Below are positions 1 through 37,299 of a stretch of DNA of 37,299 nucleotides, one piece after another. The stretch comes from a virus. The translations under genes were made by a program, and so were the position numbers. The stretch is taken from IMG/VR virus record IMGVR_UViG_3300033516_000134, positions 1 through 37,299 of that record. One strand, 5' to 3'. The notes under the pieces were generated by a model. That model had not been told where the DNA came from and did no database searches. It saw only the letters and a list, made by a program, of their open reading frames with translations. Numbering within the stretch: the first letter of the stretch is position 1; each line of letters opens with the position of its first letter.

Positions 1-141
1 ACCGCCGCTGCGATCGGGAAGCCGAACTGTTTCAGGATTTCGATGATGTCCATACTATGCGTTCGCCGATATGGTGATTGGTTTGTAAATGATAGCCTGT
101 ACCGCTATTGATGGCGACGACGCATGTCCTGTGATCACCGA
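1..141. repeat. Terminal direct repeat identical to 37159..37299; self-overlap of a circular contig
   Basis: Both ends compared base by base: 141/141 identical. The repeat holds the first 53 nt (ATG at 53-51, minus strand) of the gene at 36774..37211 and the 3' end of the gene at 55..696. Confidence 0.95.
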
Positions 142-696
142 CCCCGCGATGACTTCAACATATCCTGCCGTGATCCGCGCCTTGATCCGGTAAGTTACGG
201 TGATGCCTGAATGTGTCCATGTCAAGACATTGACGAAGGTGTCATTAGTTGCGATGACCGTCGCCTCGTTTGATCCTGACAGCAAGCCGGTGTATGCGCC
301 ATAGCCAGAGTTGAAAAGACCCTGCGCTCGGCAGATCCGCACCTGCCCTGCGTCGATATACTGCGCTCCGCAAACTAGCTCGACATTCGGATAGAACCCA
401 AGTCCAGACACATTCCACTTCCAGTTAAACTGGCTAAAGTTTAACATGCCTGGAATAGATGCTGCCACTCGCACATATGACTGCGTATCGTAGTGCGTGC
501 TTAGAACCCCGCTGCTTGAATAGGTAAAGTTGCGGACCTCGCCAATGCTATCGACTGCATAGACGATGCGCCTGATACCGACCGTGGTATATGAAGGCGG
601 TCGGCAGATTGCCAGCCGCCACTCATCCCGCAGCCTTTTCAGCAGGTACGATGTCAACGGACTATCTTGGTCGATTTCGGAGTTAGCTATGCTCAT
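55..696 (-). CDS. Tail fibre / receptor-binding candidate (paralogue C of three)
   Basis: 213-aa ORF. N-terminus SIANSEIDQDSPLTSYLLKRLRDE matches the N-termini of the two upstream genes. The rest is a Ser/Thr/Gly/Val-rich beta-type sequence. 4-nt overlap with upstream gene; visibly lower GC than the rest of the genome. Confidence 0.6.
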   Translation of the reverse strand: MSIANSEIDQDSPLTSYLLKRLRDEWRLAICRPPSYTTVGIRRIVYAVDSIGEVRNFTYSSSGVLSTHYDTQSYVRVAASIPGMLNFSQFNWKWNVSGLGFYPNVELVCGAQYIDAGQVRICRAQGLFNSGYGAYTGLLSGSNEATVIATNDTFVNVLTWTHSGITVTYRIKARITAGYVEVIAGSVITGHASSPSIAVQAIIYKPITISANA

Positions 697-1436
697 GGCA
701 GTCCAATCATGACTTGCGTCCCGAACGCCTCGGAGTTCAACGACTGCTGTTGAACGAATGCTATTCCGTTCATCGCATTGTTAGACTTTACCGCAGTTAG
801 CGTAATTACATACGCCTCTGCGCTGGCGCTTGCCGATGCAGTAACGGTCATGGTGTGTCCACCATCAACCATAGTGAAGAGCGAAACTGTTCCGCCAGCA
901 ATCGGGACCATGACGGTTCCGGCGAATAACGGTCCACTGAATGCAACGTCATATCCACCCGGATCCCATACCCAGGTCGGTCTTGTCAGCGGGTAAAAAT
1001 AAAACTCACGGGTGTTGTCGAGCAGAAACACCTTCAGATGGGTCGCAACTCCACCAGAATAGACAATGCCAAACCGCAGCGGCACGGTCCCGAAGTAATA
1101 GCCGCCTGCAGAATAATCGAACCCGATCGACAGCGGCAACGCGCACGACATAATGCGGCGTGGAAAGACCGGGTACGATGCTGACCCGCCTGGACCTCCA
1201 GTGGCGCTGATGATCTTGCGGTAATACTCGTTTTCGAGGGTGCGCGATCCAATGTCGCTAGGCCAGTTGATAGACGCCGCAAGTGCGATCTGATCCTGTG
1301 CAACCGGGGTGACGCCACCATCGACTGCCACAAGGCCAGCAACTAAATCATACGGGTTGTCGCGCAATCGCCGCATGAGCGAGTGCGTGATCGGTGATCC
1401 TGGGTCAACATCGCTGTCAAGGATGATCTGATACAT
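693..1436 (-). CDS. Tail fibre / receptor-binding candidate (paralogue B of three)
   Basis: 247-aa ORF. N-terminus YQIILDSDVDPGSPITHSLMRRLRDN is shared with neighbours; C-terminal part is divergent and beta-rich; 1-nt gap to upstream gene. Confidence 0.6.
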   Translation of the reverse strand: MYQIILDSDVDPGSPITHSLMRRLRDNPYDLVAGLVAVDGGVTPVAQDQIALAASINWPSDIGSRTLENEYYRKIISATGGPGGSASYPVFPRRIMSCALPLSIGFDYSAGGYYFGTVPLRFGIVYSGGVATHLKVFLLDNTREFYFYPLTRPTWVWDPGGYDVAFSGPLFAGTVMVPIAGGTVSLFTMVDGGHTMTVTASASASAEAYVITLTAVKSNNAMNGIAFVQQQSLNSEAFGTQVMIGLP

Positions 1437-1437
1437 A

Positions 1438-2148
1438 CTATCCCCTCGCTGCCAGTTTCTTTGCGGTGCGCCATGTGGTCACCTCCCAGCCTGCGTTCAC
1501 CGTGGACCACGACGGAGCAGTCATGCGCGTCCTGATGTATAGTCCATTCGCGTCCTCGGTAATATCTATCCAGAACGTCATGTCTCCACGCTCGGTGTTA
1601 TAGAGCGCAACAGCAAGCGAAGCGCCAGAGGCAATACTTATGCCGCTGCACAGATTGATAAGGGGTGGACCGTTTGATCCGTACATAATCGGAAAGTATG
1701 CCGACGATAGCGTTCTGCCTGATGCCTCTCGCTGCAGCCTGATCGCACCGTTGATCGAAGCGCCGCTGATCGACGCGCCGCCTGTGCTGTCCGCAGTCAC
1801 ATAGAGGCGTAGCGTCAGCGAAAGGTTTCCGCTAGAGTGCAAAGCGGACAGTCGCGTATCGTAGATGGTGACATCTAGCTCGCTCGGATTGGTCTTACTG
1901 TAAAACTCTTTTGTCGCTCCGATGATTGAAACCGCGCCGCCCGGTGCTGCAGCGCCGCTGTCTTGGTAATAATCCTCGTTTGAATCCTCGAAGTCATATT
2001 GCGGGACAACGATTGGAGTCGGGTTCGTTGAATCAACGCCCATTGCCGCAAGGTAATTGTTCCGCAGGCGAACAAAGATCGACGCCAGGGGTTCGTCCCC
2101 TGGTTCAATTTCGCTGTCGAGGATCGGCGTGTATATGGGAACCGGCAT
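1438..2148 (-). CDS. Tail fibre / receptor-binding candidate (paralogue A of three)
   Basis: 236-aa ORF. N-terminus IYTPILDSEIEPGDEPLASIFVRLRNN is shared with neighbours; follows the 609-aa tail protein after a 1-nt gap. Confidence 0.6.
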   Translation of the reverse strand: MPVPIYTPILDSEIEPGDEPLASIFVRLRNNYLAAMGVDSTNPTPIVVPQYDFEDSNEDYYQDSGAAAPGGAVSIIGATKEFYSKTNPSELDVTIYDTRLSALHSSGNLSLTLRLYVTADSTGGASISGASINGAIRLQREASGRTLSSAYFPIMYGSNGPPLINLCSGISIASGASLAVALYNTERGDMTFWIDITEDANGLYIRTRMTAPSWSTVNAGWEVTTWRTAKKLAARG

Positions 2149-2149
2149 G

Positions 2150-3979
2150 TTAGGTCATTTCGTATGCGGGTGATCCGTTGCTCATCAGACCAAGGTCATC
2201 CGATATGTAAACCCATGCCGCACGATCCGAGGGTGAGGCGCTGCCATAGTTCGCTGGTGCTGGGATCGGGTCGAGCAGATCGGCAGGGTGCGTGATCTTG
2301 GCTTGACTTCCAATCGCCAGGACTTCCAGCCCGACGCAATCATAGAGCAGCCCGGTCGTGTCGCCCTTTTCCTGCATCTGGGTCAGCAAGGCATAGACCG
2401 ATGATGGAGCGCCGTAGATGTCCTGCGCCTGCCGGGTTGTGACTGACACGATGTCGCCAACCCAGAACCCGTCATCCTTCGGGTCGAGGGAAAAGCTGAC
2501 CACGCGCCTGATGTTTTCGTACTGCTGCAGCAGGTTGCCGTTGATCTGGATGACGGTCGCAACATCAGCGACGGTCAGCCACCTCGACCGCACGGTGCGG
2601 ATGGATGGCTTGCCATACTGCAGGTCGCTTTCACGGTCCAGATTCACACGGACATCGGTGGTGCGATAGGACTGCAGCAGTTCCATGTTCGCCAACGGCC
2701 AGGACAGGTCGAACATCATCCATGTTTGAGTGATGAGCGTTGCCGAGTCCGTCATCACCTGCACGGAATCAGCGACCAGATGATCCGCTTCGTTCAGAAA
2801 TGCAGACGCAGAGTCCTCCGCACGCACCCCCTTCAGCTTCACTTTTTGATCCCGGTCGTGCCACCAGATGATGACGCCGAGTTGCGTCAGTTCGGTGATC
2901 AGCGTTTTCACATCGGTCGGATTCACAATCAAGGCGCTGATGGAGAGGTACGAATACTGATCGTCAATCAGCGTGACCCAGTTCGCGTAGTCGAGGAACG
3001 ATGCGTCGATGCCTGCCGCTCTGTTCAGCAGATCGAACAGGACATCGTAGATCATCTGCTCATCGTACCACCAGCACGGGACCACGCCTGCGCCGATTCT
3101 GTGTTCCTTCGCCACATTGTAGCTTGGCTCATATCTGGCAGGCATCGACGCCCGATTGACGGTGAGCGTTGCCGATGCGGTGCCGATGCCGGTTTGCGCC
3201 GTCACCAGCATGATCTCATCCTCGACGCGTATGTACCGCTGACTGGCGTTCCACCATGTCAGCAGGTCTTCAGCAGGCGCAACGGTCAGGATCGTTGCGA
3301 CATCGTTCGCCAGGACGGACAGCTTGGCAACGCTCGCCTGCGGAACCTTCGCCTTTTCTCCATCAGCGAAGCGCAGCGGATCCTTCCCGTTGATCGTGAC
3401 TACCCCGTTCTGATCTGGTCCGGTGATGTCCGAAACGATGTAGCTGCGCGAGCGAAAGTTTGCCGCATCATAGCTACCGTCAGGGTTCAGGAACCCGGTG
3501 CGGATGACCAGCCTGCGGTTTGCCCAGAACTTATTTCGAGCCAGCCACTTGCCCCAGAATGTCCCTTGTGCATCGGGCTGGTAGGCGCGGGTCGAAAGGT
3601 ACGGGTCGCAGCCCGAGTCGGACCACGGGTGATCTTGGATGGTGATGCTGACCGATGAGCGGACGCCCAGCCCCTTGCCCGGCTGCAGGATGGCAGTGGT
3701 TGAATCGACATTGATGATGGTCGGGATCACTGGCGGCTCGCCTGCCGCCTGCAGCCCGTCGAGGCGCACCGTGCTGAAGCGATAGGGAACATCCGCCTGC
3801 GCGTAGTTCGGCTCATCCTGGCAGGAAGATAGGGTGTTGAAGCACAGCTGCGCTCCAGTGACTCCGACCGCTGCGGTGCATGGCGCAGATCCATAGACGC
3901 GCGTGCATCGTGGGCTGGGTAGCTCCACGATATAGACCAGCGCCTTGCCGTATTCGTTTGCGCGCTCTACGAAGGTCAT
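2150..3979 (-). CDS. Tail tip / baseplate hub protein candidate
   Basis: 609-aa ORF, second gene after the tape measure, 4-nt overlap with upstream ORF. N-terminal four-Cys cluster (C25, C34, C46, C53). Function assigned from position only. Confidence 0.5.
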   Translation of the reverse strand: MTFVERANEYGKALVYIVELPSPRCTRVYGSAPCTAAVGVTGAQLCFNTLSSCQDEPNYAQADVPYRFSTVRLDGLQAAGEPPVIPTIINVDSTTAILQPGKGLGVRSSVSITIQDHPWSDSGCDPYLSTRAYQPDAQGTFWGKWLARNKFWANRRLVIRTGFLNPDGSYDAANFRSRSYIVSDITGPDQNGVVTINGKDPLRFADGEKAKVPQASVAKLSVLANDVATILTVAPAEDLLTWWNASQRYIRVEDEIMLVTAQTGIGTASATLTVNRASMPARYEPSYNVAKEHRIGAGVVPCWWYDEQMIYDVLFDLLNRAAGIDASFLDYANWVTLIDDQYSYLSISALIVNPTDVKTLITELTQLGVIIWWHDRDQKVKLKGVRAEDSASAFLNEADHLVADSVQVMTDSATLITQTWMMFDLSWPLANMELLQSYRTTDVRVNLDRESDLQYGKPSIRTVRSRWLTVADVATVIQINGNLLQQYENIRRVVSFSLDPKDDGFWVGDIVSVTTRQAQDIYGAPSSVYALLTQMQEKGDTTGLLYDCVGLEVLAIGSQAKITHPADLLDPIPAPANYGSASPSDRAAWVYISDDLGLMSNGSPAYEMT

Positions 3980-4743
3980 TGCGTAAGGAACCTTATCGGC
4001 ATTTCCACCTTCATGCGCGGAGGTGGACGGTCATTGGTCGGCGCATTGATTTCGGTCGCAACCGCGAACGCAATTTCCTGCGCGTGACCGGCAGGATCCC
4101 ACTGCCAGAAAAACGCCTTGCGTGCGGCATGGATGGCGAAGGGATCCCAGGTCGAGCGGACCCATGCAGGGTCAAGCAGGTTCAATGACAGCTTGCCGTT
4201 CTTTTCAATCCGCTTGATGTTGCGACCGAGGATGCTGCCGTTCATGCTGGCAATGTTCTGCAGGATCACCCCCTGGTACAGCTCGGGCGGTGAGACATCC
4301 GCCCACTGGCCGATGGGGAACTCCATCGCTGATCCGATCGCAACCTGACGAATGTCGATCGTGGCACCTGGCGTTGCCGGTTCCCAGACAATGCGGTATC
4401 GCGCATAGGTCATGCTGACCGAGGACCAGATCATCGTCGCTCCACTAAGCCCGACGCTGACCACATCTGCCCATGATCCAGAGAACCGCTGCAGCTTGAG
4501 GTTCCCAGATGATCCAGCGGCAGCGACCCAGAGGACGAAGGTAGTCACCGCCTCCGCGCCACCCATATTCACTTCGAGGTTTTGACCATCGTCCATCCTG
4601 AAGATTGTGAAGTCGCGCCAGTCGTAGGCGTTGACCGGCTCGAACCCGCTGATGGGTGTGCCGCTATAGGTGACGGTTCCTCGCGCGTAGAAATTATCAT
4701 ACAGCACCTTCGCCTTGGTCATCGACGGTTCGTATGGCATCAC
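3976..4743 (-). CDS. Distal tail protein candidate
   Basis: 255-aa ORF immediately downstream of the tape measure gene (4-nt overlap). Function assigned from conserved siphovirus gene order only. Confidence 0.45.
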   Translation of the reverse strand: MMPYEPSMTKAKVLYDNFYARGTVTYSGTPISGFEPVNAYDWRDFTIFRMDDGQNLEVNMGGAEAVTTFVLWVAAAGSSGNLKLQRFSGSWADVVSVGLSGATMIWSSVSMTYARYRIVWEPATPGATIDIRQVAIGSAMEFPIGQWADVSPPELYQGVILQNIASMNGSILGRNIKRIEKNGKLSLNLLDPAWVRSTWDPFAIHAARKAFFWQWDPAGHAQEIAFAVATEINAPTNDRPPPRMKVEMPIRFLTQ

Positions 4744-7277
4744 ATCACCTGCGCTTTCAGAGTCATGTTGTCGCCTGCCTGCTCGTTGATCGCTCCGATC
4801 AAACCGCGCACCTGCCCGGCGCTGAAGTTGTTTCCATAGAGCGAGACATTGACCTGCGATGTTGACCCGGCGCTGCGCTCATCGGTTGACGCGCCGGTTC
4901 CATTGCCCTGCGATGTTGCGCCGCCGCCGCCACCGCCTGCGCTGCCTCCACCCTGGTACTGGGTGGTTGCGATCTTGATGACATTCGCCATGCCTGCCGC
5001 GACGATCATCGCGGTCGCGGCAATAGCTGCGGCTGGACCCATCGTGGCAGCGGACGCCATAGCGTTCGTCGCTGCGAGGTAGGTGCTGATCGTGGCTTGC
5101 GCTATGCTGAACGCCTTCCACATCATAAACTCTTTACGTTTTTTCTGATCCATCGCAGCAGCGAAAGCGCCGAACATATTGCCCATCGCACCAAGCACCA
5201 TCTGTTCAGCCGCCATGCGTAGCTGCGACTCGGTTTGCTTGATCTTGGTCATCGCCGTTTCGTGCGCGGCGTATGCTGCTTCCTGCGTGGCGTATGCCTG
5301 CTCGTCCGTCGCCTGACCAGCAGCCCACTCGCTCTGCGCCGCTGCCAGTTTGTCGGCAAGGCGCTGGTCCTCAATCGCGCGCATCGCCTCGAAGGACTCG
5401 AAGCGTTGAGCGAGCGAGAGGTCCGAGTATTGGGTCTGCAGATTCAGGCGTTCCATTTCGGCATCGGCAACAAGGTCGCGCATCTTGCCTTCGTGCGCCA
5501 TCCGCAGCGAAGCAATCGCTTCCATCTTTTCCGACTCTTTGCCGATCGCCTCGGCATTGAACGCCTCTAGCGCCGCAAGCCTTTCAGCATAGACGGTGCG
5601 CTCTGCTTCGACTGGACCCATTGCGCCGAGCATGAAGTCCGCGCGAGCCTGCGCCGCCTTATCGTACAAACCCTTCCATTCATCGGACAGTTTGTCGATT
5701 GCCGCCTGCTCATCATCAGTCGTGACGCGCATCGCTGGCGCAGCGCCACGCACCGGGGCAACGGACGGACCAGTCGCCGCTTCGTTTGCCTTTTCAATTT
5801 CTGTGCTGACTCCCGCCCACTGCATGACCAGATTGTGAATGGATGATTCGCTTGCAATGCGGTTGAAGTAGTCAACGGTTTTCTGCGTAGCTCCAGCGAA
5901 CTCGTCCTTCAGATCAGCGAACCAGCCCGAGACGAAAGACTTCCCGTTGACATTGCCAAGCCCGTCCAGAGCGCCGCGCATCTGGTCGGTGCCGATCTTG
6001 ACCCGACCGCTGGCCGATTCGATGCCGCGCTTGACATCGGTATCGACGGTCATCGCCCAGTTCTCGAAGTCCATACCAAGCTGCGCCAGCGACTCACCGC
6101 CAGCGATACCGAACTGCTTGAACAGTTCGCCAAGGTTCCGCATCTTGCCAGCAATGTTCATCGACAACCACTTGAACAGTTCCAAGAACCCACCCTTGAT
6201 GTTCTGGAACAGGTAGTCGAGACTGCCCCAGATCACCTTCGCCATACCGGCGAACAGATCGACAAGGCCAGGGATCGCGCGACCGAGATAGGTGACGAAC
6301 TGGACCGCCTTTTCCAGCGCAGCCGACAAGGCGTAGCCGATGCCGCTGCCGAGTCCCTTCAGAGCGGTGAACGCCAGATCGACAACGCGCCACAGATCCA
6401 GCACCACCGCCACCGCCAGCTTGGCAGTCTCGGTCACGATGCCGAGGATAGTGCCAACCGACCCGCTTGCCTCGGTCGCCTTGCGTGCTTCCTGCGCCAT
6501 CCACGAAAAGTCATCAGCGACGGCGGCAATCGCCTTGCCGCTCATCGTTTCGATTGTCCCCTTCAGCTTTTCAATTTCGTCGCCTGCATCCTTCAGCGCA
6601 GAGACTTCGAGCTTCGAGAGAACGCGACCCGTCCGCTCCGCTTCCAGTCCGGTCTGCTTGATCGCCTCCGCACCCATGCCGACCAGTTCGGCCATGTTGC
6701 GTGCTTCCTTGCCGAAGATCATCTGCGACATGGCGTAGCGATCTTGTGAATTCGTGACGGTATTCAGCCCTTCGGCCAGCCGGTAAAACGCTTCCTCGGT
6801 CCCGGCTTCCTTCAGGGACGCTGCGCTGGTCCCGAAGTTGCGGAGGATCTGCGCCGCATCGGACCCGCTGTCGGATGCCGCAGAAATGAACTGCGACATC
6901 TTGAGCAGCGAATTGTTCATGCCTGACATCGAACTGCCCGACTCGACCGCCGCAGCCTGAAGGCGCTGCAGTTGCTCGACCGTCATGCCGAGCGCCGCCG
7001 CAGTTTTCCCGAGACTGTCGCCACGCTCGAAGGCAGCGGACACGGTGCTGAAGGTTGCGTAGGCAGCAGCCGCGCCAACCATCGCACCGCCGAAGGACTT
7101 CACATGGCTGGCAACGGCAGCAAAGGACGCACCGATCTTGGAGTCGATGCGTCCCGTGACTGCGGTGATGTTGCGCTGGAACTCGGTCGCCGCCTGCTGC
7201 GCCTTGACGAAAGCAGCCTGCAGCCCGGCAGATGATCCGGTGATGGCGACCGAGAGGGTTCCGACCTGCTGCGTCAT
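4740..7277 (-). CDS. Tail tape measure protein
   Basis: 845 aa, Ala/Gln/Glu-rich helical sequence with hydrophobic Ala/Gly segments and a Gly-rich tail (GGGSAGGGGGGATSQGNG). Directly follows the chaperone pair; its ATG overlaps the stop of the frameshift ORF (ATGA). Confidence 0.85.
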   Translation of the reverse strand: MTQQVGTLSVAITGSSAGLQAAFVKAQQAATEFQRNITAVTGRIDSKIGASFAAVASHVKSFGGAMVGAAAAYATFSTVSAAFERGDSLGKTAAALGMTVEQLQRLQAAAVESGSSMSGMNNSLLKMSQFISAASDSGSDAAQILRNFGTSAASLKEAGTEEAFYRLAEGLNTVTNSQDRYAMSQMIFGKEARNMAELVGMGAEAIKQTGLEAERTGRVLSKLEVSALKDAGDEIEKLKGTIETMSGKAIAAVADDFSWMAQEARKATEASGSVGTILGIVTETAKLAVAVVLDLWRVVDLAFTALKGLGSGIGYALSAALEKAVQFVTYLGRAIPGLVDLFAGMAKVIWGSLDYLFQNIKGGFLELFKWLSMNIAGKMRNLGELFKQFGIAGGESLAQLGMDFENWAMTVDTDVKRGIESASGRVKIGTDQMRGALDGLGNVNGKSFVSGWFADLKDEFAGATQKTVDYFNRIASESSIHNLVMQWAGVSTEIEKANEAATGPSVAPVRGAAPAMRVTTDDEQAAIDKLSDEWKGLYDKAAQARADFMLGAMGPVEAERTVYAERLAALEAFNAEAIGKESEKMEAIASLRMAHEGKMRDLVADAEMERLNLQTQYSDLSLAQRFESFEAMRAIEDQRLADKLAAAQSEWAAGQATDEQAYATQEAAYAAHETAMTKIKQTESQLRMAAEQMVLGAMGNMFGAFAAAMDQKKRKEFMMWKAFSIAQATISTYLAATNAMASAATMGPAAAIAATAMIVAAGMANVIKIATTQYQGGGSAGGGGGGATSQGNGTGASTDERSAGSTSQVNVSLYGNNFSAGQVRGLIGAINEQAGDNMTLKAQVM

Positions 7278-7525
7278 AGCTCGACTCCGATGGTCCGTAG
7301 ATGTTCCGTCAAGCCAGCCAGCCGGTCCTCGTCATAGAGGCTGCTGTTCCCGACCTGAACCGTCCGCACTTTCGCGCGCACTTCCATCAGCAGGCACATT
7401 TCCCGATAGGTCATGTTCCAGGCATCGTCCATGCGCTGCCCATATTCGAGGACGCAGATTGCGGCGCAGGCACTCCAGTCGAGTCCGTCGCCTAGTTCTA
7501 GGTCTGCGCCGCTTCCGGTTTTCCC
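7274..7525 (-). CDS. -1 frameshift extension of the tail assembly chaperone (gpGT-like product)
   Basis: My own translation of the -1 frame gives an open 81-codon frame from the slippery site to TGA at 7276-7274: TGSGADLELGDGLDWSACAAICVLEYGQRMDDAWNMTYREMCLLMEVRAK...IGVEL. It has no start codon near its 5' end and fills the otherwise empty gap between chaperone and tape measure. Confidence 0.7.
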   Translation of the reverse strand, partial: GKTGSGADLELGDGLDWSACAAICVLEYGQRMDDAWNMTYREMCLLMEVRAKVRTVQVGNSSLYDEDRLAGLTEHLRTIGVEL

Positions 7526-7881
7526 TCGGCCACCGCATCCTTCGCCTGACGGAGTGCCTTTTCGCCGGTCACGGCGTTGCCCAGGAACTCCATGTAGTTC
7601 GGAATATGGTTCGCCAGCCCGTCACGGTAGATCGCTGCGCCGATCTCATCGAAGGTCGGAGGACGCGCGTGCGACTTCCATGCAGCGGTGATGCCTGCAT
7701 GGTATGCCGCAGCGACCGCCTTGAACGGTGCGCTCTGCCTTTCGCCCAACGCCTTCATCGCCTCGAAGACCGACATATGCGCTCGGTCCTCGAAGGCGAC
7801 GATGGCGGCAAACGATGGCCGCATGATGTAAGTTTTTCCGTCAAGGGTGACTTCGATTTCACCCGCTGCGACATTAGCCAT
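7498..7881 (-). CDS. Tail assembly chaperone (GTA g10-like)
   Basis: 127 aa between the major tail protein and the tape measure. N-terminus GEIEVTLDGKTYIMRPSFAAIVAFED resembles GTA-type chaperones; a slippery site sits near the 3' end. Confidence 0.75.
   Translation of the reverse strand: MANVAAGEIEVTLDGKTYIMRPSFAAIVAFEDRAHMSVFEAMKALGERQSAPFKAVAAAYHAGITAAWKSHARPPTFDEIGAAIYRDGLANHIPNYMEFLGNAVTGEKALRQAKDAVAEGKPEAAQT
7519..7525 (-). promoter_or_regulatory. Slippery heptamer G_GGA_AAA for -1 programmed ribosomal frameshifting
   Basis: Plus strand ttttccc equals minus strand GGGAAAA. The zero-frame phasing GAG GGA AAA CCG (EGKP of the chaperone) fits the X_XXY_YYZ rule. It lies 6 codons before the chaperone stop. 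Confidence 0.7.
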
Positions 7882-7928
7882 GTTTCCTCCTACAGTTGAT
7901 GGCTGGTGGTTATGGGTCAGGGATCAGA

Positions 7929-8342
7929 TCAGGGGGCAGCGGTATAGGCAACCGCGCCAGCGGACGCGAGCGACAGCGTGTACTGCTCCGCGCCGTTGTA
8001 TTCACCGTTGCGCTCGCAACTGGTGATCAGGAACGCGCCGAGGAACGAATCACCACGACCGCTGATGAGCTTCAGCGTGATGATCGCACCGTTGGTCACA
8101 TCGGACATGATGTCATCCAGAATCGAAGCGTCACTGAAGACGCCGCTGGCCGACATTTCCATCGACCGGATGCCGCAGGCGAGCAACTGACGCCAGGGGG
8201 TGTCGCCCTTATCGGTGACATCGACCTGCTCGTTGTTGATGGTCATGCTGGTGGAGCGCATGCCTGCGATGGTGGTGTAAGTGAACGGACCCGCTCCATC
8301 TTGCTTCTGGATGAGGAAGTCCTTGCCGCAATACTTCGCCAT
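7929..8342 (-). CDS. Major tail (tube) protein, TP901-1 / GTA g9-like
   Basis: 137 aa with motifs GKDFLI, MRSTSMTINNEQVDVTDKGDTPWRQLL and NGEYNGAEQYTLSL that are typical of this family. Canonical position upstream of the chaperones. Confidence 0.8.
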   Translation of the reverse strand: MAKYCGKDFLIQKQDGAGPFTYTTIAGMRSTSMTINNEQVDVTDKGDTPWRQLLACGIRSMEMSASGVFSDASILDDIMSDVTNGAIITLKLISGRGDSFLGAFLITSCERNGEYNGAEQYTLSLASAGAVAYTAAP

Positions 8343-8364
8343 GACTGGTTCCCTTTCGTGGGTT

Positions 8365-8772
8365 TCAGGTGGTCACAATGCAGGTGAATCGCTGCACAGT
8401 GTGGTGAGTTAGTCCGTCCGGTTCGGTGAAGCTACCGTGAAAATCGTGCCGCAACAGCAGCGATTGCCCACTGGTCATCCCGGTGAACGGAGCGAGGTGG
8501 AGCAGCGCATCGACCCGATCGGCAATGGTCTGCGCTTGCTTGTCGCCTCGGTGATCGGTCCAGGTATCAACGACCAGAGCGCCGCTGAACCCGGCAGAGT
8601 CCTTGGTATCCCACTCATCGCTGGTTTCCCAACGGACCCGCACGGCAGGCAGCGGTTCGTCCTGCGGCAGATGGTTGAACACCCTGCCGCCGACCAGCGC
8701 CGACAGAGGCGCGTCCTGGCTCAACCGCTCCCAGGCGACCTTGGTAATTTCGGCATGGCTCGGGCTGGTCAT
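8365..8772 (-). CDS. Tail terminator / completion protein (DUF3168-like, GTA g8-like)
   Basis: 135 aa. LSALVGGRVFNHLPQDEPLPAVRV resembles the DUF3168 N-terminus; lies directly upstream of the tube gene. Confidence 0.65.
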   Translation of the reverse strand: MTSPSHAEITKVAWERLSQDAPLSALVGGRVFNHLPQDEPLPAVRVRWETSDEWDTKDSAGFSGALVVDTWTDHRGDKQAQTIADRVDALLHLAPFTGMTSGQSLLLRHDFHGSFTEPDGLTHHTVQRFTCIVTT

Positions 8773-9227
8773 GGCGAGCCTCCGTCGAACGCCTTGTCCA
8801 GTTCTTCCTTGATGATGGCAGCGGCGCGGACCCTGGTCGCCTCCATCGCTGGCCGAAGGAACGGGCGTGCTTCGATGACGGTACCGCGACCGCGACCGGC
8901 GCGGAGGGTGCCGAACTCTAGTGCCGCAGCGTAGTCGGTGCGCGCCTGGACATAGGCGACCGCCTCGACCGCTGGCGCTGCAGCGACTACCGATATGGAC
9001 CGCGCGAGGTTGCCAGTGTCGTTGGCTGGCGACTGGCCGGGTGCCGATGCTCGGTGCTTGCCATACCGGCGACCGGACTTCGGACCCTTCATCACCCGCC
9101 TGCGCGCATCGCCTTGCACCAGCATGGCGGCGCGCGTGGTCCCACGGGCGACCGCCTTCCCGGTCTTCTGCTTGAGGCGATCGAACGAAGCGATCAGTTC
9201 TTTCGTCCCGGTGACGCGCACGGTCAT
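8769..9227 (-). CDS. HK97 gp10-family head-tail joining protein
   Basis: 152 aa with the motif GRRYGKHRASAPGQSPANDTGNLARSI characteristic of the HK97 gp10 family; 4-nt overlaps on both sides. Confidence 0.7.
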   Translation of the reverse strand: MTVRVTGTKELIASFDRLKQKTGKAVARGTTRAAMLVQGDARRRVMKGPKSGRRYGKHRASAPGQSPANDTGNLARSISVVAAAPAVEAVAYVQARTDYAAALEFGTLRAGRGRGTVIEARPFLRPAMEATRVRAAAIIKEELDKAFDGGSP

Positions 9228-9577
9228 TGCTCCACCCCCGCTTCAGCGATCAGGCGCAGGAACTTGTTGCGCGACAGCACATTCTCGACACCCCTGATGT
9301 TCCAGAGCGTCCCGTTCCATGACAGGCGATCCTCGACCGTGATGTCGGTGCGCCGCCATGTCGTAAATTCCCACCGCTCGAAGGTGCGGATGCGGCCGAG
9401 CGCACCATCAGCAAACCGTTCATCGCTGGCCTTGTTCTCCACGAAGCAATAGATGGTGGCGAAGTCGGCCCAGGTCTTGTCCTGACCGCCGCTGCCATCT
9501 GGCGTATAAGTCACCCGCTGGACAACCACGGGTTGCCGCAGATCACCTGCCGTGTAATCGTCGGTGCGCTTCCTCAC
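9224..9577 (-). CDS. Head closure / head-tail adaptor (SPP1 gp16-like)
   Basis: 117 aa. DLRQPVVVQR...PDGSGGQ...W...IYCFVE...TVEDRLSWNGTLWNI fits the head-tail joining family pattern. Confidence 0.75.
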   Translation of the reverse strand: MRKRTDDYTAGDLRQPVVVQRVTYTPDGSGGQDKTWADFATIYCFVENKASDERFADGALGRIRTFERWEFTTWRRTDITVEDRLSWNGTLWNIRGVENVLSRNKFLRLIAEAGVEQ

Positions 9578-10305
9578 AGGGTCGAAACCCGCAGGATGCG
9601 GTACGGGTCGAGGGCTGCGCGGATCGAAGGCAGCGCCAGCACATCAGGCTGCGCGTCCGCATTGTCGCCCCGGTTCGACCAGAGCGCCGCAGCGATGAGC
9701 ATGACGCCATGCCGCAGGCTGGCAGGGACAGCAGATGCCGCCGCGCCATAGCCAAGGGTGTAGTCCGCTCTGATCGACTTGGCGACCCGCAGCGTGGTCG
9801 GCCATGTCGCGCCACGCTGAAGGATCACGCGCGCCGGTTGGTCAGGGTCTTCACGGTCAATCAGGTAAAGACCGGTGTCCATCACCGACTCGCTGCCATC
9901 ATCAGCGATGCTGGTCACGCTGGCGAAGGCAGTCACCGGAAGCCCGAGCAGATCGAACCAGCGGAACTGCCCCATGTTCGCGTAAGCGACCGGCGCTTGC
10001 GTCACCCCGGCACCCCAGGAAGTGAAGTCATTGCCGGTGCCTGGGATGCAGTCGAGCCACATGCGGACGGTGCGCTGGATCAGGCGGCGCGACAGATAGT
10101 TCTCGACCATTTCGGTCGCTGCTTCGATGAGCGTGGACAGGTAGGAATCCTCGGTCGCATGCGTCACCCGCAGGTGCGCCTTCAGGACTGCCAGATCAAG
10201 CGGCAGAGCGGCAGGACCACTGACGGTCTGCAGGCGCTTGAAGACGGCGCGCGGCACCGTCCAGCCACCGAGAGGAACGGAGGATGGGTAGATGCCTGCC
10301 GACAT
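9574..10305 (-). CDS. Head-tail connector (gp6-like)
   Basis: 243 aa. LDLAVLKAHLRVTHATEDSYLSTLIEAATEMVENYLSRRLIQRT is the classic gp6-like connector motif. Confidence 0.75.
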   Translation of the reverse strand: MSAGIYPSSVPLGGWTVPRAVFKRLQTVSGPAALPLDLAVLKAHLRVTHATEDSYLSTLIEAATEMVENYLSRRLIQRTVRMWLDCIPGTGNDFTSWGAGVTQAPVAYANMGQFRWFDLLGLPVTAFASVTSIADDGSESVMDTGLYLIDREDPDQPARVILQRGATWPTTLRVAKSIRADYTLGYGAAASAVPASLRHGVMLIAAALWSNRGDNADAQPDVLALPSIRAALDPYRILRVSTL

Positions 10306-10601
10306 TAGATCCTCCGCTCTGAACGCTTCAGCCCGATCTTATCGCAGAGCGCGACCAGCGCCTCGCCTGGACCGAAAACCCCACGCTGGATGGCCGAGGT
10401 CACGGCGAGCTTCAGCGCATCGGCAACCCACTTGTTCGGGACTGCGATCGGTCCCGACAGGTCGGAATCACGCAGCCACTTCAGCGCATCGGTCCCGTCA
10501 CCGATCAGGTCGAGGGCGGTGGCCCAGCCCGGCGAACGCAGAGCGATCACCAGCGCCTCTCTGTCATCTGTGGTGATGGTGATGGTTTGGGGTTCCGACA
10601 T
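10305..10601 (-). CDS. Hypothetical protein
   Basis: 98-aa ORF with host-like codon bias, 1-nt overlap with the connector gene; no recognisable motif. Confidence 0.6.
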   Translation of the reverse strand: MSEPQTITITTDDREALVIALRSPGWATALDLIGDGTDALKWLRDSDLSGPIAVPNKWVADALKLAVTSAIQRGVFGPGEALVALCDKIGLKRSERRI

Positions 10602-10664
10602 GGTTGCTTCCTCCTACGGAGCGGCGTTGTTCTATCCTGCTCGCGCATCCCGACAACCGGCAGG

Positions 10665-11000
10665 TTAGACCGCAGACTGCGCGGCTGCTGCCGCTGCTGC
10701 CGCTGCAGCCGCTGCCCGCTCGGCTGCGACATCCGCCTGCTCCAGCGCATCGACCGCCGCCTGGATTGGCGCGAGCAGCGGCAGCAAGGCGGCATCGCAA
10801 ACCGGCGAGCCATCGGGCAGGAAAGCGATGTCGCGGTTGATGGTGCGAGTGACCGACCGCGCCACGATGCTGCCGGTGTCGGTCATTTCCTCGACCTGCT
10901 CGCGCACTATGCGGATGCGATAGCGTTCAGGGTCGTCCAGGTCGAGCGTGATGCGACGGGTGCGCGGACGAGGATCAGCGATGGTGATAGTCTTAGGCAC
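10665..11000 (-). CDS. Hypothetical protein with C-terminal poly-Ala tract
   Basis: 111-aa ORF following the 944-aa gene. Twelve consecutive Ala codons at 10680-10715. Confidence 0.6.
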   Translation of the reverse strand: MPKTITIADPRPRTRRITLDLDDPERYRIRIVREQVEEMTDTGSIVARSVTRTINRDIAFLPDGSPVCDAALLPLLAPIQAAVDALEQADVAAERAAAAAAAAAAAAQSAV

Positions 11001-11009
11001 TGGATGTTC

Positions 11010-13844
11010 CTATGCTGGTTCGATGATGAGCCACGCGACATCGACTGTCGATGATCCGGTGACGGTGATGCTGAAACTTGTTCCAGGGATGCGGCTGGTT
11101 ACTTCTGCTGCGGTCGCGGTGCCGCCGTTAGCCTGAACGCATAGGAAGATGCGCGAGTTGGCGGTCACCTTGGTCGTGCTGACGGTCGCTGATCCACCGC
11201 TGGTTGCGACAAGCCCCATCGTGGCATCGCTACCCTCCGCAACCTTCACACCCTTGCCTGCGGTGCCGCACACAATGTCCCCACCAAACCACGACTCACC
11301 GCCGATCACTCTGATCGCCTGATTGCGTGTGCTTCCTCTGGTTGGTTCTTCGATGACGATTCCATAGTGATTCGTTATCGACACGCCGGATGCGAGCGGA
11401 GGCAGGTTGGCGATGTATCCGCCATAGTAGTTGGTCAGCGCGAGCGCACCGCCTGCCCCGAGTGCCTGACCAAGATCGCCCTTTTCGTACCAGCCAGCAA
11501 CTCCAGTGACTATGCGCGATGTGACTAATGCCGAGTTGCTGCGCAGGTTTGTGCGGTTAGCAGACAACGCGACGATTGCAGTCTTGTCGCCGGTGATGTT
11601 CTGGACGCTTGGCTGGTTGAGGATGCTAGCGCATTCAGCGGTGGTCGATGCGCCGCCTGTAAGCTGCCCAAATGTCCTGACTGCTGCTCCAAGATCATTG
11701 CTGATGCTGCGGTACACATCGGCACCGCCATTCGCGGCAACGGTCGGGGCGAATGTGATTGAATTCTGCTGAACCGTAACTAGCGCAGTACCGGCGATGG
11801 TGATAGTGAACGATGTGGATATCAGGCGCGATGAGGCAAACGCTGTGTTGATCGCGCTGCCGCTGGTCCCTGCCGCATATGCGCGATGCTCTACCGCTCC
11901 ACCTGCCGCACTCCCCGTTCCGCGACCGGCATAGATGATGAGGTCAGCGCCAGCGATGTTGGTTCCGGTTGCGTCCGTGGTCTGGAAAGTGAAAGCGGCA
12001 GGAGTGGCGCTGGTCGGTCCGCTGCCAACAATCATCTGCGTGTACCCATCACCTGCGCCACCGATCACAATCTGGTTCGTAGCGGTGGTCCATGAGTCAG
12101 TGCCGAGTACAAGGCAGTCCAGATGATCGGCAACGCTGGACCAGCCAATAACGATGGAGTCCTCAACCGGAACCGAAACATGACCACCGATGCCGATTCC
12201 GCGACCGACACCTGAACTCACCGATGCGCCGCGACCGATGGCGATGGTGTCGTTTGATCTTGATGCCGCGCCTTGCCCAACTGCGATTGAACCGGACCCG
12301 CTGGCGATGACCGAGCCTCCGATGCCGACCACATTAGTAGCCGACTCACAGTTGGCGTTGTTTCCAATAAGCACGCCAGCGCCGGTCTTCGCAACACCGC
12401 CAGGTCTTCCTGCCCTGTACCCGATGGCTATCATATTGGCAGATTGCGAGTATGCCTCGCTTCCGATGACAACGCATCTGTTCGCATTGCCCGATGCTAA
12501 CCCTCCAATCGCAACGCTTTCCTCCCCTGCGCCTGCGGTGTCTCCAATCGCAACGCCAAAGGCACCATCGACGCCGCTGTCAGCGCCGATGCTGACCGCT
12601 CCATCACCTGCGACGAACACATGGGCATCTGATCCGATAGCGATGGAGTCTTGACCATCCGCACCGATGTTGTCTCCAATGGCAATGCTGTTTGATCCAG
12701 TTGCGTTGGCTTGGTATCCAAGCGCGACAGCGTTATTACCTGTCGCATATGACGATGCTCCAACCACGATGCTTCCGCCTGCCGTCGCCTCACTCGCACC
12801 GCCAACGCAGATTGATTGTGCTCCAACCGCCTCGGCAAAACATCCGACCGCAATACTCAGGTCCGAGGATGAAACGGCACTATCGCCAACCGCAACAGAC
12901 TGCGTTCCGTTGGAGACCACATTGTTGCCGATGCCGACCACGAACGCAGCCGAACCAGGGTCAGCGTTTGAGCCAACAAGCACGCCTCCGCCAACCCGAG
13001 TCACGCCGCCTGGGCGACCAGCACGATAGCCAATGGCTATGCCTGTTCCGGTTGCCTCCTGACCCACAGCAACGGCATAGTCTGAAGTTGCTGAGGCTGA
13101 CCGACCCACGACCACTACACCGCTGGCCGATGCCGTCACGCCGAACCCGATGGCGGTGACATAGGTCGCACCGTAGCTGCCGACCACACCGGTGGCGCTG
13201 CCGAGCAAGATGCCGTTCTGAAGGTTGATCGTGGATGCGCCGCCGCGCACGATGCAGATGCCGTTGTTGCCGAGTATGCCTGTGCGATCACTCGCCAGGA
13301 TCAGCATGCCGTTGGAGCCAGATGCGGTGCCGGTTGCCCGACCAAACACTGCGTTGGCACCACCAACCGATCCGTGAACCAGCAGATCAGCGCCAACCGC
13401 CACGGTGCGCGACAGGTCGGAGCCGACAGGCGCAAAGGTGATCGACGCGCCAACAGCAACCGCCTGCGTTCCAGGCACCGAGCCAAAGTGACCTGGGCCT
13501 GCGACAAATGAGTTGTCAATCTTGGCAGGATCTGGTGAGGCTCGCAAAGATCCAACCACACGCAGCGCCGAGGCATCCCAGGTCAGGTTTGCGTCTGCTG
13601 TGATGCTGTCGGTGCTGGCCCAGAACGCGACCGCAGATGCGATGCCACTGCCGCGACCTTCGACACGGGTGCCGAGGTCGGCAACGATGCCGCTGATGCC
13701 AAGGTCGGCGTATGCCTGCGCGACCACATCGGACCAGAGGATATGGCGCGAGCCTGTCGGGCTGGTGTCGATGACGGCATACAGCAGAGCGCCGCCAGCG
13801 AGCGTGGCGACTGAAGTAAGCGCCGAAACCTTGATGCCTGCCAT
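11010..13844 (-). CDS. Large fibre protein with Gly-rich adhesin-like (YadA-head / beta-roll type) repeats
   Basis: 944 aa. The central ~450 aa is made of degenerate SIAVG / AVALG / SIAIG units. There is an internal duplication (IAIGYRAGRPGGV... at aa 269 and aa 472). No signal peptide or membrane anchor. The C-terminal ~100 aa are beta-rich. Confidence 0.6.
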   Translation of the reverse strand: MAGIKVSALTSVATLAGGALLYAVIDTSPTGSRHILWSDVVAQAYADLGISGIVADLGTRVEGRGSGIASAVAFWASTDSITADANLTWDASALRVVGSLRASPDPAKIDNSFVAGPGHFGSVPGTQAVAVGASITFAPVGSDLSRTVAVGADLLVHGSVGGANAVFGRATGTASGSNGMLILASDRTGILGNNGICIVRGGASTINLQNGILLGSATGVVGSYGATYVTAIGFGVTASASGVVVVGRSASATSDYAVAVGQEATGTGIAIGYRAGRPGGVTRVGGGVLVGSNADPGSAAFVVGIGNNVVSNGTQSVAVGDSAVSSSDLSIAVGCFAEAVGAQSICVGGASEATAGGSIVVGASSYATGNNAVALGYQANATGSNSIAIGDNIGADGQDSIAIGSDAHVFVAGDGAVSIGADSGVDGAFGVAIGDTAGAGEESVAIGGLASGNANRCVVIGSEAYSQSANMIAIGYRAGRPGGVAKTGAGVLIGNNANCESATNVVGIGGSVIASGSGSIAVGQGAASRSNDTIAIGRGASVSSGVGRGIGIGGHVSVPVEDSIVIGWSSVADHLDCLVLGTDSWTTATNQIVIGGAGDGYTQMIVGSGPTSATPAAFTFQTTDATGTNIAGADLIIYAGRGTGSAAGGAVEHRAYAAGTSGSAINTAFASSRLISTSFTITIAGTALVTVQQNSITFAPTVAANGGADVYRSISNDLGAAVRTFGQLTGGASTTAECASILNQPSVQNITGDKTAIVALSANRTNLRSNSALVTSRIVTGVAGWYEKGDLGQALGAGGALALTNYYGGYIANLPPLASGVSITNHYGIVIEEPTRGSTRNQAIRVIGGESWFGGDIVCGTAGKGVKVAEGSDATMGLVATSGGSATVSTTKVTANSRIFLCVQANGGTATAAEVTSRIPGTSFSITVTGSSTVDVAWLIIEPA

Positions 13845-13847
13845 GAT

Positions 13848-14327
13848 TTATCCCTCGACCTGTAGGTTGTCCGCGCCGCTTTCCACCAAGATCAGCAACC
13901 CGCCCTCGGTGATCAGATCCACGGACTCAACGAAGTCGAGCGCCGCAGCCGATTGGAACGCCACTTCGTATCGCTCGCCGTCATTATGTTCGCCGCTGCG
14001 GGTCAGAGCGACTATCTGGTACGCGCCTTCGGCCAGGATGTCCGCGCCGCTTTCCACGCGCACCTGCAGCGGATCACCTGTGAAGCTGGCCGAGCATATG
14101 GCGTTCCAGACCGAGCGGGTCAGATCATCGCGCATCACCCCGGCAGCGAAAGACTCGGCAAAGCGAACACCGCAGCGGGTGAGTTCCCGCCACGGTGATG
14201 CTTTGCCCGAGGACTCGACTTCCTCGTTCTGGATGATGAGTCTGGTCGAACGCTCACCGGGCAGGTTCTCCCATTGCCCGGCGATGAAGACCAGAACGCG
14301 AAAGTCCCGCCCGGCGCGTGACGCCAT
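13848..14327 (-). CDS. Second tail-tube-fold protein (paralogue of the major tail protein)
   Basis: 159 aa, alignable by eye with 7929..8342: GRDFRV/GKDFLI, ERSTRLIIQNEEVE/MRSTSMTINNEQVD, SPWRELTRCGVR/TPWRQLLACGIR, GERYEVAFQSAAAL/AEQYTLSLASAGAV. It has an extra 30-aa acidic tail. Confidence 0.6.
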   Translation of the reverse strand: MASRAGRDFRVLVFIAGQWENLPGERSTRLIIQNEEVESSGKASPWRELTRCGVRFAESFAAGVMRDDLTRSVWNAICSASFTGDPLQVRVESGADILAEGAYQIVALTRSGEHNDGERYEVAFQSAAALDFVESVDLITEGGLLILVESGADNLQVEG

Positions 14328-14344
14328 GCGAGCCTCGACCTAGA

Positions 14345-14731
14345 TCAGATCGGGTTCGTGACCGGACGCTGCGCCGGGTAGCCGAGCGAGGCGGTGACGG
14401 TCAGGATGGTGCTGGCCGAGAGGACCGTGACCACACGGGCGTACCGCTTCGCGCCGATATAGGCGATGCGGCGCGTGGTGCTGACGGCATGCGCGCCGCC
14501 ATCGTTGATGACCGCAGCGGCAGCGGCAGCAGCCCACGCCGAGTTGTCATCGGATTCCTCGACCGTGATGCTGGTGGGTTCCGGTGCGGTCGCGCCGAAG
14601 TGCAGGTTGAAGGTGGCCGAGTCGTACCCCGACAGATCGACCGAGGCGCTGGTGATGGTGCCGGTGGCAGCGGCGGAAAGGCCAGCCAGAGCGATCGAAC
14701 GCTCGTTGTGCATCGTTTCGCGGTTGGGCAT
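14345..14731 (-). CDS. Hypothetical protein, possible capsid accessory / decoration protein
   Basis: 128-aa beta-rich ORF, first gene after the capsid gene, with AAGGGA ribosome-binding site upstream of the ATG. Function is suggested by position only. Confidence 0.5.
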   Translation of the reverse strand: MPNRETMHNERSIALAGLSAAATGTITSASVDLSGYDSATFNLHFGATAPEPTSITVEESDDNSAWAAAAAAAVINDGGAHAVSTTRRIAYIGAKRYARVVTVLSASTILTVTASLGYPAQRPVTNPI

Positions 14732-14800
14732 TGGAAGAATCCCTTGTGGGTTGGTTCGGTAGCACGCCTCTTGCGGAGCATGCCGGGTGATAGCGACACC

Positions 14801-14833
14801 GAACCCCAGGCACCACCATGATGCCTGGGGTTC
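14801..14833 (-). terminator. Strong GC-rich stem-loop just downstream of the major capsid gene
   Basis: gaaccccaggca (14801-14812) pairs perfectly with tgcctggggttc (14822-14833) around a 9-nt loop. It lies 26 nt after the capsid stop codon and has no U-tract. Confidence 0.4.
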
Positions 14834-14858
14834 GACTAGATCGCTGGCGAGCCAGTGA

Positions 14859-16103
14859 TCAGGCGGCGCACTTCAGGAGCTTGATCGCCTCGAAGTTGAC
14901 CACATCACCGCCCGTGCGCTTCACCCCGTAGAACAGGACGAAGGGCTTGGCGCTGAACGGGTCGCGGAGGATGCGGATACCCTGGCGATCGACAATCTGG
15001 TACGCTTCGCGCCAGTTGGCGAAGGCGACCGGGAAGGCGTTCGCGCCGATGAGCGGCATGTCATTGAACTCGGCAATGGCGTAGCCGAGCAGGGTCGAGG
15101 GCTGACCGCCCAGACCGGGTTGCCACAGGTAGTTGCCCAGGTTGTCGCGCAGGCGGCGCACGCGAGCGAAGGTGCTGCGGTGCATGGCGAAGGCGGTGCC
15201 GGGAATGTCGCGGTACTGCGACTTCAGGCTGAACACCAGATTGATCAGCGAGTCGGCCTGCGCCGGGTCGGTGCCAGAGGCAGGGACCGGAGCGAAGTCG
15301 GCGGCAGCGCCGGTCTTGGTGAACCCGATCTGCTTCAGAGCGAAGTAGTTCAGGCTGCTGTCATCAGCGACAGCGGTGTAGTTCATGAAGCCCTTCGGCT
15401 GGGTGACGCCGTTGCCATTGACGAAGGCGGCGTTTTCCAGGCGCGCGAACTTGTCGGCCATCTTGGTCGAAAGCCAGCCCTCGGCATCCCACGCCGCATC
15501 GTCCAGCAATTTCTGGGTGGCGGCAGGCTGGGCATAGACCTCATGCGTCGGGATGCGCCACATGCCGAGCTTGGCGTTGCCGGTCTGCGCACGCGCCGTG
15601 CTTTCGCCAACCCAGCCAGCCGACGCCTCGTCGGAATCGACCGGGCCTTCGAGCGCATCGGTGCTGATGGTCTGCACATTGGCGAACTGGCGAATGGGCG
15701 AAGTCTCGAAGATCCGCTTGACCATGCGACCGCTCATGTCGGCGTGGACCATGTAGCCACCCTGCGTGTCATCGGCCACCTGCAGCGCCTTGCGCTCCAG
15801 TTCGGGCAGACCGGCGTCGATGCCCTTGCGGACATAGTTCAGGAACGCCGCCTTGTGCTGCGCGACTTCCTCGCGCTCCGCAGGCTTGCCGTCCGCGCCG
15901 AGGACCGGGCTGCGCTTGAAAGCGGTTTCCAGTTTGTTCAGGCGGTCGGTCTTTTCGTCGATGCTGGTGTTGATCGCAGCCAGCTTGGACTCGAAGTCAG
16001 CGACGGACTTGCCGTCAGCCTTCGCCTTCAACTGCTCGGTGTGGGTTTTCTTGAAGTCGGCCCAGTCCTTCTGGATGCCGTCGATCAGTTCCTTGACTTC
16101 CAT
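14859..16103 (-). CDS. Major capsid protein, HK97 family
   Basis: 414 aa with an N-terminal coiled delta-like domain (MEVKELIDGIQKDWADFKKTHTEQLKAK...) followed by an HK97-type body; directly follows the prohead protease. Confidence 0.9.
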   Translation of the reverse strand: MEVKELIDGIQKDWADFKKTHTEQLKAKADGKSVADFESKLAAINTSIDEKTDRLNKLETAFKRSPVLGADGKPAEREEVAQHKAAFLNYVRKGIDAGLPELERKALQVADDTQGGYMVHADMSGRMVKRIFETSPIRQFANVQTISTDALEGPVDSDEASAGWVGESTARAQTGNAKLGMWRIPTHEVYAQPAATQKLLDDAAWDAEGWLSTKMADKFARLENAAFVNGNGVTQPKGFMNYTAVADDSSLNYFALKQIGFTKTGAAADFAPVPASGTDPAQADSLINLVFSLKSQYRDIPGTAFAMHRSTFARVRRLRDNLGNYLWQPGLGGQPSTLLGYAIAEFNDMPLIGANAFPVAFANWREAYQIVDRQGIRILRDPFSAKPFVLFYGVKRTGGDVVNFEAIKLLKCAA

Positions 16104-16142
16104 GATGCTCTGCTCCCGGTGGGGGTTGATGGTTTGCGCGGG

Positions 16143-16829
16143 TCAATCGTCGTGCGATTCGCCACGCAGGATGGCACGAAGACGAAGCAGGTCGCGCATG
16201 TCGGCGGCTGCATCCTTCGGAGGATCATAGGTCGCAGCGAGGCGAGCGAACCCGCCTGCAAGCAGCGCCTTCGCCTGATGCTCGGTCATGCCAGCGTCGG
16301 TCAGAGCGCGCAACAGGTGCGCCTCGGACGGAGCGGCATCGTCGGTCATTAGCGACTTCATCATGGTCACGATCGCCTTCGGGTTCATCCCGTAGCCGAC
16401 CACGCTGACTTCGAACAGGTCCACTTCCTCCAAGGAACGGACCTGTTTCTTTTCATCGTAGCTCCACCGCTTCGCAGCGTAGCCGATGCTCAAGCCCTTC
16501 GGCCCGGTGCCGCGCATCATGTTGCACGCCTTGCGGGACGCCTCGGTTTCGGCATCGCCAGTCCATAGCTGACCCTCGACCACCAGACCACGCGCGTCCT
16601 CGCGCATTTCGATCCAGTCGCCAATAGGTTCGCTGCGATCGTGCATCCAGCAGAGCGCAGGCAGGGTGCTGGTCTTCGCGTGCGCTTCCAGGGACTTGCC
16701 GAAGCAGCCCTTCACGCAGACATCCTTGCCCAGATCCACATTGCCGAAAGTGCTGCCGTAGCCCTTGAAGCGACCCGGCTGGGACGCATCCATCTTCACT
16801 TCGCAGAGCGGAGCGCAGAGGGTGAGCAT
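16143..16829 (-). CDS. Prohead protease, HK97 family
   Basis: 228 aa with motifs EVK...GRFKGYGSTFGNVDLGKD, WMHDRSEPIG and GLSIGY typical of HK97-type maturation proteases. Confidence 0.85.
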   Translation of the reverse strand: MLTLCAPLCEVKMDASQPGRFKGYGSTFGNVDLGKDVCVKGCFGKSLEAHAKTSTLPALCWMHDRSEPIGDWIEMREDARGLVVEGQLWTGDAETEASRKACNMMRGTGPKGLSIGYAAKRWSYDEKKQVRSLEEVDLFEVSVVGYGMNPKAIVTMMKSLMTDDAAPSEAHLLRALTDAGMTEHQAKALLAGGFARLAATYDPPKDAAADMRDLLRLRAILRGESHDD

Positions 16830-16873
16830 GCGCGTTTGTAATGACTGCCGTTGCGGACGCTAGTGGGAACTGT

Positions 16874-17683
16874 TTAGACGGATTCGTATGTCGCAACGCA
16901 CCGGCAGTTGATGATTTCTTGCGGCGGTCCATCTGGATCAGACGGGAACATAAGTTCAGCGCCGCCAACGATGAACGGTTCGTCAAGGTCGCGCCGCTGC
17001 CCATCCGCCTCGGCGTGCGATTCGCGGGTTCGATCATCCTCCGTGCTGGTCCAGACCTTCACCGTCTTCAGCCCGAGGTCATCGGAAACCTCGCGCATGT
17101 TCTCGAATTCACCCTTGCCGATGGCAGCAGCGGACTCGGTTCGAGCGATGGTTTCGGCTCGTGCCGGTGAAATGCTGGCGACCCGCTGGCGTATCTCGCG
17201 CGCAATTTCCCGAGGGTGCGCCTGCTCTGCCAGCCCGGCAGCAATGGCGTTCCTGATGCGCGCCTGCGTGGTGCGTCCGATGCTCACCGACCGCGCTGCC
17301 TTCGCCTTCGCCCACTTGGCAATGCGTGCGCGCATCTGCTCTGCCGTGTCTAGCTTTCGCTCCCAGGTCGGATGCGCCTTGCCGAGCGCGTCGGCGCTAT
17401 GCTCGACGCCTGCGAGTGCGGCGCGGAGCAATGCCGTTTGGAGCAGCGCCGCCAGCCTGCGCTGGTGATCCTTCATCGTCGGAAGCCAGGACGGGTAGGC
17501 TGCTGCCGCCTCGTTCCCTGCTCGGTTGAACTCCCGCAGCAGCGCCGTCGCCATGCTCCGTTCGTGAGTCGCCTGCAGGCGGTGGAAGGCTCGCGCCTGT
17601 CGGCGGCGCTGCTCTCGGGAAAGGCGCATCGTGGTCATCCTCCATGTCCGTGCCGCAGCGAGCGCAGCGACCAGTCCCATCAT
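16874..17683 (-). CDS. Head morphogenesis protein, SPP1 gp7 / Mu F family
   Basis: 269 aa with ETIARTESAAA...VWTSTEDDRTRESHAEADGQ...INCRCV, the hallmark C-terminal motif series of this family. Confidence 0.85.
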   Translation of the reverse strand: MMGLVAALAAARTWRMTTMRLSREQRRRQARAFHRLQATHERSMATALLREFNRAGNEAAAAYPSWLPTMKDHQRRLAALLQTALLRAALAGVEHSADALGKAHPTWERKLDTAEQMRARIAKWAKAKAARSVSIGRTTQARIRNAIAAGLAEQAHPREIAREIRQRVASISPARAETIARTESAAAIGKGEFENMREVSDDLGLKTVKVWTSTEDDRTRESHAEADGQRRDLDEPFIVGGAELMFPSDPDGPPQEIINCRCVATYESV

Positions 17684-17710
17684 CCCGCGAGAACCCGCAG
17701 GCTGGGCAGT

Positions 17711-17884
17711 TCACCGCTTCGTTTCCATCAGGTAGGCAGGCATGGTCGCGCCTGGGCAAACATGCACAGGCATTTCGCGCAGGATCGTGCCGTCCTTGCC
17801 GACAAGCCATGCCATCAGGCGGTGCCGATCCCGCACCAGAATCAGCTTACCGGCTGGCGTCTGCTGCTCACTGACCGGCAGCAT
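17711..17884 (-). CDS. Small hypothetical protein (57 aa, below the ORF-track cutoff)
   Basis: My own translation: MLPVSEQQTPAGKLILVRDRHRLMAWLVGKDGTILREMPVHVCPGATMPAYLMETKR. High GC at third codon positions. The ATG overlaps the portal 3' end by 17 nt, and the ORF fills an otherwise empty 185-nt gap. Confidence 0.45.
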   Translation of the reverse strand: MLPVSEQQTPAGKLILVRDRHRLMAWLVGKDGTILREMPVHVCPGATMPAYLMETKR

Positions 17885-19454
17885 CGGTCGCCTCGGGTTT
17901 CGGTTTGCGCGGCATGCTCGCCAGAGCAGTCAGCAGCGCATCGACTGCCGCCTCGGCTGCGCTCGGGAAGGCGATGCGGACCACAGCCTCGGCTGCTTCC
18001 GTGGGCAGGGTGCCATCGGCCACCGACTGCACGATGGACAGCAACGACTGGATCTGCGCGCCGTTGAGCGCCGTCGCCTGCACCTGCTCGGCAGGCACGG
18101 CAGGCTCGCCTTCGGCGGTCGCCTCGGTTTCGATTTCCTGCGTTTCGCTGGCGTCATCATCCTCGCCTTCGACATCGGTCTGGGTTTCGTCGCCATCCTC
18201 GGGCAGCAGCGCACCGCCGAGCGGGACCAAGGTGGACGGCATGAACACCTCATCCGCGCCAGGATCAGCGATGGCAGGAAGCCCGGTCGCCAACCGCTTT
18301 TCGTTCAGCGTCATCCACGATGACTGCGTGACGCTCAACCAGCGAGCGGCGCGCACTCCTGCCAGCGCAGGCAGATCCTCGGTGTAAAGCACGATGCGAA
18401 CATCGGGGCCGAAGGACGGAGCGAGCCAGGAGTTGAGCGAATCGACCAGCGATTCTGCAACCGGAATCACCGTGTCTTGGTAGAGCGCCTGCCGGGCTTC
18501 CTGATAATTCGCGTAGGTATTGTCGCCAGGGATTCCCAGCACCATCGGAGGCACGCCGAAGGCCAGCGCAATTTCACGCGCCGAGTTCGCCTTGCCTGCC
18601 ATCCAGTCCATTTCCGCAGGCGACAGGCTCATCGCCTGCCACTCCATGCCGCCTTCGAGCAGCATGGGTCGGCCAGCGTTGCTACCGCCAGCGTAGGCGT
18701 TGTTCAGTTGTTCCTTCAGCGACTCGAACTGCTTTTCCGACAGGGTGGCGGGTGAGCCATTGCCAGCGCCACGATAGACCAGCGCACCGCTCGGGCGGCA
18801 TCCGTTCTGCAGCAGCGACTGGTTCCACGCGCCTGCCTCGTTGTGAGCATCGACCGCGAACGCTGCCGCCTCGACAGGCGATTGCCCGTACCAGTCATCA
18901 GTCGGGTGGAAGAACTTCATGTGCAGGACCGGCGAGGTTCCGGTCAGCGGATCGACCGCCCATGATTTCGTCTGACCGTTCACCTCATAGATGAACCCGG
19001 CTGGACCGGACTTGCCGGGCTTGACCTTGGTCCGATCCGGTCGCAGGCACCAGAGTTCGAGCGGCGGCTGGCGATCGGGACCGACGCCTTCGACATAGGT
19101 GTTTCCGGTCAGCATCAGATAGGCGACCACCGCCTCGAAGAACTGCGCGTGACCCGCCCACGGGTTCGGTCGCGCGAGTAGCTTCACCAGCGGATGCGAT
19201 TGGTCGGCCATGCGATCACCGATCATCACCCGCATGGGGATCTTGGCAGCGCCTCGCGCGACCTCGCTGATCGCCTTATAGGCAATCACATTCTTGCGGT
19301 AGGCTTCCTCGGAATACTGCGCCGGGTTGCGCTTGTAGGCAACGCCTCGGTCCTGCCCGGCGTAGGCGACATAAACCAGCGGAGCGGTGGCGCTGGCCTT
19401 GCCCTCGGGCTGCTGACCGAAATGGATGTTCAGACCAAGGAAGGACAGGCGCAT
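17868..19454 (-). CDS. Portal protein, HK97 family
   Basis: Long ORF after terL with an acidic C-terminal tail. I prefer the ATG at 19454 (MRLSFLGL...), which is preceded by GGAGA; the ORF-track start is 19475. Confidence 0.85.
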   Translation of the reverse strand: MRLSFLGLNIHFGQQPEGKASATAPLVYVAYAGQDRGVAYKRNPAQYSEEAYRKNVIAYKAISEVARGAAKIPMRVMIGDRMADQSHPLVKLLARPNPWAGHAQFFEAVVAYLMLTGNTYVEGVGPDRQPPLELWCLRPDRTKVKPGKSGPAGFIYEVNGQTKSWAVDPLTGTSPVLHMKFFHPTDDWYGQSPVEAAAFAVDAHNEAGAWNQSLLQNGCRPSGALVYRGAGNGSPATLSEKQFESLKEQLNNAYAGGSNAGRPMLLEGGMEWQAMSLSPAEMDWMAGKANSAREIALAFGVPPMVLGIPGDNTYANYQEARQALYQDTVIPVAESLVDSLNSWLAPSFGPDVRIVLYTEDLPALAGVRAARWLSVTQSSWMTLNEKRLATGLPAIADPGADEVFMPSTLVPLGGALLPEDGDETQTDVEGEDDDASETQEIETEATAEGEPAVPAEQVQATALNGAQIQSLLSIVQSVADGTLPTEAAEAVVRIAFPSAAEAAVDALLTALASMPRKPKPEATDAAGQ

Positions 19455-19502
19455 GTTGCAGTCTCCAGGCGGCAAGCTACCGGGTTGCGGCGGCAGGTGA
19501 AG

Positions 19503-20795
19503 TCACAGGGACCGGACCCGAGGCTCGGCGTGCGCGCCGATCATCAGGTCAGTCACCAGCCAGACCAGCGCATCCATGCGGTCGGGCGACCGCTTGCTGG
19601 TGGCAGGATCGAAGGAAGTCATCTGGTCTTCGAGGGCTGCATGCTGCCCGACATGATGCACCCGGCCCTGCTCATAGAGCGCAGCGATGGGTTCCGCGCG
19701 GATCGCCTTGCCTCGGGTGGCATGAACTGCCCGGTAGGAAACCATCGGATCGACGGTGCGTATGGTCGCCTCGACCAGATCACCGCCGTTGTTCACCTCG
19801 GCAATGATCCGATCCGCGCAGTTGTCCTGATACCATCCGACCGCCGCCTTCGCCCACTCCAGCGCCGCCATGTGACCCGAGAGGTCGGCCAGGATGTAAG
19901 CGTGACCATCCTCGCCAAGCCCACCCGCAACGATGCCGGTTTCGTCTGAGTCTGGATTGCTGGTGACTGCCGGGTCGATGGCAATGGCGATGCGGCGCAG
20001 CGCAGGCGCATGCCGCACCCGGTTGCGTTCGATGACCCGCCCGTTCCACAAAGCGCCTGGGTTGTCATCCAGCACCTCCGCTTCGATTTCCTGCCTGCCC
20101 AGGCGCGTGCCTTCGTAGCGGGTGAGGATTTCTGACAGGAAGTTCTGCGCCAGATTGCCAGCGTTGTCATAGGTGCTGCCGCCAGTCACCGTGCAATCGT
20201 GGCGCGACAGCAGTTCGCGGATCAGCTTGGTCGGTCGCGGCGTGGTGGTGATGCAGGCTTGCGGATGCTCACCCAGGCGCAGACCGAACATCAGATTGTC
20301 CCAGGTTTCCCGATCGTAGCGCCATGCCGCGAGTTCATCGGCCCAGCATGCGGTGTGCTGGGGACCGCGCAGCAGATCCGGTTCGTCGGCGCTGAAGCAG
20401 GTCGCCGTTGCGCCGCTGGCGAAAGTGATTCGTCGCTTGCTTGGCTCATAGTTCGGTCGCTCGGAATCAGGGAACACCCGCATGATGCCGCTCGGTCCTT
20501 CGACCATGACATCGCGCACATCGGCTGCGGTTCTTCCGACTAAGGCGATCACCTCGTTGCGGTTCCGCACCCGCTCGCGTATCCATTCCGCTCCGGTGCG
20601 CGTCTTGCCCCAGCCGCGACCCGCCTTGATGAGCCAGAGCGTCCAGCCACCGGGCGGCGCGACCTGCTCGGGTCTTGCCCACATCCGCCATGACCAGATC
20701 AGCAGCCCGGCAGGCACCCCGTTGAGCAGCCAGCGACGTTCCTGCGGACTCAGTTTGGCAATGCGTTCAGCCAGCGACGGGTGGCGGTGCTGCAT
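19503..20795 (-). CDS. terL: Terminase large subunit
   Basis: Walker A GRGWGKTRTGAEW and a C-terminal nuclease-type region. The likely start is MQHRHPSLAER at 20795 (ORF-track start 20861 lies inside terS). Confidence 0.9.
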   Translation of the reverse strand: MQHRHPSLAERIAKLSPQERRWLLNGVPAGLLIWSWRMWARPEQVAPPGGWTLWLIKAGRGWGKTRTGAEWIRERVRNRNEVIALVGRTAADVRDVMVEGPSGIMRVFPDSERPNYEPSKRRITFASGATATCFSADEPDLLRGPQHTACWADELAAWRYDRETWDNLMFGLRLGEHPQACITTTPRPTKLIRELLSRHDCTVTGGSTYDNAGNLAQNFLSEILTRYEGTRLGRQEIEAEVLDDNPGALWNGRVIERNRVRHAPALRRIAIAIDPAVTSNPDSDETGIVAGGLGEDGHAYILADLSGHMAALEWAKAAVGWYQDNCADRIIAEVNNGGDLVEATIRTVDPMVSYRAVHATRGKAIRAEPIAALYEQGRVHHVGQHAALEDQMTSFDPATSKRSPDRMDALVWLVTDLMIGAHAEPRVRSL

Positions 20796-21228
20796 CGCTG
20801 CCCTCTCGCTGGTCCGTCTTCCGCTGCTTGATTTCACCCAGGCGCTTAAACCTCGTTTCAAGCAGGTCGATCAGGCGCGCGGCGTTTTCGTCCGTGGGCT
20901 TGGCTTCCTCGAATACGATACCCGTGGTTTCGCGCCACCCACCCTGGCACTTGAGATAGAATATCAGAGCGGACAGGTTCGGGCGGGTTCCCTTCGCCTG
21001 ATCACCGACCGCCATGTTATAGAGCGCCGCGCCTGCTCGCGCCACGCTCTGCGCTCGACCTTCGTTGAATGTCCCGATCATCCAGCGCCGCAGCGACTCT
21101 TCATCGAACCCGGTGATGAGCGCCGTTTGTGCGAGGTTGCACCCGCTGGCCGAGCAGGTGCGAACCTTGGAAATCAGTTCCGCCGTGATGTCGGCCCGGC
21201 GACGGATGCGCTGGCGTTTCTCGCTCAT
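20767..21228 (-). CDS. terS: Terminase small subunit candidate (HTH type)
   Basis: 153 aa directly upstream of and overlapping terL, with an N-terminal HTH-like segment and LIFYLKCQGGWRE resembling small-terminase motifs. Confidence 0.65.
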   Translation of the reverse strand: MSEKRQRIRRRADITAELISKVRTCSASGCNLAQTALITGFDEESLRRWMIGTFNEGRAQSVARAGAALYNMAVGDQAKGTRPNLSALIFYLKCQGGWRETTGIVFEEAKPTDENAARLIDLLETRFKRLGEIKQRKTDQREGSDAAPPPVAG

Positions 21229-21343
21229 GCTTCACCGTCGCCGGGCAGATTGTGGAGCGGTGGGATCGGTGCTGCCCCGTCCTCTCGCGGCTGGAAGCCG
21301 CGCGCATCATGGATGCTTCCACCGCATAGTGGCTTGCTCGGCA

Positions 21344-22003
21344 TCATTCGTGTCCAGCCAGGAAGTCCATAGCCATCAGTTCAAGCGCACGACCCTCGCT
21401 CATATCGGTCGAGTTCTCGCGCACGCGAATAGCGTTCACCGCTCGCGCGACCACCTCGAACTGATCGGCGGTCAGCGTGACTTCATGGGTCAGCAGGCTA
21501 TCGTCTGCGGGTTCCTCTGGCGCTGCTGCATCATCGAAGGCGGCGCGAGCGATGGCATGCAGGTCGCCATCGGTGAACCCCAGCATGTGAACATCGAAGT
21601 CGGCAGTCTGCAGTTCGGTCAGGTTTTCGTGCAGCGCCTCCCAGTCCCAGGTCGCCAGTTCAGACGATCGGTTGTCTGCGATGGCATAGGCTCGGGCGGT
21701 CGCGTCATCATCCTCGACCAGAGCGGCAGCGATGAACGGCCAGCCGAGGCGCTGCGCTGCTGCCAGCGTCCCGTTGCCAGCCAGCACCGTCCGATCAGAG
21801 CGGCGCACCACGATCGGGCGGCGCTGCCTGAAGCGAGCGAGCGAGTCGGCAATGGCGTCGAGGTTGCGCTGGTTGTGCTTCCTGGCGTTGCGCTCATCCA
21901 TCCGCACCGACACCAGCGGCACCGCCAGAGCATGCAGCGCAGGCACGATGTTCTGCATGCCATCCGGTGGGATGTCTGGTGCATCGTCCTGCGCTGCGCT
22001 CAT
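21344..22003 (-). CDS. ParB/Srx N-terminal domain protein (second copy)
   Basis: 219 aa with DERNARKHNQRNLDAIADSL...PIVV...VLAGNGTLAAAQRLG...ARAYAIADNR, a ParB-like nuclease-domain pattern. No methyltransferase domain follows. Confidence 0.7.
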   Translation of the reverse strand: MSAAQDDAPDIPPDGMQNIVPALHALAVPLVSVRMDERNARKHNQRNLDAIADSLARFRQRRPIVVRRSDRTVLAGNGTLAAAQRLGWPFIAAALVEDDDATARAYAIADNRSSELATWDWEALHENLTELQTADFDVHMLGFTDGDLHAIARAAFDDAAAPEEPADDSLLTHEVTLTADQFEVVARAVNAIRVRENSTDMSEGRALELMAMDFLAGHE

Positions 22004-22005
22004 GG

Positions 22006-22266
22006 TCAGACCGTCCAGTTGCGAGGAATGGTGCGCCAGCCGAGGACCGCGACGGGTTCGCCGCTGCGATGGAACGCCTGGACATGCAGCAGCGCCGGGT
22101 TCGGTGAGGCGACCTGCCCGAACTCAACGATGTCGATTCCGCCGCTCTGCAGGATCACGATGACTCGCGCTCCGTTGCGAGGCGTGCGCGTGATCGGATG
22201 GAAGCCGCGCGGAATGGTAAGCGCCGGTTTCGGTTCCTGCGCCTGGGGTTCTAGGGTTTCGGACAT
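22006..22266 (-). CDS. Hypothetical small protein
   Basis: 86-aa ORF overlapping the XRE gene by 16 nt, ending 2 nt before the ParB-N gene; no motif recognised. Confidence 0.55.
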   Translation of the reverse strand: MSETLEPQAQEPKPALTIPRGFHPITRTPRNGARVIVILQSGGIDIVEFGQVASPNPALLHVQAFHRSGEPVAVLGWRTIPRNWTV

Positions 22267-22511
22267 GGTTCCTCCTGAGTGCCTGCCGGTTCATCAAGCG
22301 AAGCGAGTAGCGGTATCGGGTCGATGCCTGCGTGCCGGGTCAGCGAGGCGAAGGACAGCAGAGTCGGCAGGCGCTTGCCGGTTTCATAGCGGCACGCCTC
22401 CACTGCGCTGATGCCAGCGGCGCGAGCGAACGCAGCCTGAGTCGGTATGCCTGCGTCGATGCGTGCGCGGATCAGCGCCGCAGCGAAGGACTTGTGCTGA
22501 TCGTCAGGCAT
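22251..22511 (-). CDS. XRE-family helix-turn-helix transcriptional regulator
   Basis: 86 aa. IRARIDAGIPTQAAFARAAGISAVEACRYETGKRLPTL is a typical HTH_3 pattern. Confidence 0.75.
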   Translation of the reverse strand: MPDDQHKSFAAALIRARIDAGIPTQAAFARAAGISAVEACRYETGKRLPTLLSFASLTRHAGIDPIPLLASLDEPAGTQEEPCPKP

Positions 22512-23211
22512 CGGCGCTGCCCTTCGCCTTGCCGAGATACATCCGCGCGCCTGCCTTGTCGATGTCCGAGAACGGCAGGACCGGCACGGTCAGGCGCTCG
22601 CGCACGCCGGGCTTGAGCGGCAGAATGTAGCGCAGTTGGAAGCCGGGCAGGCTGCGGACATTCGGCAGACCCGTGATGTTCTTGCTCGGCCAGTTCGTGA
22701 TGCCGCAGGCTTCCAGCACCTTGCGCCGAACCTCTGGCGCGCACCGAAAGCTGATGTCGGTGAATATGACATTGCCGACCTGCATCAGCGTTTTGTTGCT
22801 CTTGATCCCGGTCAGCAGGAAGCCAGAGGCACGGTAGATGGTTCCGTCGCCGCATTGGGTTCCATCGCTGAACGACAAGATCCACTCCAGGTTCGGGTAT
22901 GCTCGCTTGAGCAGGCGCACGCCGACGCTGATGAATCTTGACTCGGTGTTCTTCGGCGTGGCGTCGATCATCGCCATGCGGTTCAGTTCGATCATGTCAT
23001 GCCAGCGAGTGCCGCGCACCAGCGGCAGAACATGACCCCGGTCCATCGGTGGTCCTAGCAGCATGACGCCGACCAATCGCGCGTCCATGAACGCGCCGAG
23101 GTGGACTTGTGAATTATTCACCGTCCCGCCAGAATAGTGCCACCGCTCAACGAAGCGCCGCGCGTCATCGCTGCGGATCGGCGCGACTCTGATGTCCTTA
23201 GCGGTTGCCAT
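22504..23211 (-). CDS. Mom-family-like (GNAT-fold) DNA base modification enzyme candidate
   Basis: 235 aa with the ordered motifs FVERWHYSGG, IELNRM, PKNTES, SFSDGTQCGDGTIYRASGF and GFQLRYILPL, recalled from Mom-family adenine methylcarbamoylation proteins. Not verified by any search. Confidence 0.5.
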   Translation of the reverse strand: MATAKDIRVAPIRSDDARRFVERWHYSGGTVNNSQVHLGAFMDARLVGVMLLGPPMDRGHVLPLVRGTRWHDMIELNRMAMIDATPKNTESRFISVGVRLLKRAYPNLEWILSFSDGTQCGDGTIYRASGFLLTGIKSNKTLMQVGNVIFTDISFRCAPEVRRKVLEACGITNWPSKNITGLPNVRSLPGFQLRYILPLKPGVRERLTVPVLPFSDIDKAGARMYLGKAKGSADA

Positions 23212-23818
23212 TGCGGCACGCCTTCAGGATCGCAGCAGATGGATTGTTCGACTCGAAGGTATCTAGCCACGCCATCACTTCGTCGCGTTCCGAGAGGGGC
23301 AGGCGGATCGTTATGGTGCCGATGTCATCAGCGCCACGGTCGCCTGCGCCGAGGTCAGGCATTGCCGCATCCTGCACGCCGATTCCGATGGCGGTCAGTT
23401 CTTCAGGCGCGAACCCGATCACGCCCAGGTTGAACCAGTCTTCGTTGAGCGCCTGCAGTTCGATTGCCAGCGCCTCGTCATCCCACCCGGCGTTGAGCGC
23501 CAGCTTGTTGTCTGCGATGACATAGGCTCGGCGCTGCGACTCGGACAGATGCGAGAGGCGCACGCATGGGACCGCATCTAGCCCGAGCAGCCGCGCCGCA
23601 AGCACGCGACCGTGACCTGCGATGATGGTCCCGGCTGCGTCGATCAGCACCGGGTTCGTCCAGCCGAACTCTCGGATGCTGGCGACAATCTGCGCGACCT
23701 GCGCCTCCGAGTGCGTGCGCGAGTTGCGAGCAAACGGGACCAGCGTTGCAAGCGGCAGTCGCTCCATCGCTTCAGGCATCCAGGGAAGGGGCGGCTGGCT
23801 GGCGCGGCTGGCTGGCAT
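23198..23818 (-). CDS. ParB/Srx N-terminal domain protein (first copy)
   Basis: 206 aa with PFARNSRTHSEAQVAQIVASIREFGWTNPVLID..IIAGHGRVLAARLLG...RRAYVIADNKLALNAGWD. This domain type is usually fused to phage DNA methyltransferases, but here it stands alone. Confidence 0.75.
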   Translation of the reverse strand: MPASRASQPPLPWMPEAMERLPLATLVPFARNSRTHSEAQVAQIVASIREFGWTNPVLIDAAGTIIAGHGRVLAARLLGLDAVPCVRLSHLSESQRRAYVIADNKLALNAGWDDEALAIELQALNEDWFNLGVIGFAPEELTAIGIGVQDAAMPDLGAGDRGADDIGTITIRLPLSERDEVMAWLDTFESNNPSAAILKACRNGNR

Positions 23819-23966
23819 GCCTGGACTCTGGCGGCATGGCCGTCCCGGTCAACGCCCCTTGCCTCGGCTGGGAAACTGGGCCAGGTTCTAACTGCATGAC
23901 TGGTCGATGGTTGACGATGACCTGGATTCCTATTGATTGCACGCCATTGCCAGCACAGTAGGCAGC
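23819..23966. promoter_or_regulatory. Divergent early/late control region
   Basis: The only gap between the two divergent transcription units. -35-like hexamers are TTGACG (23911-23916, plus strand) and TTGACC (23852-23847, minus strand). No convincing -10 boxes seen. Confidence 0.4.
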
Positions 23967-24167
23967 ATGAGCAACGCCCCTGCCCCCCTCACCCGCGACG
24001 ATGCCGATGCGCTCGCCATGATGATCGCCGCGCGCCACGATGGTTGCCGCCTGCCCTGCGGCGCTGAACTGCGCGCAATCTGGCACGATGCCTGCCCGAT
24101 CATCCGCCCGACCGCGACCGCCATTGCCCAGGTGCGCCGCGCCGCTCACCGCCTCGGCCTGATCTGA
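23967..24167 (+). CDS. Hypothetical small protein (first early gene)
   Basis: ORF 23937..24167; I prefer the ATG at 23967 (MSNAPAPLTRDDADALAMM...). Codon bias is consistent with coding. Confidence 0.5.
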   Translation: MSNAPAPLTRDDADALAMMIAARHDGCRLPCGAELRAIWHDACPIIRPTATAIAQVRRAAHRLGLI

Positions 24168-24207
24168 TCCCCTTCCCATCCACCCCGCTTCACCGCACGG
24201 AGCAACC

Positions 24208-25689
24208 ATGACCATCACCGCCCTTTCCTCCCATCACCTCACCCTGGACGCCACCTGCGCTGGCATGGCTTACAATGCCATGCGCGGCGCACCTCGCATG
24301 GCTTTCCTGCGCCTGCAGGCGCACCATCTGGAAAGCGGGATCCAGGCGAACGCCGACCAACTGGCGGCGCTGCTGAACATCTGCGAACTGGCCGACTGCT
24401 CGGAATCGCTGGCCGTCCGCAACCTCTCGCGCCGCCTCCGCATGGCGGTGCGCGATGCCGAGGTCCGCGCCAGCGAACAGGCGGCGCAGGAGGATGCCGC
24501 CAGCCGACAGGCGATCATGCAGGACCGCGCCGAACCCGGTGAGCATGCCAGCGAAGGCATGCCTGCCCTGCCGAGCGCCTGCGACGGCATGGATGACGAT
24601 GAACTGGAAGCCTGCCGCCGCGCCGAGGACCGCGCCAGCCTGCCCGACAATCATCTGGAAGCGCAGGCGGAACGCGAGCCTTCCTACCTGCTGCCCGAGG
24701 ACGAAGCGGACGCAGCGCCGGTCGATCCGCTGGCGCGCGATGCTGGGCCAGGTGAGGAAGCCGCCGCTGCCGAGTTCATGCGGATCAGCAGCGAGCAGGA
24801 GCAGCCGAGCATGGCCGAGGTTCTGGACGGCCAGACGCGCAGCCTCGACCAGACTTCCGCCTGGATCACGAACGCGCCTGCCGCCTACGATGGGTTCGGC
24901 ACTTGGACCGAGCAGAACGGACCCGATGGGCAGCGGACCGTCCGCATCCACGCCGATCATCTGGAGTGGCAGGCGCGCCGCTACTGGAGCGGTGGGTTCG
25001 GCTGCACCCGCCACCAGCGCACCAGCGATGCCGCCGCTGCCGCCATGATGCAGATGGACCGCGCCAGCGAGGCGGCGCAGATGGAGCAGGCGCAGGCGGC
25101 GCTGGTGGCTGAAGGCTGCACGGTGGGGACGCTGGATCAGGCGCAGCAGGAAGCGCACGCCGACCGCATCCTGGCGGCGGCTGACGCTGCTTCCTCGGCC
25201 CTGCCCATGCCGCGCCTGGAAGTGCTGGTTCTGCAGGCGGTCGCGCAGCACCGCCGCCGCTGCTTCCTCGACTCGGTGGCGCTGCCCGAGGCTCGGGCGG
25301 TGGACATCCTGGCGGCGCTCGACGCTCTGGCGGCGCGCGGGATGGTCGAACAGCAGGCGAGCGGGACCGGGCTGCACACGGTCATGCTCGCGCCTGCCTT
25401 CGCTGATCGCATCGACGCCGGGCTTGAGGCGCTGCCCGAGGTCCAGAGCGAGCAGCCGCGCCAGCGCCGCGCCAGCCTGCCGCGCCAGCCGCGCCGCGCC
25501 GCCTCGGGCTGCACCGCCTGGAGCATCCGCGCTAAGGGGCGGGACGGCATCCTCCGCGCCTGCGATGGCGGCTGGAGGTTCGACGGCGAGGATCAGGTCC
25601 ACGCCACCCGATCGGCTGCGGCGCAGGCTTTCACCGGCTGCGCGACCGCCACCGCCACCCGCTTCGCCCCCCTCGAAACCCAGGCTTGA
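24208..25689 (+). CDS. Large acidic early protein of unknown function
   Basis: 493 aa, ACGGAG ribosome-binding site before the ATG, strong GC3 codon bias on the plus strand. It has a ~120-aa strongly acidic segment (about 24490-24850) and a winged-helix-like segment PRLEVLVLQAV...LDALAARGMVEQ. Confidence 0.75.
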   Translation: MTITALSSHHLTLDATCAGMAYNAMRGAPRMAFLRLQAHHLESGIQANADQLAALLNICELADCSESLAVRNLSRRLRMAVRDAEVRASEQAAQEDAASRQAIMQDRAEPGEHASEGMPALPSACDGMDDDELEACRRAEDRASLPDNHLEAQAEREPSYLLPEDEADAAPVDPLARDAGPGEEAAAAEFMRISSEQEQPSMAEVLDGQTRSLDQTSAWITNAPAAYDGFGTWTEQNGPDGQRTVRIHADHLEWQARRYWSGGFGCTRHQRTSDAAAAAMMQMDRASEAAQMEQAQAALVAEGCTVGTLDQAQQEAHADRILAAADAASSALPMPRLEVLVLQAVAQHRRRCFLDSVALPEARAVDILAALDALAARGMVEQQASGTGLHTVMLAPAFADRIDAGLEALPEVQSEQPRQRRASLPRQPRRAASGCTAWSIRAKGRDGILRACDGGWRFDGEDQVHATRSAAAQAFTGCATATATRFAPLETQA

Positions 25690-25768
25690 TGCTGGCGAAT
25701 GCCAGCTATACCTTGCCATAGACCGCACAAACCCGCCCGGCCCTGCCGGGCAACCCAGGAACATCCAC

Positions 25769-26845
25769 ATGGCTCACAATATCCACATCGACGCCAACGG
25801 CACCGCCGCCTTCGCTTCGCTCCGCAAGTCTGCTTGGCACGGACTCGGGCAGGTGGTTCAGCAGGAAATGAACGATCAGCAGATCCTCGACGCCGCTGGC
25901 TTGAACTGGCAGGTCACGGAGCAGCCGGTCTTCAGCGCCGAGACGCTGGACCTCGGCGGTGATTCGCTCACCACGCACAACCAGATCGAAGGCTACAAAC
26001 TGCTGCGCCGCTCGGACTCGAAGGCTGACCTTGCGGTGGTCAGCGCCGACTTCCGCGCCTTCCAGAACGCAGAAATGGTCAGCCTGATGCGCCGCATCGG
26101 AGGCGAGCAGGTGGTCTGGGAAACCGCTGGTGCGCTCGGCGCGAAGGGCGCGACTTGCTGGTGCCTCGCTCGCCTGCCCGACCTGGGGTTCTCGCTCGGC
26201 AATGACGCGACCGAGTTCTACATGCTGATCACGAACGGTCACGGCAACAATCGCGCGCTCACGGTGATGCCGACCACGATTCGGGTGGTCTGCCAAAACA
26301 CGATGCGCGCGGCTGAAGGCGACCGCAAGCAGCAGAACCAGCGCCAGCGCAACGCGCAGCGCAGCGACTTCAGCGCCTCGGCGCTGGCGGCTGGCTACAG
26401 CATCCACCACAACCTCGGGCTGGACCGCGCGGTTGCCGAGGTCGAGGATGCCTACCGGCGCTGCATCGCCAACCGGGACGCCACGAAGGTCGCCTGCGAA
26501 ATGATGGCAGCGAAGGCGATCAGCGAAGCGGACGCCCGGTCCTACTGGGACCGCATCCTGGGTGAGCCTCTGGCGCAGGATGAAACCGAGCGCAGCCGCG
26601 CCATGCGCGAGGAACGCGAAGCGAAGCGCCGCCGCCAGCTTGCGAGCATCTGGGTCAGCCCGACCTCGCAGACCGATGCCGCGCGCGGCACGGTGTACGG
26701 TGCCTTCCAGGCTGCGGTCGAGTGGATCGACCACGAAGCGCCTGCCCGATCCGCTGGAAGCCGCGCCTTCCGCGCCGTGCTGGGCAACGATGCGCGCACG
26801 AAGGCTGACGCCTGGACCGAGGCGCTGGTCCTGGCTGCTGCCTGA
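25769..26845 (+). CDS. DUF932 / phage-plasmid-like protein (TIGR03299 type)
   Basis: The start MAHNIHIDANGTAAFASLRKSAWHGLGQVV...LDAAGLNWQVTEQPVF matches the DUF932 N-terminal pattern. The ATG at 25769 is in frame with ORF 25424..26845. Confidence 0.8.
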   Translation: MAHNIHIDANGTAAFASLRKSAWHGLGQVVQQEMNDQQILDAAGLNWQVTEQPVFSAETLDLGGDSLTTHNQIEGYKLLRRSDSKADLAVVSADFRAFQNAEMVSLMRRIGGEQVVWETAGALGAKGATCWCLARLPDLGFSLGNDATEFYMLITNGHGNNRALTVMPTTIRVVCQNTMRAAEGDRKQQNQRQRNAQRSDFSASALAAGYSIHHNLGLDRAVAEVEDAYRRCIANRDATKVACEMMAAKAISEADARSYWDRILGEPLAQDETERSRAMREEREAKRRRQLASIWVSPTSQTDAARGTVYGAFQAAVEWIDHEAPARSAGSRAFRAVLGNDARTKADAWTEALVLAAA

Positions 26846-26933
26846 TCCTCTGGCGATCCTGCCGCTTCCTGCCCACCGAGGCAGCGGATGGACCGCCAGC
26901 GGATCGCACCCCCTGCTGCCTGGAGAACCCCCC

Positions 26934-27236
26934 ATGACCGACTGCCCGAAACTCACCGCCGACCAGCGCCAGCGCCTCGGCGCTCTGCTGCTCGCTGCCT
27001 GCGCCGACCGCGACCTGCTGTCGATCATCTACATGCAGAACGCCGACATGAAGCGCCACTGCGATCCCGAGGCGCTGGCGCTGGTCGCGCGCTACTGCGA
27101 GTCGGTCGCTGCTGAATCCACCGCCCTCGCCTCCGATCCCGCGCACGCCAGCCTGCGCGACAAGGCGCTGGAGAACACCGCCGCCTACCAGAGCGCCGCC
27201 AGCCAGCGCCACGCCATCCTGGCGAGCCTGCTGTGA
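26934..27236 (+). CDS. Hypothetical protein
   Basis: 100 aa starting at ATG 26934 (MTDCPKLTADQRQRLG...), preceded by GGAGAA. The upstream part of ORF 26562..27236 is an Arg/Pro-rich frame overlapping the DUF932 gene. Confidence 0.6.
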   Translation: MTDCPKLTADQRQRLGALLLAACADRDLLSIIYMQNADMKRHCDPEALALVARYCESVAAESTALASDPAHASLRDKALENTAAYQSAASQRHAILASLL

Positions 27237-27340
27237 TGCGCCGCTTTGCCTGCGAGGCGCGCACCCTGCTGCCCTGGCTGCTGCTCGGGCTTGGCATCGG
27301 CGCGACCATAGACCTGTGCATCCGCTGGTGGCTGCCGTGA
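27236..27340 (+). CDS. Possible 34-aa membrane micro-protein
   Basis: My own translation: MRRFACEARTLLPWLLLGLGIGATIDLCIRWWLP. 31 of 34 third positions are G/C. The ATG overlaps the upstream stop (TGATG) and its stop overlaps a GTG start (GTGA). Confidence 0.35.
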   Translation: MRRFACEARTLLPWLLLGLGIGATIDLCIRWWLP

Positions 27341-27762
27341 TCGCCTGGGACCGCGCTCTGCCCTACCAGCGCCGCGCCTCGCAGACCATGCGGCGCGCGA
27401 TGATGTTCCTTTCCTACAACCGCTCGGCGCTGGCCGATAGAGCGGTGCAGGATGCGCTGGTGAACCTCACCGCCATGTGCGCCAGCGCCGAGGTCCGCAC
27501 CATCCGACCGAGCAGTCTCGGCATCAGGCGCGCACGCTCTGCCGATTATGAAGCGGCGCTGATGCAATGGGTTGACGCCATCGCTGCGTGGCGCGAGCGC
27601 ACCTGGCTGGCTCGCCACGAACCTGCTGCTTCGCCTGCGCTTCGCCAACGCTTGCTGCTTGCCATCGCAGAGCAGCACAGTGGCGATGCAGCCGAGGGTG
27701 CGCGCATCGCTGCTGCCGTGCTTGAGGCGCTGCTTAACCCTCCACCGATGGAAGGAACCTAA
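27337..27762 (+). CDS. Hypothetical protein
   Basis: ORF 27316..27762. The coupled GTG at 27337 is favoured, but the start is uncertain. Confidence 0.6.
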   Translation: MIAWDRALPYQRRASQTMRRAMMFLSYNRSALADRAVQDALVNLTAMCASAEVRTIRPSSLGIRRARSADYEAALMQWVDAIAAWRERTWLARHEPAASPALRQRLLLAIAEQHSGDAAEGARIAAAVLEALLNPPPMEGT

Positions 27763-27764
27763 CC

Positions 27765-28073
27765 ATGCCGACTCTGCGGGTTGATATAGATGAATCGGAA
27801 ATCATCGACGCATGCGCCGATGAACCTGACATGATCACCGAAGCACTCGGGTTGCTGATGCGCCGTGAAAAGGAAGGAAGCCCGGCGCGACTGATGTATG
27901 CCGAGGCGGCGCGCGTGCTGGGTGGCGAGGGCGACGATCATCCCTGTCCGCTGATGATGGCGCAGCAGGTTGCGGCGCTCGACATCATCGATCGCGTATC
28001 CTTCGTGCGCGAACTCCTGCGCGAACTGCGACCCGGTGAGTTCGACGCCATGCTGCGCGAGGTGCTGTCATGA
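27765..28073 (+). CDS. Hypothetical acidic protein
   Basis: 102-aa ORF with GGAAGGA ribosome-binding site before ATG 27765. Confidence 0.65.
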   Translation: MPTLRVDIDESEIIDACADEPDMITEALGLLMRREKEGSPARLMYAEAARVLGGEGDDHPCPLMMAQQVAALDIIDRVSFVRELLRELRPGEFDAMLREVLS

Positions 28074-28348
28074 GCGAATACCACGCGCAACGCGCCGCTG
28101 CCTGGATGCAGGCGAACCCGATGACCATGCGAGCCTTCGAGGATTACGCCATGCACGCATGGGCTGCAGGCGCTCGGGTTGGTATCGCTTTGCTGGTCGA
28201 GCGTGTGCGATGGCTCGGAGTGGTCGAGCGCCGGGACGCTGCCGGGTTCAAGATCAACAACAACCATCGGCCCTACATCGCGCGCGAACTGATCCTCCGT
28301 CGCCCGATGCTGGCCGACATCATCGAAGTGCGCGAGGTTCGCCAATGA
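28070..28348 (+). CDS. Hypothetical protein
   Basis: 92-aa ORF with ATGA overlaps at both ends. Confidence 0.65.
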   Translation: MSEYHAQRAAAWMQANPMTMRAFEDYAMHAWAAGARVGIALLVERVRWLGVVERRDAAGFKINNNHRPYIARELILRRPMLADIIEVREVRQ

Positions 28349-28503
28349 TCCAGAATCCCTTTGATTGCGAGCGGATGCCATCTATTGATGCGGACATGCC
28401 GCCGCCATTCCACGACGAACTGCTGCACGCCTGCGAGGAAGAACGCGCGGCGCTCGAACCCATCACCCAGCCGGTCAGACCCGGCACTCAGGAGGACGCT
28501 TGA
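28345..28503 (+). CDS. Hypothetical small protein
   Basis: 52 aa (MIQNPFDCERMPSIDADMPPPFHDELLHACEEERAALEP...), ATGA-coupled to the upstream gene, in frame with ORF 27970..28503. Confidence 0.5.
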   Translation: MIQNPFDCERMPSIDADMPPPFHDELLHACEEERAALEPITQPVRPGTQEDA

Positions 28504-29216
28504 ACACTTCACCCGCCATTGCCGCCATCGCTGCGGCGCTCGCTGCCGCGCAGGCAGAATTACAAAACCCGCACCGCAACCGAGAGGTCACGGTCCAGCC
28601 GCGCGAGGGTCGCGCCTACCATTTCTCCTACGCCACGCTCGACAGCATCCTCGACGGGGTTCGCCCCATCCTGGCGAAGCACAAGCTGGCGCTGGTGCAG
28701 ACGCTCGAACTGAACGATCAGCGGCAGGCGATGGCAACCACGCTGCTGCATGCCAGCGGTGAGTGGATCGCAACCAGCGTCCCGATGACGATGGAGCGCA
28801 CCGGCAATCAGGCACTCGGGTCTGCGATGACCTACGCTCGGCGCTACGGGTTAATCGCTCTGCTCGGGCTGGCTGCTGATGAAGACGATGACGCCAACGG
28901 AGCGGACGGGAATGAAGTCCAGGCGGCGCAGCAGCGCACGCCAGCGCCGCGCCAGCCGCAGCAGGCAGCGCCTCCGCAGCAGCCGCAGCAGCCGCAGCAG
29001 CCGCAGCGCCGCCAGATGACGGCAGAGCAGGCGAAGGAAGCCGCAGACGCGAAGGTTGAGTTCGAGCGCCTGACCGCCTCGCTCGCTGCGAAACTGGGTG
29101 CCGATGAAGCGGACCACCAGATCGGCGCACTTCGCAAGCGCAACGGCGACAACTGGCGCAAGACGCTGGCCGAGGTCCGTGCGCTGGATGAATCCACCCC
29201 GGCTGCGAGTCGCTAA
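28500..29216 (+). CDS. erf: ERF-family single-strand annealing protein
   Basis: IAAALAAAQAELQNPHRNREV...YHFSYATLDSILDGVRPILAKHKLALVQ...GSAMTYARRYGLIALLGL matches the ERF pattern. TTG start preceded by AGGAGGA. Confidence 0.8.
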   Translation: MNTSPAIAAIAAALAAAQAELQNPHRNREVTVQPREGRAYHFSYATLDSILDGVRPILAKHKLALVQTLELNDQRQAMATTLLHASGEWIATSVPMTMERTGNQALGSAMTYARRYGLIALLGLAADEDDDANGADGNEVQAAQQRTPAPRQPQQAAPPQQPQQPQQPQRRQMTAEQAKEAADAKVEFERLTASLAAKLGADEADHQIGALRKRNGDNWRKTLAEVRALDESTPAASR

Positions 29217-29217
29217 C

Positions 29218-29415
29218 ATGGCGCAGCGCACCCGCTCATATGCTGCGGTTCTGGCTGGCATGCGCTCGCGCATGTCGGCAACGCCGACCGAGGAAACTCT
29301 GGTCGCCTGCCTGCGCGACATCCAAACCTGGGACTGCGACAAGTCCACGAAGGATGGCGCAGGCGATGAACTGCGCCGCTGCCTGCTCCACCTCCAGTCG
29401 AAGGCTCACCAGTGA
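29218..29415 (+). CDS. Hypothetical small protein
   Basis: 65 aa starting at ATG 29218, 1 nt after the erf stop; ends in a GTGA overlap with the exonuclease gene. Confidence 0.5.
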   Translation: MAQRTRSYAAVLAGMRSRMSATPTEETLVACLRDIQTWDCDKSTKDGAGDELRRCLLHLQSKAHQ

Positions 29416-30338
29416 CCATCATCCACTCTGCACAGCTTGGCGACCGCGAGTATCACCGCACGCCGGGTATCACCTTCCACCGCCTGAAGGATTTCTTGAC
29501 GAAGGGACCGTCCTATTACGAGGCGCGGTATGTCACCGGCACCATGCCGCCGCCGCCCGACTCCGACTGGGGTTTGCTCGGGCAGGCGTACCATGCCTTC
29601 GGTCTGGAAGGCGAGGAAGTGTTCAGGCAGCAGTTCGTCGCAGCGCCTCCGACCTACATGGGCAAGGAAGGCAAGGCGAAGGACGCGCCGCTCATCGAAA
29701 AACCGTGGAACTGGAACGCGACCTTTTGCCAGGAGTGGCGCGAGGCGCAGCGCAGCGGAGGCAAGCGGGTGCTGGATGCAGCCGACTACGATGCTGCGGT
29801 TGCCATCGGGCGGAACATGCGCGCCAACCCGCACGCTGCGCGCCTGCTCGGCTGCGGATGGTGCGAGTTGACCATCACCCAGCCCGAGCCTCGGTTTCCT
29901 GTCCCGATCATGGGTCGCATCGACTGGCTCGCCTCGACCAGCACGAAGACCAGCGATGCCTGGGCAATCGCTGATCCGAAGGGCTGCACCGACATCCATG
30001 ATTTTGAACGCGAATCCATCCGCCTCGGCTACCATCGGCAGATGGCTTGGTATCGCAAACTGGTGCGCGATGAAATCGGCAAGCAGTTGCCGGTGTTCCT
30101 GATCGCTCTGGAAAAGGGGTGCATGCACCGGGTGCGACCCTATCAGGTTGACCCGGCGCTGCTCGACATGGCCGAGGAACAGAACGCGCGCGACCTCGAC
30201 AAACTGGCCGATGCCTACCAGCGCAACCACTGGCCGTTGGATCACGACGAAGGGATGCGCGTGCTGATGGCTCCCGCCTGGATGACGAAGCGGGACGATG
30301 CGCTGCCCGAGGTCGCACCGTGGGAGGCTGGCACATGA
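29412..30338 (+). CDS. PD-(D/E)XK exonuclease (DUF3799 / RecE-like), partner of ERF
   Basis: 308 aa. GRIDWL...AIADPKGCTD...GYHRQMAWY fits the D...D-x-K...QxxxY nuclease core; positioned between erf and ssb. Confidence 0.7.
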   Translation: MTIIHSAQLGDREYHRTPGITFHRLKDFLTKGPSYYEARYVTGTMPPPPDSDWGLLGQAYHAFGLEGEEVFRQQFVAAPPTYMGKEGKAKDAPLIEKPWNWNATFCQEWREAQRSGGKRVLDAADYDAAVAIGRNMRANPHAARLLGCGWCELTITQPEPRFPVPIMGRIDWLASTSTKTSDAWAIADPKGCTDIHDFERESIRLGYHRQMAWYRKLVRDEIGKQLPVFLIALEKGCMHRVRPYQVDPALLDMAEEQNARDLDKLADAYQRNHWPLDHDEGMRVLMAPAWMTKRDDALPEVAPWEAGT

Positions 30339-30592
30339 GCAAGAACAAGCCGACCGCTGATGATCTGCTCGGTGCCTACAAGCATCGCAACGAGGCGCTG
30401 AATGAACGCCAGTGGATGAGCATGCAGGAGGTGGCCGACCATCTGGATGTCAGCAAGGACACCGTGCGCCGCCTGCTGTCCCGTGGGCTGCTGCGCTGCG
30501 TGAGCCTCGGCTACCGCACGAAGCGCATCGACCGCGCCGACCTCGACGCCTTCCTGGCTGGCAACCCATCCGATCGAAAGGAAACCAAGTGA
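30335..30592 (+). CDS. Helix-turn-helix DNA-binding protein (excisionase/MerR-like HTH)
   Basis: 85 aa starting at ATG 30335 (GGGAGG upstream). WMSMQEVADHLDVSKDTVRRLLSRGLL is a typical HTH_17-type segment. Confidence 0.6.
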   Translation: MSKNKPTADDLLGAYKHRNEALNERQWMSMQEVADHLDVSKDTVRRLLSRGLLRCVSLGYRTKRIDRADLDAFLAGNPSDRKETK

Positions 30593-31062
30593 GCGACCTG
30601 AACATATTCTGCGCGACCGCGCGCCTCACCCGAGACCCTGAAGTCCGCTTCCTCGCTGGCGACAAGCAGGTGGCGAAGGTCGGGCTGGCAATCAGTCGCG
30701 CCTTCACCAGCAACGGGCAGCGGCAAGAGGAAACCCTGTTCCTCGACGGCGAGGCGTGGGGCAAGCTGGCCGACATCATCGGCAAGTTTTGCACCAAGGG
30801 AAAGCAGGTCGCCGTGCGCGGTCGCCTCAAGCTGGACACCTGGGAAAAGGACGGCCACAAGCAGAGCAAAGTCAGACTTGTGGTTGAAGAACTGACATTG
30901 CTGGCGGGTGGCGATCGAAGCGCCGCGCCTGCATCCGATGGTGGCGAGCCTGCGGAACCTGCAGCGCCGCGCCGACCTGCTCGACCAGCGCAGAGTCGCG
31001 CCGCCTCCGAGGCTGAAGCGGATGGTGGTCGATTCGGTGGTGATGACGAACCACCGTTCTGA
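30589..31062 (+). CDS. ssb: Single-stranded DNA-binding protein
   Basis: OB-fold pattern LNIFCATARLTRDPEVRF...VAKVGLAISR...FLDGEAWGKLA...VAVRGRLKLDTWEKDG and an acidic C-terminal tip DDEPPF. GTG start in a GTGA overlap. Confidence 0.9.
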   Translation: MSDLNIFCATARLTRDPEVRFLAGDKQVAKVGLAISRAFTSNGQRQEETLFLDGEAWGKLADIIGKFCTKGKQVAVRGRLKLDTWEKDGHKQSKVRLVVEELTLLAGGDRSAAPASDGGEPAEPAAPRRPARPAQSRAASEAEADGGRFGGDDEPPF

Positions 31063-31313
31063 TGACGATGAACTGCATGGGCTGGCTGCTCTTGCTTCCG
31101 AGCGCAGCCAGCCTATGCCCTTCGAACGCCAGCGCCGCACCGCTGGAGCAACCGAGCATGATCCATTCCTCTACTTCCCACGCATCACCAGATGCCGTTC
31201 CTCCAACCTGCCTGGGGTTCCTGGGTTGCGCCATGCTCGCATGGTTCGCAGGTTGGAGGGTGCGGCGGCATCTGGTGATGCGTTGGTCGCAGAGGTCTTG
31301 GGTCAATGCCTGA
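31062..31313 (+). CDS. Doubtful 83-aa membrane-protein ORF (the region may instead be a structured non-coding element)
   Basis: The ORF is coupled at both ends (TGATG and an 8-nt overlap) and has two hydrophobic stretches. However, GC3 is lower than in neighbouring genes and it contains two long stem-loops. Confidence 0.3.
   Translation: MTMNCMGWLLLLPSAASLCPSNASAAPLEQPSMIHSSTSHASPDAVPPTCLGFLGCAMLAWFAGWRVRRHLVMRWSQRSWVNA
31080..31113 (+). terminator. Stem-loop immediately after ssb
   Basis: ggctggctgc (31080-31089) pairs perfectly with gcagccagcc (31104-31113), with four more inner pairs. It starts 18 nt after the ssb stop and has no clear U-tract. Confidence 0.35.
31200..31259 (+). other. 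60-nt nested stem-loop element
   Basis: A 12-bp outer stem, cctccaacctgc (31200-31211) with gcaggttggagg (31248-31259), encloses an inner hairpin, ccatg (31231-31235) with catgg (31240-31244). Confidence 0.4.
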
Positions 31314-32151
31314 TCTACCAAACTGGGTTCGCCTGAACCTCATATCGGTGCAGTCTGCTCTGCTGCGCCTGCCTGATGATTCAGCCCGTGGTCGCTGGTT
31401 CCTCTGGATGGTCCAGGGCGCAACCGGACAGGATGCTCCGTCCGATGATCCGGTCGCCTCCGCTGGTCATGCCTTCGGTCGCTCGCTGCTGACCGAGGCG
31501 GTCGCCTATCAACAGCAGGTCAGCGACCAGCGGCGCGGAGCGGCAAAAGCTCGGTGGGGTGATGCGGCAGCAATGCGACCGCATGCGGCTGCATTGCAAA
31601 CGGATGCGGGTGCAATGCAAAACGATGCACAGTACAGTACAGTACATAACAAGACAGTACCAGCAGCAGCAGTTCGAGGCGCACCGGCTGCTGCCGCCGC
31701 TGCTCCCATGCCTGGAGGATCGCAGCCAGTCGCGCAGGCTTCCAGGCAGGACGAGGATTTGTTCCCAGATGGCTCCCAGGAGGGGGGCAAGCCTTTGCCT
31801 GCCCAGGATCGAACGAAACGCGACCCATCTCCTGCTGACCTGGGGGTTCTTTTCCCAGCATTGCTGGTCTATCCAGAGGACCGGCAGCCACTCGCAATCG
31901 CTCTGGTGCTGTACGGTCCCGATGCGGTGATGGCATGCCTGCGGAAACTCAGCGTCGAGGCGAAGGCGCGACCGAGGGGCAAGCACCGCATCCTGCTCGG
32001 AGAACTGACCGAGCGCCTGCGCCGCACGGTTGCGCTTGCCTCAGAGGACTATCAACGCGCCGGGCTTCCCGTTCCAGATGGCACTCCTTCCCAAACGATT
32101 CTTGACTGCATGACCCCCCACAACATTCAGGAAATGCTACGCAATGCCTAG
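31306..32151 (+). CDS. Putative replication initiator (DUF1376/YdaU-like N-terminus) containing origin-like iterons
   Basis: 281 aa. The N-terminal segment NWVRLNLISVQSALLRLPDDSARGRWFLWMVQ...AKARWG is reminiscent of DUF1376 replication proteins. Phased DNA repeats lie in the middle of the gene. Confidence 0.4.
   Translation: MPDLPNWVRLNLISVQSALLRLPDDSARGRWFLWMVQGATGQDAPSDDPVASAGHAFGRSLLTEAVAYQQQVSDQRRGAAKARWGDAAAMRPHAAALQTDAGAMQNDAQYSTVHNKTVPAAAVRGAPAAAAAAPMPGGSQPVAQASRQDEDLFPDGSQEGGKPLPAQDRTKRDPSPADLGVLFPALLVYPEDRQPLAIALVLYGPDAVMACLRKLSVEAKARPRGKHRILLGELTERLRRTVALASEDYQRAGLPVPDGTPSQTILDCMTPHNIQEMLRNA
31562..31660 (+). repeat. Iteron array plus AGTAC pentamer repeats; candidate origin of replication
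   Basis: ATGCGGCAGCAATGCG (31562), ATGCGGCTGCATTGCA (31583), ATGCGGGTGCAATGCA (31604) and a partial ATGCAC (31625) are spaced exactly 21 bp apart. They are followed by (AGTAC)x3 at 31631-31645 and another AGTAC at 31656-31660, in a locally AT-richer patch. Confidence 0.55.
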
Positions 32152-32686
32152 ATACATGAACGCCAAGTCATCCGATCTGCACGCCGATGCCGAGCAGAAA
32201 ACGGTCAACATTTCCGAGGCTGAACTGGCAGCTGCAGCAGCCGCGCACAAGGTTCCGCTGGATCAGGCAGGACCGTGGGCAGAGCATGACCGCGCCTGCA
32301 TCCGCTGGAAGCATCGGGTGTTCGAACTGCTGATGGACATGCTTTGCACTCCGACCCGCTATGCTGCCGCAATGGAAAAGCTGCGCCGCGCCAAGTACGT
32401 TCGCCCGAGCAGCCACGATTACATTGCCGCTTTCGACTCCGCTCTGGAATCGGTGCGCGCCGATCTGCTCGACATGGCACCGCATGGGCTGGGTGGGGTT
32501 TGGGTCACGAATGAAATCATGGGGCAGCATGGCAACCGGCTGCGCTTCGACATCATCCACGAACTCGCGTGCGGCGGCTGGCTTCCGATGCGACCGCCAA
32601 GCCCGAACGCCCAGGCTCGCAAGCGTGATCCGCAGACCGATGCAGAGCGGCAGGCACGCGCCGAAGAACTGGCAGGCACGCTATGA
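32144..32686 (+). CDS. Hypothetical protein
   Basis: 180-aa ORF with an 8-nt overlap with the upstream gene; no NTPase motif seen. Confidence 0.65.
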   Translation: MPRYMNAKSSDLHADAEQKTVNISEAELAAAAAAHKVPLDQAGPWAEHDRACIRWKHRVFELLMDMLCTPTRYAAAMEKLRRAKYVRPSSHDYIAAFDSALESVRADLLDMAPHGLGGVWVTNEIMGQHGNRLRFDIIHELACGGWLPMRPPSPNAQARKRDPQTDAERQARAEELAGTL

Positions 32687-32859
32687 AATTCGGTGATCGC
32701 TGCCCCTGGTGCGGACACATCATGGAGCGCACGCAAACCATCAGCGTCAAGGCGAACGGCGAAATGCTGCACGCTCGCTGCGAGGATGTTCGTAACGCCA
32801 AGATCAGGCGCGACCGCAAGCGAGCGGATGCGCCGCCGCGACAGGCGACCGGCATATGA
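32683..32859 (+). CDS. Small CxxC zinc-ribbon-like protein
   Basis: 58 aa, my own translation: MKFGDRCPWCGHIMERTQTISVKANGEMLHARCEDVRNAK... ATGA overlaps at both ends. Confidence 0.55.
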   Translation: MKFGDRCPWCGHIMERTQTISVKANGEMLHARCEDVRNAKIRRDRKRADAPPRQATGI

Positions 32860-33227
32860 GCGCCACCGCTGACATTTCCATCCGAGGCAAAACCCGGCGC
32901 GACTGCCCTGCCTGCGGGTCAATGACGATGCGGATGGTCTGGGTTGAGCAGAGCGGACGAAGCTGGCGCGAGGTTCAATGCGAGTGCGGACACCATGCCG
33001 AGGTCAGCAAGATCGACCGCAAGGTTTACAGCATGCTCGCGCCAGAGGATGCGACTGCGCTGCGCTTCATCCTCGACGCCATCCAGCGAGCAGCAGACGC
33101 CGAGCGATGCGGTGACGATCAGTTGCGCCGCCACCTGCACACGCATGCGCTCGCTCATATCAACCGACTGCAACCAAGCCTGCGCCGCAAGCTCGGGCTT
33201 CCTCCCATCACGCAGGAGAACGCATGA
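32856..33227 (+). CDS. Zinc-ribbon-like protein
   Basis: 123 aa with CPAC (aa 17-20) and CECGH (aa 42-46). Confidence 0.6.
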   Translation: MSATADISIRGKTRRDCPACGSMTMRMVWVEQSGRSWREVQCECGHHAEVSKIDRKVYSMLAPEDATALRFILDAIQRAADAERCGDDQLRRHLHTHALAHINRLQPSLRRKLGLPPITQENA

Positions 33228-33640
33228 CAATCAAACTTTCCATCACCGTCGATCTGAACATTTCAGACCTGCCCGAGCCTCGACCGTTCGACATCGAACA
33301 GGGTGTGCGCCTGGGATGCCTGACGCTCTGCGATCCGATGGTTGACGAGGACGAAGGCGGCACCGGCATGAAGGACATCGAAGCACGGTGGCCCTGCGAA
33401 TCGAACGAAGCAATGTCCTACTGCATCTGGTTCCACTCCTATGCTCTGCCCATGCTTGCCGCTGGCGGATGCCTTCGCATGCAGGTGCAGACTGACGAGG
33501 TGCGCGCCGGGCTGCATCAGGCGTTCCGAGGCGATGACCCGCGCGCCTTCCTGGCAATCAAACAGAACGCTCTGGCTGCACAGGCAGGCGCGAAGCTGGA
33601 AGCAATCAAGGCGATCGTCAACGGTGGCGACCATGCCTGA
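33224..33640 (+). CDS. Hypothetical protein
   Basis: 138-aa ORF, ATGA-coupled. Confidence 0.65.
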   Translation: MTIKLSITVDLNISDLPEPRPFDIEQGVRLGCLTLCDPMVDEDEGGTGMKDIEARWPCESNEAMSYCIWFHSYALPMLAAGGCLRMQVQTDEVRAGLHQAFRGDDPRAFLAIKQNALAAQAGAKLEAIKAIVNGGDHA

Positions 33641-33821
33641 TACCTACCACCTGTCCAAGATCGACGGCACTCCGTATTGCGGCTGCATGTGGAGTGGCGA
33701 AGTCCAGGCTCGCACCATTCCGAACAGCAAGGAACTGCCGAAGGACGGTCGCCTCTGCCTGCGGTGCAAGCGCCGCCTGCTCGGGCTTCCCATCACGCGC
33801 CGCATGAAGGCGCAGTCATGA
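33633..33821 (+). CDS. Small CxC/CxxC protein
   Basis: 62 aa starting at ATG 33633 (MPDTYHLSKIDGTPYCGCMW...LCLRCKRR...), in frame with ORF 33441..33821. Confidence 0.5.
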   Translation: MPDTYHLSKIDGTPYCGCMWSGEVQARTIPNSKELPKDGRLCLRCKRRLLGLPITRRMKAQS

Positions 33822-34084
33822 GCGACCCCATCACCATGAAGGTTTCAGCGAGCGTTGATTTCACGGTCGAGCAACTTGCCGAGGCGTTCGCGGACATGGA
33901 CAATCACCAGCAACTTCGGTTCATCCAGCATGCGGTCGCTCTGATGAACACGGTGCGTCCTGGCGCTGCCGATTACCAAGCCCTCTGGATCTGCAACGCC
34001 GACATGGATCAGGACACCCGCAACTTCCTCGCGTGCCTGGACGCCAGGGATGGCGCTGCTGATCTTGCGAGGTTTCGGCCATGA
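33818..34084 (+). CDS. Hypothetical acidic protein
   Basis: 88 aa starting at ATG 33818 (MSDPITMKVSASVDF...), ATGA-coupled. Confidence 0.55.
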   Translation: MSDPITMKVSASVDFTVEQLAEAFADMDNHQQLRFIQHAVALMNTVRPGAADYQALWICNADMDQDTRNFLACLDARDGAADLARFRP

Positions 34085-34671
34085 GCATCCCGCGACCAGA
34101 TGGACTGCCGTCGCTGGACCTCCGCACGCCAGCAAGCAAGGCGACCGCTGACTGCCTGATGAAGACCCTTGACGAAACGCTAGCCGATCAATGCGCCGAT
34201 GATACCTGTGAGATTGAACGGTTGCGCGACTCGCTGGCGCTGATGGCATCGCAGTCGGCGCAATACCTGCGCGAGCGGGACACGCTGCGCGCCGAACTCG
34301 CAGAGCAGGTGCGCCGAGTCGAGCAGGCGCGCGAAGTCTTAGCATTGAACAAACTGGACGATGCACGGCTGCGATTCTCTGGCATCGACGCAACCCTGAA
34401 GCGCACGACCCAAACGATGGCCGACGAACTCATCGCCAGCGAGGCGCGGAACGATGCGCTGCTCGCCAAGGTGCGCCGCTACCAATCTATTGCGCGCTCC
34501 ATCGGTGAAGGGCTGCATGACATCCACTGGCCGACCGATGATGGAACCCGCGACTGGGTTGGCGAACTGTCCGTCTATCTGCGCGGCAATGCTGCCACGC
34601 TGCTGATGCTCGAACCAACCACCATGCGCTGCCTGCTCGCAGCGATCACCGAGGCGAAGGCTGAACAATGA
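34081..34671 (+). CDS. Hypothetical coiled-coil protein
   Basis: 196-aa ORF with heptad-like Leu/Arg/Glu-rich central part. Confidence 0.65.
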   Translation: MSIPRPDGLPSLDLRTPASKATADCLMKTLDETLADQCADDTCEIERLRDSLALMASQSAQYLRERDTLRAELAEQVRRVEQAREVLALNKLDDARLRFSGIDATLKRTTQTMADELIASEARNDALLAKVRRYQSIARSIGEGLHDIHWPTDDGTRDWVGELSVYLRGNAATLLMLEPTTMRCLLAAITEAKAEQ

Positions 34672-34892
34672 GCCAAACCATCACCACCATGCCGGTGCGC
34701 TCGCGCCGCCTGTATCACAGCATGGATGAGCAGCGCCACCACTTCCTCGCCTGCCTGAAGCATGGTCATGTGATCGGCCCGATCACTCAGGCGCAGGCGG
34801 AACACGGTCACTCGACCGGCAAGGCTTGCCCAGCCTGCGCGGTCGAGGTGGTGCGCGTCAGCGCCGAGCAGATGGAACGCGCGCATGCCTGA
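34668..34892 (+). CDS. Small His/Cys-rich protein
   Basis: 74 aa with HHFLACLKHGH and CPAC. Confidence 0.55.
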   Translation: MSQTITTMPVRSRRLYHSMDEQRHHFLACLKHGHVIGPITQAQAEHGHSTGKACPACAVEVVRVSAEQMERAHA

Positions 34893-35343
34893 TCCAATCG
34901 CACGCCTCGCCGGGCAGATGGCAGTTCGTCATGGGCAGCATGGCGAGGCAATCGCGCGGACCCTGCTCGACCAGCATGGCGTCCGCTCGCTCTGGCGCAT
35001 CGAAACCGGGTGGCGCATCCATCGGGTCAACGGCAGGATCGTCGGCGCGACTCCGCTGCGCGCGGTCCCTGGCGACTGGCGCGGCATCATGCCGGGCGGT
35101 CGATCGGTGATATGCGAGGTGAAGGAACGGCCCGAACGCCTGATCTGGTCCGACCTCGGAGCGCACCAACATGCGGCGCTGCAGGAGCATGCCGACCTCG
35201 GTGGTCTGTCGCTGCTCGCCTGGGTGTCGAAGCACCGCGCCTTCCTGCTGCCCTACCCTTGCCCAACGCTGGCACCCCGCCAGCAAGGACTCACCACAAC
35301 CGCAGGCATCTTTCATGCGCTGCGAACCTTGGAGCTACGATGA
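34885..35343 (+). CDS. PD-(D/E)XK nuclease, possible Holliday-junction resolvase
   Basis: 152 aa. PGDWRGIMPGGRSVICEVKE fits a D-x(n)-E-x-K nuclease core of the Hjc/RecU-like size class. Confidence 0.45.
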   Translation: MPDPIARLAGQMAVRHGQHGEAIARTLLDQHGVRSLWRIETGWRIHRVNGRIVGATPLRAVPGDWRGIMPGGRSVICEVKERPERLIWSDLGAHQHAALQEHADLGGLSLLAWVSKHRAFLLPYPCPTLAPRQQGLTTTAGIFHALRTLELR

Positions 35344-35534
35344 CCAGAGGACAGATGATCCACCGCCTGATTCACAACCGAGCGCAGGTGCTTGCCTGCC
35401 TCGAAGCAAACAAGTCGCTGCCGCACATCATGGACCGACATGAATCGCAAGCCAGGCGCGAGGTTGAAATCATGCTGAAGGAAAAGGTGCCGCCGCTGAT
35501 CACGCGCGAACTGGAATCCCGCAGATGCGTCTAG
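35340..35534 (+). CDS. Hypothetical small protein
   Basis: 64 aa starting at ATG 35340 (MTRGQMIHRLIHNRAQVLACLE...), ATGA-coupled. Confidence 0.5.
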   Translation: MTRGQMIHRLIHNRAQVLACLEANKSLPHIMDRHESQARREVEIMLKEKVPPLITRELESRRCV

Positions 35535-35929
35535 CCTTCCTCGCTCTGCTTGCCGCTGCCGCGCAGGCAGGCGAGTGGGTTCCGGTCGAGGTGGTCGCCA
35601 CCGCCTATTGCCCATGCTCCATCTGCTGCGGAGTGCGCGCGGTCGGCATCACGGCAGATGGAACGAAGGTGAGCGAGTGGCCATATGGTATTGCTGTTGA
35701 TCCGCAACGCATCGCCTACAGCACTCCGATCCTTGTGCCGCATGGCGTCGGTTATCTGGACCGCTCGCGCCATGCCGACCGGGTATTCTACGCAGACGAT
35801 ACGGGCGGCATCATCAGGCGGCGCACCAGATCGACTGGCGTCATGCACATTGACCTGCGCTACCGATCCCACCAAGCTGCGAAAGCCTATGGCAAACGAT
35901 CAATCACCGTGTTCATCTGGCGAGACTGA
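35525..35929 (+). CDS. Secreted 3D-domain (MltA/RlpA-like) peptidoglycan hydrolase; endolysin candidate
   Basis: 134 aa with signal peptide MRLAFLALLAAAAQAGE, then VVATAYCPCSICCG...TADGT...GIAVDP...YADDTGG, typical of 3D-domain cell-wall hydrolases. Confidence 0.7.
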   Translation: MRLAFLALLAAAAQAGEWVPVEVVATAYCPCSICCGVRAVGITADGTKVSEWPYGIAVDPQRIAYSTPILVPHGVGYLDRSRHADRVFYADDTGGIIRRRTRSTGVMHIDLRYRSHQAAKAYGKRSITVFIWRD

Positions 35930-36125
35930 CCGCCGCCTGCTCTGGCTGCTTGAGCATGCAGGTCCGCACCGCACTTGCGAGCTTGCCGAGTTCGTCGGCA
36001 TCACAACTGCGGAGGCGGCGCGGCGCTTGTCGGTTCTAGCGCAGGCTGGTCTTGCGCGACGGTTCGAGTTCGCGTCATCTGAGAGGTGGTCCCTGTGCGC
36101 GCCGCCTGCGCCTTCGCTGCCGTGA
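35889..36125 (+). CDS. Small winged-helix DNA-binding protein candidate
   Basis: 78 aa from ATG 35889. RRLLWLLEHAGPHRTCELAEFVGITTAEAARRLSVLAQAGLARR looks like a MarR/ArsR-type wHTH. It overlaps the 3D gene by 41 nt and the convergent lipoprotein gene by 125 nt. Confidence 0.45.
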   Translation: MANDQSPCSSGETDRRLLWLLEHAGPHRTCELAEFVGITTAEAARRLSVLAQAGLARRFEFASSERWSLCAPPAPSLP

Positions 36126-36777
36126 CCAGATCGGCAACGACAGAGCGCACGCCCAGGCGTTCTTGCACCTCGACCGCCTTGCGCTGAATCTGCTGCGCGA
36201 CATCTGGCGCGACCTGCTCTGCCACGCTCGCCATTTCCACGCCGTACTGGACCACCGCCGCGCCGTGCTGGTAAAGCTGATGCGCCTTGCGGTCCATCAT
36301 CCGGTCTGCCTTCGGAGCGAGGATGTTCCACGCGAGGTTGGCGACCATGCCGCCAGCGCCAGGAACGAAGCGGCAGAGTCCGAGCGCCGCAAGGCCAGCG
36401 CCAGCGAGCCAGCCGCCCCAGCCGATGCCGGTGGGCGGATCGCCTGCCGCTGCCTCTGCGTCCTTCCTTTCCTGCTCGACCGCCACTGGCTGCGGCTGAC
36501 CCGCCTTATCGACCAGCGCCGATGCCGCGACGGCAGGAGCAGGCAGGTCGAGGTCGGCGGTCCCGGCGAACAGGCGCGCGGCTGCGGCTGCGAACAGGGT
36601 GTCGCGCGCCATCGCATCGCCTCGCACGGCAAGCGCCGCCTCGGCATCCGCTCGCGCCTGGGCAAGATGCGCCGCCTGTTCATCGCTGATGCGGGTGCAT
36701 CCAGAAAAGAGGACCGCCGCCATGATTGCCAACGGTAGGAGGAACAAAACCCGGTGGGTCATGGCGGCGTGCCTCAA
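36001..36777 (-). CDS. Lipoprotein with internal transmembrane segment (lysis or exclusion candidate)
   Basis: Likely start is ATG 36762 (MTHRVLFLLPLAIMAAVLFSGC; lipobox-like FSGC). Hydrophobic segment GWGGWLAGAGLAALGLCRFVPGAGGMVANLAW sits mid-protein. Last gene of the late unit. Confidence 0.6.
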   Translation of the reverse strand: MRHAAMTHRVLFLLPLAIMAAVLFSGCTRISDEQAAHLAQARADAEAALAVRGDAMARDTLFAAAAARLFAGTADLDLPAPAVAASALVDKAGQPQPVAVEQERKDAEAAAGDPPTGIGWGGWLAGAGLAALGLCRFVPGAGGMVANLAWNILAPKADRMMDRKAHQLYQHGAAVVQYGVEMASVAEQVAPDVAQQIQRKAVEVQERLGVRSVVADLVTAAKAQAARTGTTSQMTRTRTVAQDQPALEPTSAAPPPQL

Positions 36778-37211
36778 AGATCGGTGGTGTCTGGTTTAGC
36801 TGCAGTCGGGAACAGATCGGTTCCTTCGCCTGCGCGAACCGCTGGAACTGGCAGATCATCGGATGACGGAGGGGTGAAGGTCTGCGTCGGCTTGTCATTG
36901 ATCGACATGCACGGTCTTGAATTGATTGCGTCGATCGCAGCCTTCAGGACCACATGCTGTTCGCGCAGGACTTGCGACTGCTCGCGCATTGCGCCGCCGA
37001 GCTTCATGCTGATGTCGCGTAGGACGCCAGCGTATTTCTCCGCGCGGTCGAGTCGGTCTTGCTGCAGTTCTTCGATGGTCGAACCCTGCTTCGATGTGAT
37101 CGACTCCAGTTTCTTGATTCTGTCGGTCGTGGCTCGCCAGTAGGCGTAGCCAACCACGACCGCCGCTGCGATCGGGAAGCCGAACTGTTTCAGGATTTCG
37201 ATGATGTCCAT
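36774..37211 (-). CDS. Type-II membrane protein with coiled coil (i-spanin-like)
   Basis: 145 aa with an N-terminal TM segment FGFPIAAAVVVGYAYW, then a coiled-coil region and a Pro-rich tail. Its ATG lies 1 nt after the stop of the last fibre gene across the circular junction. Confidence 0.55.
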   Translation of the reverse strand: MDIIEILKQFGFPIAAAVVVGYAYWRATTDRIKKLESITSKQGSTIEELQQDRLDRAEKYAGVLRDISMKLGGAMREQSQVLREQHVVLKAAIDAINSRPCMSINDKPTQTFTPPSSDDLPVPAVRAGEGTDLFPTAAKPDTTDL

Positions 37212-37299
37212 ACTATGCGTTCGCCGATATGGTGATTGGTTTGTAAATGATAGCCTGTACCGCTATTGATGGCGACGACGCATGTCCTGTGATCACCGA
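37159..37299. repeat. Second copy of the terminal direct repeat (identical to 1..141)
   Basis: Identical 141-nt string at both window ends; genes run seamlessly across the junction. Confidence 0.95.

Follow-up and report, generated by a model that had tools for sequence, protein, structure and literature searches.

A tail-tube-fold paralogue as candidate anchor of an accessory fibre in an uncultured phage related to gene transfer agents

We report a second protein with the fold of the tail tube that is encoded close to the capsid gene of an uncultured phage and is directly followed by the gene of a 944-aa fibre. Its relatives from metagenomes form a clade in which every member carries a C-terminal addition to the tube fold. 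We propose, with a probability of roughly 0.55, that subunits of this protein form an accessory ring stacked in the tail, that each of them docks a trimeric fibre by a triple-repeat tail and that the fibre acts as an accessory adhesin.

Accessory fibres decide the adsorption efficiency and the host choice of a phage. In siphophages, the mounting of fibres is known only for a few models: T5, lambda, lactococcal phages and RcGTA. The use of a tube copy as anchor for fibres looks like a widespread, hitherto undescribed way to add accessory host-binding fibres to the virion. It would be a recurring solution in uncultured gene-transfer-agent-related phages, in which a spare tube copy serves as mounting ring, equipped with a fused binding domain or with a triple-repeat plug. 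If confirmed, it would explain metagenomic genes that automated pipelines would probably call tube proteins; the only precomputed annotation found on these paralogue genes was PF06199. Moreover, it would yield a simple rule predicting receptor-binding genes outside the tail-tip module, and also a compact docking peptide that could be transplanted when phage or GTA particles are engineered to carry fibres.

The gene pair and its neighbours

The window, i.e. the whole stretch of 37,299 nt that was analysed, originates from an uncultured phage. Both ORFs of the pair (13848-14327 and 11010-13844) are present on the minus strand at the coordinates given in the preliminary description, with the capsid gene (14859-16103, PF05065) on one side and the gene of the head-tail adaptor (9574-10305, PF05135) on the other, as it had placed them. 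The features referred to below are:

14345..14731, minus strand: 128-aa jellyroll protein (p128), directly after the capsid gene; 40 homologues, AF2 pLDDT 84
13848..14327, minus strand: 159-aa tail-tube-fold paralogue, proposed fibre anchor, with the tube beta-sandwich and long hairpin (residues 1-130) and a C-terminal tail (residues 131-159); BLASTP, PF06199, PDB Rcc01691, AF2/Foldseek, decorated-clade placement
13851..13937, minus strand: C-terminal tail of the paralogue (residues 131-159), proposed docking peptide for the trimeric fibre
11010..13844, minus strand: fibre of 944 aa, its translation coupled to that of the paralogue across a gap of 3 nt
13665..13844, minus strand: fibre N-terminal domain (~residues 1-60, MAGIKVSALTSVATLAGGALLYAVIDTSPTGSRHILWSD), proposed attachment domain
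12045..13487, minus strand: array of YadA-head-type 14-residue repeats (residues ~120-600); PF05658, YadA/BpaC structures
11022..11225, minus strand: beta-rich C-terminal domain of K1-lyase_C type (residues 874-941); PF24146
10665..11000, minus strand: 111-aa protein with a run of 12 Ala at its end; homologue in L001
7929..8342, minus strand: canonical major tail-tube gene, 137 aa; PF06199 E 4.3e-26

The canonical tube gene lies in the order terminator - tube - chaperone - tape measure, its product is 56-80% identical to the tubes of close relatives, and it is the parent or partner of the 159-aa paralogue. The p128 gene, which is conserved directly after the capsid gene and marks the upstream edge of a variable cassette slot, probably encodes a capsid decoration protein; its fold matches were weak and included the cement protein of phage BPP-1. 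For the 111-aa protein, family searches gave no match, and the sole homologue among the fetched loci was found in L001 at the same site right after the fibre gene (53% identity, E 1.5e-25). Possibly it serves the module as an accessory or chaperone.

The 159-aa protein is a genuine paralogue with the tail-tube fold. Its residues 1-133 could be aligned with the 137-aa tube protein (33% identity, BLASTP E 7e-21), in agreement with the whole-length alignment proposed before, and all four segment pairs quoted at that time lie within this alignment. The protein matched PF06199 (Phage_tail_2) at profile positions 3-131 of 132 with 34.9 bits (E 1.9e-8; gathering score 23.8 bits), the major tail protein family PHROG 1407 and, in sequence, the solved RcGTA tube protein Rcc01691 (E 7.4e-10). 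Exactly two tube-family ORFs were detected in the window with the family profile. Structure prediction, set in the preliminary description as a test of the tube fold, yielded an AF2 model (pLDDT 83) with strands, a helix at residues 71-83 and a loop at residues 35-54, for which the RcGTA tube was the best Foldseek match (6tba/6toa, E 3e-9, TM 0.76). The top matches comprised the tube proteins of RcGTA, monocin, Sf11, lambda and R4C, and in a BFVD search all top matches were major tail proteins. Judged by sequence, the 159-aa protein arose via duplication of the tube gene. It was ruled out as the major tube subunit: the site between terminator and chaperone is held by 7929-8342, and the gene of the 159-aa protein sits between p128 and the fibre gene.

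The fibre gene starts 3 nt past the TAA stop of the paralogue gene, as had been noticed before, with a GAGGGA Shine-Dalgarno-like motif within the end of the upstream gene. Its repeats matched PF05658 (YadA_head, E 5.9e-15, 55.6 bits vs a cut-off of 25) and the head structures of YadA (1p9h, E 1e-10), BpaC (7o23) and UspA1. The earlier mention of dozens of YadA-head units was correct regarding their kind and slightly overstated in number, with 19 strict 14-residue units (xxSIAVG-type) and further, more degenerate ones counted over residues ~120-600. Provided that it is trimeric like YadA, the array likely forms a left-handed beta-roll shaft or head. The C-terminal domain, previously recognized as beta-rich, is of the K1-lyase_C type (PF24146, residues 874-941, E 4e-15, 56.5 bits vs a cut-off of 27) and likely constitutes the distal receptor-binding tip. 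No match to PF13018, PF03895 or PF05662, and hence no ESPR, YadA-anchor or stalk domain, was found in the fibre, consistent with the absence of a signal peptide and membrane anchor reported for it, whereas nearly all database matches to its repeats carry parts of these types. A trimeric autotransporter was rejected because ESPR/signal peptide and anchor are missing, the N-terminus is phage-fibre-like and the C-terminus is K1-lyase_C. The N-terminal domain aligned with the product of the downstream gene in L081 (MSGIKVSALPAVVTIGATAMLYVAVDTSANGSKKILFGD) and with a 306-aa protein of L001; similar fibre N-termini occur in L013, L161 and L172.

The decorated clade and its loci

An exhaustive phmmer search returned 116 relatives of the 159-aa protein, the best of which were either 157-177 aa long with a short tail or fusions of 250-1270 aa. 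In a neighbour-joining tree, 67 sequences (cluster representatives from metagenomes) fell into one clade, all members of which are extended at the C-terminus by 19 aa or more, in contrast to the canonical tubes, which have no such extension. The 159-aa protein belongs to this decorated clade and, given a family of ~67 cluster representatives, is not the orphan it had been taken for. No anchor homologues were detectable in 50,697 GenBank phage records. The additions consist of a short triple-repeat tail that is then followed by a fibre gene, or of a fused lectin, Ig, PKD or LRR domain (He_PIG, Laminin_G_3, DUF285/LRR, CHB_HEX_C/Fn3_assoc and PKD were found).

In the window, L001, L081 and L013, the gene next downstream of the short paralogue is fibre-like and its product has a related N-terminus. 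The exception is L173, in which the short paralogue is followed by a 39-aa ORF and an unrelated 312-aa protein. The closest relative, L170 (capsid 69%, p128 72% identical), possesses the paralogue at the same site, fused to an LRR domain. This adjacency in four loci, together with the fusion to adhesin-type domains in many relatives, supports a functional coupling of the 159-aa protein to the fibre. A canonical tube gene coexists with the paralogue in every locus long enough to show it. The paralogue gene is located after the capsid gene, after the adaptor gene or directly upstream of the tube gene; in L005/L085, L007, L013 and L167-169 it separates the tail terminator from the tube gene. Among ~18 fetched loci with a second tube-like gene, ~14 of them distinct, it was never found after the tape-measure gene, i.e. 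in the baseplate region. Hence, of the capsid - tube paralogue - fibre order for which relatives were to be searched, the pairing recurs in L001, L081 and L013 while the position is not fixed and may be upstream of the tube gene or after the adaptor.

A duplicate of this kind could be non-structural or decaying, the pair representing a recent moron or a degenerating copy that has no role in the virion. The GC content of the fibre gene is lower than that of its surroundings (0.59 vs 0.63-0.65), and the paralogues, which share 33-47% identity with the tubes of their own loci, evolve ~2x as fast as these. Nevertheless, we consider such decay hardly credible: both ORFs are intact, co-oriented and translationally coupled in the late operon, the family is large with a conserved architecture and core, and the gene pairing has been kept across distant loci. 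Promoter or terminator signals around the pair did not rise above background.

The residues conserved between the decorated clade and the canonical tubes cluster in the hairpin (N34, E35, V37, D38, T40, K42, W46, R47, L49 and G53) and, as a second cluster, in the R110-Y120 loop; the two groups differ in the outer helix and the C-terminus. In solved tubes, the inter-ring contacts are made by long loops (PMC10038345, PMC8718954). Because the paralogue keeps the tube fold and the long ring-stacking hairpin, it likely forms a stacked ring of its own.

The acidic C-terminal extension noted before comprises residues 131-159, a 29-residue extra tail modelled by AF2 at low confidence that can be read as three units of ~8 residues (VDLITEGG / LLILVESG / ADNLQVEG). 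Among the tails of short paralogues and head-spike adaptor peptides, 18/18 showed a triple repeat with a period of 7-9, and 16/18 reached p<0.05; periodicity in the window's own tail is weak (p~0.07). Tail length is uniformly 19-25 aa among 13 short paralogues. It is only through the adjacency of their genes that the tail and the fibre's N-terminal domain appear as a pair, and small proteins that no triple-repeat tail precedes can have the fibre-type N-terminal motif as well.

Placement of the proposed ring

According to our proposal, the 159-aa protein would be a diverged tail-tube duplicate specialised as an anchor, most likely assembling into one or more hexameric rings of its own, stacked along the axis of the ordinary tube, and gene order suggests a location in the head-proximal part of the tail. 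The 29-residue tail would project outward and bind the conserved N-terminal domain of the trimeric fibre, one repeat per chain, and such docking of one trimer per tail would allow up to six fibres per ring. Each fibre would consist of a shaft of YadA-head-type repeats ending in the lectin-like K1-lyase_C domain and would serve as an accessory, probably polysaccharide-binding adhesin that raises adsorption, leaving the irreversible step to the tail-tip proteins of the phage. In sister phages, the same tube-like anchor is fused straight to lectin, Ig, PKD or leucine-rich-repeat domains. Some points speak against a tail ring. In the window and several relatives, the gene is part of the head module, at a slot that also takes genuine head-spike genes. 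The known extra rings (T5 p140, T4 gp54) adjoin the baseplate and are encoded there, whereas the paralogue never follows the tape-measure gene. Finally, a subunit fixed within the tube lattice would not be expected to evolve ~2x as fast as the tube.

The slot after the capsid gene, said in the preliminary description to hold normally little or nothing, is a variable cassette site in this lineage, where relatives carry RcGTA-type head-spike genes, namely Rcc01079-type bases and star-peptide fibres, or other fibres. The star motif was found in L002 and L161 by motif scan and in L162, L163 and L164 by direct reading of the ORFs. Head-spike adaptor peptides of 46-48 aa copy the RcGTA five-point star at their N-terminus (IALGLGLGL), end in the same kind of 3x repeat as the paralogue tails and are then followed by a fibre gene. 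L002, L162, L163 and L173 combine a head-spike module of the RcGTA type with a tube paralogue. In the six-frame translation of the window, a profile that recovers Rcc01079 itself at E 1.2e-13 found no Rcc01079-like jellyroll base at E<=10, and the motif scan found no star motif in the structural ORFs. With neither a base homologue nor the star motif, the pair was rejected as an RcGTA-type head spike.

The 944-aa protein could still be a head fibre if a tube-like protein had been recruited as capsid base, at the vertices or capsomer centres, as a functional equal of the RcGTA head spike. The position of the paralogue gene after the capsid gene and p128, the spike bases and star-peptide fibres housed by the slot in relatives and the shared triple-repeat type of C-terminus would all suit this arrangement. 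We nonetheless rate it as improbable, since relatives possessing a head-spike module plus the tube paralogue argue that the latter is no substitute for the base, others encode it between terminator and tube, and its conservation with real tubes falls on the ring-stacking loops, which would serve no purpose on a capsid. Capsid decorations with a tube fold are not known. Among the three guesses made initially, anchoring in the tail tube fits best, anchoring on the capsid is possible and less likely, and a separate organelle found no support.

Instead of forming a discrete ring, subunits or whole rings of the paralogue might also be interspersed among the major tube protein at many sites along the tail, giving it a bottle-brush look like that of SPP1 gp17.1* or MTP-TpeX, by which the whole tube is decorated. 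The hairpin consensus equals that of canonical tubes, so that stacking would be possible on either side, the paralogue gene adjoins the tube gene in several loci, and fused Ig, PKD, lectin and CHB_HEX_C parts are typical tube-decoration domains (PMC6669499, PMC8718954). Yet known mixed tubes stem from one gene extended by frameshift, with identical tube domains, compared to an identity of only 33-47% here; six 944-aa trimers per ring on many rings would cause steric crowding; and separately encoded tube paralogues with solved positions, T5 p140 and T4 gp54, form a single defined ring each (PMC10038345). We regard such mixing as unlikely. Less probable still is a placement of the paralogue as the first ring above the distal tail protein, with the fibres as side tail fibres at the tip. 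Both solved extra tube-like rings occupy this position, and side fibres close to the tip would make functional sense (PMC10038345, PMC13455828), but in the ~18 fetched loci (~14 distinct) the paralogue gene always follows the capsid or adaptor gene or precedes the tube gene, and the three tip-protein paralogues of the window already have a shared N-terminal anchor of their own.

Beyond the tail ring favoured here, a modular code of symmetry adaptors may tentatively be considered, in which the C-terminal triple repeat is a portable plug for the N-domain of trimeric fibres, attached to a five-fold star peptide at the capsid vertex or to a six-fold tail ring. Cassettes could then be swapped between head and tail, and the fibre-bearing ring would be a structure unseen in solved siphophages.

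Comparison with known systems

The statement that the pair matches no nameable appendage was too strong, since clear analogues exist in T5 p140 and in the tube proteins extended by frameshift. In T5, a duplicate of the tube gene encodes p140, which builds a single ring and contacts with its C-terminus the collar holding the side fibres (PMC10038345). By analogy, p140 (with the p132 collar and the L-shaped fibres pb1) and also T4 gp54 would resemble the proposed ring as an extra tube-like platform for lateral fibres. In T5, an Ig-like collar protein is interposed, whereas in the window the tail of the anchor itself would hold the fibre. Furthermore, p140 has a duplicated domain and assembles into a pseudo-hexameric trimer; its gene belongs to the baseplate region and is restricted to T5-like phages. 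The 159-aa protein is a tube copy with a single domain of the PF06199 type, its gene neighbours that of the capsid or the tube, and the comparison with p140 does not extend to sequence.

In SPP1 gp17.1* (FN3), MTP-TpeX of the lactococcal 936 group (carbohydrate-binding module) and the Ig domain of lambda gpV, the tube fold displays an adhesin module outside the tail, and the fused members of the family share this overall architecture. Such tube-borne adhesin or carbohydrate-binding modules are dispensable accessories (PMC8718954, PMC6669499). However, they lengthen a single tube gene by frameshift or constitutive fusion, whereas here a separate, diverged paralogue accompanies an undecorated tube gene, and the window's adhesin, a fibre with a gene of its own, would be held non-covalently. 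A programmed-frameshift extension was ruled out, as ~5.5 kb separate the paralogue gene from the tube gene and the fibre gene possesses a start codon and ribosome-binding site of its own.

The RcGTA head spike consists of the base Rcc01079 and the head fibre Rcc01080, in which five (iso)leucines bind the pentamer, so that a short repeated peptide matched in symmetry mounts a polysaccharide-binding fibre (PMC7296036). Its likeness to the pair lies in an accessory fibre held via a repeated peptide, and relatives encode homologous spikes in the same slot. In contrast, the anchor proposed here is a tube fold instead of a jellyroll pentamer, the match would be threefold and the repeat resides on the anchor, not on the fibre.

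With YadA, BpaC and UspA1, the fibre shares YadA-head-type repeats over its central 480 residues, for which a trimeric left-handed beta-roll is likely. Unlike YadA-type autotransporters, it lacks ESPR/signal peptide, stalk and beta-barrel anchor and appears as a phage fibre reusing the repeat, with a phage depolymerase-type K1-lyase_C domain at its C-terminus and a phage fibre attachment domain at its N-terminus. Dispensable lateral fibres with carbohydrate-binding tips, held by a ring at the neck or at the distal tail protein, are also known from the lactococcal neck passage structure (collar, whiskers) and the side fibres of Ur-lambda (PMC6669499, PMC13455828). Those rings are formed by the Ig-like or BppU-like N-terminal domains of the fibres themselves around the tube, whereas the ring proposed here would be part of the tube.

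A second tube gene and its fibre in the late operon

The window is an entire JGI contig, 37,299 bp long, and its minus strand carries a complete HK97/GTA-like late operon, from the terminase through to the tip proteins.

Late operon of the window, in operon order
19503-20861 (-), terminase
17868-19475 (-), portal
16874-17683 (-), Mu-F-like protein
16143-16829 (-), S78 protease
14859-16103 (-), major capsid protein
14345-14731 (-), p128, a jellyroll protein of 128 aa
13848-14327 (-), 159-aa tube paralogue
11010-13844 (-), 944-aa fibre
10665-11000 and 10305-10601 (-), two small proteins
9574-10305 (-), head-tail adaptor
9224-9577 (-), head completion protein
8769-9227 (-), gp10-like protein
8365-8772 (-), tail terminator / gp17-like protein
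7929-8342 (-), canonical tube
7498-7881 (-), chaperone
4740-7277 (-), tape measure
3' of the tape measure in operon order (-), distal tail protein (3976-4743), then tip proteins

The capsid proteins of the nearest GenBank phages (uncultured phages, Bradyrhizobium phage ppBeUSDA76-1 and Azospirillum phage Cd) are only about 40-44% identical to that of the window, and the lineage is therefore essentially uncharacterised. A megablast search of GenBank phages for close relatives with 13 kb of the window gave no match, a scan of species-representative genomes returned a single short contig and nothing more, and a promoter and terminator scan gave no signal above background. Three consecutive tail-tip genes at 55-696, 693-1436 and 1438-2148 (-) have the N-terminal motif I(L/A)DSE(I/V)DPxSP(L/I)TxSLxxRLRDN in common and diverge completely beyond it; the stretch 55-2148 resembles a cassette that encodes paralogous receptor-binding proteins with a shared anchor. 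A block just upstream of the terminase (21344-23818, -) contains a Mom-like DNA modification gene at 22504-23211 (PHROG 1384, E 1e-43), flanked by two ParB-like nuclease-domain genes.

The likeness of the 159-aa protein to the canonical tube protein, noticed beforehand by eye over its whole length, was borne out: the entire tube domain aligns with 33% identity (E 7e-21). The protein scores above the curated Pfam threshold for PF06199 and matches the solved RcGTA tube protein in sequence (E 7.4e-10). Its AlphaFold2 model (pLDDT 83, with low confidence in the final 29 residues) has a tube fold, closest to the RcGTA tube and next to the monocin, Sf11, lambda and R4C tubes, and its top viral predicted-structure matches are all major tail proteins. 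A family profile run over the window found exactly two tube-family ORFs, of which the paralogue is a separate, single-domain PF06199 gene encoded outside the baseplate region.

The fibre likewise agreed with the preliminary description. It starts 3 nt past the paralogue stop, with a Shine-Dalgarno-like GAGGGA within the upstream gene, and carries YadA-head repeats from residue ~120 to 600, among them 19 strict 14-residue units. Signal, stalk and anchor domains, which accompany such repeats in almost all database hits, are all absent, and the C-terminus is a K1-lyase_C domain. A bacterial autotransporter was ruled out, as the protein has neither signal nor anchor. The GC content of the region 11001-13000 is 0.586-0.589, against 0.63-0.65 in the surrounding late genes, which fits horizontal acquisition or the Gly/Ala/Ser/Ile-rich composition of the repeats. 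The 111-aa protein that follows (10665-11000, -) ends in a run of 12 Ala, and its one homologue among the fetched loci likewise follows the fibre gene, in L001; a role as fibre chaperone or as another component of the module is possible.

A family of decorated tube paralogues

The paralogue had been called an orphan, a label that must be withdrawn: an exhaustive HMMER search of 1.84 billion cluster representatives yielded 116 relatives. A word-indexed protein search with the paralogue gave the self-match only, IMG/VR single-protein scans with paralogue and fibre as queries gave no match, and neither did tblastn of the paralogue against GenBank phages; with the fused family member P0130, tblastn against the same phages matched the LRR part only. 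No GenBank phage record with a detectable anchor homologue was found. For the pattern scan, a 5-sequence subset served as query since the 24-sequence family alignment was too diverse.

None of the strongest relatives (E 1e-32 to 1e-10) is an ordinary tube of 130-140 aa. They are either proteins of 157-177 aa with a short C-terminal tail or chains of 250-1270 aa in which the tube-like domain forms the N-terminus. The fused parts include He_PIG, Laminin_G_3 (concanavalin-like lectin), DUF285/LRR, CHB_HEX_C/Fn3_assoc and PKD domains, the usual repertoire of surface-binding decorations in phages. A neighbour-joining tree of the tube domains groups 67 sequences, the window's among them, in one clade whose members all extend at the C-terminus by 19 residues or more, an addition absent from the canonical tubes. 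The tree places a few decorated copies (L013, L008) among the canonical tubes; these look like independent duplications.

Through IMG/VR and metagenome scans and look-ups via p128 homologues we collected about 18 loci with a second tube-like gene, about 14 of them distinct once duplicate contigs were removed. Wherever the locus is long enough to show it, a canonical tube gene occupies its usual position as well. The paralogues are 29-42% identical to the window copy, compared with 42-80% for the tubes of the same genomes, and evolve roughly two-fold faster. They are encoded between capsid/p128 and the head-tail adaptor in the window, L001, L002, L088, L162, L163, L170, L172 and L173, directly after the adaptor in L008, and between tail terminator and tube gene in L005/L085, L007, L013 and L167-169. 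In the closest relative, L170 (capsid 69%, p128 72% identical), the paralogue follows p128 as in the window but has an LRR domain fused to it, and the other close relatives L083, L171 and L161 have no paralogue and different genes in the slot. This variable position, together with the other genes in the slot, identifies the p128-adaptor region as a variable cassette site, and the paralogue module is mobile between this site and the tail module.

Some canonical tubes of these loci are 193-255 aa long (L001 4534-5115, L002 14291-14869, L163 17520-18101, L007 8098-8865); compared with the 137-aa window tube, they apparently have extra residues inserted or added near the N-terminus. The head-tail adaptors of L163 (15372-16265) and L002 (12094-12987), at 297 aa about 55 residues longer, give a weak match to CBM_5_12 (chitin-binding-type), which suggests a decorated adaptor.

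Coupling to the fibre and the C-terminal tail

Of the order capsid, tube paralogue, fibre singled out in the preliminary description, the pairing recurs and the position varies. In the window and three other loci (L081, L001, L013) the gene immediately after a short-tailed paralogue is fibre-like. The downstream protein of L081 starts with MSGIKVSALPAVVTIGATAMLYVAVDTSANGSKKILFGD, clearly homologous to the start of the window fibre, MAGIKVSALTSVATLAGGALLYAVIDTSPTGSRHILWSD; L001 encodes a 306-aa protein starting with MGTKISALPAAA and then the homologue of the 111-aa protein; L013 encodes a 219-aa protein with a related N-terminus, the pair lying between terminator and tube. The exception is L173, where a 173-aa paralogue with a different tail flavour precedes a 39-aa ORF and a 312-aa protein with an unrelated N-terminus. 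Functional coupling of paralogue and fibre is well supported because the adjacency is conserved, the distal part is variable and the same anchor is fused to adhesin domains elsewhere. Kept adjacency, a variable distal part and anchor-adhesin fusions are the standard signature of an anchor with exchangeable receptor-binding modules.

Thirteen short paralogues end in C-terminal additions of a uniform length, 19-25 residues, and a few other clade members have tails of 36-47 residues. In the 15 short paralogues examined, the tail always allows a reading as three units of 7-9 residues in tandem: VDLITEGG/LLILVESG/ADNLQVEG in the window and, for example, SILTEDG/IPILAEDS/SPLLQEAAA, SFTVYS/VPFTVYG/LTVTVYGA and DFLLDENS/ANILDENN/QYIQAG elsewhere. 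Tested against shuffles, periodicity was significant in 16 of 18 tails (these 15 plus three head-spike adaptor peptides), that of the window's own tail being weaker (p~0.07). In RcGTA, five repeated (iso)leucines allow one chain to bind a pentamer (PMC7296036). By analogy, and from the sequence pattern and the adjacency, we infer that the tail may be a trimer-docking peptide, the three repeats of one tail engaging three subunits of the fibre trimer. Some proteins with the fibre-type N-terminal motif have no triple-repeat tail encoded upstream. A triple-repeat docking tail was not described in the literature searched, and the finding yields a testable hypothesis on short symmetry-matching docking peptides.

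Place on the virion and known systems

Relatives of the window encode an RcGTA-type head spike in the slot after the capsid gene. Its base is a protein of ~85-90 aa homologous to Rcc01079 (profile against PDB 6tb9, E 1.2e-13), accompanied by either a fibre or an adaptor peptide of 43-48 aa.

Head-spike modules in the slot after the capsid gene of related loci
L161, 13870-15177
L164, 10451-10988
L162, 10906-13702
L163, 10674-11077
L002, ~7951-9809
L173, 2637-2894

Four such adaptor peptides were found after the base gene, followed by the fibre gene. Their N-termini (MIGLRLGLGL, MPIGIIIGIAL, MPISIGIGVGV) copy the 'five-point star' of the RcGTA head fibre, IALGLGLGL (PMC7296036), and three of the four end in triple repeats (DFLTTRGG/DPILTRSG/DNIIWR; TYLRPDGV/STYHRPDGV/SEYLRP), the exception being the 43-aa peptide of L163. 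In L161 (MW202897.1), the closest GenBank record, a 708-aa protein annotated as GDSL-like lipase/acylhydrolase (15181-17307) lies downstream of spike base, adaptor peptide and a 275-aa fibre; it may be a deacetylase carried on the head.

No part of the spike module is present in the window; with base and star motif both absent, its paralogue and fibre were ruled out as an RcGTA-type head spike. The neighbouring p128, with 40 homologues, immediately follows the capsid gene in every relative. Its AlphaFold2 model, for which homologues from the protein search were supplied as sequences, is a jellyroll (pLDDT 84) with weak fold matches, among them the BPP-1 cement protein, a phage 7-7-1 capsid chain and XepA/YomS. 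Since it had no PDB sequence match and only these weak matches, and the base of the relatives is a different protein, p128 was rejected as spike base. A role in decorating or cementing the capsid is probable.

A capsid location of the paralogue would fit the head-module position of its gene in the window. L002, L162, L163 and L173 carry a head-spike module as well as the paralogue, so the paralogue is no substitute spike base. We regard a place on the capsid as distinctly unlikely. The module is encoded between terminator and tube in several phages. The residues conserved in both groups, decorated clade and canonical tubes, cluster in the long hairpin (N34-G53) and the R110-Y120 loop; the groups part in the outer helix region and at the C-terminus. 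In solved siphophage tubes, ring-to-ring contacts are made via long loops (PMC10038345, PMC8718954). T5 p140, a tube-gene duplicate, forms one ring whose C-terminus touches the side-fibre collar, and T4 gp54 supplies a second example of an additional tube-like ring (PMC10038345). Gene position, spike coexistence, conserved loops and precedent thus favour the tail; the head-module gene position in the window and the faster evolution of the paralogue make this less than certain.

Within the tail, we infer with a probability of about 0.45 that the paralogue would form a discrete ring. A ring next to the baseplate is an improbable version counted in this figure, the rest being head-proximal or of unspecified position. 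Mixing of the paralogue along the whole tube appears rather unlikely, and other explanations take up the remainder.

Two apparent parallels were dropped: the 'two major tail proteins' of JBD30 are two subunits of one protein, and the RcGTA TspA tailspike (preprint) is attached differently and comes with no tube paralogue. The literature searched contained no description of a decorated tube paralogue with a gene of its own. The observation is real and more general than first held. The putative anchor resembles T5 p140 and the frameshift-extended tubes (SPP1 gp17.1*, lactococcal TpeX) in its working and belongs to neither: its gene stands apart from the baseplate region, it is a separate paralogue with one PF06199 domain, and in the window it would hold its fibre non-covalently. 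The known principle is that duplicated tube-fold proteins act as mounts for accessory adhesins; the paralogues are a recurring and undescribed variation on it.

Follow-up and report, generated by a model that had tools for sequence, protein, structure and literature searches.

What is the role of a run of five closely packed genes that leads directly into the terminase genes of a virus? We addressed this question in an IMG/VR record (IMGVR_UViG_3300033516_000134), using its stretch of 37,299 nucleotides, which is referred to in its entirety as the window. A sequence-only reading of the same DNA had proposed that a Mom-like gene, two ParB-like genes, and two small genes form a multicomponent system that hypermodifies DNA and protects it from restriction. 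Our results suggest a smaller unit. The core of the locus is probably a hypermodification module of two genes, ParB-A and Mom, which occupies the slot where related phages carry ParB-methyltransferases.

The genes are arranged on the minus strand in the order ParB-A, Mom-like, XRE, orfD, and ParB-E, followed by TerS and TerL (Table 1). The coordinates of the five coupled ORFs agree with the earlier description, as do their junctions, which overlap by 14 nt (ParB-A/Mom), 8 nt (Mom/XRE), and 16 nt (XRE/orfD) or leave a gap of 2 nt (orfD/ParB-E). ParB-E ends 115 nt from TerS, and the annotated TTG start of TerL is probably too far upstream. In this genome of 64% GC, each of the five ORFs has a GC3 > GC2 bias, as in real genes, and orfD is preceded by an AGGAGG ribosome-binding site. 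Four of the five proteins matched profile families; the exception was orfD, for which six homologues were found among 1.84 billion representatives.

Table 1. Features of the modification locus and adjoining genes, in window coordinates
Feature	Position	Strand	Length	Description
ParB-A	23198-23818	minus	206 aa	Stand-alone ParB/Srx-fold protein
Mom-like	22504-23211	minus	235 aa	Mom-family GNAT enzyme
XRE	22251-22511	minus	86 aa	Small XRE-type helix-turn-helix protein
orfD	22006-22266	minus	86 aa	Rare small domain
ParB-E	21344-22003	minus	219 aa	Second ParB-fold protein
TerS, terminase small subunit	20767-21228	minus		PHROG 309; downstream limit of modification slot
TerL, terminase large subunit	19503-20861	minus		Pfam Terminase_6N and Terminase_6C
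Divergent intergenic region 5' of ParB-A	23819-24207	.	~390 nt	Presumed packaging/late operon control region, from gene order

Other features of the locus also follow the sequence-only reading. The peptide motifs that it quoted are all present in the translations, and its statement that the genome lacks a methyltransferase held in Pfam scans of 37 window ORFs and in a search for the [DNS]PP[YFW] motif in ORFs of at least 150 aa. Likewise, no tRNA gene was found in the window, and no parA-like gene was found among the ORFs scanned. That the cassette heads the late operon is suggested by gene order: ParB-A comes first after a divergent intergenic region, but a simple scan of that region returned no sigma-70 consensus promoter.

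Mom is a textbook case of phage adenine hypermodification, and the 235-aa protein is a genuine member of its family. It matched Pfam family PF25680 with 156.5 bits (cut-off, 27.1; E = 9.4e-46), with residues 7-215 aligned to positions 2-201 of the 202-position profile, and it also matched PHROG 1384 (E = 1e-43) and the Mu Mom entry in the PDB (8bv8; E = 4e-21). The best Foldseek matches of its AlphaFold model (pLDDT 90, pTM 0.83) were 8bv8_A and 8bv8_B (E = 6e-17, TM 0.66-0.75), whereas ordinary GNATs were far weaker (E = 1.7e-5 or worse). Profile and structure searches therefore both bear out the earlier recognition of a Mom protein. Within the GNAT core, the model contains the Mom-specific insertion, made up of strands and helices at residues 142-168; the catalytic loop (residues 111-120) was modeled with low confidence.

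The active site of Mu Mom, whose residue roles have been described (PMC7261163; PMC13219725), is retained. Residues H25, Y26, R78, S91, D116, and Y126 of the window protein correspond to H58, Y59, R111, S124, D149, and Y159 of Mu Mom in full-length numbering. All six columns were invariant in the 90 window-type sequences and in every full-length Mu-type sequence, while S124 was replaced by threonine in Salmonella phage SP-031 and in 5 of 63 actinophage-type sequences. Three other Mu residues, R151, W48, and W181, are not kept in the window protein, which has T118, D15, and isoleucine instead. These residues were conserved among Mu-type sequences only and were missing from the ParB-linked clades and from the other ParB-free clades. 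Judged from the alignments, they mark the Mu subgroup, not the Mom family, and do not track with ParB linkage.

The chemistry expected of such an enzyme has changed. The earlier reading assumed an acyl-type reaction, a view that is now outdated: Mu Mom takes glycine from Gly-tRNAGly, not a group from acyl-CoA, and rearrangement of the product yields N6-carbamoylmethyl-dA (PMC13219725). Our survey provides independent genomic support for tRNA-dependent chemistry outside Mu. At least 12 related loci have a tRNA-Gly gene beside Mom, and all typed tRNA genes within ~50 nt downstream of Mom are tRNA-Gly, with three anticodons among them. The gene is directly 3' of Mom in L009, L054, L012, L229, L232, L260, L262, L300, L333, L376, and L381, and it lies ~350 nt from Mom in L360. 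The window protein is predicted to be a tRNA-dependent DNA adenine-N6 glycyl transferase and the sole catalytic component of the cassette.

The proteins at the two ends of the cassette both have the ParB/Srx fold. ParB-A matched PHROG 15396, 620, and 498 with E values of ~1e-50 (best, 1e-52) and Spo0J structures with E = 9e-6; its P-motif (AGHGR) is intact, including the GxxR arginine, and the asparagine of box III is retained as well. ParB-E matched PHROG 498, 620, and 723 (E = 1e-31), and its AlphaFold model (pLDDT 90) matched Noc, ParB, PadC, and KorB in Foldseek, with E values down to 3e-6. The P-motif of ParB-E, AGNGT, has lost the arginine. Across 36 homologues in this subfamily, AGNG is invariant and the threonine is at least 90% conserved, and ParB-E keeps all of the invariant subfamily residues along with a full-length C-terminal domain. 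Pfam ParB_N scores were 22.5 bits for ParB-A and 20.1 bits for ParB-E, both under the cut-off of 26.3.

The earlier reading had identified these proteins as the module that is otherwise fused to N6/N4 methyltransferases, and this was confirmed. When either protein was used as a query, 43 of the 84 retrieved loci encoded ParB-DPPY methyltransferase fusions, which also make up most of the nearest relatives of ParB-A; another 21 loci had a stand-alone ParB with no recognized enzyme. The window proteins match only the N-terminal ~140 positions of such fusions. Both cover positions 5-147 of the 436-position PADLOC MTase_II model and positions 27-181 of the 633 in PHROG 498, and the C-terminal PF01555 domain with its DPPY motif is absent from both. 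We also considered whether the proteins are partition ParBs of a ParABS system and rejected this identity. The two scored 23.2 and 26.6 bits against TIGR00180 (cut-off, 58.45), with the N-terminal part alone aligning, and we found no recognized HTH in them and no ParA-like gene in the scanned ORFs.

The association between ParB and Mom is real and highly recurrent. We counted linkage on Mom sequences made nonredundant at 90% identity, except for Mu-type loci, which were counted raw. In the clade that includes the window protein, ParB was adjacent to Mom in 128 of 142 assessable loci and within 2.5 kb in 10 more. Of 71 such loci from IMG/VR, 68 had an adjacent ParB and 2 had one nearby; of 67 assessable loci in GTDB genomes, which represent many phyla, 57 had ParB adjacent and 7 had it nearby. 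ParB was also adjacent in all four of the closest Mom relatives. A distant actinophage-type clade had ParB next to Mom in every one of its 42 loci. Within the window-type clade, a prophage lineage from Bradyrhizobium has no adjacent ParB, and none was found beside Mom in the 43 Mu-type loci or in four other Mom lineages from cultured phages (0/4). Hundreds of further phages and prophages carry the pair. What is conserved is a unit of two genes, with ParB first and Mom second, and the stop codon of the one usually overlaps the start codon of the other (typically by 4, 8, or 14 nt).

The genomic surroundings of the pair are informative as well. TerS homologues directly follow Mom in many related loci, and the order ParB-Mom-TerS-TerL was found in L180, L181, L310, L312, L011, and many others. 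The ParB of L181 is 59% identical to ParB-A, and its Mom is 60% identical to that of the window. Furthermore, among the closest relatives (Mom 60-65% identical), the three in which downstream sequence could be read have no more than ParB-Mom-TerS-TerL or the start of this order. In Microbacterium phage Warren and Arthrobacter phage BarretLemon, however, the pair lies among replication genes, which indicates that the linkage is independent of terminase. The ParB partners of the three closest Mom relatives are of NGHTR, AGHGR, and AGNGT types. Such frequent swapping of partner types argues against a tightly coevolved interface between the two proteins.

Between Mom and TerS lie XRE, orfD, and ParB-E. 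XRE scored below cut-off against both HTH_31 (23.7 bits; cut-off, 27) and HTH_3 (17.2 bits; cut-off, 23), had a weak match to an RstR-like NCBIfam model (E = 4.6e-5), and is possibly a regulator. Its one homologue among the fetched loci is upstream of ParB-Mom in L010. No match to orfD was found in Pfam, PHROG, or NCBIfam. Its best homologue (P0242; 59% identical) carries the orfD domain as the N terminus of a fusion with an N6_N4_Mtase domain (PF01555). This fusion, from the only fetched locus with an orfD homologue, is directly 5' of TerS-TerL-portal in a sister phage (L313), which shares 74% identity with the window in TerS and 76% in TerL. A methyltransferase in the same preterminase slot supports enzyme swapping at this site, as well as the earlier suggestion that Mom had replaced a methyltransferase. 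In contrast, the proposed five-gene unit is not conserved. Neither XRE nor orfD recurred with Mom in the same position in the fetched loci, and a second ParB downstream of Mom was found in just 2 of ~140 nonredundant loci. XRE, orfD, and ParB-E are lineage-specific additions between Mom and TerS.

What, then, do these three additional genes do? Most likely, they would supply a second adaptor and a regulator for the same module, or they would be left over from another module acquired by exchange. In its strongest form, the former view holds that all five genes make up one self-regulated machine, in which ParB-A and ParB-E form a heteromeric adaptor (one NTP-binding, one lacking the arginine), orfD targets DNA, and XRE exerts control. 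The tight junctions of the cassette fit this view, as do a ParB(AGHTR)-Mom-ParB(AGNGL) sandwich in L385, tandem GHTT and GHVR ParBs ahead of Mom in L370, the XRE homologue 5' of ParB-Mom in L010, the joining of orfD to a DNA methyltransferase in L313, and the use of E-type ParBs as genuine Mom partners elsewhere. Yet the scarcity of XRE, orfD, and the downstream ParB in other loci, together with closest relatives that have only ParB-Mom-TerS-TerL, makes such a machine unlikely. Somewhat better placed, though tentative, is the idea that XRE, orfD, and ParB-E are what is left of a recombined second modification module without its enzyme, either unrelated to Mom function or decaying. The slot is clearly an exchange hot spot, and in L313 an orfD-methyltransferase fusion sits at exactly this place. 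In addition, full-length relatives of ParB-E are directly 5' of Mom, ahead of a QueC module, or fused to PF01555, while the next gene here is TerS and no enzyme follows. Still, the three ORFs are intact and have the GC3 bias of coding sequence, and the conserved residues, complete C-terminal domain, and confident model of ParB-E are not what decay would predict.

Two further explanations concern the core pair itself. The sequence-only reading had offered as its alternative that the ParB-like proteins are packaging-associated nucleases unrelated to the 235-aa gene; packaging or partition proteins would be a variant. Many phage ParB-like genes are located upstream of terS, a quarter of the loci retrieved with our ParB queries (21/84) have no recognized enzyme, and the family is often annotated as a "ParB-like nuclease domain." Nevertheless, a ParB gene beside Mom in ~90% of window-type and 100% of actinophage-type loci, in most cases with its stop codon overlapping the Mom start, would not be predicted by this explanation, nor would the persistence of pairing in phages that carry the two genes at a distance from terminase. 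The TIGR00180 scores also speak against partition proteins, and we consider this explanation very improbable. Alternatively, the Mom-like enzyme could differ from Mu Mom by using another aminoacyl-tRNA or an acyl-CoA donor, or by acting on RNA or protein, with ParB providing the new specificity. The two enzymes are 29% identical, the unconserved Mu residues include one that is essential (R151) and one involved in dimerization (W48) in addition to W181, and the catalytic loop is modeled poorly. But the donor and acceptor site residues are invariant, or nearly so, across all clades, the Mom-specific insertion is in the model, and tRNA-Gly genes adjoin Mom in related loci. On balance, a different adduct or substrate seems distinctly unlikely.

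We therefore return to the two-gene module of ParB-A and Mom and to how it might work. Based on its family membership, the Mom-like protein would take glycine from host Gly-tRNAGly and transfer it to adenine N6 in the double-stranded DNA of the phage. This adduct would give rise to N6-carbamoylmethyl-dA and block restriction enzymes, such that phage DNA probably escapes restriction through the attachment of glycine to its adenines. We infer from gene linkage and analogy that ParB-A may be a dedicated helper, an NTP-binding ParB-fold protein that could load on or hold duplex DNA and activate or position Mom. This role is modeled on the ParB proteins that activate phage thymine dioxygenases and on the ParB domain fused to methyltransferases, which is thought to serve its methyltransferase. 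With the module expressed from the start of the packaging operon, modification would take place just before encapsidation, and such late timing could limit the toxicity known for Mu Mom. With respect to ParB, Mu Mom is active alone in vitro, and two randomly chosen metagenomic homologues are reported to be active as well, with ParB co-expression not stated (PMC13219725). If either homologue is ParB linked and was expressed alone, then ParB would not be strictly needed for catalysis.

Our findings have implications beyond a single phage. In two large clades that extend to prophages of many phyla, Mom is almost never found by itself but is operon linked to a gene of the ParB fold; in the same slot, this ParB module also works with methyltransferases and with a module that contains QueC. 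Should ParB prove to be required or modulatory, the principle of a ParB activator, demonstrated so far only for thymine dioxygenases, would reach a second, unrelated class of enzymes. A need for ParB would account for any lack of activity in mined Mom homologues that are expressed without it, and it would offer a simple co-expression recipe for enzymatic adenine labeling tools. A bolder version, which we regard as doubtful, is that most non-Mu Mom enzymes are obligate two-component systems that need a ParB-fold NTPase on duplex DNA, in prophages of more than 10 phyla, and that here a mixed adaptor of ParB-A, which has the nucleotide-binding arginine, and ParB-E, which lacks it, together with a methyltransferase-type N-domain protein, would set where or when adenines are glycylated just before packaging.

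Several known systems bear a resemblance to this locus. Partition ParB, Noc, and KorB are CTP-dependent DNA clamps. They share their fold with the window ParBs, being the best structural matches of ParB-E, and ParB-A has the GxxR arginine and box III asparagine in common with them. Unlike them, the window proteins fall under the TIGR00180 cut-off, lack a recognized centromere-binding HTH and a parA among the scanned ORFs, and, in ParB-E, have lost the P-motif arginine. The ParB-N6/N4 methyltransferase fusions of PHROG 498 contain a homologous ParB module with up to ~70% identity to ParB-A, are located directly upstream of terS/terL, and have a presumed role in modifying DNA before packaging; here, however, the ParBs are stand-alone, the enzyme is a separate Mom gene, and no methyltransferase domain was found in the window. 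The genomic setting is also familiar. Loci with ParB and a modification enzyme beside terminase were defined computationally by the Aravind group as the "ParB-Tls locus" (Iyer/Aravind, PMC4738411), and the window has the same gene order, with ParB and a modifying enzyme directly 5' of terS/terL. We found no description of the pairing in the Mom literature searched, but its setting was already known.

Mu Mom and the window protein have in common a Pfam family, a GNAT fold with the Mom-specific insertion, six active-site residues, and late expression with an anti-restriction role, which is predicted here. They differ in sequence and in the Mu-specific residues R151, W48, and W181. In addition, the window gene is not preceded by Com and is found at the head of a packaging operon instead of the genome end. 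Finally, it has a ParB gene as its partner; Mu Mom, the mechanism of which was solved only in 2026, was described as a single enzyme (PMC13219725). A functional parallel may be the ParB-dependent 5mYOX thymine dioxygenases, demonstrated for 5mYOX176/ParB176 (PNAS 2026, PMC13229309). In both cases, the gene for a postreplicative phage DNA-modifying enzyme adjoins a short ParB-fold gene, whose product has a nucleotide-binding domain at its N terminus, then a helical linker and a helical domain at its C terminus, but no obvious DNA-binding domain, and in both the enzyme family is divided into ParB-linked and ParB-free subclasses. The enzymes are unrelated, one being an Fe/2OG dioxygenase that acts on thymine and the other a GNAT aminoacyl transferase predicted to act on adenine, and ParB dependence, demonstrated for 5mYOX, is suggested here by gene linkage and ParB architecture. 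By analogy with these dioxygenases, we propose a ParB-assisted subclass of Mom.

The 235-aa protein encoded between the two ParB-like genes is a Mom-family enzyme. Its full-length match to Pfam family PF25680 scores 156.5 bits (cut-off 27.1; E=9.4e-46), and it also matches PHROG 1384, "Mom-like DNA modification protein". In sequence searches, Mu Mom (8bv8, E=4e-21) is the sole solved structure with a significant match. Both 8bv8 chains are also the top structural matches of its AlphaFold model (43 homologues, pLDDT 90; E=6e-17, TM 0.66-0.75), and even the best-scoring ordinary GNAT acetyltransferases are twelve orders of magnitude worse. The Mom assignment made in the sequence-only reading thus stands under the profile and structure searches proposed there. 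In an alignment with Mom of the Mu strain D108 (phage species Muvirus mu; full-length Mu numbering), H25, Y26, R78, S91, D116 and Y126 correspond to H58, Y59, R111, S124, D149 and Y159, which line the donor/acceptor cleft and whose mutation impairs Mu Mom (PMC7261163, PMC13219725). The window protein lacks three other residues with important roles in Mu Mom (R151, W48, W181); among about 190 tabulated sequences they are confined to the Mu lineage and missing in every other clade. Their absence was considered as a signature of ParB dependence and rejected, as they are also missing in ParB-free Moms of Enterococcus, Listeria, ICP1 and Salmonella phages. The catalytic loop SFSDGTQCGD (Mom residues 111-120), though nearly invariant, is modeled with low confidence (pLDDT 67), and confidence is also reduced in the conserved C-terminal tail (within residues 221-235; G221, A222, M224, Y225, G227).

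The chemistry first suggested for this protein, methylcarbamoylation by a GNAT-like enzyme, has been superseded. Work published in 2026 demonstrated that Mu Mom uses Gly-tRNAGly as the donor to attach glycine to adenine N6 in double-stranded DNA; the resulting adduct then rearranges to N6-carbamoylmethyl-dA (PMC13219725). From family membership, we assume the same reaction for the window protein, for which an exact-product look-up returned no record.

Our survey reveals a ParB gene next to Mom in nearly all loci of two large Mom clades. Loci were fetched with Mom as the sole query, so that sampling was not biased toward ParB, and their ORFs were then searched with newly built ParB and Mom profiles; unless marked raw, counts refer to Mom sequences non-redundant at 90% identity. 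Among window-type Moms from IMG/VR (42-67% identical), ParB lies immediately upstream on the same strand in 68 of 71 and within 2.5 kb in another 2. In GTDB genomes, which were scanned with a 43-sequence alignment (a single-protein query gave no relatives), the corresponding figures are 57 and 7 of 67 assessable cases, from hosts spanning Proteobacteria, Bacteroidota, Firmicutes, Actinobacteria, Chloroflexi, Planctomycetes, Verrucomicrobia and candidate phyla. For the closest relatives, ParB is immediately upstream in 3/4 and within 2.5 kb in the fourth (locus L010), whose called genes are actually adjacent. Actinophage-type Moms, only ~24% identical to the window protein, have ParB immediately upstream without exception (42/42). 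No ParB was found upstream or within 2.5 kb of Mu-type Moms (0/43 raw loci; five non-redundant), nor in the Mom loci of Enterococcus VP16, Listeria LP-026, Vibrio ICP1 and Salmonella SP-031 (0/4). Where the pair occurs, the ParB stop and Mom start usually overlap by 4, 8 or 14 nt.

The pair is also present, previously uncommented, in cultured phages: Psychrobacter phage Y8A (ParB, a "hypothetical protein", then TerS), Microbacterium phage Warren (gp46 and gp47) and Arthrobacter phage BarretLemon (gp69 and gp71). In Warren and BarretLemon it sits among replication genes, far from the terminase, which indicates that ParB is linked to Mom rather than to packaging. The hypothetical protein of Y8A shares 47% identity with the window Mom. 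Since the published Y8A paper assigns the Mom label to another gene, ORF69, this phage may carry two Mom-like genes. Two loci (L099 and L100) have ParB followed by tandem Mom paralogues of 255 aa (4-nt overlap with ParB) and 243 aa. Finally, a prophage lineage in Bradyrhizobium and related genomes (L326, L347, L354, L357, L363) carries window-type Mom without an adjacent ParB, with ParB genes ~2 kb upstream in L357, and provides a natural ParB-unlinked comparison set within the ParB-linked clade.

The identity of the ParB partner is far less constant. Among 244 ParB-Mom pairs, 118 ParBs are of the AGHGR class, about 33 are AGNGT-like, 19 are DGHLR and the rest belong to others; both major classes are used by both Mom clades. 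Co-evolution of Mom with one ParB type was rejected, given that the three nearest relatives of the window Mom pair with three different ParB classes, and such frequent swapping argues against a tight, co-evolved interface. Seen from the ParB side, the enzyme varies too. In 84 loci retrieved with ParB-A or ParB-E, the first and last genes of the cassette (mostly with ParB-A, at 53-70% identity to its N-domain), we found ParB-DPPY methyltransferase fusions in 43, ParB followed by Mom in 11 and stand-alone ParB in 21. This variety of partners and enzymes identifies the slot 5' of the terminase as a swap site, in which a ParB-fold module is constant and the enzyme may be a methyltransferase, Mom or a QueC-containing module. 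The earlier proposal that Mom has replaced a methyltransferase is supported in this sense, as module exchange.

The five minus-strand ORFs lie exactly where the sequence-only reading placed them; their junctions overlap by 14, 8 and 16 nt or leave a single 2-nt gap, and every peptide motif quoted there occurs in the translations. Each ORF has the coding signature GC3 > GC2 in a genome of 64% GC, and orfD has an AGGAGG ribosome-binding site. On the 3' side follow TerS, TerL and then portal, MuF, prohead protease and HK97-type capsid genes, while on the 5' side a divergent intergenic region of ~390 nt separates the cassette from early genes on the opposite strand, including DUF932, ERF and a DUF3799 PDDEXK protein. 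Based on this gene content, the window is a siphophage contig of temperate appearance, and its packaging/structural operon begins with the cassette. A promoter and terminator scan yielded nothing informative, and megablast of the right 22 kb against cultured phages gave no match. Consistent with the previously noted lack of a methyltransferase, none was found in Pfam scans of 37 window ORFs, and a DPPY-type motif occurs in none of the ORFs of at least 150 aa. The longest TerL ORF has a TTG start and overlaps TerS by 95 nt; the true start probably lies downstream of this TTG, perhaps at the ATG of MQHRHPSL, in which case TerL would still overlap the end of TerS. A large ORF that combines YadA-head repeats with a C-terminal K1-lyase domain lies between capsid and head-tail connector genes (local GC 0.59 versus about 0.64), an unusual position for a fibre/depolymerase-like protein.

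Coordinates of the features discussed, in the window and in loci fetched for comparison (L-numbers)
Sequence	Positions	Strand	Feature	Size or P-motif
Window	23198-23818	-	ParB-A	206 aa; Arg, AGHGR
Window	22504-23211	-	Mom-like	235 aa
Window	22251-22511	-	XRE	86 aa
Window	22006-22266	-	orfD	86 aa
Window	21344-22003	-	ParB-E	219 aa; Arg-less, AGNGT
Window	19503-20861	-	TerL, longest ORF
Window	11010-13844	-	YadA-head/K1-lyase ORF	944 aa
L385	575-1201 and 1911-2441		Two ParBs	One with Arg (AGHTR), one Arg-less (AGNGL)
L370	3802-4404 and 4394-5008		Two ParBs	One with Arg (GHVR), one Arg-less (GHTT)
L011 (phage vB_PmaS_Y8A)	4001-4654 (record 7125-7778)		Mom-like "hypothetical protein"
L099	2928-5100		ParB and tandem Moms
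L313	63-1058		Methyltransferase fusion P0242	331 aa
L309	2827-5091		E-type ParB, 313-aa protein, QueC homologue
L009	6787-6861		tRNA-Gly
L012	4666-4740		tRNA-Gly
L054	1247-1322		tRNA-Gly
L229	3660-3734		tRNA-Gly
L232	983-1056		tRNA-Gly
L260	3649-3721		tRNA-Gly
L262	1919-1992		tRNA-Gly
L300	2854-2925		tRNA-Gly
L333	2465-2540		tRNA-Gly
L376	5638-5711		tRNA-Gly
L381	5768-5839		tRNA-Gly
L360	6037-6107		tRNA-Gly, ~350 nt from Mom

A survey of gene neighborhoods, suggested earlier for the ParB-Mom-ParB trio, bore out the ParB-Mom pair, and a second ParB 3' of Mom appeared only in L385 and L388 among the surveyed loci. In the closest relatives, whose Moms are 60-65% identical, ParB-Mom precedes a small TerS-like gene, which is followed by TerL in L180 and L181. 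In the fetched loci, an XRE homologue was found once, before ParB-Mom in L010, and an orfD homologue only in L313, a locus itself fetched through orfD. Because XRE, orfD and the second ParB rarely recur, the five-gene cassette is not a conserved system, and the idea of a five-component modification system is not supported. Rather, XRE-orfD-ParB-E has been inserted between Mom and TerS, and the insertion is thematically coherent. There are six orfD homologues among 1.84 billion representatives, and the closest of them, at 59% identity, forms the N-terminal domain of P0242, an N6/N4 DNA methyltransferase encoded directly upstream of TerS-TerL-portal in L313. The TerS and TerL of L313 are 74% and 76% identical to those of the window, which makes it a sister phage in which a methyltransferase occupies the corresponding slot. 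Elsewhere, full-length ParBs of the E type lie directly 5' of Mom (L003-L008, L068, L076, L310, L312), before a QueC-containing module (L309) or fused to PF01555. In L309, the E-type ParB aligns with 93% of ParB-E at 42% identity and is followed by a protein without a Pfam match and the QueC homologue, presumably a 7-deazaguanine DNA modification module that uses the ParB-E subfamily.

Both ParB-like proteins fall slightly under the Pfam ParB_N cut-off, match phage ParB PHROGs strongly and do not reach the partition-ParB model TIGR00180. ParB-methyltransferase models (PHROG 498, PADLOC MTase_II) match them over the N-terminal third, which supports the view that they represent the module otherwise fused to a methyltransferase. 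ParB-A aligns with Spo0J structures over boxes I-III, retains the arginine of the GxxR P-motif and has a weak match to PDB 9lw9, "adaptor protein gp8" (E=0.48). ParB-E belongs to a separate subfamily, in which AGNG is invariant across 36 homologues and the next threonine is at least 90% conserved. The P-motif arginine, which characterized ParB-fold proteins require for nucleotide binding (PMC12704722), is therefore missing from the ParB-E subfamily. In all three multi-ParB loci with both P-motifs readable (window, L385, L370), one ParB contains the arginine and the other lacks it. These motifs hint that two ParBs with one Mom may constitute an active/inactive pair.

A scan of 180 related loci for tRNA genes uncovered a second association. 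All typed tRNA genes within ~50 nt 3' of Mom are tRNA-Gly, with CCC, ACC or UCC anticodons and on either strand; they occur immediately 3' of Mom in at least 11 loci spread over several phyla. An odd tRNA-like gene occupies the same position in L071, and the remaining tRNAs, for Thr (L032), Arg (L057) and Ser (two in L365), are 2.3-3.4 kb from Mom. No tRNA genes were found in the window. The association, on which the 2026 Mom paper is silent in its main text (PMC13219725), fits tRNAGly-dependent chemistry and suggests that some phages supply their own co-substrate.

Mom-family membership, the fold and the catalytic residues are established, as are the operon coupling of ParB with Mom and its recurrence; on this basis, a mechanism can be proposed. 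Mom would glycylate adenine N6 from Gly-tRNAGly, and ParB-A may activate or position it on duplex DNA, a role with precedent in ParB176, which its phage thymine dioxygenase needs specifically on double-stranded DNA (PMC13229309). Placement at the head of the packaging operon would time the modification. ParB-E, orfD and XRE might modulate the Mom module or represent a partly dismantled second module. Several observations are caveats to ParB assistance: Mu Mom acts without a partner; two metagenomic homologues picked at random (Mom Homologs A and B, IMG taxon 3300002484 and 2872672955) were reported to be active, with ParB co-expression not stated (PMC13219725); ParB types are frequently swapped; and the Bradyrhizobium lineage is ParB-unlinked.

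The Mom family, the ParB-terminase modification locus and activation of a DNA-modifying enzyme by ParB were already known. The view that no Mom system with ParB partners had been described holds for the searchable literature, in which we found no account of the near-obligate pairing, and "ParB" occurs nowhere in the 2026 Mom paper (PMC13219725); an earlier account by Iyer et al. in 2013 (PMC3763556) or 2009 (PMC2995806) is possible. The window slot, with ParB and an exchangeable enzyme before the terminase, fits the "ParB-terminase large subunit locus", which the Aravind group delineated by computational analysis and predicted to modify DNA during packaging (PMC4738411). Furthermore, the ParB-E model (pLDDT 90; best structural matches Noc, ParB, PadC and KorB) consists of a ParB N-domain, a helical segment, a disordered linker and a C-terminal helical hairpin, the same layout described for the ParB activators of phage thymine dioxygenases (PMC13229309). 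The ParB-Mom pairing represents a testable extension of this ParB-activator principle to Mom enzymes.
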